Shown in pieces: positions 1 to 64,000 of a stretch of 64,000 nt of DNA. The notes under the pieces were generated by a model that was not told the DNA's origin, ran no database searches, and saw only the letters and a program-made list of their open reading frames with translations. The stretch covers positions 26,966,345 to 27,030,344 of the forward strand of contig NC_134028.1 in the NCBI RefSeq assembly GCF_964204645.1, read 5' to 3'. A program made the position numbers and the translations under genes. Every line of letters starts with the position of its first letter. Position 1 is the first letter of the stretch. Origin of the DNA: Tubulanus polymorphus (Eukaryota; Animalia; Nemertea).

Positions 1-3000
1 ACGGTTTCGACGGAAAGTGAAATAAAGTCATCATAAATATCACACAAGACAAAGAGAATGCTGAAACAGAAACACAAGTATTGCTAGTTCATTGACGTGT
101 GGAAAAGTGGGCTTTGACGGGGAGAGATATCTCGCGACCGCAACCTACACGGAAATTTTGAGTGTTACAATTTGTGAAAGTGCTATTTCGTAATTTCTTC
201 AGCACCGTGGAAAAGGCGACTTTTCAGATGAGTAGAAAATAATATATCACAGATCAGAGCCCAGTTCTCCACATCTGACCTCTGCGGGAAATCAAACCTG
301 ATCGCATCGAGACAGCAACGGCCCTAAGCCCCAGTACGCAACTACATGCGCAGCTTATAGATGATATCGTAATTAGCCAATGAGAAATCCTGTTTTATTT
401 TAGCCGGGGCAAATTGCCTCGAGCGATTATACAACATACAATCTGATTGGGGCCGCGAGTCTTCTTGCGGCAAACCTGCGCATATAACTGCGCACTCGGT
501 CTATTGCGGTAGGGTTTCGTGCCGTGGCTGAGTGTAGCGATAACATCAGGTTCGAATTCCAGCCGAGAGAGGATGAATTCCACGAGTCAGGAAGTGATCA
601 ACTACTGAATACTTACTGACATACATCAGATTCATGATACCATATTTCTGATCTTCATATATCGACGCGAATACTGAACAGAATGATAAAAGTGTGAAAC
701 GAGTATTCATCAACAGCTTTTAAACGAAAAAGATCATCGTATGCGAAATGTTTCAGTTGAGACTTACCTTCCTTTTGACTCCCAGAAGAGATGTTCACAA
801 GGCTTTAACGAGAACGAGAAAATTGCGATAAAACATTTGATAAAATCTGGATCCAGTTCCACAGTTGTCACTTCAGATTGTCTCAAAACTTTTATATCTA
901 TCAGCCAGAAAGGAATATAAACCTGGTCACCCGCAGTAGATGTTTCTTAAGTGTCCCCGGGCAAGATACTTATCCTCGTTGCCTCTTTCCACCCACGAGT
1001 GAATGAGTATCTGCTCGGTCGGGGGTTACTTCTCTCCACGGTGAGATGACTGATAAATGGTTAGAGTTACAGGTGGGGGGGGGGGGGGTTATGATTGGAA
1101 AGCGCCGTTGAACATTGTAGCACATTGTAACACAGAGAAAAGGGTGCAAAAGAAATCAGAATACTATTTTTATATTATTACGCGTAGATTCATTTGGTTG
1201 AAGTGTTAAATCAATCCATGCATACCCGTCTATTCTTTCACTGGATCTTTTATCCAAACCAACTATCAACGGTCCTGTAAAATAGTTAAACATCGATCTA
1301 ATTTGTTTGACGTCATCGATGGAATTCTAATTTAAGCATTTATTGTACCTTATTTTCATAAAAATAAAATGTTCATCCAGGGCGTCATAAAAGCTAACAA
1401 GCATAAATACATCGCGTGCGGGTAATAATAGTATAAAATACTGAATCTATTATGTTTGTCTTTTTGGAATTAATTGCAACAGGTTGACTTAATTGCGCGC
1501 CGTCAACAGCGAGTCAAATTAATCTAAATATATAAATTTTGATACGGGCGACTGCTATATACAGTTGCAGTCGTTTGACCTTGGCGAATTGGAAGGAATT
1601 AGGTTTTAACAGCCTGACGGTTGTTCTGCTGGTGCTCTGTACTTCCATACATTTATAAGTATCGATTTGTAGACTAGACAATCCACGTCCTCCATACATT
1701 TAAACTCTATCCAATTTTTGAGTGTTCACACTTCACACATATGTTCAGTATTCGCCTGAGGGGACATGACATTTCTTACAACTGACAAACACCAAACATC
1801 AGGTATTTAAAGGTAGAATAGAATATTCCCTTCTTTTCTTACTTCTTCATGCCTAACTGACCGATAATCTACTCACTCAGTGAGTAGATTATTAGTAGCC
1901 CCCCCCCCCTACCTCAAACCTGAGTTCAAAACGTCGTGCATTTCTATTTCAATTCTTGATGAAATTCGATTTAAATCTTTCAATGAATTTTGTATATAGT
2001 GGGGTTTTAAATCTATTATTAGGCATTTAAAATGACCTTGGAGTAATTTTAAAGGAGTACTCCAAAAATCGAGAGACTTCCAAAGAATTATCAGCTGAAG
2101 GGGTGGCTCCGAGATGATACCACGCTATACGTACCGAGGAGAAATCCTAGTCCTAGCCCGACGTAAAGTACGACGGATGATATAGCTGTGGCAGTCGTCC
2201 GTTCATCAGGTGGAAACCAAGTGCTCGATAACACAGTAGGTCCTATCATCACAGCAGGCCCGGCTAGACCGTTTAATACACCACAAACATGTATCAAACT
2301 ACCGGAAATATATCATCAAATGAATAAATTACAAAGAATATATGGAGTTGATTTCCAGACTAATGATTCCGTTAATACTACTCACCATGTGGCGATTTTC
2401 GGATCGGAACTGATGCAACGAATTCCAGTTCCGGCCATAATGAGGAAATTTGCTAAAAGCATCGAAATTCTTAAACCTGTATTTGAAATAAAATAGCATC
2501 ATCATAACCGTGGTTTAACTAGAAACATGTAGTCGAAAACTGCAGGATCCAGTTCAACAGTTGTGGATTCAGTTCATTTCCAATGCTGTGATCAAGATGG
2601 CCACATTTCGGCTTATCTACAATTCCCCGATTTGACCACGTTACAGCAAAAAAATTCCTTTGAGAGAATCAGAGGACGATTAGAGAAATGTCTTGGTTTT
2701 GGAATGACACAATCTATTTATCATTCACGAATCACGTATTGATAAAGAAACGTGTTGTCAATTATAACACATCCGAAGATTCCCCCTTTTCGTTAATAAT
2801 TAGTACATTTATAAAGTGCTGTAATTCCATGTCCAGACGAAGTTCATAATCACTCCTCTGTCAAACTAAAGCACGGAAAAGTACTTTTTGAGGTAAGACT
2901 TGAATTGGACAAGCGACAACATATCCGGATCCGTTTGATGCGATTCAATGAATTTATTCCAAATATTAACAGTTTACTTTGCAAAATTTGTTCAATTCCC

Positions 3001-4719
3001 TGATTTGTTCCCGATTTGTCTTATTCCCTTAATTGTCCATGTTCTCCACGACAGTGGCGCCACCCTGTTAACCGATGGAACTGGATCCAACTAACTAACG
3101 TGCGTATTTACAAACCTTTTACTTCAAGCAGCCACGAGAAAGGCACTGTTGCGATTACAGCCATTATACAGGGCCAGTTCGACAACAGCGCGATGTCCCA
3201 GGATTTAAACTCGAAAACGATATCAGCCGTTTTAGCTATCGGGGCCCAGGTATTCCAGACATTTCCCTGCATGATAGCTGACAGAGAGAATACTAATAGA
3301 ATATACCATCGTTCTCTACTAGTCCGTACACTGTCCTCCTAAAACGAGAAAACTAACGATTACAGCAATATTAACACATGGTATTTCTGTGATATTATTC
3401 GCCATTCTCGTGAGAGATTATCAACAACCCGGGGATACCCCCTGTGATAGGTATATCATGATATGATTGAGATTAAAACATGTTTGGATTATATGATAAT
3501 CTCTACAATCCTGCAGGGAAATATCTGCGTGTGTCTCAATGATGTATATGATAATACGTCGAAAAATAACTTAGATATATATGAGTCTTGATTTTTAACG
3601 ATACGACAAAACAATGTTCAACTTGAAATCCGCACGAAATCGAAAGTTCAAGTCGTTCTTTTAATCCAATTCGAAATTAGGTTCCTACCGTAAAAATCAA
3701 GCTATAGCCATTATAATCCGGCTGTATATCTACACCTGTGGAAAAACTCATATCTCCTCATATAATCAGCAGGCGAGTTATGTCTATAGCGCACTACTAT
3801 TTGGTAATATCGAGTAACGTGTATATACATGTGTACAGTGAACGTCCTATAACTACGTGTATTTCAATGTCATTGTGAGCCATTGATTTGTCATAAAACC
3901 TGTTTTCGTGTCTTGGACGCTTTCCTTATGCGGTTTAGATGCTTTAGAGGCTTTTCAGAAAAAATGTGTCATATAGTTATAATACACTGGGTCGACTCGA
4001 TCGTCTCTCGCCGGACTTATCGCGAGCCCCGGTCGTAACTGATTTTCTTACTCCAAATTATCATGAATCTATACAGATGCCATTTTCATTTCTTGGCGCT
4101 CTTGTCGAAGTTTGGCCCAGATTCGCCCCTGGTATATGAGTGATCCGATTGGGAAATCGAGCTGCATATTCTTAAGAACGACTTCTTCACAAAATAAATT
4201 CTCAAAAGACTTTTTTAAATAAACACTGGTTGTTCTTTGTTTCTAGCGTTGTGTCAGAAGTGACGCGTAAAAAACTTACCATTTTAGTAAAGGGTAGATT
4301 TACAGCTCGTTTGAATATCCCTCGAAACATTTCTATTTTCAATTTTAGATCTATTTACTATTTTGGTAAATTTTGCTCGATATCAACAGGTCTCCAGTAT
4401 TTCACTAATGAAACCGGAGTCAACTGGTTGTAGATTAATAATTCAGGTATCGTAATTAAAGTTCGATTGTATATTTTACCCGCATTTAAAAGCCATTAAT
4501 GACATTTATAGGTAACCAGCATTCACCGTCCCCTGTAACCACACCGACCAGATGGAGGCCCGTCGTATAGGCCTACTATAACTAACTATTATACGTATAG
4601 TAATTACCAACCTGTTTATTTTCGATGGTTCCGAAGACTCGATTAGCTCCGTTACTCGATTGACGTAACAATTCCCTCGAATCATCCGTATATTCCACTT
4701 CATGATCCGATCCTTCCAT
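1..4719 (-). CDS. SLC49A4: SLC49A4/DIRC2-like MFS transporter (FLVCR family); 3' part runs off the window start
   Basis: Phase-consistent GT-AG exons: 4719-4612 (or alternative 4330-4280), 3338-3116, 2476-2386, 2298-2135, 1274-1226, 802-768, 673-617, 60-1. Translation includes RWYILLVFSLSAIMQGNVWNTWAPI, FKSWDIALLSNW, GTGIRCI, LIHVCGVLNGLAGP, LSSTWFPPDERTTATAISS and HFPSKP, all matching DIRC2 family motifs. Confidence 0.88.
270..585. mobile_element. Palindromic dispersed element (copy 1) with tRNA-like arms, intronic
   Basis: Homologous, in opposite orientation, to 54545-54885 in both arm and spacer. The right arm carries a B-box-like GGTTCGAATTCC. Confidence 0.7.
945..1180 (+). mobile_element. 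SINE fragment (CORE-like body, AT-rich tail)
   Basis: gtgtccccgggcaagatacttatcctcgttgcctctttccaccc resembles invertebrate SINE central domains and ends in a tattatta-type tail. Recognised by resemblance only. Confidence 0.5.
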
Positions 4720-7033
4720 GGTTTTTACGACCAGTCGTATTACAATCAGTTCATAATCCGAGGATGATTTCAAATCAATTAATCCGTATCACAAATACTT
4801 GACTGATGTGACATCGATGTCCGAAATCCGTTGATTATTTGTCCGCCTATGAATTGTCTTTAGAGCGACCTGCAATCCAGTTCATAGCGTATATAGCCTG
4901 TGCTATGCATATATATAGGCCTAATTGAATTTGTCGTCGTGCGCGTGTATACAAGAACAAACAACAGCTGTTCCGACCGCTTCTCACCACTGAGTCCCGG
5001 TCTATTGATTATGAAAGGAAAACAAACGTAATTGAAAAAAAAAACACGATTCTTGTGAATATTAAACTCAACAATTTCATTTGAATAATTACATACATAT
5101 AATAGGTCTACATCGATACTTACTTAAATTTCATTGTCAGTTAATAAACCTTTGACGAATAACATACATATTGATATATTCATAAAGATGGTAGCAACAC
5201 TTCACCGTCCGAGAAATCAGACCAAGGTAAAAATGCCACAGATAAAAAAGTTATTGGTAAAATGCCAGAAGGAAATGTCGGACGTTTAAGTTTAATGCGT
5301 AAGTCGAAAGCGTTTCGAATTCTTTGAAATCGACTAATAACAAAATATCATCCGTGAAAAACAATTTAAAAAATCCCACAATCACAGGATGCAATAGAAC
5401 AGAATATAATTCAATATATGGAAATTGGAAATACTTCTGTTATTTTCTGCTGTCCTACCTTGGTCGAGAGACTGCCCAAAATAGCATATATACAGAATAG
5501 CTTATATGTGTATTAAATTATTTTGTTAAGATTTGTAATTTTGATTAACTGTCATACAAGTGTAGTACACACTTTGATAAGGAATAAACTACCAGACTAT
5601 ATATTTGGTTTTTGAGTGACTGTCCATGACTCAATTGAAGAAAATAGCGACAATTATGAAAGAAGATAATTGAGGCGTTTTGATCGAATTCTATGAGTTT
5701 TAAAAATGGCGAAACGCAATAAACATAGAGTTTCTTAGACTTTTCTTCACGTGAGATATTTTCTTCAACCTCCGCACTTCTTGAATTGAAAATAGTCTAT
5801 CTTTAGTAATATCTTAAACAGATTCACAAAGCAATATGTATCTATATCCTAGCAAAATCAGAATAAGCGTCATTGAATATTGAAGTGACATACCTGTAGT
5901 AGCCAATTAGACTTTCTTGAGCTAAATGGTTAGTTACACGTATGTGTACGTATAGGTTCGGCAGGCGAGTGTCGACCGGTCAGACGCGTACATACTTGAT
6001 ACTAATTACACATACCTTATTAGCCTGATTACAATAAACCTCACAAAAGTCAATTCATATGGAAAATAAAGTGCAATACGAAAAACGGACGAAATAGTCG
6101 GTAATTGTTAGTCGATCAAAAGTACTGTAAAAGTGGAAATAATTCTGTCCTCTATTCCTGTATTCAGACAGACACCTCATTTAGAATTCCGTTAATCTTT
6201 ATCGTGTCACAAATTGCATAATAATGGGATTGACTAAAATGTATATATCGACTGTACTTATACAGCTAATTATTGAGTTGTTAGAATATAGTATAAATAT
6301 AATATTTCATGCGATGCCTCTAACTCATAATTTCAATATTGCTAAACGTGAAACATTTGGCACGTGATTTTGATATCGTTTCGACTTTATCACATATACC
6401 AGTCTTCATCAGAAATACTGAAGTAAGAATGAGAATATAATTTGTAAAACGCTTTTTTGCCAGGGTGGCCTACGCTACAGTGTCGGCGCAACCAGGATTA
6501 TGAGGCAGTTAAGACATAAAGTTGCTTTTTACAATTTACAGTCGGTACTCACTTTCAACATCACACCAAATCACACATAAATCTAGTATCACGATGTTCA
6601 AACGCACACTCGTTACATTACAAACGTTACGTAGAAAAAACAACGTTGTTTTTAACAAATTGGGGGGTTTTCAAAAAAAATCAAAGCGGATTTGTTTGAA
6701 GGATAATATTAGTAGGCCTATAAGGTTTGTATAGAGTTTAAAAATCAACCATCTGTCGTTCTGAAGCTAATATACAAAGCGTGAAACCCCTCGATATGAA
6801 TAGACATCTATGGCAACACATGTTCAAAATTAAACCTGGATATATCAATTATATCTCTGTCAGCCATCAGAAAATCAGAAAGATATTCGAGCCGATCTGG
6901 TTGTATGTTTTCCGTACGATCAGGCTCGTGTTCGACGTTAAGAACACTATTCCTAAAGAAAATGATCGGGGCTATTTCTATAAATATATAGATGATTCGG
7001 TCACACTTCTAAACCAGGCCTGTCACACTTCAA

Positions 7034-7270
7034 CCCGACGGTCTAGTGATTATCACGTTAGGCTCACGTGCCAGGTACTGAGTTCAAATCCTGCTAGGTT
7101 AGGTTTGCGTATTGAGTCATGCCTGGAAGTCGTCCTTTTAAGAGAAAACGCTAGCCCTTTTCGAGTAACCCTTTTTTCACCGCCCTTGCTGTCGTGTCTA
7201 TGCGATGAAATATCTACAACCACCGAATGTAAAGTATCTAATAGTATTTGAGCTGAATGAATAAATTAAT
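7034..7270 (+). mobile_element. tRNA-derived SINE
   Basis: A-box-like ggtctagtg and B-box-like gagttcaaatcc followed by gctaggtt. A related head lies on the minus strand at 56390-56453. No clean cloverleaf. Confidence 0.55.
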
Positions 7271-7760
7271 GATTTATTGCATAATTCTCGTATTATTATG
7301 TAAATCATAACTGGCGGAATCCGGGATAAGGTGATAGAATCGGTTCAACGCGTGACTCATGAATCCTCGCTTCGATCTCTACGGTGATTTCTATCCAGTG
7401 GTACCAACACATTCAGCCATAAGTTAAATATTAACCGTTGTCATCGACGTGGTATCATCTAGGTATCAATGATAGAAATCTCTCTTTTAGAAATGATAAG
7501 TAATCCTAACACATTCTAGACAGGAAAATCCTGTTTGACTGGTCGGTCCTTTTTTCTGTAGGCCTATTGGTTGCTGATTATATTTCACTATACATCCTTA
7601 AGGAATCGATTTGAGGCACCTGTCGAATATAGACGTAATTTTGACTTTGAAAAAAGTCTCCCACACCTAGAAAACTAAGCAAGTAATTTCCGGCGAAAGA
7701 TGACAGACCCCCCCATCTGGCCTCGAGTCTTAGAGGGCGCTCGGGGGTTTTACTATCCAC

Positions 7761-8546
7761 ATCGACAAATTCAAGTTCTTGAATTACTCGTGTGGTGGCG
7801 CTAGTCAGAACCGGAAATTGGAACCTAAATCCGCCATGTTCTAGTTCATTTGCAATGAAAATCTCTCGCTTCAAGTTTTTGGTTAGCGATATTTTACTTA
7901 CTATACATAGGCACGCATAATCCTTTAAGTAGAATTCGATATAACCTCACTTTGAACGCTAAAGATCACTAGAAATGTGAAAAAACTACCAAAAATCACA
8001 AATTTAGCGATGACGCTCGAAGCAGCTAACGGAAGTAATGACTGGTGCCGGGTGTCATCACTTGGTTGTTGAGTTCAAGACTCTAAGGTGAATTCATTGC
8101 AGGCTACACTGATAAATATGAAATAATATTACGAAATGAAATTGATGTTAGAAGGACTACACTCGTAGATTCATAATAAAAATATGATAAGTACCAGGAC
8201 TCGAACCAACAATCGAAATTGGGTCGTCAAGTGCTGCCACCATGTGATACCTGGCAACCAGTCTTTACATCTTCAGCTGTTGCAAAATGTTTTTTGATAA
8301 TTTTAGGACACTTATAGTTATTTGTAGCATTTGCAGTGAGGTTTTATCATATCCAACGTAGCGGTTGGATAACATACTTAAAGGATTATGCGTAACGATG
8401 TATAGTAAGTAAAATATCGCTCATTGAAAACTTGAAGCGAGAGATTTTAATTGCAAATGAACTAGAGCATGAAGGATTTAGGTTTCAATTTCCGGTTCTG
8501 ACTAGCGCCATCAAACGAGTAATTCAAGAACTTGAATTTGTCGATA
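7761..8546. mobile_element. Foldback/MITE-type non-autonomous DNA transposon with ~170-bp terminal inverted repeats
   Basis: 7761-7931 (atcgacaaattcaagttcttgaattactcg...aatcctttaagta) is the reverse complement of 8376-8546, with weaker inverted similarity continuing inward. This explains the mirror ORFs 7578..7874 and 8432..8758. Confidence 0.85.
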
Positions 8547-8699
8547 TCCCGTATACAAGTGTGACACTCTCCGAGTCCCTTCCCTCTAATCCGGATCCGC
8601 CCCTAATAAATACAATATTGATTTGGAATAGGATCGACACGAGGGACCCATTGCAAGCCACCACAAGGGTAATGATGATAACCGATGATAGTAGTATCC

Positions 8700-9140
8700 A
8701 CTTAGTGACACCGTGTCACTGTACACCGAGCGTGCAGGGCCGGCCGGTGACTCTGTGACACCGTGTCACTGTTCACCGAGCGTGCAGGGCCGGCCGGTGA
8801 CTCTGTGACACCGTGTCACTGTTCACCGAGCGTGCAGGGCCGGCCGGTATAGTGACACCGTGTCACTGTACACCGAGCGTGCAGGGCCGGCCGGTATCTT
8901 AGTGACACCGTGTCACTATACACCGAGCGAGCAGGGCCGGCCGGTATCTTAGTGACACCGTGTCACTGTACACCGAGCGTGCAGGGCCGGCCGGTATCTT
9001 AGTGACACCGTGTCACTATACACCGAGCGAGCAGGGCCGGCCGGTATCTTAGTGACACCGTGTCACTGTACACCGAGCGTGCAGGGCCGGCCGGTATCTT
9101 AGTGACACCGTGTCACTATACACCGAGCGTGCAGGGCCGG
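8700..9140. repeat. 50-bp minisatellite, ~9 copies, with internal palindromes
   Basis: Unit cttagtgacaccgtgtcactgtacaccgagcgtgcagggccggccggtat, containing an agtgacac-c-gtgtcact hairpin and ggccggcc. Confidence 0.95.
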
Positions 9141-9623
9141 TGTCTTTCAGTAAAGCCTGATTCATGTAAAACATGGCTTCTTACGATGACAATTACAAAC
9201 GTTACTTACGTTTGAATTCTTACGATCGTTAATGATTTGTGAATCAAATTACATCGACCAAGAAGAGCTCTTGTACGCAATGTATAGATCTGATCGTTGA
9301 GTATTTGATTTCATCCTAACATCCAGAATATCGAGAAATACGCGATAAATTACGATGATGGCTTTGTTTGTGGGTCGCTTCAGTCCAATCAATTCTAAGT
9401 ATAGCGTGGTTTTGTTGAAGTTATTATTGTATTGTCTGACGCTCAGATGACTGTTCGTGATGATACGCGCTGTGTGTAAATATCTGTTTCGGGGTGCATG
9501 GTTTGTTTGTGCCGTATAATCATGTTGTCTATTATTTCCCGTAATTCGCGCTATAAAAATAGGCCAACATTTCAACTAAACAGTAAGCAAATCACACAGT
9601 TAACCAGTTTGAGGGCTACTAGT

Positions 9624-12600
9624 ATGATACAAATGATGGGTGTTTCTTGGCTTCGTTTTCTGATATATTTGACTGTATATGGTCGAATTCGAGGTGAGTT
9701 TGTGAACACTTTTGCCCCGAATACCCGTGTTTTCTGTAAAAAAGTTCCTTTTTCATGAACTAATACATGTATTTGAACATCTATATGTATCGTGATGATA
9801 GGTGAAATCGAATCCTGGGAATCGGAAAGTAAACTACTGAAAAAGTTGTTTCCTGCTGACAGTATGATGCCGTTTATTCGCCCACATGTTAACCCTGATG
9901 AACCGGTTGAAGTGCGACTATCTGCCACACTACAGAACATCGTTGAAGTGGTAAGCATTATTATTCATGTACTTGAGGATATTTTGCGAATAAACAGCGT
10001 GAAAAATCACGAACAGACACGAAGCCTACCAAACACGCTTTTTTCATCTCCTAACTGTAGCTTTGAGTCGGTTGCTTTACTCGATTTTAGTGGAAAGAGC
10101 TGTCAGAGAAAACCTCGTTTGTCGCAACCGACACTAGTAGGAATCGTGGCTGATTCTGGTCGAATGAAGAAACAAAATCTGACACTCAATCGCCACCACG
10201 CGACCACGTTTCGTTATAACCCGGTTATTTTCGTTTTAGCTTCGCATCAGGGGTGGCTTGAAGGGGTGGCTACTAAGAGAGTCCTTGAACCTGAGTGCCT
10301 TCGTGTCAAGAAAAATTTGTCATGATTTCATTTCATTTTTGACCTTTACCACTCGGCATCTGCACCTCCTTAATCCATAAACGTCGGAGCTGCACAGGCA
10401 GGTCCGATATCACGCACATCTTCAACAAAGAAAATCAGTATTTCTTATAAAATTTAAGAAACGAAAGTGATAAGGAATTATACTTTCTTTTCAAGAATGT
10501 TTGGAAGTATCTTTTTGAGCTCAAATATTTCTGGATAAACGTTGATTTCATTTTTTTTGTAATGACAGGATGAAACTGAATCTGTTTTAGGAGCCAATTT
10601 GTGGATGGCTTTAGTAAGTAGAGTATATTACAGAATTTGTTTTTTCCCTATATCACGTATATTCATTATTTGTTCTTTGATTACCGCAGAGATGGAAGGA
10701 TCATCGTTTAACATGGGACCCGGAACTGTTTTCCGGTATTGACAAACTAATGTTACCGGCAACACAGATCTGGTTACCAGATATAAGCCTTTATAACAGG
10801 TAATAGCATGTCTCCTTCACCCTGTAACCCTCACCCTCTCCACCCTCTACTCTCTCCCCTGTCCCCTCCCCGTCCTCCCCTCTCCCCTCTACTCTCTCCC
10901 CTGTCCCCTCCCCGTCCTCCCCTCTCCCCTCTACTCTCTCCCCTGTCCCCTCCCCGTCCCCTCCCCACTCTCCGCCCTCTTCTCTCTCCCCTGTCCCTCC
11001 CCGTCCTCCCCTCTCCCCTCTACTCTCTCCCCTGTCCCCTCCCCCTCCCCACTCCCCGTCCTCCCCTCTACTCTCTCCCCTGTCCCCTCCCCGTCCTCCC
11101 CTCTCCCCTCTACTCTCTCCCCTGTCCCCTCCCCGTCCCCTCCCCACTCTCCGCCCTCTTCTCTCTCCCCTGTCCCTCCCCGTCCTCCCCTCTCCCCTCT
11201 ACTCTCTCCCCTGTCCCCTCCCCCTCCCCACTCCCCGTCCTCCCCTCTACTCTCTCCCCTGTCCCCTCCCCGTCCTCCCCTCTCCCCTCTACTCTCTCCC
11301 CTGTCCCCTCCCCGTCCTCCCCTCTACTCTCTCCCCTGTCCCCTCCCCCTCCCCTCCCCACTCTCCGTCCTCTTCTCTCTCCTCTCTCCGGCCTCTACTC
11401 TTCCCACTCACCCTCTCCCTGTTACAATCTCGGCCTCTCCCTCTTTTACTCGTGGTATACATGCATGCTTGTCTCGATTATTTCAGCGCTTTTGAATTGG
11501 ACTATGTTCCGCATGGTAAAACACACCTCGTTATCTCGTCGACTGGTGACATTAGTTGGATTCCTCCAATACATGTACGAGCTCTCTGCGTGTTCAATGT
11601 GAAATCTTTTCCCTACGACACAAATACTTGCAACCTGAAGTTTGGTAGTTGGACACATTCTGGGCAAATGGTAAATAACAATATTATAGATAACAGTAAA
11701 AAATCTCCTATTGCGTCAATAAGAGATGACGTCACATATTGAGGCCAACGTGACGTCATCGTTAGTTACACTTAATTTTATTGCTTAATACATCAGAAAC
11801 AATTTCATCATGAGTTCCGGGTTATAGTTTTACGGTAAGCCGAGGAGCCCGAGGGGGCAAGGATCTACTGTTCTTCAGCTATAGTGTCAAACTTTAATCT
11901 GATATAGAACTTGGACCCGGGACTAAATAATCTATTCCGTGTTTAGATCAATCTGACTTTAGCAAATGAAGTCGTCGACACATCAACTTTCGCGCGACAT
12001 CCGGTGTTTGATCTCAAAGAGGCTAAGGCTAAACGTAATGCTGTTCGGTACGAATGCTGTCCAGAAGAGTATATTGATATCGTGTTGAGTCTAACTCTAA
12101 GCCGTAGATCGTCGATACTGTCTCTGATCTATGTCGCACCTGCTGTATGTTTGGGTTTACTGGTGCCGTTCATATTCCTCATCCAGAGGAAATCGTATAT
12201 TTTTGGTAAGTTTTAAAATCGCTGAGGGAAAGCAACAGGACGGCGTGGCTAAAGTGGTACCGGGTCCAGCTTGACGGGCTACAAGTCCAGGCTGAAGAAT
12301 GATATCTGAATCTCAGTGAATGCTGTTTTATGTTTACAGGTATCGGTTTGCAGGCATGCCTGCTGATACTACTGTCAATGATTGAAGATGTTTTTCCAGC
12401 TTCAGATGCCCACAGTACACCAATGATAGGTAAGAGCGAGCTGACCTACCATTGAGTAGACGCTTTCTTACTCGGTACCTGAGAAACCACTCGAGTTGGT
12501 CCATTGCAATAAGATAATCTTCATTTGATCATAAACATTATATCATGAACATAAAAATATAGTTGCATAATACTATACGCAGGCCGATCGAAGCCCGAAG

Positions 12601-13648
12601 GCAGGTCATGTAGAACTGACAGCTTATAGAAAAAAGATGCAAAAGATAATTGCACTCTTGATAACAATGAATGAGAATAGAGAATTATAGTATCACGGAT
12701 ATGTAGGTGTAGATCTAAGACGGGGTTCAGAAGAAAGGAAAGACATTTCCCGGATAAAGTAACCACGTCAAAGGCATAGTGGTGTCCCATCCTCGGTGTT
12801 AGATACTATAGATGCAAATTCCGAAAGGATAAGTTTCCTGCAGGTTTAAACTATCGCTGTCTTGACGAAAAGGGTAACCAAAGTGGGAAGGCAGTGGCCC
12901 AGACTCCGGTGACCAAAATCCGCCCTGCTATGGTGAATTTGACAAATGGAACCTCTACTGTTTCCCTGATTCTACACTGCGATGTACTATAGTCATACTC
13001 ACAATTCGTCTCAACTTGTTTATTATTATGTTTCAGCGATTTATTACGCATCTTGTTTTATTGTGGCATCGATTTGTTTGATACTGAAATTCTTGCTCGG
13101 CGTTCTAAGCGACTCACCGATAAGTCCTCCTCCTGGCCTGGCGCGGGTACGTATTATCATTACATTTCACATCAGAGCCAAGACGTCTATGTCCAATCGA
13201 TTACAGCCTTAAGGTTCCTCTGCGTGGTCTCCTCAACGATTCTGTAAAAAAGATTTATTCAGTGTCATATTGAATCAAGAAGAAATCAATATCAAATCAT
13301 ATCATATTGTGTGTATAAGACAAAATAATCTATATGATCTCGCGGTGCACGTAATAAAATGTCCCTTTTCGTTTAATTCATTTGTTTGCATCCAATCTTT
13401 GATATGATCTATTTTGTATTTTACAGTGTTTCGCAACTTTAGGAAAGCCTTTATGCGTTAATCCGGAAATTCAATACGCAGATGAACAGCCGATCATGGA
13501 CGAGGGGTCTTCCCCCAATGACGTGGAGGTCACAAGTCCACCGAAACCAAGCACCACCTGGCGGCCTATCGCTACAATAATGGAACGGATACTGTTTTTG
13601 GTATTCCTCGTGTTGATATTGATTATTACAGTTGGTTACATCCCTTAG
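9624..13648 (+). CDS. Divergent nicotinic acetylcholine receptor-like subunit, alpha type (Cys-loop ligand-gated channel)
   Basis: Exons 9624-9693, 9802-9950, 10569-10613 (45 nt), 10690-10799 (110 nt), 11487-11670, 11947-12205, 12340-12429, 13037-13146, 13427-13648. Signal peptide, WLPDISLYN, Cys-loop CVFNVKSFPYDTNTC, FGSWTH, loop C YECCPEEY and four TM segments. The 45- and 110-nt exons are classic for nAChR genes. Confidence 0.92.
10811..11440. repeat. C/T-rich degenerate tandem repeat in receptor intron 4
   Basis: ~600 bp of ctctactctctcccctgtcccctccccgtcctccc variants, which produce the spurious Pro/Ser/Leu and Gly/Glu/Arg ORFs. Confidence 0.95.
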
Positions 13649-14340
13649 AATGTTATAGGGAGATATATATATGTATATGTCGTATGCCTGGTGTATTCAG
13701 TATAGGCAATGTAACGGAAATTCAAACCGGAATGACAAATCCCTCGCAATGTAGAATAACATAAGAGTGACATGATTACGAATATAATCATATAATTACA
13801 AAATAACACGACATAAAAATCTCGGGAAAAAAGTATTTTTACAGCATATTCGTTACCACTAACCTAGTTAGGTTCGATGACATTCATGACATCGCCTACT
13901 TATTCAATGTTATTCTATAATCATATGTAATTTGTTATTCTATATGAAACACTATCATCATCATCAAATATATATATATATATATTACAAATGTATTACA
14001 TTTAAAAACTTAGCGTTTTTTTCTCAGAAAATTCCGTTCGATGGATCTTTGTAAATTAGATTTTGCATTCAATGCCATCGTATGGTATAATCTAACAAGC
14101 ACTTGGAAACAGACTGTTGAAGATGGTGAATTTGCCTGCTGCGAATTTTAGACTCTTGCACCATTTCCACTTATCGATATCTAGTTTCCATATCTAAAAA
14201 TCACTGTAAAGTATTAAGTGCTATGTAATTATGATATTTGGAACGTGGCCTAAATTATTGTGAATGGATACTGAAGATTGCGATGCGGTGCGTGTAGCAC
14301 CTCTTGAAAAACCTGCTCATTCGTGATTAAATCTTGAACG

Positions 14341-17300
14341 ATGGCGGCGAGGATGGTGTTTTACACGATGCTTATTATTCTAATGCTGGCGATATCAAAA
14401 GTTGCTGGTCAAAGTAAGTTATCAAACGCAGTTCTGGGTTCGGTTCCGCAGTTCTGAGTTAGACTTAAGAGTTAAGACAGATGGAAAATGAACTGATTGA
14501 TTCAGAATTATAACTTGGGAGTTTAACTCTAACTCACAACTCGTGAAATCAGATCCTGCAGTTGTTCAGTTCCTAACGATACGATTGTGAAGTTTTATCA
14601 CTGGAAATGGACTAACTTGATCACAAATCTTGTTGTCAAATTGGGTCGGTTTCAAAACCCAGTAGCTCGAGCCTCTGATCTAGTGAGACCAATGTGTTTA
14701 CTCTGCAGTATTTGAATTCTGGGACAGTTGTAGCAATGTTGGATCGTCATTACATGAATCGCAATTGAAACTTGTTCACATATATTACAATATTCCGATG
14801 ATGCAGTCTGCGTCGTGGCAAACGGAGTCAACTACATTTACTGCATCATAGAAATAATGGCTTTGATTTTGTCATAATTGTTTTTGTGGTACAGGTGAGA
14901 CTGGCTGGCAGACAGAACAGAAACTTGTTTCGAGAATATTTTCCAACGACGCTAAGAATGCGCTACTCTTTCGACCATACACGAAATATAACGTCCCAGT
15001 AGAAGTAAAAATTAATATGATGCTGCAGAACATTGTCGACGTGGTAAGTGATTGAAATTCCTGGGAAATATGTTTGGGTCCAATCTTGCTAATACGGTAC
15101 CTAACTACCAGCATAAATAACTTAAGACTTGGGACATCTATTCATAAACCATAAAAAGTTTCCGTCCAATGAGGGATACGTGTCTCATAACGAAACAACA
15201 TTGTAACCATCGATAAAACACTCCGAGTCCGTGTTGTGATAAAATCCGAATGAAAAAAAGAATACGAAATGTTTCCTTGAGCTGGTGTAGTTAGTTCAAC
15301 GTCTTGACTATATCCGAATAGGAATAGACCAATTCACGAACACATTACCGGACTCAACATTATGATCTTTAAAATGTGAGATTTTATATTAACAAGTTGC
15401 ACTTTATTGATTGTTTAGGATGAAGCGAAGTCAGCTATTACAGTCCACGCTTGGTTACAAATGGTAAGTAATTAATCAAAGATCGATGATGTTTTGTGAC
15501 ATAAATCGAGTTGATATATCGCGTTACTGTGTGTTTATAGTCGTGGAACGATTCTCGATTGATGTGGAATAAAGATGAATATTCGGATATGCAAGAAATT
15601 GCGATCCCGGCTTCAATGATTTGGACTCCAGACATCACGCATTACAACAGGTCTGTGATTTGTTAACTTTACAATTGAGAAAAAGAAGAATATCAAAATA
15701 TTTAAGATAATTTATTCGAGAACTCTGATAATCCGCGACGAGCACAGTTTTATTTTGCTCGGATATGATTACAGCCTACAGCCCGTTCCGACGAGTTTGG
15801 TCGGTGAATCTCAACTAACCGTGTTTTCTGATGGAGGTGTTAAATGGACTCCTTCTCTACACATGCAGTCGTCGTGTTTATTTCACATCTCATCATTTCC
15901 GTTCGATCAAACGAAATGCTCGTTTCAAGTTGGTAGTTGGGTTCATCACGGTCTCGCGGTAAGATACACTCGACTCCATACAATCATATATTCAACATTG
16001 TAAATACACTCCAAATTCAACACAGTTCAGAATATTTCAGAAACGACTATAAGACTTACATTTTAAATCCATCATTATCATCAATAAACTTATTCTCGTG
16101 TTGAATAAACCTCACCTTTTCAGCTAAGATATTTGTGTCATCGAAAATCTGGCCATTTTATAAACAAGTGTTCGCTGCACTACCTGGTATTTCAATGACC
16201 GATTCCTCTCTTCATTAAATGTTTCAGATAAATCTGACGACCACTTCACACGAAGTTGATACTTCCGACTTTAAAAGTCAACGGGAGTTCCAGATAACGA
16301 GCACGGCTGCCAATCGTAGACAATACGGCTTCGAGTTATCTACCGAAACTTATATCGACATCGATTTTAGCATCGTATTAAAGCGACGATCGTCGATACT
16401 TGGTCTGATTTATGTGGCCCCCGCTGTATGTCTGGGGTTTCTTATTCCTTTCATATTCCTCGCGAACAGGAAATCACAAACTTTCGGTAGGGAAATCACT
16501 AGAAACCTCTACACTATAAAATATACATGTAAATCACGTGAAAACATAAAATAATGGTGAAATGCCTTAGATGCCTTAGATTGTGTTAAATGACCACACT
16601 AACATTCAGTTTTCTTTTGCTTGGTGTAAACATTCTGACAGAATGATTACTCCAAGTTCATTGTAAGTACATATAAGTACACCAGACTTCAACAGATTTG
16701 TTCATAAAGTAACGATTTAAAATTCTAATTGCGCAATGATATGAATTAATGAATAAAGTAAACTTTGCTTGAGTCGGATCCGATCGATCATATCGAATAA
16801 CCGTTCAACTCGAATAACCGTTCAACTCGGATGCTTTTTAAAACATTTTTGAGATACTTTAGACGTTTATTAGCCAATCAGATATCTCTCAAGTCGGACA
16901 CATTTTACGGTCCGAGAAGATCCGACCTGAGCGGAAGCTTTTGTATATTCAAAGGAATATTCATTGAATAAGTCGTTAATTCACATTGTGTTTATTATTA
17001 TAAACTGATTTCAGGTGTTGGTTTACAAATCTGTATTTTGTTACTTCTATCAACATTGGTCGGTGTATTCCCGCCTTCAAACATCACTGAATCACCAGCA
17101 ATAGGTATCAAATACGAGCTTCTGAAAACGTAGTCATTTCAAGAAACCCATTATCTTGTGGCAACTGATATATTTTCAGAATAGTAAATTGAATCTATTG
17201 GACAGTTGCTACTACAATCAGTTCTCAATTAATTGAGATTTCCTGTTTTATCTTGAACTCTGTATAAATGTTCTCAATGTTTCAGTTGTTTACTACGCAT

Positions 17301-17690
17301 CGTGTTTTATCGTGGGGTCAGTTTGTTTGATATTGAAGTTTCTGTTGAGTATTCTATGCGACTCGGCGCTGCCTCTTCCACCGCCTTCTCTTATCGAGGT
17401 AAAATCATCGTTTTACAAAACTGCTGCGTTTATTTTCGATAACGATTTTGAAAATTCTTTTTTTCGCGCAGTGTTTCGGGAAATTGGGAAAATGCCTTTG
17501 CGTTAATCCGGAAGTCCAACGTAATGACGAACAGCCAATCATCGACAACCCAGGCGATGATGTCACGCCATCACGGACTGCTGGCGCCACCTGGTTCCCG
17601 CTAGTTGAAGTAATGGAGCGTATTTGTTTTATTCTGACCCTGACGCTGATGATAGTGTTGATGGTTGCTTACATTCCTGTTCCGAAATGA
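14341..17690 (+). CDS. Divergent nicotinic acetylcholine receptor-like subunit, non-alpha type; tandem paralogue of the upstream gene
   Basis: Exons ~14341-14413, 14895-15043, 15419-15463, 15541-15650, 15774-15958, 16228-16486, 17015-17104, 17286-17398, 17472-17690. Same intron positions as the paralogue. WTPDITHYN, Cys-loop CLFHISSFPFDQTKC, VGSWVH, and loop C RQYGFELSTETY without vicinal cysteines. Confidence 0.92.
14435..14557. mobile_element. Short MITE-like element of the ggatccagttccacagttg-terminus family
   Basis: ggttccgcagttctgagttagacttaa ... tttaactctaactcacaactcgtgaaatc form an imperfect inverted pair. Related to 63700-63841. Confidence 0.5.
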
Positions 17691-18254
17691 AACGAATTAA
17701 ATACACGATCATTAACTACATCTAAGCACAGCTGAATACTTGAGTAAACTAAATATTAACTCATTTCATTGTAAGCAAGGTTTTATTAATCGTATCAATA
17801 AATTCAGTTCAACCGGTCTGAGTTTATCTAAACTTCTGTAAAGTGGACCTGGATCCATCCAGAAAGTCAGTCCCGTTTAAGATAGCACTAACTGTGGAAT
17901 TGTACTACAAACAATAATCGTAAAATTGTGTTTATCTTTTCTCAGATGAATATATTACTATCCATAATCAAGTACAAATAAATGGTTTATTGTATATTCT
18001 ATTCTAAGTGTTTCCCATCAGTGTGTTTCCAAGGTTCCTGTAACTCTCTGAAGTTCGCACTGTTCCTTTCCTCCACCGCAGTTGTAGCATCTACAGTGAT
18101 TTATGATTGTACCAATTGCACTAAAGTAATTGTAAATTAAGGCATTCTTTCCGTGTTCTCTCCGATCGTCAATCTTTTCAACCATTACCCGCAGCCAGTT
18201 TCTGCTGCACTTACTATCATTTGCCCTAAATATTGAGCATCTGAAACCGGTCAA

Positions 18255-18790
18255 CATCACCACAACTGACTGGTCATCATCAACACAACTGACTGGTCAA
18301 CATCACCACAACTGACTGGTCAACATCACCACAACTGACTGGTCAACATCACCACAACTGACTGGTCATCATCAACACAACTGACTGGTCAACATCACCA
18401 CAACTGACCGTTCAATATCACCACAACTGACTGGTCAATATCACCACAACTGACTGGTCAATATCACCACAACTGACTGGTCAACATCACCACAACTGAC
18501 TGGTCAGCATCACCACAACTGACTGGTCATCATCAACACAACTGACTGGTCAACATCACCACAACTGACCGTTCAATATCAACACAACTGACTGGTCAAT
18601 ATCACCACAACTGACTGGTAAACATCACCACAACTGACTGGTCAACATCACCACTGGTCAACATCACCACAACTGACTGGTCAACATCACCACAACTGAC
18701 TGGTCAATATCACCACAACTGACTGGTCAACATCACAACTGACTGGTCAATATCACCACAACTGACTGCTCAACATCACCACAACACTGA
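18255..18790. repeat. 23-bp minisatellite, ~23 copies
   Basis: Unit caccacaactgactggtcaacat with minor variants. Confidence 0.95.
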
Positions 18791-19397
18791 CTAGTCATCA
18801 TTACCACAACTGAGGTTGTGGTCACCACAGCTAAACGGTCACCACACTGACCAAATAATCACACAAACTTCATCAGCCACAACAGTTCAGTGGTGCTCCT
18901 AGGTTTTTGTCATCTAGAACTTCTAGAATAAATAGAAATGCCCTTCGAGTCGCGAGGCTGCGCACGGGTATCGAAGTATCGAAATCTCGTGCTTTCATAT
19001 AAAACCATTAACCTACATGTAACTACCCCACACAAATAGTAATCTATTCCCGTATAAGACACTAAGAATTTCTCATACAATATTTACGAAAATCTACGTG
19101 CGACCTTGAATAAAATTCACCGGGTTGAACTTTCAATCACAGGCCATTAAGAATAGATAGATTTTTTACCTCGACTCTACACATAGTATTGTGCGTTTTA
19201 GGGAATTTTTATACACATTTCTTGTGCTTTCGAGCTATTTTTATAACCACGTTATCTATATCTGCCTATTTAGACTGGTTATTTATGACCTCACAATCCC
19301 AGGCCACTGTTTGCCCGGTTTAGAACGCGCACTTATTTTCTCTTTGCTACCATATTTTTTACTCATACACATCTGTTGGTAGTTCACGGTGATTGAA

Positions 19398-22300
19398 ATG
19401 GCGGATACTACGGGAAAGGTACGTTTTACATTCAACGAAAATCTTCTTTTTTTTTAAATTAGTCACGGCACAGTTACAGCTGTCCGCTGTCTTGTATTCG
19501 TGCATTTAGGGGGTTCGCATTTGGAACAGAAAATTGTTCACACCCTCTTGAAACGTTTCGCCGCTTCTTTTAGACGAGGATTTGTACAAAAGAGTAATAT
19601 ATAAAAGAGTGCTTGACGAAAACTAAGGCGCTCCCCCCTCCGAATGTGTCCCTGATAATACAATAATTTCTGATAAAACTGAACCGGTTATTTATATTAC
19701 AGCTGAATCGTTATCATGAAGAAATTAGTCACAAATTCCCAGGTTATTGGATATAAAAAAACTACTTGTAAAATGCAGTAAAACGCATCTAAAACTATTT
19801 TTCAAAATTTTCCCTGTATTAGTGACGAGGCATAATCCCACATGCTGTCGAGCGCCTGTGGTGCGAGGGGTATTCTTGAGGGGGTTTCCCAAACAATTTG
19901 AAAAAGACTCTGCTGTCTTCAGATTGGTCCAGTGTATCGCTTTATGTATCGATAGACAACCGGAGGAGATTTCAGGGAATTCATCGTTTGAAATTCGTCT
20001 CAGAATCGAGTGAAATATTGATATGTGCCATAAAGTTCATGTTTTACAAATTATAAAGTCTTATTCTTGTCTGTAAAACATTTGTTGATTTCACAAACAC
20101 ACGAAAGATGATTTGAATTCTAACGTAACGGTCTTGTCCCCTATGCGTCCATGCATTTTATGAAATCTACATGAATACAGGCTTTGTTATAGTCAGATAA
20201 CCTAGAATTAAAAGTGATATCATTCAATAGTTAGTTTTATCTATGAATCAGAATCGTTTCTATGCGATAAATACTAAATGTAGAAAAAGTAATCTGGTTT
20301 TTTTTTCGCTGCAGACTATTGAATGTAAGGCAGCCGTTCTGTGGGACTATAATCAACCATACAGTATCGAAACAGTACAGGTTGCTCCACCTAAAGCCGG
20401 TGAAGCGCGGGTCAAGGTAATTAAACATACCATTAACCTAATTAACGTTAGTTGCAGCTGATTTATATTTTTAAGATGTCCTATATGCGGATGAATAATT
20501 TCGCCAAGATACGTAACTACTGGTGATGTTTGCTTAAACACGCGTCGTGCTATTCACAATTTAAACACTCGATAGCTCTCCAACATTTTTGGAAAGCTGA
20601 TTTTAGATACAGTCATAACATGTTCAAGGCGCTATACGTGGTTCTTGTTTTGGTTTGGTTTGATTTTAAAGTTGAATGTGAATCACCACTTGCTACGAGA
20701 ACTAGTGCAAGAACAATCAGATTCTTTTCTAATTTCGCGTAAAAAGCTACTAATTTACCTTTTAGATTAAACGGAGCTTAGTCAGTTACTATAGTAATTG
20801 TATTTCCTAGCTAAAGATCGACCTGGTAGCCATAATGGCCTCGCACACGCCTAGGAAAACTGTAGGACTAGTAATTATTGAAAGAACCCGAACTTATAGT
20901 TCTTAGTTTCAAGTTAGGTTTTCTTTGCTTTTTTTTCATGCCTTTTTCTAGCTTATCGCGAGTGGTGTTTGCCATTCTGATGCTAGTGTACAGAACGGCA
21001 CTTGGTCGTCTATCGGTCCAGCTCCGATAATTCTCGGACACGAAGGCGCGGGTGTCGTTGAAAGTGTCGGGGAAGGCGTCACGTCTCTTGTCCCAGGTAA
21101 AAAACTATATGTTGAATTTTGTTAAATAAATTCAAGCGATGAACTAATATATAATTACAATCTTTCTAACCCAGAGAAGTTAATATTTTTCAAAAAACAA
21201 ATGATCAGTGTCTTGATTTTCAGGTGACCACGTGTTAACCTCATTCCTCGCTGAATGTAACCAATGCCCAGTTTGTGAAAATCCAAACGCGAATTTTGTC
21301 TGTCAAAAAATACAGTGAGTAAAATCTATCTATATATAATAGTAAATCTCTGAGCCACCACACAGATTAGCGGTCGATGTCTCCGCTATTCGTTTCAAGG
21401 GGTTCGAAAATTAATTTGTAAATCTTGAAATAACAACTACTTGATTATTTGGAAACGGGTCGCAAGCATAGTTTGCAAGAAATGAATTTTAAGCGCACAT
21501 GACTAGGGCTACACGAGGCGATTGTAAGACTGACGCAGCTAACTGTGTATGTGTTACAGCGCAGTTTGTAAACATTATATCAGTACTGCCAAGGTTACCA
21601 GAAGAACTAGAGTAAGGCTGGAAATGGGTTGTAACTTAAGAGATTATGTTTGAAGTTGTCTTTCAGACCAATTCCGATCAATTCGTTTACGGAAATAGAT
21701 CAGTCATAAACGAATGAACGAATAGTAGAGAATTAAATAGAGGCAACTTTGATGCTGGTATCAATCTGCGTAACTTGCACCCATGAGGTTCAAATGGTAC
21801 ATGCTTGATAATGTTGATACATTGCAGGACAACGTTTAACCAAGCTGTCCTCGTAGACGGAACAACAAGAATCAAATGTAAAGGCAAAGACATCCGTTCG
21901 TTCACTGGAACTAGTACATTCAGTGAATATGCCGTCGTTCCCGAAATCAAACTCGCAAAGGTCTTTACAATAAATTACCTGTCAGCGAAATAAATGAAAT
22001 ATATATCGATAAGAATAAGGAAAAGAATTCAGTACTTCCGAAGATAACTATTAGAATATAGTCGAAACCTCGAATGAATATATTTATTAGCTCGGGCACG
22101 GAAGTACATCCCTGGCTCGAGGGCGCATTTTGGACTCTTTAAGACAACATGTCATTGAGAAGGCTCTTCATTGTAAAAATTTCAGATAAACCCCGAGGCT
22201 CCACTGGATAAAGTGGTTTTGTTAAGTTGTGGAGTCGGTACTGGTTACGGCGCTGCCCGTAAAACCGCCAACGTTCAAGCAGGTTCTACATGTGCTGTGT

Positions 22301-23816
22301 GGGGTTTAGGAGCTATCGGTATGGCCTGTGTACTAGGCTGTAAACACGCCGGAGCTGCCAAGATTTACGCCGTTGACATCAATCCGGATAAGGAAAAGAA
22401 AGGTATAAACACAAACGTGACGCCTTTAGAGGCATACAGAGTAACCTGCAACCGCACGGGAACGATTTGGTACAGATCAGGCCCGAGTCAAATTTGACCC
22501 GTTCCTTATTGGAGAACGCGTTCATGCGTAAACCACTAGACAAAATGAAATAAGTAACTTCCGGAACCAGTTGCAATTCGCACGCAATAATTTGACCCGT
22601 TCAAGAAATTTGGCTCAGGCCAGATTTAACCCGGGTCAAACATACATGGGCCAAATTGGCACCCAAATCTGGCTCTGACCAAAACGCTTGTGAGATCGGG
22701 GCTATAGTTCTCAGTACTGGAGACTTGCTGCTGCCACAACAACAAAAGGAAATCGAGGGAATTATAAACTTCAAGGGTCCTTCAATGTATGTAAATCACT
22801 TATTGAGTTTGTAGCGATGCCATGTCGAAAAAGCACGATGCTGCCAATGCCTTTATATTTACAATTATTGTTGTGTTTCGTTTTAGACTAATATTTTACT
22901 ATAAACAGCAGTATATAATTGTATTTCTCAGCGCGCGCAGTCGGTGCTACTGACTTCATCAATCCTAAAGATCACGAGAAACCGATACAAGAGGTTCTGC
23001 AGGGATTAACAAACGGCGGATGTCACTATACATTCGAGTGCGCAGGCGCCGTTGTCACTGCCGTAAGATACGTGGAATTAATATGTTCAATTTATCGCAA
23101 AAAAGAAATTAATATAATCTTAAGTTGTTGATCGAATTTTATTTTCAGCAAGCAGCTTTAGAAGCGAGTCATCCTAGTTGGGGTAAATCTGTTTTGGTCG
23201 GTATGGCTCCTCAGGATAAGACTCTATCGGTCAGTCCGTTTACCTTACTGAGCGGCCGAACCTGGATGGGAAGTTTTTATGGAAGTAAGCCAACAAAATA
23301 TTCAAATACCGTTCGGCAATTCATTTGAATGTTGAATTATTTTCATAATCAAGACTTCTATTAGTTTAGCATAAGTTCGGAATTGTTATAACTGAAATAT
23401 CAAAATGAGAATCTGATATCTGTCTATCGCAGGCTACAAACCTAGAACTGATATTCCTAAACTGGTGGATGAATACATGAAAGGCGATTTTCCACTGGAC
23501 GAGTTCATCACACATAGAATGCCTCTAGATAAAATCAACGAAGCTTTCGATTTTCTCATGACCGGTAAAAGGTACTGAACTATTCAATCCGACGTATGTG
23601 AAAATAAATAGTTATTTGATAGAAGTTCTAGACGCACCGCGATGTACTAACCTTAACCGTTCTGTACGATAGTAAACAATGTTTTTAACATTTACCCTTT
23701 GTTCTATTTCTTGGAGGTTGAATTACCGTCTTATATGAAACCCTGGAGATGTATCTATTGTTATTCTGTTGTTTTGTTTCAGTATTCGAACTGTGCTCGA
23801 GATCGGAAAACTGTGA
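19398..23816 (+). CDS. Zinc-dependent medium-chain alcohol dehydrogenase, class-III-derived, copy A
   Basis: Ten exons: ~19398-19418, 20315-20416, 20952-21096, 21224-21314, 21828-21960, 22186-22402, 22931-23062, 23148-23284, 23432-23571, 23783-23816. [27 protein letters not shown], structural Zn cysteines CNQCPVC...[22 protein letters not shown]; ends [11 protein letters not shown]. Confidence 0.93.
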
Positions 23817-24173
23817 AAGTGTTGAATATCGATCACAACCATTGCAAAGTGTTTGTTTGTCAATTTCGACTGATACAACACAAATCACGAAACGTTTCAT
23901 CTGGTTTTACACACTGCATACTGATGGATTCGAAAGATCCGTTTGATATTGGGAAAATAAAGTACATCAATGATTTAATACACGCGATTAATAGCATTTT
24001 TGTATCTGAATAGTTTGATTTTATTTCCTCTTGAGAAATCTTCTTGAAAAATACAGAAACCAGGAATGTATTGAAAGCAAGTAGTTCTCATTCCCAGGGT
24101 AAAATTGATAGCAAAAATGCCCGACTTAATTTTTTCCAAAATACCTGTTGAATTGATGTATGATTTCCCTGGC

Positions 24174-24181
24174 TATAAATA
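24174..24181 (+). promoter_or_regulatory. Candidate TATA box of ADH copy B
   Basis: ctataaataag lies ~75 bp upstream of the ATG at 24251. Confidence 0.4.
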
Positions 24182-24250
24182 AGATACTGGTAAGTTCAAC
24201 AACGCGCATTTTCCACCTAGACATCTTCGGATACTTCCTACATCACCGGC

Positions 24251-26660
<2,410 letters not shown>

Positions 26661-28235
26661 AACCTACCGGTCCCAGACGGCGTCGAATTCATCTCTGTCC
26701 ATAACAGATGATCTACACAAGAGCTTTTTTCTCTACTTCATTTTGTTAGAATGGTTATTGTAGAACAGAATAGTTATCAAACTTGAGTTCAGTTGATTTC
26801 ACTGATGTCAGGTATAGACTGTATTGCATATAGTTCTTAGATATCTAAACCAATAAAGTTTAAAAGTAGATTAAGTTCAGTAAAGTTTTTGACACTTAGA
26901 TTTATACAGGACATCGTGGATTCCAATCAGTCTCGCGTCAGTGACTGCCAGGTGGTCCCGCTTTTTGCGTCTCTCCTCAGTCTCTGAATAAATGAATGCT
27001 TGAGATGCAGCAGGTTGGTGCAGTGACGGTGAATTGAACTGTAGCTCGATACCGTTAAATAAGTTAAAAGATTGTTTGGTGATTTTATCGATTATCACAT
27101 CCTGCAATGGACCTGTCAATTTCAACATTGTAAAACTCATTGGAATGACTGGGATATTCGGTTCCGCTGCAAATAAAGTTCGCCCATGTGTTTGAAATTT
27201 ACCATTAGCTGTTTCATGGAGGAGGATGTTGTAAGTGGTTTATTTTATTACTTCAAATCGTGAATTACATTCAGTGACAATAGGGGACATGAATAATTTA
27301 TAATTCACGCGTGAAATTCATGAAAATTGTTATTTTAAACCTGATAAAATCATGCATCAACCAAACAATGACAGTCGAGTGTGTATGAACCTAACTCGCC
27401 AGATGACAATAAACCATGATTCGATCTAATCAAATGACATCCGATTCCTGTCGTCCCGTTCGATCAGTTGTTCGCTGGCAAATTCATGATTCTCCGACAA
27501 TTTATCAAGAGATTCACGAAATCACGCTGATTTCTTGTCAAACACAAAATTACGCGTGAAATTCGTCGAATTAACGGTTCACAAAAAGTCTATTGTCCCC
27601 GTGGTCCCGGTTACTTAGTGATGAACTATGAGTTTTCAATGTTTTGTCTCTTGAGTCAAATTTAAGTGAGAATTGTCGAACTGGATCCTGTATTTTGTTA
27701 AGTTGCAGCAGATCTGACAGGTGAATGTCCTAATTTAATACAAACGACGTCGTGGTAACTATACCGATGTTTGTCTGTTTTCGTTCCAGTATTCGAATTT
27801 AGGATGAGAAAACTGAAAACTAGAATTGTTTATCTTCGATATTTTACTTCCCGTCCTGGAGTCATTTGACACACAGGAAACCAATATATCTGATACAAAT
27901 ATAATAAACTATATTCAATAATTGGATAATAAATGTTTTATTTATGATATTGTTTTATCTCGTATGATGGTACCCGCTTCCAGGGCACCCCCACCCCTAT
28001 TTGTCCTAACAAGTAATTCGATTTATTCATGATTGAGGATATTGAACGCGAACCAGCAGATAGATTGAAAGACGATGTGACCGATATATTTTTTATTCCG
28101 AGCACTAATGATTATTTTTAGTTTGATTTATGGTTTACCGGCAAACTATTAATAAGCTTGATAAGTCTCGCAACAAACATTTCTAGCCCTGACATCGACG
28201 ATTGTTGTGCATGCTTTAATACACCAAACACCAGG

Positions 28236-31745
<3,510 letters not shown>

Positions 31746-32279
31746 AACACAACGAACAACACGAGGCGAAATCCAGCTCTGATTCTGATTATAAAGACGT
31801 GCTTCACATATTCGAGAAATTCATTTATATTTCAAACAAAGAAACGTTTTCAAAGCCGTAATTTTGTGATATTTAATTAATGTCGTGTTAAACTTACCGT
31901 AACCTCTATTTCAACATATCTGAACCGATTCATTTACACAAAATACATTTATCTAGTATCATGATATACGCATTGTATATTTACAATTCCTCATCAATAA
32001 AAAGTAAGTTATTACACAGATTAATATTTTTATTCAAATCTTGGTGTCTTGGAACATTTTGGGCTTTACTGTCTACACTTCAATAGCGGCCACTACCAAC
32101 AATAGTGCTGGGCCAGTTGTTCATCAGTCGGAAAGCGGCCCAGCGTCATTGTTGGTAGTTTTGAGACTGGTTTTACTATATCAATCCATGTAGGTCCTAA
32201 ACTCAGAGATACTATCAAGACTTCTTAAAGAAGTGGTCAACCGACCGATCAGGGATGTTCTTGGAGATTCATGATCTAT

Positions 32280-32623
32280 CTAATTAAAACTAGTCTCAAG
32301 ATGTTCATTAGATTTTATCACTGGATTGGTGTGGCATCTGATGCACCTGCCTTGGCTGCAGGCCTGTGTTATATGATGATCATGTATTGATTGGCCTTGT
32401 GCTTTTGTACAATAACAACCGCTTAAAAATTCTCCTTCAGTCATCGACAAATCTATATCTTCACCGTACATAACTTCAACGAAAACGTTCCTCGACACGT
32501 ACAAGCGACCTCTATCGGAATTCCAGCGCGTAAAGGGATTATTACGGATGTCAATTTTGACGAGAGCAGCCGAACATAAACGATCGTTTTCGCTTCCAGC
32601 TTTAGTCAGAACGAGCGTCACCC
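32280..32623 (-). pseudogene. 3' fragment duplicate of the PHYHIP-like gene
   Basis: 32369-32623 is near-identical to 41436-41692 (VTLVLTKAGSENDRLC...VFVEVMYGEDIDL...HDHHI). Homology stops abruptly at 32623 and there is no N-terminal part. Confidence 0.8.
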
Positions 32624-32974
32624 TAGCTACGTGCGATTGGATACTCTACTGAGGGAAGCGAGGATTCAGCGATAATCCACCAGGATCGCTAGTGGCACTG
32701 GGTAACCGTACTTCAACTTCTAAAATCAAAATAACTTGAGGCCTTCAAGAATACGATTTCATTAGTCAAGAATATCTAACTAAACACATATGGCACGTGA
32801 TCATCGCCGTTCATATTTATTCAATTTCGTCATATTTTTGTTTACAGTAAATCATTGATGGAAAACGTTTGTTTAATAACTTTGTCAAATTGTGCGTTGA
32901 ATTATTAACGAAAACTTTAAAGATGTTTCTCAAATTGTGACGATATCGTTTCTGTATACGGATTGTTATAGACA

Positions 32975-33859
32975 TTATCCTGTCATAGTTATTATCCTAT
33001 ATGGTGGAGGCGTGGCCGTCGGGTCACACGTAGCTGCTTCGGCAAAATGCGTTTCATTGAAACTAGCGAAATCCGCGCTGTTAAACACGGACGTGTAATT
33101 ACCAGATGATTCGCAGATTGATCTGAACGTGTTGCAACAATCGGGATACAGAGTAGATGACATACCGAAATAACAGGTGTCGTTCAACATGTTTTTGTAC
33201 TCACACGGGAATACCGTCATTCTCATTGTGCCACACCTGCAAAAAATGAGTAAATTCGAGACATCTATATAGACACACCGGACAAAACACTTTGATTGAA
33301 AATGAACTATTAAACAATTACAGCCATTGAATATTTTGCCAACGCACTTCTAAACTTAAAAACTTATCGTCCACCGGGATTCCATGTTATACATTCAACT
33401 AATTAACCTACAAACGCCGGATATCTTATCGACGAATTCATATCCTACACTTCACGAAACATCGGCGGAGGCATTTTTAGTTAAAATGCGACTATTAAAA
33501 TTGAAAATGAACTACAAACACCATCAGCACACTGTTTCAAATAGTTATCCCGGTCCATCCATACAATGGAAGTTATATAGATTTGTAGAGGAGTATACGC
33601 AAGGTTAGCTGGTTGTTACTCGAATCAAACTGTTCGTTTCAGTAAATCGATTTATGGGTCAAAATGAAAACGACACAAAAATATGCTTCAAAAGTAAATT
33701 TTGTCGTGGTTTGACTAATATTGATATTTTTAGGTTCACGCGTATGAATCAAGTTCCAAGCTGATCGAAATGGACTCCTTAAAACTTGTTTGACAATTAA
33801 TCACACCATCTGGTAGCTGAAAGCTGCAATAACATCTCCTCCTCAGCAGCAGCAGCAGC

Positions 33860-33890
<31 letters not shown>

Positions 33891-34396
33891 AGAATCTCTT
33901 CCAATTCATTTCGAATTGAGGACTTACGTTTCACACGTGACGTTCGCGTTACGGTTTTCACAATAGCACAGTCTACAATCTCCCTGCTCCTCGTAACGAT
34001 TTGCAGCGCTGACAAAACTAGAGGCGGGAAATCTCTCAACAGTACAACCACCTGAAATCAGAAGCGATCATGTTTTTTTTTAAGATGCCAAATCAATGGC
34101 TGGTGAAATGTAAAGTATATAAGGCTACTTTCTCAAGAAATCCAAAATTGAGCTTCCCGAATTGTGCATGTTTTAAAAATACAAGAAATATCTTTGCTAT
34201 TTTGAATAGAATACTTTGCTTTGTTCGTACAGAGTTCTGTTGTACGTAAATACCTGCAGTCGGTTTATCTATTTCTAGACGGAGAGCAGACTCTGAGGTT
34301 GGGACTGATATGAATCAAAGTCTTACCTAATCGAAAGCTGAGCGCCGCCTCCGAAACACCAGCAAATGCCACACAAACGAATACAGCGAAATACAT
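32975..34396 (-). CDS. Secreted cysteine-rich single-domain von Willebrand factor type C (SVWC)-like protein, 151 aa
   Basis: Exons 34396-34327, 34051-33928 and 33236-32975 join in frame (456 nt): signal peptide MYFAVFVCVAFAGVSEA, then GGC...GDCRLCYC...VTCETCG...C...C...YPDCC...IC. YPxCC with this Cys spacing is the SVWC signature. Confidence 0.8.
33844..33890. repeat. (CAG)n microsatellite in SVWC intron 2
   Basis: ~15 near-perfect agc triplets. Confidence 0.95.
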
Positions 34397-34584
34397 GATG
34401 AAATTCTGTCTACACGTTTGAGTTGACTGACAAAAACACGTGAAAACTGGCTGTTTTTATCGTATACTGCGGTTTTTGAAGTGTTTGAATTTAATGTGAA
34501 ATATGTTCCATAGAATAAATACTCAAATTTAACAATTTCCAATAAAGTAAAATGTTATTTTTATCGAATAGTTTTCCGAGGAAT

Positions 34585-35372
34585 AGGGTTCAGACTCAAA
34601 TTAAACTTACACAACTGTGGAAGTGGCTCAAGAGTCAAATTAAACTTACACAACTGTGGAACTGGGTTCAGAGTCAAATTAAACCTACACAACTGTGGAA
34701 CTGGATTCAGAGTCAAATTAAACCTATACAACTGTGGAACTGGGTTCAGAGTCAAATTAAACCTATACAACCTTGGAACTGAGTCCGGAGTCAAATTAAA
34801 CTTACACAACTGTGGAACTGGGTTCAGAGTCAAATTAAACCTACACAACTGTGGAACTGGATTCAGAGTCAAATTAAACCTATACAACTGTGGAACTGGG
34901 TTCAGAGTCAAATTAAACCTATACAACCTTGGAACTGAGTCCGGAGTCAAATTAAACTTACACAACTGTGGAACTGGATTCAGAGTCAAATTAAACCTAC
35001 ACAACTGTGGAACTGGGTTCAGAGTCAAATTAAACTTACACAACTGTGGAACTGGGTTCAGAGTCAAATTAAACCTACACAACTGTGGAACTGGGTTCAG
35101 AGTCAAATTAAACCCACACAAATGTGGAACTGGGTTCAGAGTCAAATTAAACCCACACAACTGTGGAACTGGGTTCAGAGTCAAATTAAACGCACACAAC
35201 TGTGGAACTGGGTTCAGAGTCAAATTAAACTTACACAACTGTGGAACTGGGTTCAGAGTCAAATTAAACGCACACAACTGTGGAACTGGATTCAGAGTCA
35301 AATTAAACGCACACAACTGTGGAACTGGATTCAGAGTCAAATTAAACGCACACAACTGTGGAACTGGATTCA
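34585..35372. repeat. 39-bp minisatellite, ~20 copies
   Basis: Unit gagtcaaattaaacctacacaactgtggaactgggttca. It is stop-free in one frame on each strand, hence the LNPVPQLC.FNLT and QLWNWVQSQIK ORFs. Confidence 0.97.
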
Positions 35373-36883
35373 AAGTCTACACCTATGTTCATTATATCAC
35401 ATCCCAGTTGAGTCGAAACTAAAAAAAAAACCACCGTTGACTAAAACCAGACAAATTTGATTCGATATTTCCACTTTACATATTGAGTGAAATAATGATA
35501 GAGTCCCTCAATATTTGCCATTCTAAAGCGCTTTAATTTAGAGTCGGTTATATTAATTACGCTATTTAAAATAGAACCGCGTTACATATGTATAAACAAA
35601 CCGTTTAATCACGTGTCACTCAGTTCAAACATCTACTCTACAGTGGAAAGCGCATGACAGCAATATCGATTTGATTTTTCCAACAGTTCGATAGCCATGT
35701 TATAATGTTGAAACGAGTCAGCAGAAATAACGAAAACGATGGTAGAAAAAGCAATCGCAACACACGCTTTAAACTACGTGCATTTGATATGTTGGTTTCG
35801 ATCGAACTTTTTCCATTTTGGCTTCATAAAACACTAAGACCACAAACGCGAGCACATAAAAGCGATAGATAGGTAAAGAGAAAGAAGATGGAAGAACTTT
35901 GTAAGAGAAGTAAATCGGAATCAGAACTATTTGACGCGATCAAGTGCTGCAATGGAGTACCGGTAACGGCGAGGATTCCACCAGGTGTCGCTAGTGGTAC
36001 CGGGTAACCGCGCATCGAATCAATATTTTAGATTAGTAAATCAATTTTCAGTGAAATCAATACCAAACACTGCGTTAGAAAGGGAATCTTATATCTAACC
36101 GTTCACTCTTTCGGGATAATTTTCGGATTTGGAAGCCTAAAAATCAAGTTCAAATTTCGATTTTCACTGTGAAATGACTCAGTGTTTTGTTTCATTGTCT
36201 GGTGGGTACCGGTATCCCATTAACATATTGGCATTTATTGAACAAGGTATATTTCTAAAAGGAAATATACTGCGACAGTTGTTTTGCAAAGTCATTAAAA
36301 ATCAAGATCCTATTGTATCTAAGGATACAATTATTCCGATTTTGGAGAGAGAGAAGTCATGAATAAATTAATGAAGATTAAAAAATCGGAAGTAACAAAC
36401 GAACAGGCTTGAAATAAAGAAACTGCTTAAAATGAATAAACTCGAATGCAAGATCTTTGCTTTCGAATAATTTGTTAATTACAAGGGTAGACCTAAGGTT
36501 CATATAAATCTATATTTTTGAATTTTGAAATCAGGGGATCTAAAAATAGTATTCATCATTACGGGACGTCGATTCAGAAATTAATTTTTCAGGGAAGAGC
36601 CGATCAGCCTTCCAGAAAGGGAATGCACATCATCCGTGAGTGTCGCAAAAAATTATCTCATTGCTAATAAAGTTGAAAAATAACAGGTACGTTGTTTTCT
36701 GAATACTAAAAGATTCTTAATTTTATTTGTGTTCTGTCTACTTAATTGCGGAAATCCGATGTATTTGCAGTACTGGGAACAATAAAGGATTGAATAAAGT
36801 GACAATCAAGTATATTTGATGAGTATCAATAAAGTATATTTGAACTTGAATTTGAGCCCACTAGGTGGTGGTATTGGAAGACA

Positions 36884-37548
36884 TTCATTCGGAAAAATCA
36901 GACAGTAAAATCAAAACACATTCAGAAAGGTTTTAGTTGAACGTTTATTTTGTACCATTTATCATCAATAACCTCAAATGTTGTCTTTATTTCTTCATTT
37001 CCCTTTCGTTTTTTTTCCCTGGGTGCTTGCGACAGCGGCCTAAAGGCTTTGCTTGGCCCACACTGAAAGCTACTGTTCTCTCTCTCTTTTTATAATTGTG
37101 CTTTGTTTAAAAAAATTGTAAATTTTATTGTTTGTTTTCTCTCAACCTGTGTACATAGCCTGTCATGCTTTCTGTGAAATAAATTTGAACTTGAACTTGA
37201 ACCAGGTGGTTCGATCAACTTAATATGCTCCAACGCCGTGGCGCTGTCGCAAAAAGAAAATACCTACTTTTCAAATCAAGTCATGTGTCGGGGATTCCCC
37301 GATACTTTGAACTATGATTTCGATCGCGACATCATACGGCGGAAGTTGGATGCTACGGATGAAAATCAATGAAAATATTAGAGGTGCTTCGAAACCAGTA
37401 GAATTCAGTGACTTAATGAATGAAGTTTTCATCAAGTGGATTTCAATTTCATTCGGAAAAATCAGACAGTAAAATCAAAACACATTCAGAAAGGTTTTAG
37501 TTGAACGTTTATTTTGTACCATTTATCATCAATAACCTCAAATGTTGT
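36884..37548. repeat. Perfect ~101-bp direct repeat (36884-36984, 37448-37548) flanking a retroposon-like tail
   Basis: ttcattcggaaaaatcagacag...cctcaaatgttgt occurs twice. The interior has a GC hairpin-like stretch and aataaa followed by (ttgaac)n. Confidence 0.85.
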
Positions 37549-37754
37549 TAGGTGGTTTAAGAATCCGCGCTCAAAATGAATAATGTAACAGCCGGAGACG
37601 ACATTATTTAAACACAATACGACGACATGAACAGCTTGTAGATATTGTACTTGAACTTTAGACCCGTCATGTGTAAATATATGAAATCATATCGATCGCG
37701 TATACACATAGCATAGGCCTAAAAATATATGCGATTTCTAACTGTGATTGAAAC

Positions 37755-38095
37755 CACTGGGCGAGGTAATCACTGGACGAGGTAATCACTGGACGGGGTA
37801 ATCACTGGACGAGGTAAGCACTGGGCGAGGTAAGCACTGGACGAGGTAAGCACTGGGCGAGGTAAGCACTGGGCGAGGTAATCACTGGGCGAGGTAAGCA
37901 CTGGGCGAGGTAATCACTGGACGAGGTAAGCACTGGGCGAGGTAAGCACTGGACGAGGTAAGCACTGGGCGAGGTAAGCACTGGGCGAGGTAATCACTGG
38001 ACGAGGTAAGCACTGGGCGAGGTAATCACTGGACGAGGTAAGCACTGGGCGAGGTAAGCACTGGACGAGGTAAGCACTGGGCGAGGTAAGCACTG
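37755..38095. repeat. 16-bp minisatellite, ~21 copies, upstream of the nucleoside hydrolase ATG
   Basis: Unit cactgg(g/a)cgaggtaa(g/t). Confidence 0.97.
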
Positions 38096-38231
38096 ACCTC
38101 CTTGACAACATCCTTGACCTTGCCCTTATGCCCTGATGCAATTCTTAGCGCCGAATTTGACCTCTATCTTGATATCGATGAGGAAATATGAAATGAATTG
38201 TTTTTTCTAATTCTTAATTAGTAGCAGCGAG

Positions 38232-40582
38232 ATGACTACGATGAAACTGATAATAGATGTCGACACCGGTGTCGATGACGCTCACGCATTAATGATGGCT
38301 TTAGCACATCCTAACGCGCAGGTGCTGGCGATCACGTGCGTCAATGGTAATACAACGTTAGATAATGTGTGCACGAACACGATCAAATTGCTGCAAGTTT
38401 GCGGTCGAAATGACGTGAGTTTGAATCGATGAGTTTTGTACGGTAGGCCTGACTACGGGTGCATTTCGATCAAGGGCGAAATGCAGGATTTTTGTAAGGG
38501 TCCACATAAAAGGGTACAATTTATCCGTAGCACGCGAGTGCTCGGCCGCTGGACAACGACCGATTTGCGAGCTCTACTTAGGAGTTTCGGTTCCATTGGG
38601 GGTCGGGCATGTGAAATAGTGCCTGAAAATTCATAAGCTTTCATTGGTTCAGTTTACCGGATGACAATAGGGAAGGCAGGGTAAAATAATTGTAACTCCT
38701 CCATATCTTATAGTAATGAACTGCCCCTTGTAACTGAGTTAGTATAATTACTGATATTTTGTTCTGCCATTAGGTACCTGTCTATCGCGGCGCCGAGTCC
38801 TCACTACTCGGTACGCAATGTCTGTCGACTTATCACGGTCAGGGCGGTCTCGGTGACGTCCTACTACAGGCTGATGATTGGTCGGAATATTTAAAGAAAC
38901 AGCATGCTGTCCACGCATTGATTGAATTAGTGAATAAATATCCAGGCAAGATTAGTAATTGAAACCAACGAGAAAAGATCAAACGAGTTTTAATTGACGT
39001 TTGTTTTTCTTTTTGTCCCTTTTTAGGAGAGATAACTTTAGTGACACTGGCGCCACTGACAAACATCGCACTTGCTTTGAAACTGGATCCACAATTTGGA
39101 AAGAAATTGAAACAAGTGGTGATGATGGGAGGTAACATTCACGGTACGCATCGAACATCGAAGCTTTTTATTCTGTTTGAACGTTAGGTCAGCCTTGCGG
39201 CTGGCAGGGAGGACTTGTCAACCTACATACACACCCTTGAATGAATGAATGAATTTATTTTCTTAAATACATGAACATGAGTATAAAAACTTTGATTACT
39301 AAAAATTAATTGAACATTTACATATTTGTGACTACTAGCGATGTGTAGACAAAGATGGCGTCGCAGTCGACCTACACCTGCAGTCATATTTCATATATTT
39401 CGTTGCTAGGTGTGGGGAACATCACCGTATCGGGAGAATTCAACTTTTTCGTGGATCCCGAGGCGGCATTTGTTGTACTGAATGAAATCGGTAGTCTCAT
39501 TAAACTCGTCTCATGGGAAACTTGTAACGAAAACATCACTGATTGGGTAAGAAAGAGACTGCAGTATCTTTCAATATAAGACTATCTTGAAAAGATGTAG
39601 AATTTTACCTTGTGTCGTTTAATAAGATAAAATCCCACTATTTACAGATTAAAAGAATTTAAAAACAAGAATTTATTTATTAAATCTAAAATATTTAAAT
39701 ATAAATATTTTAGATTTAATAAATAAATAAATATTTTAGATTTAATAAATAAATTCTTGTTTTTAAATTCTTTTAATCTGTAAATAGTGGGATTTTATCT
39801 TATTATCCGTTCACCACGTTTGAGTGTGTTTATCGTTCTCTTGTGTCGTTTGTTCAACGATGAGATTAATTCTACTTTATTTGATAATGATTAATGTCGC
39901 GGGTGCAAGTTCATGTACAGCGCAGTCGAGACTGGACTTCAATTATTAGACCGGCTTTGTCCGATGCTTTCAGTAAGCAACTGGATCCAGTTGCCAAATA
40001 GTTGGTTGAAGTAAACCTTTGGACAAATGACATAGTGACAATTGAAAATACATTGTTATAATGTTATCTGATGGTTAACTTTTACCAACCTTTGAGCAAC
40101 AGAGTTTCGTTTCGCGAGAAACGTTTAAAGTAGTTTTACCCATTGCTAAGATTAAGTTACCGATAGGTTTTACAAAAAATTGGGATTTTCGTCGAAAAAT
40201 ATTTCATGAAAATTGACAGTGAACCCCTGTATTTTAGGCTTGGGCTGATCAATGGATGAACACCAACACTGATGTAGGAAGATTTAATAAAGCCATATCT
40301 ACAAAAGGATTCAGACATTTGAAGAATATAAACAGCGCCGGATTCCGTTCCTGCGACTCGATGGCGATGGCCACAGTTCTGGAACCTACATCGGTAAGGT
40401 CGAGTGAACGTCATTTCTGTACGGTGGAACTGAAAGGCGATCACACTCGCGGACAAATGATCGTAGATCGTCATAAACTGATCGCTGGTGGCGAGAACAA
40501 TGAGAAAAATGTGGAAATAGTTACGAAAATCGACACCGAAATCGTACAGAAGCTGTTAACAGCGGCCGTTAATATGAAATAA
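38232..40582 (+). CDS. Inosine-uridine-preferring nucleoside hydrolase family protein (xCD-type, group III)
   Basis: Exons ~38232-38414, 38775-38945, 39028-39143, 39410-39546, 40239-40582. Ca-binding DVDTGVDD, VNGN, VPVYRGA, HGQGGLGD, LAPLTNIALA, MMGG, EFNFFVDPEAA, RSCDSMAMA, VELKGDHTRGQMIVD. Confidence 0.93.
39621..39804. repeat. Perfect AT-rich palindrome (~75-bp arms) in nucleoside hydrolase intron 4
   Basis: aataagataaaatcccactatttacag...aaaatattta is exactly reverse-complemented at ~39728-39804. Confidence 0.92.
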
Positions 40583-41371
40583 TACGATATCAACAAGTGT
40601 CGAGTTTTTCCCAACGAGGATAGAAATATATAATTATACCAATAATCAAATTATGATTCTTATATGTGAAACAAATGCAAGTAAATAGATCTAAATAAAC
40701 GTGTTGGATCGAGTTGTAAAACTGTCATATAGGTTTGAATGTATAGTTATAGTTATAGTTTATTTCAAATGATTTAGTTCTCAAATTCTAACCATGAAAA
40801 GTGGCACTGGGTCATAACGGGTGATTCTATATCAGAGTTGTCCTTCCCCCAGCCCGTCAGCGTGAGAGGCCAAAGTACTCGACGATGTCGCCAATCACAA
40901 CGTTACATTGTGGATACGGTTTTTGTTGTCACTGACACTTATCATTGATACCTGTATCATTGATACAACGCTTTCATAATTTGCCAAATATGGAAAACAA
41001 TGACCGCTGGATGACCTTATATCAGATGTATAGTGTACGTCATAAACCGTGAGGGAAGTCCTCGCATGCTGAAAGTGCTCGAAACCTCTTGGTAAATTGC
41101 CAGTCAGACAAAATGCCCCTGGATGGAAACTAAAGTATCAAAACATTTCTGGTTCGCAAATAAACTTTATTAAACATAAATACGGCAAACGCATCGCCTA
41201 TTTCGGACGGAATCATTTAATTATCAAACAATTATATTCGCCAATGAGAGGCCGAGTGACTCAGTTTCCCATAGCTGTGTGTCAGTCATATTTACTGCAC
41301 AGTTTTCTACAGCTGCACGTGTGACTAAATCTATTACACAGTGACGGATTCTGTAAAAAGCTCAGCTGTAT

Positions 41372-42385
41372 CTAAATGCGAACACTACGATCACTTGTAT
41401 AGTCGTAGATATTGCAAATTTTACAGTCACGTGACTTTATATGATGATCGTGTGTTGATTGGCCTTGTGCTTTTGTACAACGACAACCCCTAAAAAATAC
41501 TCCTTCAGTCATCGACAAATTTATATCTTCACCGTACATAACTTCAACGAAAACGTTCCTCGACACGTACAAGCGACCTCTAGCGAAATCCCAGCGCGTA
41601 AAGGGATTATTGCGGATGTCAATTTTGACGAGAGCAACCGAACATAAACGATCGTTTTCGCTTCCAGCTTTAGTCAGAACGAGCGTCACCCAGTGACGAT
41701 TCATGCAATAGAAATCAGCAAAATATAAATTGCACTTATTTACATCATAAAGTCTCGCGGCTGGAATGTATAATCTCGTGTTACCGAACGGAGACGTTGG
41801 TGGAGGTCGCCCAGTTCTTGGTTGGATACACGTATTGAAGAAAAGCCCTTGAATTCTCTTGTTAATGGGAGATGCAGCGTCGCCATTGTTATCTTTCAAA
41901 TACTTTCTCATGATATCATCCGAATTTATAATCCTCTCAAAATATTCCCGTGGTTTATTACGATACAAAAATTTACATGGCGCAAAACCGTAGTTTTTCA
42001 TGGACGCAATATACTCAATGGCTTTGCATAAAAGAGATTTTAGTTCCATCGTATTATAAACTGCGCTAAAACCCACAATATTGCTTGTGAAAGATGTCTT
42101 TGAAACGCGGTTGTTTAAACTATGATCGACGTGAAATAGAGCCTTGTAAAAACAACCAGCAGTTATCTCCAAACGGATACGGTTAGCACTTATAGTACTG
42201 CTAGGTGTAATCATGTATCTGGAACTTTTTGAATGAGTTATGTTTTTTACTTCCAAAATCAATCGGCTTTCACTATCAGTTAATAATGGAACATTCAAAC
42301 TTAATTCCACTTGACGAGAACTCCATTGATTAATCACTAATTCTCCTGGTTTCGGTGCACAGCTATTTGAAGTGTCCATTTTCAT
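41372..42385 (-). CDS. PHYHIP/PHYHIPL-like protein (phytanoyl-CoA hydroxylase-interacting family), intronless CDS, ~337 aa
   Basis: ORF 41372..42547, likely start MKMDT at 42385. Motifs LYRNKPREYF, YLKDNNGDAASPIN, IQGLFF, PPPTSPFG, NLYFADFYCM, HWVTLVLT and VEVMYGEDINL are characteristic of the PHYHIP C-terminal domain. Confidence 0.85.
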   Translation of the reverse strand: MKMDTSNSCAPKPGELVINQWSSRQVELSLNVPLLTDSESRLILEVKNITHSKSSRYMITPSSTISANRIRLEITAGCFYKALFHVDHSLNNRVSKTSFTSNIVGFSAVYNTMELKSLLCKAIEYIASMKNYGFAPCKFLYRNKPREYFERIINSDDIMRKYLKDNNGDAASPINKRIQGLFFNTCIQPRTGRPPPTSPFGNTRLYIPAARLYDVNKCNLYFADFYCMNRHWVTLVLTKAGSENDRLCSVALVKIDIRNNPFTRWDFARGRLYVSRNVFVEVMYGEDINLSMTEGVFFRGCRCTKAQGQSTHDHHIKSRDCKICNIYDYTSDRSVRI

Positions 42386-42654
42386 TGATTTGCAGTAAAC
42401 ATCCAACCACGTTATTACAAGGTACTGGGGAATCCCTATACATGTCTCTTTTTTACTCGTTTTGAAAAACAGGATTTCAAATAGTTCAGTGTATATACAT
42501 GTATAACTAACTGGTTGTGCAAACGTATGACTTTCATACGCCTGCAATGTGAACCTCGATTTATTGTCAAGGAGATGGAGGGGAATCCCGTATTGCCTGT
42601 CAGGAATCCCTGTGATACTTTGAATTATGTTTTATTTCACTACATGCGGCCATA

Positions 42655-42713
42655 CTACAGCAAATCGATGAAACTGGATACGACAGAAATCTGTTCACCG
42701 CGACCAGTCGAAC
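42655..42713 (+). pseudogene. Inverted relic of the 5' end of a PHYHIP-like paralogue
   Basis: tacagcaaatcgATGaaactggatacgacagaaatctgttcaccgcgaccagtcgaa (KSMKLDTTEICSPRPVE) aligns without gaps to the gene start tactgcaaatcaATGaaaatggacacttcaaatagctgtgcaccgaaaccaggagaa (KSMKMDTSNSCAPKPGE). Confidence 0.65.
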
Positions 42714-43407
42714 GAGGACTCCGTGTGTCACCAGTTATCCCACTAGATGGCGTACGTATCAGTGCGACAACCCTGTCGAAATCTAGTTCATTCTCGATGA
42801 TCTAGATTTTTAGCCTCCTTCATCAGAAATTAGGCAAAAATCACTTCTCTTGATAAACTCAGATGATCTTTGGGTTCCTATATATATATGGTGAATTTTA
42901 CTAATCGCTATTCAAAGAATTTGAGAAATTATGGATAGATTTTGAATGAATCTGAGAATAAATCCGGGAGTTGTTGTCTTAATGGGCACTAGCGAAACCT
43001 GGTGGATCCTCACTTGCCACGAGTGGAATCCGCGATTGCCACAGTCGAACGTATGTCGCATCCAAGAAGAACTAGGTTTTCGCGATAAACGAAGATAAGA
43101 AAACAAAAATATTTCATTGAGAATATGATTAGATTTTTCATAGTTTACAATACTACTCATTATTGAACCTTGTTTTAACTCCTATTAAGTCATTACATAT
43201 TGGGAAAAAGTGTTCAACATCTTTACAGTCGTTAACGTAAGTGGAATCAGACAACAGCCGCAGATCAATCTGAAAATGATGAAATTATAGAATTAGATGG
43301 ACCGACATTTACGTAACTAGACCCAAAGAAACGTTTGAGAAGCCTAATCCCAACCGCTCGGACGCTACGTAAGCATCGTCTCCACTTGAACACGTCTGAA
43401 CCGTAAT

Positions 43408-43417
43408 TGCTGCTGCA

Positions 43418-43467
<50 letters not shown>
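43408..43467. repeat. (CTG)n microsatellite
   Basis: ~19 triplets with one interruption; intergenic. Confidence 0.95.
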
Positions 43468-44565
43468 GTGCGTATGTCGGTGGCCCGAAAGTTTTTGAAT
43501 CTTCGTTCATCATCTACAATCAATTTATTTTCATTGCTAGGCATTAAGATGTCCCATTTGTTCTATGGTATTTGGCACGGATTTCTTTAGCAACGCCCCT
43601 GGGAGTGGGAGGGGGAGAATGCGTCGGTTAAATCTGAATCTCAGTGATTTCAGTCGTGCAAATATCAAACCAAGGAATTGGGCTCCCTGATCAAATAAAC
43701 AAGTTCGCCAAACATGTTTATATTCCGTATAGCAGTCAAAACCGAGTCAAAAGGAAATCTATTTGCAAAACTCGTACCGACTACCGGCTTCCAGTGCAAG
43801 TCGTACCGTCATGCGAGGTGTCACTGAGACGCCACGCTTCAAACTCGACGGGATATCACCATCGGCAATCAAAAGACTTTTTTCTTCTTTTTTTGTTTAC
43901 ACAGTTCTACCTATAAATCTAATGGTTTGAATTTCGCTAAGATACAGTTCTACTCGTGTGGATTTCTGTCGGTAGTTGTTGCTGGAGAGCTCTTATGTTC
44001 GATTTTAATTTAGTTTTTACGCGGTTGTTGTATCGGTTTTGTAATGAAATAGCGGTGATTGACTGCGCGTCGCTTACACCGCCGCATATCCACTTAGAAT
44101 TTCAATAGCGAAAACACTCCGTTCAGAGAACGGTAAATGTTGTTAACAGAAAAATCAATGCGGTTTCCAATCAATTGCCGCCCGTTGTATGGAAATAACG
44201 AATACTGCTGTTTTGTTATGAAAACGAAATGTGTCGGGCAAATATAAAACAGTGATTTGAATTACACGGATACCATTTGACAGGATTTTCTAATAGGACA
44301 ATCACAGGTAATTTATTATCAGTGAAATCTGTTTATTCTGAAGGTTGCCTTTGGTGACAAATCGTAAACGAAGGATTTCATCGGTTTTGAGATAGACTGG
44401 ATTAATCAGGAAATTGAGAATCGATTTAGGAGTTAATTTTGGGGGGGGATAGGCTTGAACTGGATACAGCTTTATTTCTGTATTTTTGTTAGATTTTTCT
44501 GATCACCTGTGCAGATATATAAATGGTTACCACACTGACCAAACATCTTAGAAAAATAAGCTGCA

Positions 44566-44640
44566 GCTAGGCGATGTAGTGGTTAGTGTACTGAGCTAGC
44601 ATGTAGGAGCCCCAGGTTTGAATCCGATGAAGGTCCAGGG
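44566..44640 (+). mobile_element. tRNA-derived SINE head
   Basis: gatgtagtggttag (A-box-like) ... ggtttgaatcc (B-box-like). The acceptor stem does not pair. Confidence 0.45.
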
Positions 44641-47321
44641 TTTAGCGATCCCCTGGGTGTATATTTTATTGACCCTGCCTTGAAGACACCGATTTGGGGC
44701 GATATAGCACTATATGTTATATTTTCATATTTGGAAAATATTCTTTCCTCGAAAACGCCGATCGATTTTGTTGTAAACTTCGCCTTTTCTGATAAAAAAC
44801 CAACCTCTTTGGACAAACTGTTTATAGCATATTTCTATTACAATGCAGCAGGGCAGCTTTTTTAAATCGTAACTAGATGTACATGAAACTGAGTATGTAC
44901 GTCTGCGTACTCACGTCTTATTCGCGGTAAACAACCATTAGTGAAATGTCATTTCTGTCCGACATTTTATACGGAAAATCGATGCCATTAATTTCACGAA
45001 ACAACAAGCATAAATACACGACGCCTCGACAATTTTATAGAGCCGCGATAGGAGTACCGTATGCGTCACTTGTTAGTGATGGAAACAACATATTCACCTG
45101 GAAATCTAAATCTATCGTGTGATGATATCAGCAATTGGTGATATATCGAAATAGATTGAAACAGAAGCAACTACTGCCCAGGGAAATATTACATTGGATT
45201 TAACGTAGAAAGTATTTTATTACAAATTCAATCGCTGCCCAGGGAAATATCACATGTGAAAAGTATTTTGTTTCGGCAAGGATTCGCAATCGAACCAATA
45301 AACACCTTTCCTCGTTATCCTATGGAAATGAAAATGCATCTCCTTGGCTCATATTCCCCAAGACCCCCGTCCCCAACCTCGACCACAACCAGGAAAGATT
45401 TTGACTATTCGACTCAAATCTATCGAACTTTTACTCATCAAATGAACTAGACAGTGACTTGAAAAACCAGCCCCGATATCCCTTCGGCACTCGCACTATC
45501 TGTCTCTCATACAAACCAATATAAACCCTGATCACAGAAAACCCTGACTCAACCCTTGCTTGGTAACTATAACATGTCGATATGTTTGAAGTATCACTTT
45601 CTGAGAGACTGATGCTAATGACACTTTAGTTTAGCTATAAATCAGTCGGCTTATCATCATTCATACTTCCGTTTTCTTCATCTAATCGCATCATGAGATT
45701 ATCTGTTTATAGTCAGTTTACCATATATGTAAATCTAGTAAGCTGCAAACATTTTTGTCCATTTCACCGTCTTAAGATTAACATTTTAGCATATGTTTCG
45801 TAGATTCATTGGATTTCTAGATATAGAAAGCTGCAAATATATTTTCTAAAATGAATCCTATTGAATGATGTGGACATATAAGATTTTTAGGAAAGGTTTT
45901 GTTTTTAGATTTATTGGAATCTTTAAAATTGAAAGACATAATGTGTGTTTTGACATGTTTACGGAGGTCATTGCGCTCTATGTGGGCTTCAGACATTTTC
46001 TGAATGAGACGAACACAAATTTAGATCAGTGCTTTAAATTATAAATTCAAGACAAACAATTCCTGGTGCAAGGTGGAATTTTATTATGTTCCCGTCCTAT
46101 ACAAAACGACGGGGCTAGTATAACGTGTGTTTATTAAGGGAGAGAGAGAGTGAGACAGGTTGACTTTATATAGTTAAATACCGGTTCTAAATGGCACGAA
46201 AACACTTTTCATTTGTACCGTCAATAAGCGCCATGAATTCAAGACTATTTGAATAACTTTCTTTGAAATTTCCCCTACGTCAAACTTATTTGAACCGACT
46301 ATACGCAGTTCTGAGGTCACTTTGGTAAATACTTCTGCAATATCTCACTTTTTATATCGTGTTTATATGAAAATTTCGTGATAGAATTGAAATTAAAGAT
46401 GAACAAAAACATAACCACATAATATTCGAATTTCTAAAGATATGAACAACGGGTATAGTTCCGAATAGCTGTTTACATAAAGGCTTTCGCTACAAATATT
46501 CCGTCGGTTCGTCGTATTTCGTTTCAATGTTTATTTATCTAATTCGATTATACTTTTACAAAACTGAGAGCTAATAGTCGACAAAGTGGTTTAGCTAGAA
46601 ACCCTTAGACCTGTTTATTTAGGGGGTATTTGAATATTTGGCAGACCTTACCCTCCAGGTATTCAGAGGTTTTCTGATATTTCCATGTCGCACGTCCACT
46701 GAAGTGACACGAAGTAGATATACCATTTTTGTAGACAAGTGATAGGTATGTAAGATATATGTGGCATTCCTGTGAAGTTAGAAACGGATTTATTTGAATC
46801 AATTAAACTAGAAACCTTCCTTGTATATTTCCCGGAGCTCTTCCCCTTATGGGAATATCTATTGATAGGAATGCAATATATATTCCTGCAGATTATCTGT
46901 ATTCTATTTTCCAAATAAAGATACGATGTGAACACCCAATTGACCATTTCAAATTCTGTTCGTCACTTTGAATCTATTTTTGTCACAACCTCTTCCTAGC
47001 GTAGGTTCCAGACAATTTACATTTTAGGAGCCAGTTCTAGTTGTGAACATGAATAAGGTCAATTCTACAAGACACATTAACGCATTGCCCTTTAGAAAAC
47101 CTATTTCTCAAAAGGAAGTTTCGTGATCATTTCATCATAATCTACTTCTTGATTTAGTGTTTTCTATTTCGATATATACTTAAGGGATTGGTTCAAGTTA
47201 TTTTATAATGGAATCATAACAATATATCCTCCTTGTCATACATAATAGTAACCGAGCTCTTGGTTTTATATCTTTCCAGTAAAATTGACGGTAGCACGTT
47301 GTAAAAAACACATCTCACGAA

Positions 47322-50300
47322 ATGGAATCGACCGATTTGAGAGATTCAGTTCAACGAGAAGGAACCTACTCGATCGATACAGAATACACACGAACCAAAA
47401 CCTATCTCGTCGACGATGAAGAAGATGAAGGAGATGATGACGCGAACGAGGTCATCAAATCACCACCGACAACGAGACGTCAGAATAATGTTACCGCTAG
47501 TAATGGAAACAAATCAGCCAAGATAAAATCGACAGTGAAATATGGTAATAAAAAGAAAGATAATTTCTTCGTGTCTGAACGGAATGTTTATGCGCCTGTT
47601 ATTCCTCGATATACCGAACACTCACCGCGACCAGTTTCACCTCGTGTTTACCAACAACGTCAACCGAAACCGGCATCGATTCCCGGATATTTCATCACGT
47701 TTAACGACAAACCGCGACCTCAATCGCCGCAGCCGACTCCACCGAGGCGTAAAACAGTCAGGTCTCTATCACCGAAACCAACCGGCGGCTCGAGAAATAG
47801 ACCTAATCAACAAAGCGACAGGAAACGATCGTCGTTTGCGAATCCGAACGGACGATTAGTATCGATAAAAACTAATATGGATGGAAAAAATGTGAAATTC
47901 AACGATGTCGACGAAGACGACAAACCATCAAAACCGCTGTTGTCAGTAGCGACGGAACGGAAAGCGCACTCAATGTCGCAACGAGCGATGGCCACCTTGT
48001 CTCCAGCAGTAATCTCACAATCACATGTTCTTATCGATGACGAAGTAGAACGCGTCGATTCTGCCGCTTCTGTAAACACGGATTACGGTTTTTCGGTAGC
48101 CACTCCTGTGTTTCGCGGTACAAGTCGCGCTGCGGATCCCGTAGTTAGAAACTCTGCCGGTTTTCTAGATGAGTCGAATAGCGATTTGATCCATATCGCC
48201 GAGGTACAACGCGCCAACCGCACCACCCCCTCGCCTCGCACGAACCGCACCACCCCCTCTCCTCGCGCCAACCGCACCACCCCCTCCCCTCGCTCGTCGG
48301 CAAAACTCAAAAAGAATAGGCCAGCAAATCAGTCTCATATCGAACGCACGAAAACACAAAATGATAATAACCTAGAAAATCAACTCACGCCCAGAAAAGC
48401 TAAGCACGACCATACCACGAAAAACAGCGTTTCGTTGAAAAATCCCAACGATAAAACTAGTAATCCAGAAGTCACTAAACTGACGATAACCCAGGACGAA
48501 CTGGAAAAACAACCTCAATCACAATTACCATACAGGGATGCCAGATTCATATCAACAGTTCAAACGAGTGGTTTAGACGAGGAGCGCATTGATGATACAT
48601 CATCGGTATCGTTGGAACCTGATATTGTACCGGATAAGGTGGAAAGATCCACCTCAATGCCAGATAATCAGGCATTTCCCCAACCACACGATGACATTAT
48701 TGATATTAGTTCTAATCAGTCGTATATTGATAAACGAACCCATGCTACTGATGACAATGATGATGATGATGATGATGAGGAGGAGGACAATAATGAAGTG
48801 AAGGATGCACCGATGATGACAGATGAAGGAATTCAGACTGACGATGTCCACAATGCTACAACAAATGAAGAATGTCAAACGGATGTGATGACGATGAAAG
48901 ACGGAGATACTGCAAACGAGGAAATTCAAACTGATGATGTCGTACATACTGTAACAACAAGTGAAGCTTGTCAGACTGATCAGGCTTCTCCCGAACCTCC
49001 CTGGACGGATCAACCGACCATAGATGACAATCAACCCGAGATCATAACAAGTGTGGTAACAGTAACTGGCAATGACCGAACAGAAAATGATAGTGTTGTC
49101 GCGGACGTACAGGAAGAATCAGCGAACGACACAGAAATAAATACGTCTGAAAACCTAGAATCGACTGAATCTGATATTGTTAATGATAGTCAGATCGATC
49201 AATCTTCATCAAACAATGAATCCAGTAAAGATACTAACAACACTAAGCATGCGATTTCTCCATCACAGGAATGTGATAAACAACCAACTGTAGAAACAAC
49301 GATAGAACCGATAGAAGACACTGTGGACAATAGTCATATGACTGATGAAGCACCTGGTGATATTAATTTCACTGACGGAGCACAAAATGTTGCAGTTATT
49401 GACAATTCTCAAGAAGAAAATGATAATACTGATTTTCAAGTAGAGAAAAGCGATCACAAAATTGAAGCGAGTGATAATAAGGTATTAGACCAAGAGCAAA
49501 CTGAAAACGAAGATAAAATGGAAGCAAATATGAATAATGAAAGTGAAAATTCACCACTCAGCGCGCCAGACGAATCGAAAGATAATCGAGAGGAGGAGAA
49601 AGTAGTGATACCTGACGATCGTTATGAAGAAATCATTGATGAAGAAGTTGACCTCATGTATCCAATACATCATCATGTAAGAAACGATAGTGTTCAGAGA
49701 AACGGCGAACACAAGAAGGATAATAATCATATATCCGGTTCAGGGCACAAAACTGTGTCTTCCGAATCAAGTCAGGACACGTTAAACAGCATACAAATAG
49801 AAGATAGAGGTTTAATTGCTGAGACTGCAGGTGCAAAGCCTAAAACTAATCGAGTGATAGAAAACGAAAAACGTGAATCGGTAACTTCTGATTTACATGA
49901 AGGTAATGGTGCTGTTGCCGGTAGTGACGAAGTAGAGCCACAACAAACCAACAGCTCAGGCGACGTTGAAGACGGTACGCAATCTAAAACCAAAGTGGAT
50001 GAACCCGAAAATGTCATAGAAGAGACTGAATCCACAGAAGTAGTTTCTCATGAAGAGGAGCAGCAAGTACAAAATAATCAGAGTAATGATGACTCCGCAA
50101 TGAAACGTCATAGTGAACGAAGTGAAGATATCAATGGGAAAAATCCTCCAACTGATAATGAATCGAGTGACAAGAACGATATCAAAGACAAACAAAATGA
50201 AAATATTTCTGAAGTCATTGGCGAAAAATCTGAAAATGTCGACGATAAAAACTCAATAAAAGAAATTGCAAACGAGGATGTTTCTTCACCTAACACTTCT

Positions 50301-52790
50301 GATACTGTCTCATCAGATGAAGTAGTCAAGGATAATAAGATCGATTATACCCAGTTGGAACAAGCTGATAAAGATGACGCCAAAACAATAGACAATTGTG
50401 ACAAAGACGAAGCACAGAATGAAGTTGGGAAGAATGACGTAAATGTAGAAAGTGAGGTGGACGAACAAAACGAACTGCAAGGGGATAGACCTGCGCAGAG
50501 ACCTGAAAATCAGCTGCGTGAGACTGCGAACGATAATATCGTTCAGGTGCAATCAGAAACAACTGAAAATGAGAGGCAAATCTCGTCACTTGTTGAAAAA
50601 GAACAAGCTGGCAAAAAGAGCCCGGATGAGGGGAAAGCAGCAGATATTCAGATAACAGTGATTAGTCCACCATCGGAAGATGACCAGGTGTCACAAACCG
50701 AGAATTGCGCTGAAGTTGTGGGGCATAACAATACGGAAACCAGCGAGCAAGTTAAAGAAAGTATTGAAAACGAGCAAACATTTCATGAAACAATGAATGG
50801 CACGGGAAAACATGGTGTCGTTCCAGATAATGAATTATCCAGCAATGAAGAAATGATCGAAGATAGCCAACAACCATTTAGTTCACCAGATGTTGAAGTC
50901 AATAAAGTAATTGAAAAGGAAACGGCTTCAAATGAACAAGAATCAAAAGTTAACGTAGCATCTAATAACGAATTACCGAATCAGAATATAGCACCCGGTA
51001 TAACTGTAAATAAGATACTCGTGGATGATAAAGAATCTGACGGTGGATTGAAACATTCCCTTGCGACTGATGTCAGTGAGGTCGGTGATAGAGATGCTGG
51101 ATGTGGAGATAGAATGGAGGAGTCCGAAAGCGATAAGTCAGAAAATTTTCATAAGACTGAAAATGACTCATCTTTGGCGAATAAAAGCGAGCATCAACAA
51201 GAGAACGCCAGTGATACAACAACAGAGGATACCTCATTCAAAGATAACCCTGATTCTGATCACAAACCTCCAACTATCAGCACAGACTCAGATGAGTCAG
51301 AGCCGGGATTTATAGAAAATCATATCGAAAATGATGAAAAACCATTAGATTCACAACAGATCAATACAAATAATGAAACTAATCTTGTAAACAAGATTCC
51401 TGATCACACAAATCATCGGCAAGTACGGCGACCAACTTCAACACCGATCATAGAGGAAATGAGTTATAGTTCATCATTAGAACCGTCACAGGACATACAA
51501 AATAGAAATACAAATAATCCTAGTCATTCCGAGACGTCTCGGAAAGTTATAGCCGAAAATCAAAAAGTACCGAAGCAGAAAACGAAAGATAATTTGAATA
51601 TTAATAATAGGAATAAGAGACAACAACAACAAATACGTCGAGATAGTGACAGCAAATCTTCCGTGTCTGATAGTGATAAATCAGCTGAAATAATGAAACG
51701 GCTCGAAGTCATGCAATCTGATAATGACCGACTGCGTGAGGACAACCGTCGAATAACTAGAGACATGGGTTTGATAATGACACGTTTCGAAGATTTCGTT
51801 AAAGAAAGCAAACTAAAAGAGAACGATATTCGTAAAACCCTCGAGAAAAATAAATCAGAGAAAGAAGAACTGACGAATGAACTTCATTCGTCTAGAAAAG
51901 AGAATGCGTTCATGTCGGAAAGAATTAAAGATTTAGAGAAGGATAAACAGAATTTATCCGACGCGCTAGAACATAGTGAAGAAACGTTGGAAAAAACGAT
52001 GCACGAAGTCGACGAAATCAGTAAAAAGAATGATTTGTTAGAGGACGAAATAAAGACGTTAATCGATCAAATGAAAACGATGCAAGCTCAGTATAACAGC
52101 AGTAAAACAGCTCTAGGTCGTTACGAAGAAATGGGTACGCCCAGTTTAGAGACGGAAATGCTTCGTAGGGAATTGGATAAAGTAAAGGATGACAATATTC
52201 AATTGAAAGAGTCTCTCGACGAGCAAATCCAGAGGCGTGGACTAGCGCAAAGCGTTCTCGACGATGTCATCAAAACTAACGAAGGCTTCAGGCGTGAAGT
52301 TTCCAAATTACGTCATAGAGATGTGAAATTAATCACGTTGGAAACTCCGAATCATCAACTGGAAAAAACCGAATTGAAGCTCATCGTTGACAATGCTAGT
52401 ATAACCGACTTGTTAAAAACGGTTAAAGATAGTAAACAAGCGCCGGACACTCACAGATCGACACATCAGAAACTGGACACGAACGATCGCGAACAACAAC
52501 TCGTAAACAAACTACGTGAATCTGAACAACGAGCCGCGATCGCAAACCGTCGTGTTAAAAACCTCGAGGGTTTACTCGGCGATATTTATCATAACGAACA
52601 AATGAAATCGTATCCTCGTAAACTACCGTCGACTAAAGAGACGCCGATTACAACTTTTCCGGTAATCAGCGCAAACAAACCGAAACCCGCCGTAAAACAA
52701 ATCACTGTCGATCCGAAAGTTTATAATAGTTACGTTCGATTGGCGAAGGATAGAGCGCGACTCACTCAGCGCGATACCGTTAAAAACTAA
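47322..52790 (+). CDS. Large single-coding-exon protein (1822 aa): basic Ser/Pro-rich N-terminus, acidic disordered middle, C-terminal coiled coil; family not recognised
   Basis: A 5.5-kb non-repetitive ORF in AT-rich DNA. Acceptor tctttccag at ~47279 precedes the ATG. Heptad-rich segment from about IMKRLEVMQSDNDRL to LEGLLGDIY. Confidence 0.88.
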   Translation: MESTDLRDSVQREGTYSIDTEYTRTKTYLVDDEEDEGDDDANEVIKSPPTTRRQNNVTASNGNKSAKIKSTVKYGNKKKDNFFVSERNVYAPVIPRYTEHSPRPVSPRVYQQRQPKPASIPGYFITFNDKPRPQSPQPTPPRRKTVRSLSPKPTGGSRNRPNQQSDRKRSSFANPNGRLVSIKTNMDGKNVKFNDVDEDDKPSKPLLSVATERKAHSMSQRAMATLSPAVISQSHVLIDDEVERVDSAASVNTDYGFSVATPVFRGTSRAADPVVRNSAGFLDESNSDLIHIAEVQRANRTTPSPRTNRTTPSPRANRTTPSPRSSAKLKKNRPANQSHIERTKTQNDNNLENQLTPRKAKHDHTTKNSVSLKNPNDKTSNPEVTKLTITQDELEKQPQSQLPYRDARFISTVQTSGLDEERIDDTSSVSLEPDIVPDKVERSTSMPDNQAFPQPHDDIIDISSNQSYIDKRTHATDDNDDDDDDEEEDNNEVKDAPMMTDEGIQTDDVHNATTNEECQTDVMTMKDGDTANEEIQTDDVVHTVTTSEACQTDQASPEPPWTDQPTIDDNQPEIITSVVTVTGNDRTENDSVVADVQEESANDTEINTSENLESTESDIVNDSQIDQSSSNNESSKDTNNTKHAISPSQECDKQPTVETTIEPIEDTVDNSHMTDEAPGDINFTDGAQNVAVIDNSQEENDNTDFQVEKSDHKIEASDNKVLDQEQTENEDKMEANMNNESENSPLSAPDESKDNREEEKVVIPDDRYEEIIDEEVDLMYPIHHHVRNDSVQRNGEHKKDNNHISGSGHKTVSSESSQDTLNSIQIEDRGLIAETAGAKPKTNRVIENEKRESVTSDLHEGNGAVAGSDEVEPQQTNSSGDVEDGTQSKTKVDEPENVIEETESTEVVSHEEEQQVQNNQSNDDSAMKRHSERSEDINGKNPPTDNESSDKNDIKDKQNENISEVIGEKSENVDDKNSIKEIANEDVSSPNTSDTVSSDEVVKDNKIDYTQLEQADKDDAKTIDNCDKDEAQNEVGKNDVNVESEVDEQNELQGDRPAQRPENQLRETANDNIVQVQSETTENERQISSLVEKEQAGKKSPDEGKAADIQITVISPPSEDDQVSQTENCAEVVGHNNTETSEQVKESIENEQTFHETMNGTGKHGVVPDNELSSNEEMIEDSQQPFSSPDVEVNKVIEKETASNEQESKVNVASNNELPNQNIAPGITVNKILVDDKESDGGLKHSLATDVSEVGDRDAGCGDRMEESESDKSENFHKTENDSSLANKSEHQQENASDTTTEDTSFKDNPDSDHKPPTISTDSDESEPGFIENHIENDEKPLDSQQINTNNETNLVNKIPDHTNHRQVRRPTSTPIIEEMSYSSSLEPSQDIQNRNTNNPSHSETSRKVIAENQKVPKQKTKDNLNINNRNKRQQQQIRRDSDSKSSVSDSDKSAEIMKRLEVMQSDNDRLREDNRRITRDMGLIMTRFEDFVKESKLKENDIRKTLEKNKSEKEELTNELHSSRKENAFMSERIKDLEKDKQNLSDALEHSEETLEKTMHEVDEISKKNDLLEDEIKTLIDQMKTMQAQYNSSKTALGRYEEMGTPSLETEMLRRELDKVKDDNIQLKESLDEQIQRRGLAQSVLDDVIKTNEGFRREVSKLRHRDVKLITLETPNHQLEKTELKLIVDNASITDLLKTVKDSKQAPDTHRSTHQKLDTNDREQQLVNKLRESEQRAAIANRRVKNLEGLLGDIYHNEQMKSYPRKLPSTKETPITTFPVISANKPKPAVKQITVDPKVYNSYVRLAKDRARLTQRDTVKN

Positions 52791-53514
52791 TCAGTCGAAT
52801 ATGCATGAAATTATCGATGTTTTAAGATCGTGCTGAAATCTACTACACGAGAATGAAAGTTTAATGAATGTGCGTCATTTGCGAAGAATTTTCATAAAGA
52901 AACGACTGTCAAAAATTTGTTGACGGATATTAGGGGTTCGAACTACAAACTCCGTTCCAGTGAGATCTAACTTTTAACATTCACCACACGATTCTGCAGT
53001 AAGGTCGAGTCCCACTTTAGTAAATCTATTTTAATTAATCGATTTCTGTCAATCGTAGCTCCGTGATTATGTAACATTTATGATTAACATTAAGAATCGC
53101 AAAATTAATGTATGTATAAATTAAAACCTATTGTAAGTATTATTTTTCTAAATATTTATTGAATATATTTTAAGAATCTGGACGTGTCTGTGATAATGTA
53201 AAATAAATCAATGCGAACATTAGTTATTGAATAATACATTAAAATTGAAGATGAATCACGGGTTTTGTTTGTCTGATTGTGTGCACTGAGAGGATGCCTG
53301 AGAACATGTTTCGTGTTGATACAGAAGGTATTAAGTAAAATGCAGCTGCTGATGGTTTGCGCTATTAAATAACCTATCTTTTATATAGTTCCATTTATCT
53401 AATGAATTTTCACCGATAAGGAGTAATATACAAGGCGCGGTCTAAACGCACCTAGCCATAAATATCCACTCGCAAAAACTATCCACTCGATTTTGTGTCA
53501 AGCATTCCGTCAGA

Positions 53515-55587
<2,073 letters not shown>

Positions 55588-56389
55588 TTTGTAGTAAAAT
55601 ACAATTATTTCTCTGCAGAATTGAAAATAAGGAAGTCGGTTTTTTTTTCTCATTTCCTCAGTTTTTGTTCTTTTTTCTGATTTCTGTGTTACATCCCGAA
55701 TCCGGGCGCGCAACGCTGAGTGAAAGAGGTAAAAAGTGTTACGCTTTAGTCTGTTGTGTAAGCGAACACTTCTTCAGTAGTGCAGATGGCATCCTCGCCT
55801 GCCAGAGCCTCACGACGCTCCTAATCGATTTCAGTGGCGCCCCGTTAGAGGCCGGGATATAATCATCAAAAAACGGTGCAAGGGCTTCTTGAGGGGTTTG
55901 ACCCCAAGATATTTAAAAAAACCGTTAAAAATAATTTAGTAAAATACTAAATAAGGTCAAAATCTCTGTAACTTTCGGAGAAGATAGGACACTTTTCTGG
56001 GCTACGCCGAGTCCGGTTACTTGTTGTTGCCCGGTACCAAGGCTCTGGGGATCTAATTGACCCCTAAACACCGTCAAAATATTCTTTATGAATTGATAAA
56101 TAAAAAACGAAACGGTCAATGTGTCTGAAACGTTGAATTATTTTTAGAGATTAAATCCATCGCGCTTCAGGTTCCAACACGGAACTTATTGCGCGTGGTG
56201 CTTTATCTCAAGGAACCTATATCAAATATTACAAAATATTAAAATGTACAGAAATAGACAAAAATAATTAACACAACTTCAAGTTTCCCCAGCAGCAAAA
56301 TACAATTTATGACCCTTGGATGCCGGTTCACCGAAAATTGAGAGCGAGATGGTCAGCCCTAACCCTCGGACAAGTATAACCCTACACCC

Positions 56390-56453
56390 AACCTAGCCGA
56401 GATTCGAACCCGGGTTTTCCACGTGCAAACTCAGAGTGCCTACCACTAGACCA
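56390..56453 (-). mobile_element. tRNA-derived SINE head
   Basis: Minus strand reads tggtctagtggtaggcac...cacgtg...gggttcgaatctcggctaggttgg; same family as 7034. Confidence 0.55.
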
Positions 56454-56505
56454 TAGAATTCTGATGGTCGAGCCAGTGTAAGTTCAACAGAATAGGTTTA
56501 TTTAG

Positions 56506-56823
56506 CAGGCCAACACTAGGGTTTCTGCGTTTATTACCAGGCCAACACTAGGGTTTCTGCGTTTATTCCCAGGCCAAAACTAGGGTTTCTGCGTTTATAA
56601 CCAGGCCAACACTAGGGTTTCTGCATTTATTAAACAGGCCAACACTAGGGTTTCTGCGTTTATTACCAGGCCAAAACTAGGGTTTCTGCGTTTATTCACC
56701 AGGCCAACACTAGGGTTTCTGCGTTTATTACCAGGCCAAAACTAGGGTTTCTGCGTTTATTCACAAGGCCAAAACTAGGGTTTCTGCGTTTATTCCTAGG
56801 CCAACACTAGGGTTTCTGCGTTT
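56506..56823. repeat. ~32-bp minisatellite, 10 copies, at the GRWD1 5' end
   Basis: Core aggccaa(c/a)actagggtttctgcgtttat plus a 3-5-nt variable linker. Confidence 0.95.
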
Positions 56824-57332
56824 AATTGAATTGAATTGAATAAAGATTTATTATTACATCTACCGCAAAACAACTTTGTCAAATTTTATTTTCGTGCATG
56901 TGAAATTTCGCAACGGCGCAAATCCACATCAGATTTAACACTACGAGGTAAAGAAATAGTGATTGATTCATTGTCCTGTTGTGATTTTTAGAATGCATGT
57001 TGTTGACGACTGAAGGGCACCCGGTGTCTCGTCCTCCTGCTGTTGTTGATCGCACTGTCCAGTGTCGAAGGACGTCGAATAATGATGATAATCGGCTTTT
57101 GAATTTGTTACTGGAAAGAAAAACATTGACTATCCTCCAATATCCACTTTAATTTGTCCTCCTCTATCTATTAGGCCTAGATCATCTTATGAAATTAGTA
57201 AAGATCTAAAATACAGCCCATCATCCAACACTCCTCCCGAGATGATCAGTATTACCCTAAATTACGGTGTATAATGCCTTTGATGCTGATTAACTGTCTA
57301 TATTTGATTTCAGATTGAACATCGTCACAGAA

Positions 57333-59896
57333 ATGAACTCTGAACACGGAGAGACTTCACAGAAGCCTGATGACTTGGACAGTGATGAGGCTGAGGGTAT
57401 GGAGTGTGTAGTGATGGATAGCGATGATGATGATAATGTAGATGAGATGGATGATGCTGCAGGCGATGATGACGGAGGAGGGATAGTGGTTGAGAATAAA
57501 GTATATTTGCCTCAGGCTCCGTTAGAAGATGGAGAGGAATTAGTATGTGATGAGTCAGCTTATCTGATGTATCATCAAGCACAAACAGGTAACAGTTCTT
57601 CACCCCTACCTCTGACTGACTTCATCTCACCCCTACCTCTGACTGACTTCATCTCACCCCTACCTCTGACTGACTTCATCTCACCCCTACCTCTGACTGA
57701 CTTCATCTCACCCCTACCTCTGACTGACTTCATCTCACCCTCCAAACTCACCTCATCTCTCCAAACTAGCCTTGCCCCACTCCCTCCTGACCGCCCATCA
57801 GACTTTTCCCTACAGCACATAAAGCTGTTTGTTGATATTTTCAGGTGCGCCGTGTTTGAGTTTTGATGTAATCAATGATAATCTGGGTTTGAATCGTGAG
57901 AAGTTCCCTCTATCTTGTTACCTGGTCGCGGGTACAATGGCGCAGCGAGCTCATACTAATAAAATACTCGTGCTGAAAATGAGCAACTTGTTCAAAACGC
58001 AAGAGAAACCAGAGGATGAAGGTGAGGATGATGAAAGTGATAGCGATGATGATGGAAATGATGAAAAGAAGCCCGATTTAGACGCTGCAATGATTAACCA
58101 TAACGGATGTGTCAATAGAATTAGAGTAAGTTAGTAGTCTCTAGCACTTGCGGGTATTGATTTAAATAAGTCAGCGCTGAAAGGGTTAATGAGTCAATGA
58201 TTATAAATGATTAAAATTGAAATGATTGATGAATTTGTTGTTTATTTTCACACCCAGACGACAAAGCTCGGTGATACAAACGTTGCAGCGACCTGGTCAG
58301 AGACGGGTAAAGTTCATATCTGGGATTTATCGCGACCGTTCGCTGCACTCGATGACCCGACATTAATGAGTTCATACACGAAAAACCTCGAGTCTCCGGA
58401 AGCTATTTATACATTCACCGGTCACCTGGTCGAGGGTTACGCGATGGCTTGGTCTCCTACTGTTACAGGTGATACATTGATTTCATATATCACGCAGTCC
58501 GATCCCTACAACTCCTCAGTTCCTTAGAAACTTTCTAAATTGCAAATACTTTTAAAGGTGCTGAGCAAAATGACTGAGACTCCTTTGAAACTCCTTGAAT
58601 TTAGAGAAATAGGAAATAAGATAGTTTAGGAATTGTAAAGGATAAATTTTTGCATTGGTAACCGCCTGGTTTAATGGTTTACTGAGATAAACAATACCAA
58701 TTTAGAAGTAGTCTACAGTAATTTGGATATGAAAGTTATGCTGATGCTCCCTCAAATTTGAAATGTTTAAGAAGTGACCAATGTACTAAATACACCCGCT
58801 CTCCATAGATTCTCACATCATAAATGGACCATAATTAGTTAGAAATATATTTGGATGCTATTACTGACTGATTTGTATTTGACTATTTGAACAGGTCGAT
58901 TAGTCACAGGAGACTGTAATAAAAACATCCACATGTGGACTCCTAAAGAGGATGGAAAGTGGAATGTTGACCAGAGACCGTATAGCGGACATACTGCATC
59001 GGTAGAGGATTTACAATGGTCTCCTAATGAACCCAATGTAAGTTATCATACGTCGTATTCGGGTCGTTCTCTGACTGTACATGATGATTACCGGGTATGT
59101 GATATATTTTCAGGTAATGGCCTCATGTTCTGTTGATAAATCGATCAGAATCTGGGATGTAAGAGCCGCACCGCACCAGGCGTGTATGTTAACCACGGAG
59201 GAAGCTCATACGCGAGATATCAACGTAATTGACTGGAATAAAACTGAACCGTTTATAATATCAGGAGGAGACGATGGCGTCATTAAAGTATGGGACCTCA
59301 GACAATTTGCGGTTAGTAGTTTCACACACATTCTATGTATAATTGGCATGAATTCGGAAGACTCCATTTACTCCAGGGTCAATCACCCTGGATTATCACG
59401 TGGTCTGGACAGAGTATTACCATATTTACAAATATTCTACCTCCCATTCCTGGAGCTTCCTTTGAAAATCCATTTTCTGTTTCTTTTTGCTATTCCAAAT
59501 CATTCTGAGTATTTTGTAGTAACCGCAGAGTCTACTGTACTGGAAACGAATGAATGGTTTTATGGTAAATGATATGTTTGTTCATTGTAGACCGGTAAAC
59601 CAGTAGCGACATTCAAACATCATACAGCACCTATAACATCGTTAGAATGGTACTGGCACGATTCATCAGTGTTCGCAGCATCCGGTAGCGATAATCAGCT
59701 GACTATCTGGGATCTAGCGGTTGAGAGAGATAGCGAGGTCGGCACCGACGATGAACCGGATATTCCTCCGCAGTTACTGTTCATTCATCAGGGCCAAAAA
59801 GACATTAAAGAACTTCACTGGCACAATCAGTTACCGGGAGTTATAATCAGTACTGCTTATAATGGATTTAATATATTCCGGACAATTAGTGTGTGA
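57333..59896 (+). CDS. GRWD1: Glutamate-rich WD repeat protein 1 (Rrb1 orthologue; ribosome biogenesis/histone binding)
   Basis: Exons ~57333-57588, 57845-58126, 58258-58468, 58895-59037, 59114-59311, 59591-59896. VYLP...[90 protein letters not shown]. Confidence 0.95.
57598..57740. repeat. 27-bp tandem repeat, 5 copies, in a GRWD1 intron
   Basis: Unit tcacccctacctctgactgacttcatc. Confidence 0.95.
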
Positions 59897-60061
59897 TACA
59901 TAGACATCTATCAGGCTGTCTATCCTCTCCTTCCCTTCTATTTTCATTAAACAATGAATTTTAAACTAAAATAAATTTAGTTATGATGATTATGAAAGCA
60001 TTCTTTCATTCCTTTTTATGAAGGATTTCAGGAATGGATTCTTAAGTTCTCCATGTATACA

Positions 60062-60322
60062 AAGGCGTGGATTTAGGGGGTGGTCTGGACCCCGGCCTGC
60101 CTTCCCATCGAGGTTGCCCTTTTTGTCGAGACAGATAGTTAAAAACCTGCAAATTTGACACTCATGCTCTTGGAAATTGCAACCTTTTGGATGCATTTCT
60201 TCAAAAATATCCAAAACTGATGGCAGAACCACTCGGAGCACCATTAGTCACTTGACTCCTTTATTTGAGAAATGATTATTCTTCTGGACCCCGGCGTTCT
60301 GATATTCCTAGATCCGCCCCTG
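60062..60322. mobile_element. MITE-like element
   Basis: aggcgtggatttagggg ... cctagatccgcccctg are imperfect inverted termini, with internal tctggaccccggc repeated. A similar ggatccgcccct end lies at ~8593. Confidence 0.5.
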
Positions 60323-61304
60323 ATCTGTAGGAGTATCTGAAATGACTAACACGGATATTTAAGACTCGCTACTGAAACTGTATTTGAGATAAACAATAAT
60401 TTATTCTGGACGGATATTTCATAAACAACAACATAATACAATCATATATCATTGGACTTGTATAATTAATGTATCACAGAATATAATTAGACCTCATTGA
60501 TCTTCATTAAAGCGCTTTAATAAGAAGTGCATTCAGAATTAAATCCAACTCGTTTTTCTGACTTAATACCATCGCTGCATAATGGAAATCCGTTCAACGA
60601 ACTTCAGGGGACCAAAAAATATGTTCAACATAACCATAATATGCAGTATGAAATCAATATTGTATCAAATACGAAGAATCTTAGTATTTGATACATGTTG
60701 ATGTTTGATACAAGTTAGATTGATGTTTAACTGTAATGAATTTTGGATGAACCCCATCCCTAAAATGCATAGCCTAACACAGTGTCACTAGAGTACTTTC
60801 AGTAACTTAAATCGCTTAAGATTACATATCCACTGGCGACACTAACACCTCAAACATTGAACTGCAATTACAAATTAGGTCGCGAAATAGGAAATAATAA
60901 ATGGAACTGATGCGATGAACGAGTAAAGAAATTTTGACTGTAGTTTGAATACTTTTAAAATGTTGACTTCATTTTTCTGCATCAACTATCAACTCGGTCT
61001 ATAGAGAGGTATATACATTATGTGTACACTACACGAAAAAGTATAAATCATTTATAGAAATAAAAAGATATGAATATAACAGAAAATTCACTATCATCGA
61101 ATGAAGCAAAGAGGAATATAAGAGGAATACGGTATATAATGTGGTTATATACATGTGTTATAAAATGTTTGTTTAGACTGAAGATAGAAGTACTTTGTAC
61201 AATAACTATCTATTTAATCTTTTGGCCGTTAATTATTCAGACAGAAATTCCTATATTGCAGCAGTTGCTGAGGACGGATTGTTGCGACATCCATCTCCTC
61301 GTAT

Positions 61305-61614
61305 TTACGTTTTCCCTCCATCTTCATTACCTTTATTTTCATCAGGTTTATTATCATCCTTCTTGTCATCGTCCTTCTTGTCATCATCCTTCTTGTTATC
61401 ATTATCATCATCCTTTTTCTCATCATTATTTGGTTTGTCCTTCTCATCTTCATCATTCGGTTTATCATCACCTTTATCATCATTCTTATCGTCTTTATTC
61501 TCCTCGTCATTTGTTGGTTCATCGTCATCTGAATCATCGTCGTCTTCATCCTTTTTCGGAGGTTCTTTTTCCGGTTGGTTTAGTTTCATGATCAAATCCT
61601 TCCACTTCAACCAT
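61305..61614 (-). CDS. Terminal exon of an unidentified gene whose upstream exons were not identified; Asp/Lys-rich tail
   Basis: Good acceptor tttttcttgacag, then WLKWKDLIMKLNQPEKEPPKKDEDDDDSDD...KKDDDKKDD...EDGGKT*. Confidence 0.6.
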
Positions 61615-61879
61615 CTGTCAAGAAAAATAAAAAACAATTATTCAAAAGTTAAAACAATTTCGTGATCAACAGTTTGTAATATCTGATTTGTATCGAGTAG
61701 TTTACAATTGCATTTAACATTGTTAAATTAATATTTTTGAATTACAACCTTTTCTTATTTCGTCTGGTAGAAACTGATTGATGTTTTATCAAGAGTTTAA
61801 TCTGCTCTCCTTACACAGAACACTCCCTTCCGTATTCATTATAACAGTGTGTACTCCGTACAGACAATAGATTCTAAAA

Positions 61880-62043
61880 TACAGTCAAATCTGCTTAATC
61901 CAGATTTGCTTCATCCTAATTTTGATCTTATCCACATACGCTCCAACGCATAAATATACCTAACGTGTTTATTAATTTGGACCATAAACTGAATGGATTT
62001 CATCAGTCCTAAATAATCTGAATTAAGCCGATATTATATTGTA
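61880..62043. mobile_element. Tc1/mariner (pogo/Tigger-like) MITE
   Basis: ta|cagtcaaatctgcttaatccaga ... tctgaattaagccgatattatattg|ta: degenerate TIRs with TA flanks. Confidence 0.55.
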
Positions 62044-62684
62044 TAGCTTATCTTTCAGCCCAGGAATATGCAGTATTCCAAAGTGTCCGTATTGTACACT
62101 AGCAAATAGACCTCAGTCTAGCGGGCCACTGGAGGATACATTATAGTCCGTTCCCCAATGGTATACAACACAATCACAACCAAATTGATTCTTACCATTT
62201 ATTCATTATCAAATATAAACATATCTAGAAATATAAATTTGTTATACAGCTTTTCTATTCTATACATTAATCGAAAAAGTACAACATTGAAATTAAAATG
62301 AAATTAAACATTATCTAATAACAATAACATAAAACAGAATATAAATCTATATTTCTATGTAGATATCACATTAATGCTATAATTTGGTGCAAGGATCATC
62401 CATTGAAGTAGTTTCTTTCTAATGGATTACAAGATAAGCCGTAAGATAATCTTAATTTATCCAATTTCTGTTTGATCACAGTTTGGCTAATGGTAATTCA
62501 ATCATTGATTCATAGAGATCAAATTACATTCAGCTTCTAACATGTGTTATGTAAGCAGCTTGTTTACAACAACCGTTTTTATCAGATTAGTTTCAAACTT
62601 TCAATTACCTGATATTACAGTATGTTCAAACTTACAATTGTAATTAGACTGAATATATTTGTAAACTTTTACTGCGTCATTTTA

Positions 62685-62913
62685 AGGGTGGCCACTGACC
62701 TGGGTTAAACTCTAGGAATTTCCAAAAACTTGGAAAATTCTGAGAATTTGGATAACGCTATTGAACATGCGTCTTGAACAATACGCGATTCAATGAAAAA
62801 TGGATGAATTGTTACATTTATAACCTGAAATTTTCTCAGATTTATTTAGGGGATATTTCGTGTAACCTTATGGACAAATCAGGGAAACCTAAGGGGGAAA
62901 GTGGAGCCACCCT
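62685..62913. mobile_element. hAT-like MITE
   Basis: Termini agggtggccact ... agtggagccaccctg, with gggaa/ggaaa subterminal repeats. Confidence 0.5.
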
Positions 62914-62979
62914 GATTTTGTAAGCTTCATTTTAAATTGAGTCTAAAAGACTGTTCTACCAAACAGTGTCATGCGCTAA

Positions 62980-63165
62980 CAGTCCGTGTCCTCGGCCCGG
63001 GCACAGGCTACCAGTCCGTGTCCTCGGCCCGGGCACAGGCTACCAGTCCCTGTCCTCGGCCCGGGCACAGGCTACCAGTCCGTGTCCTCGGCCCGGGCAC
63101 AGGCTACCAGTCCGTGTCCTCGGCCCGGGCACAGGCTACCAGTCCGTGTCCTCGGCCCGGGCACG
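62980..63165. repeat. 32-bp GC-rich minisatellite, ~6 copies
   Basis: Unit cagtccgtgtcctcggcccgggcacaggctac. Confidence 0.95.
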
Positions 63166-63349
63166 GGTCGGATTACGTCCCGATCGATCGCGTGATATAA
63201 GAGATTTTCGCCGGCCACGTAAACTCTCGACGTCCGGCTCCTCAGGCGGGGTCAGTTCTACTTTAGGCGCCGGGGAACCTTTGCCGGGAAACCTTCGTGA
63301 TACAAGATGCCAACGAACGTACATCAAACGTGATTTCCACACTAACCAT
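63136..63349 (-). CDS. Candidate alternative terminal exon of the same unidentified gene; basic tail
   Basis: Strong polypyrimidine acceptor ...aattcaccgtttag, then WLVWKSRLMYVRWHLVSRRFPGKGSPAPK...DW*. Same phase and a similar opening to the exon at 61614. Confidence 0.4.
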
Positions 63350-63699
63350 CTAAACGGTGAATTAAACAGAAAAATAAAAACAGAGAAACTAAATAAATAA
63401 CTCACATAACAAAACACAAAACATGCTCCTGTCTCCCATCAATCGCTACAGCTTGGATCCGTTGCTCTTAAGTTAGTTAGGCTAAAATTGATACCTCCTT
63501 TTTCTGCTGAGCTTAGATATTGACCCAACCGGCCACCTATCTATCTACCCTGTATATCGCTTGTCTTTTATATCATGATCAAGTAGTTAACCATAAGAGA
63601 CCTGCCAGTTATAGAAATTAACTCAAATTTTATTGCAGTTTACAAATGACACGGCTCATTAGGAGAAACAAGGTATCATTTTTGTTTAGATTAATCATT

Positions 63700-63841
63700 A
63701 GTTCCACAGTTGTGAGTTACGTAAGGGACTCATAGTTTAGATATTGAAAAGAACTATTTTTAACTGATTTGAATGAGTTAATTTTGAATCCAATTTTAAT
63801 TCAACCTGTGGAACTGGGGCCTGATACATAAATACTGGCTC
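63700..63841. mobile_element. Short MITE of the agttccacagttg-terminus family
   Basis: agttccacagttg ... caacctgtggaact inverted termini. Confidence 0.6.
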
Positions 63842-64000
63842 TGTGAAAATGCAGTTTTTATTGTCACCGTGTCACTTGTGTTAGGTTCATCTTAATAAAC
63901 TTTTAAGCAACTGATGCTGGTTGTTTGAGCGAGCTGATTTCATGGAGAGGCAGACTGCTCAATAAACACATACAAAGTAAATCTATGATAAGCCATGTTT

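Follow-up and report, generated by a model that had tools for sequence, protein, structure and literature searches.

Tandem nicotinic-type genes of the nemertean Tubulanus polymorphus with a shortened, basic M1-M2 loop may encode a chloride-preferring channel

The selectivity rules of Cys-loop channels rest on mutants and on pores with a natural PAR/PAK motif. The window analysed here, 64,000 nucleotides of Tubulanus polymorphus DNA (contig NC_134028.1, positions 26,966,345 to 27,030,344), contains two intact nAChR-type genes, which are arranged head to tail and consist of nine exons each. Their pores differ from these at the corresponding site, which is three residues shorter, lacks proline and carries two basic residues. 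This raises the question of which ions, if any, such a pore conducts and what opens it. A natural, expressed and selected case of this kind bears on whether the charge of side chains is sufficient to set selectivity and on whether a channel with alanine at 9' can stay closed. From the group of Alpo4, which is its sole solved member and without a known agonist, the pair moreover offers an alpha subunit whose ligand site is intact, together with the likely partner of this subunit.

Gene 1 (9624 to 13648, forward strand) encodes an alpha-type subunit of 412 residues and is documented by a gene model, a spliced contig and a RefSeq protein. Its exons are 9624-9693, 9802-9950, 10569-10613, 10690-10799, 11487-11670, 11947-12205, 12340-12429, 13037-13146 and 13427-13648, and all eight joints lie within a single 1707-nt contig of run X4. 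Gene 2 (14341 to 17690, forward strand), a non-alpha subunit of 413 residues, is documented by a gene model and partly spliced contigs; its exons are 14341-14413, 14895-15043, 15419-15463, 15541-15650, 15775-15958, 16228-16486, 17015-17104, 17286-17398 and 17472-17690. Six of its eight introns (3-8) are spliced out in contigs of run X4, among which no spliced contig was seen for introns 1 and 2. Both genes have introns of the GT-AG type that agree in phase, and their exons are of nearly the same size. Run X4 was taken as RNA solely because its contigs skip GT-AG introns, and the evidence for expression is this one run of one sample. The contig of gene 1 begins at 9469, and this 5' part of the transcript (9469 to 9623, forward strand) contains an in-frame ATG at 9498, with which the RefSeq model P0001 (XP_074648644.1) starts; gene 1 corresponds to the last 412 residues of this protein, which is 42 residues longer. 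Because an in-frame TGA lies two codons ahead of the gene 2 ATG, 9624 is the matching start for gene 1. Intron 6 (12206 to 12339 in gene 1, 16487 to 17014 in gene 2, both forward strand) is of phase 1, splits the 4' Gly codon and is removed without insertion; exon 6 is joined straight to exon 7 in the X4 contigs of both genes. Consequently, there is no micro-exon restoring the GEK motif, a possibility which the original prediction had raised against itself. A Lineus relative has an intron at the same position as intron 6 of gene 1; its exon 6 comprises 268 nt, compared to 259 nt in the pair.

Between the two copies, dN is smaller than dS wherever both were computable, with values of 0.51 and 1.75 overall and of 0.44 and 1.48 for the loop plus M2. 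Identity amounts to 88% in M1 and 74% in M3, as compared to 37% in the outer domain, and pS is 0.58 in M1-M3 versus 0.78 in the outer domain; old gene conversion could be an alternative source of the high M1 and M3 identity. Transcription, selection and gene structure support that both genes are real and form a tandem pair of an alpha and a non-alpha subunit.

Both proteins possess a C-X13-C loop with FPxD and the ligand-binding domain PF02931; for the membrane part, PF02932 gave no match at E 0.1. The structure model of gene 1 is a normal four-helix subunit (pLDDT 88), which deviates from solved nAChRs by an rmsd of about 2 Å. A complex prediction with the membrane part of gene 1 in four copies only, that is, not a pentamer and without gene 2, reached a value of 0.22 (mark: 0.32), which speaks neither for nor against assembly. 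As originally claimed, gene 1 carries the whole aromatic box: the loop D Trp of the complementary face (10602 to 10604), the loop A Tyr (10792 to 10794), the loop B Trp (11650 to 11652) and loop C with YECCPEEY (12049 to 12072; all forward strand), so that all five aromatic cage residues and the vicinal cysteines are retained. By the vicinal cysteine test (YxCC in loop C), gene 1 is an alpha subunit. Gene 2 fails the same test, its loop C reading FELSTETY (16330 to 16353, forward strand); it retains the loop D Trp (15452 to 15454, forward strand), the loop A Tyr and the loop B Trp; of the two Tyr in loop C, the second is kept and the first is replaced by Phe. Its description as a subunit with the loop D Trp and without vicinal cysteines was accurate. 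Gene 1 also has the beta7 Lys and the beta10 Asp, which we take to be the partners of the loop C Tyr; the corresponding residues of gene 2, together with the loop C position, are Gln, Asp and Phe. In both genes, the beta1-beta2 Glu, the Pro and Asp of the Cys-loop, the pre-M1 Arg, the M1 Pro and the 23' Pro are conserved. This retention of all coupling residues checked makes a dead pore less likely. An Asp of the vestibule, located four residues past the loop A Tyr, is absent from the pair; since five PAK rows keep it, it does not set the charge sign of selectivity.

The short M1-M2 loop and M2 start of gene 1 (12175 to 12205, forward strand) contain Arg -2' (12187), Lys -1' (12190), Ser 0' (12193) and Ile 2' (12199); positions 5' to 23' of M2 (12340 to 12398, forward strand) comprise Gly 6', Gln 8', Ala 9' (12354), Ile 13', Ser 16', Asp 20' and Pro 23'. 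In gene 2, the loop (16456 to 16486, forward strand) contains Arg -2' (16468), Lys -1' (16471), Ser 0' (16474) and Thr 2' (16480), and M2 from 5' to 23' (17015 to 17073, forward strand) has Gly 6', Gln 8', Ile 9' (17029), Leu 13', Ser 16', Gly 20' and Pro 23'. Thus Arg -2', Lys -1', Ser 0', Gly 4', Gly 6' and Gln 8' are common to both genes, and position 9' is Ala or Ile, exactly as had been read before. The register is fixed: the 4' Gly and the 23' Pro anchor it, as does the shared phase-1 intron. The predicted shortening by about three residues is found in the alignment with human alpha7 and also when residues are counted without gaps, starting at the M1 Pro and ending at the 23' Pro: among 104 rows, the distance is 45 residues in 96, 46 in four and 43 in one, and 42 only in both genes of the pair and in a single unrelated row. 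A GEK-type motif with -1' Glu, a residue present in 62 of 71 ordinary rows, is absent from both genes and Arg-Lys-Ser stands in its place; -1' is basic in three of 104 rows and 0' non-basic in three of 104. The basic inner ring is equally evident: the residues from -6' to 0' sum to a net charge of +2 in gene 1 and gene 2 only (105 rows, another one having +3), whereas the sum is -1 in 54 of 72 ordinary rows and 0 in the five PAK rows. Ala at 9' occurs in one of 105 rows. Not every feature of the odd pore is special, however. Gly at 6' is shared by 15 of 19 related subunits and by Alpo4, which identifies it by sequence comparison as a group trait; what sets the pair apart in this comparison are the deletion, the basic ring and the 9' Ala.

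Relatives were taken from the full HMMER scan, i.e. the best 150 of 10,620 hits; none of these exceeds 38% identity over most of the length. Word-based protein searches returned almost nothing besides P0001, and neither they nor the best 150 hits of the full HMMER scan included a record for the gene 2 protein. In the full-length tree computed with the pore columns removed, the pair falls into a 34-row clade (support 100/99), which includes the PAK group. The filter had therefore already changed earlier in this part of the family. The full-length tree also gave a 29-row branch of subunits with a short intracellular loop, containing the pair (88/79), and a four-row branch of the pair with P0011 and P0012 (98/86). 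A quick tree, used for a 62-row set, placed the pair in a 23-row set with support 91; in the tree of the outer domain only, the short-loop group was not recovered as a resolved branch. The RefSeq name of gene 1 implies an alpha7-like identity, which we rejected, as the pair falls outside the separate branch of alpha7-like rows (99/95 full-length, 97/90 for the outer domain alone). A single clade of the pair with the five PAK rows, which were picked by motif and taxon and not by accession, was rejected by the AU test (p 1e-58), the group having been defined after the first tree. By sequence, then, the pair lies outside the PAK anion clade of AChRB type and belongs to a poorly known lophotrochozoan short-intracellular-loop group with Alpo4 relatives, which the original prediction had overlooked; a part of the odd pore is an inheritance from this group. 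From the 23' Pro to the pre-M4 Trp, gene 1 has 92 residues, the median of 54 ordinary rows being close to 170. Nemertean members among the named rows are five Tubulanus proteins plus gene 2 and three Lineus proteins; at least four further short-loop members (P0010, P0018, P0021, P0068) exist in Tubulanus, and P0010, P0018 and P0021 have an acidic -1'. The P0011 locus of Lineus is a single copy in 24.5 kb, flanked by PAN3-like and iGluR genes, and thus unlike the tandem window of Tubulanus. An equation of the short-loop group with DopC was dropped, as the Aplysia protein P0083 could not be linked to the DopC locus.

The reading to which we assign slightly less than an even chance is that of a gated chloride-preferring channel, in which gene 1 would provide the agonist site and gene 2 would act as partner subunit. 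Such a channel would be inhibitory, and its origin would be separate from that of the known molluscan chloride channels. First, an agonist would bind to gene 1, whose aromatic cage is intact; that it is acetylcholine or a choline-like compound is somewhat more likely than not. Second, the signal would reach the pore via the retained coupling residues, and conduction is highly probable. Third, the inner ring would repel cations and favour anions, which we expect in a narrow majority of conducting cases. Here, Lys at -1' replaces Glu; if this Lys had slid from its usual role at 0', Arg would fill -1'. The inner ring would be basic under either register, and for this reason cations should be repelled and anions favoured. 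Fourth, gene 2 would have lost the principal-face chemistry after duplication and would co-assemble with gene 1, an assumption that leans towards being correct. The Ala at 9' of gene 1 would loosen the usual gate, and Ile at 2' and 13' are speculative substitutes. A heteromer of both products is plausible and less than certain, because both binding faces are present in gene 1 and the non-alpha Alpo4 forms a homopentamer; gene 1 could also function alone. Among the three outcomes of the original prediction, namely an anion-selective, a leaky or a non-conducting channel, anion preference seems likeliest. Earlier work is in line with this choice: simulations of alpha7 assign the dominant role in selectivity to the -1' ring, and the exchange E-1'A renders 5-HT3A slightly anionic (both PMC8011927); a single Arg in M2 leads to chloride conductance in the muscle AChR (PMC6800317), and receptors are functional without the long M3-M4 loop (PMC2213565).

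The same literature feeds the strongest alternative, a cation or non-selective channel of low conductance and little calcium flux, with Arg and Lys off-axis or with the subunits as a minority among paralogues with acidic -1'; this is a serious, though on balance unlikely, reading. According to PMC8011927 and PMC6800317, alpha7 E-1'A alone remains cationic, and conversion to an anion channel required a proline insertion plus V13'T; the pair has a deletion instead, no proline at -2' and a hydrophobic 13'. A -1' substitution is described as abolishing the permeability for calcium and not for monovalent cations (PMC2064938). In the gene 1 model, the M2 helix starts at the 0' Ser and Arg-Lys is placed in the loop, a pore-facing position of either residue being hypothetical; position 20' of gene 1 is still acidic (Asp). 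In addition, the Tubulanus paralogues with acidic -1' could dilute the basic ring in mixed pentamers. In contrast, the segment from -6' to 0' is free of acids and doubly positive in both copies, the vestibule Asp kept by the PAK rows is gone as well, and Arg-Lys-Ser is common to both paralogues despite the divergence of 55% of their residues. If the pair were only a weak cation channel, it would be another divergent subunit among many lophotrochozoan ones.

Doubtful is the view that the pair serves not as an acetylcholine receptor of synapses but as a peripheral sensor for prey, predator or venom compounds, similar to cephalopod chemotactile receptors (CRs). In nemerteans, the short-loop group has expanded and evolves fast, the outer domains are the fastest-diverging part of the copies, the Alpo4 site is described as occupied by a sterol-like detergent (PMC10338036), and a short inner loop may leave little space for synaptic anchoring. 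However, the five aromatics and the vicinal cysteines of gene 1 are intact, and the Tubulanus toxin named in the available part of PMC6410017 is tetrodotoxin and not anabaseine. Self-resistance to this nemertean agonist found no support for Tubulanus in the same source.

About equally doubtful is a non-conducting pentamer, i.e. a ligand-binding scaffold, decoy or signalling receptor whose rebuilt pore is no longer a pore. It would fit with the unmatched PF02932, the loss of the near-universal basic residue at 0' and of the 9' Leu in gene 1, a shortened loop that could limit M2 movement, and the silence of Alpo4 (PMC10338036). The conserved coupling residues weaken this option of the original prediction; membrane helices more conserved than the outer domain, a dN below dS in the loop plus M2, and small residues at 6', 9' and 16', which suggest a wide lumen and not a plug, speak against it as well. 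That the loop stems from faulty annotation or assembly, or that the copies are decaying duplicates, is extremely improbable: the distant relatives and the missing gene 2 record are outweighed by spliced contigs that confirm the exon joints and refute a micro-exon, gap-free DNA contigs of runs X1 and X2 across the gene 1 loop, a deletion common to both copies, and five silent changes among the seven coding differences scored from run contigs.

How does the putative chloride-preferring pair compare with known systems? DEG-3/DES-2 of C. elegans is the precedent for co-assembling products of neighbouring genes. In a phmmer comparison with gene 1, DEG-3 (120 bits) and DES-2 (109 bits) score well below alpha7 and Alpo4, and both are alpha-type by PDB name, unlike the pair. 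Vertebrate alpha7 resembles gene 1 in its full aromatic cage with both faces and is the top single-sequence PDB match (human alpha7 176 bits, Alpo4 167 bits); it differs by GEK, Thr at 6', Leu at 9' and a long inner loop. The CRs are a precedent for repurposed nicotinic subunits. The suggested likeness to them is weakened, since PMC13174522 presents them as intronless and with a remodelled pocket, whereas the pair has eight introns per gene and the full cage in gene 1. Neither the best 60 of 340 nor the best 60 of 341 PDB hits included a CR chain, and none of the aligned rows was recognised as a CR; this carries no weight against the likeness.

Divergent insect subunits have short inner loops, and the divergent alpha and beta subunits of Apis are encoded in tandem. 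Tribolium alpha9, Leptinotarsa alpha9, Apis alpha9/beta2 and Drosophila beta3 are described as lacking GEK and having low identity, Apis possessing, like Tubulanus, a divergent alpha plus beta pair (PMC2064938, PMC12309072). The best matches of an ESM Atlas feature search were short arthropod clusters. Rows that look like insect subunits, a likeness by appearance with Priapulus alone named, form their own branch (97/84) inside the 34-row clade and have, unlike the pair, the normal loop length. The loss of GEK is therefore already known, and the deletion with a basic ring is a different variant.

Alpo4 of Alvinella pompejana (PDB 8BX5) is introduced by PMC10338036 as an orphan nAChR-like receptor solved as homopentamer, which gave no current in any screen; likewise, no measured current was found for any short-loop group member that could be identified. 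A profile of the 22-row group scored best with Alpo4 among PDB entries (443 bits; next 407), and P0074, a close Alpo4 relative (487 vs 239 bits), lies inside the 29-row short-loop branch. Alpo4 shares with the pair the 6' Gly, a GIGL-type M2 start and a short inner loop; the loss of the vicinal cysteines is a further feature common to Alpo4 and gene 2. In contrast to the pair, Alpo4 combines an M1-M2 loop of normal length and a plug formed by 16' Met with -1' Glu, 0' Arg and 9' Leu (sequence comparison and PMC10338036). Without -1' Glu and 16' Met, and apart from P0074 and P0098, the pair is not an Alpo4 orthologue in the narrow sense.

AChRB comprises acetylcholine-gated chloride channels with a PAK motif in molluscs, annelids and flatworms, according to a preprint (bioRxiv 10.1101/2025.04.02.646353). 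Like the pair, these channels are nicotinic-derived and have lost the -1' Glu, and five mollusc-type PAK rows share the 34-row clade; they differ by Pro-Ala-Lys, normal loop length and a net charge of 0, as opposed to the three-residue deletion, the missing proline, Arg-Lys-Ser and the net +2 of the pair. By analogy, AChRB is a candidate model for how the pair may work. In a bolder version, which we consider unlikely, a ribbon-worm lineage would have arrived, independently of AChRB, at an inhibitory chloride channel gated by acetylcholine, starting from a nicotinic receptor and by means of loop shortening and a basic ring without proline; the pair would be an obligate heteromer. If so, obligate pairing would explain why the non-alpha Alpo4 alone remained an orphan, and loop shortening without proline would be the reverse of the textbook route of proline insertion.

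Two nAChR-like genes are arranged head-to-tail on the forward strand (9624-17690), an alpha-type gene 1 (9624-13648) and a non-alpha gene 2 (14341-17690), with a stop-to-start gap of 692 bases. Each comprises nine exons and GT-AG introns; the phases are identical and exon sizes nearly equal, and the open frames encode 412 and 413 residues, respectively. A RefSeq protein of Tubulanus polymorphus (P0001, XP_074648644.1, named "alpha-7-like") matches exon 6 of gene 1 at 100%, our gene 1 model being its final 412 residues; the protein of gene 2 was absent from the matches in the protein searches that recovered P0001 for gene 1. The protein products share 45% identity and are mutual nearest relatives in all trees built, so the pair is a tandem duplication.

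Upstream of gene 1, an inverted repeat (7761-8545; 171-base arms, 92% complementary, with an inner second pair of 73 bases) could be a fold-back mobile element. Tandem arrays were found at 8701-9140 (50-base unit), in intron 4 of gene 1 (10829-11389; 42-base unit consisting of C and T only) and at 18249-18813 (23-base unit), and in gene 2 high-copy interspersed repeats lie within introns 2 and 6 (about 15266-15477 and 16750-16961), where the summed contig depth far exceeds that of the flanks. Further downstream, the forward strand carries tandem zinc alcohol dehydrogenase genes (22177-29001; the exon at 22177-22497 is nearly identical to that at 25402-25866), exons of a nucleoside hydrolase (40238-40582), a trypsin-type protease (54912-55289) and a CAF1C/WD40 protein (57294-59896), and an acidic, low-complexity open frame of 1831 codons with a coiled-coil-like end (47295-52790), whose Pfam matches are weak and below cut-off. 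On the reverse strand, an open frame of 419 codons (41372-42631) that matches PHYHIP_C (PF19281) is accompanied by a second, shorter copy at a distance of 9 kb (32280-32645).

The original prediction, that the M1-M2 loop of both genes lacks the cation-type GEK motif with its -1' Glu, depends on the exon 6/7 junctions. These were inspected in contigs of sequencing run X4, treated as RNA (one run of one sample of unspecified tissue; rare isoforms are lost from contigs). A single 1707-base contig skips all eight introns of gene 1; its start lies at 9469 and its letter 1699 at 13953, which is exactly 155 + 1239 + 305, so that no letters are inserted. In gene 2, introns 3 to 8 are spliced, no contig showing introns 1 and 2 removed, and a 707-base contig over exons 6-9 likewise sums exactly (97 + 331 + 113 + 89 + 77). 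Thus, the exon 6/7 joints are direct in both genes, and no micro-exon restores GEK. The loop register is safe as well, since P0011, a relative from Lineus, shares the nine-exon layout and the phase-1 intron within the 4' codon, its exon 6 being longer by nine bases. In Lineus DNA (L001, 1412-24545), P0011 is single-copy and flanked by a PAN3-like gene on one side and a gene for an ionotropic glutamate receptor on the other.

For comparison, 112 single-unit proteins of 330-640 residues were taken from 153, leaving out 40 fused or partial rows; both genes were added, the gene 1 model replacing P0001. The relatives are the best 150 of 10,620 matches and represent a sample, not the entire family. 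The M1 Pro-to-23' Pro span is 45 residues in 96 of the 104 rows with both anchors, 46 in four, 43 in P0013, and 42 only in the pair and the unrelated P0061. A basic -1' residue occurs in three of these 104 rows, namely the pair and P0137 (P0097, which is without an anchor, is basic too); position 0' is basic in all except the pair and P0061. Among 105 rows, only the pair has a net charge of +2 from -6' to 0', eight others lack an acidic residue in this segment, and a 9' Ala is found once. Individual rows show further variants: P0137, from the arthropod-divergent-like branch described below, combines Lys -2', Lys -1' and Arg 0' with a loop of normal length (net +3); in P0097, positions -1' and 0' are both Lys; P0013, a short-loop relative, has a loop shorter by two residues, Asn -1' and Pro 2'; and P0087, P0111 and P0114, of another nAChR group, carry GVVK instead of GEK in a loop longer by one residue.

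In a 48-row tree built with the loop and M2 columns taken out, the pair falls in a 34-row clade (support 100/99), and a 62-row quick tree concurs. This clade consists of five rows with the PAK anion-channel motif, six arthropod-divergent-like rows (our label, by resemblance; only Priapulus carries a name) and 23 rows of a short-loop group, by which we denote lophotrochozoan subunits with short M3-M4 loops (named rows: Tubulanus, Lineus, Capitella, Owenia, Lingula, Aplysia). The closest rows among the best 150 of 10,620 matches are P0011, P0012 and P0013, at about 30% identity. The alpha7-like identity suggested by the RefSeq name was discarded, as the pair lies outside the alpha7 branch. A clade uniting the pair with the PAK rows was rejected as well (AU test, p 1e-58), in line with the original view of a separate type. 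In a tree of the outer domain only, the pair remains outside both branches and the short-loop group collapses into an unresolved fork, so that the unity of this group rests on the membrane and inner-loop columns; the row nearest the pair is then P0013 (83/47, weak). Basic inner rings may have evolved more than once within the 34-row clade. The oddity predicted for the pore was sustained in part: the deletion, Arg-Lys-Ser and 9' Ala are particular to the pair, whereas 6' Gly, present in 15 of 19 relatives, is inherited and 8' Gln is shared with P0011.

With respect to selectivity, the -1' Glu ring is the principal chloride barrier in alpha7 simulations, and 5-HT3A becomes slightly anionic after E-1'A, while the conversion of alpha7 required E-1'A, V13'T and a proline insertion (as described in PMC8011927 and PMC6800317); muscle AChR is reported to gain chloride conductance from one Arg in M2 (PMC6800317). 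In the pair, the -1' acid is swapped for a base, which goes beyond mere neutralisation. A basic residue occupies the place of Glu in either loop register: Lys is -1', or it serves as 0' and the preceding Arg stands at -1'. For this reason a preference for chloride is favoured. The weak point is geometry, as Arg-Lys sit in the loop ahead of the M2 helix in the single-subunit model of gene 1. Altogether, the observation on the sequence was confirmed, and its interpretation is supported in part only.

Several findings concern whether the channel works. The gene 1 model is that of a normal subunit (pLDDT 88; M1 end F305, M2 311-332 in P0001 numbering) and superposes on solved nAChRs at about 2 Å. 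Both genes keep the residues coupling binding to gating, i.e. the beta1-beta2 Glu, the Cys-loop Pro and Asp, the pre-M1 Arg, the M1 Pro and the 23' Pro. Between the genes, dN is below dS wherever computable, identity is 88% in M1, 74% in M3 and 37% in the outer domain, and five of seven scored coding differences between read contigs and the window are silent. A short inner loop is compatible with function according to PMC2213565. Counting against a working channel, PF02932 is no longer matched by the membrane part, and the orphan receptor Alpo4 is reported to have stayed silent (PMC10338036).

Gene 1 has the complete principal and complementary aromatic set, the beta7 Lys and the beta10 Asp; gene 2 retains the loop D Trp but has lost the beta7 Lys, the vicinal cysteines and, in loop C, the first Tyr. 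This split binding-site chemistry, together with splicing of both genes in the same sample, the common rebuilt pore and the very similar M1 and M3, fits the predicted combination of an alpha and a partner subunit. Several points keep the heteromer short of certain: gene 1 could be homomeric, the orphan Alvinella pompejana receptor Alpo4 assembles alone, further paralogues exist, gene conversion may account for the lower silent divergence of M1-M3, and tandem nAChR pairs are frequent in lophotrochozoans (for two bivalves, PMC6896357 gives 55-65% of genes).

In the literature searched, to which most subscription journals did not belong, no paper on nemertean Cys-loop receptors was found, and the combination of nemertean, Tubulanus and nicotinic yielded toxin papers. 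Loss of GEK has been reported in divergent insect subunits, those reports leaving selectivity undetermined (PMC2064938, PMC12309072); the pair would thus be a variant with its own loop solution. As a natural experiment on this well-studied filter it is clean and testable, the selectivity being predicted from sequence. AChRB are described as natural anionic nicotinic receptors with a PAK motif (bioRxiv 10.1101/2025.04.02.646353), and chemotactile receptors as having mixed motifs (PMC13174522). For a profile of 22 short-loop proteins, the best solved-structure match is Alpo4 (443 bits versus 407 for the next), of which P0074 is a close relative. Alpo4 is reported to give no current despite extensive screens, the possible reasons named by its authors including an absent partner subunit or chaperone (PMC10338036). 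The 6' Gly is common to Alpo4 and the pair, whereas Alpo4 keeps -1' Glu and 9' Leu.
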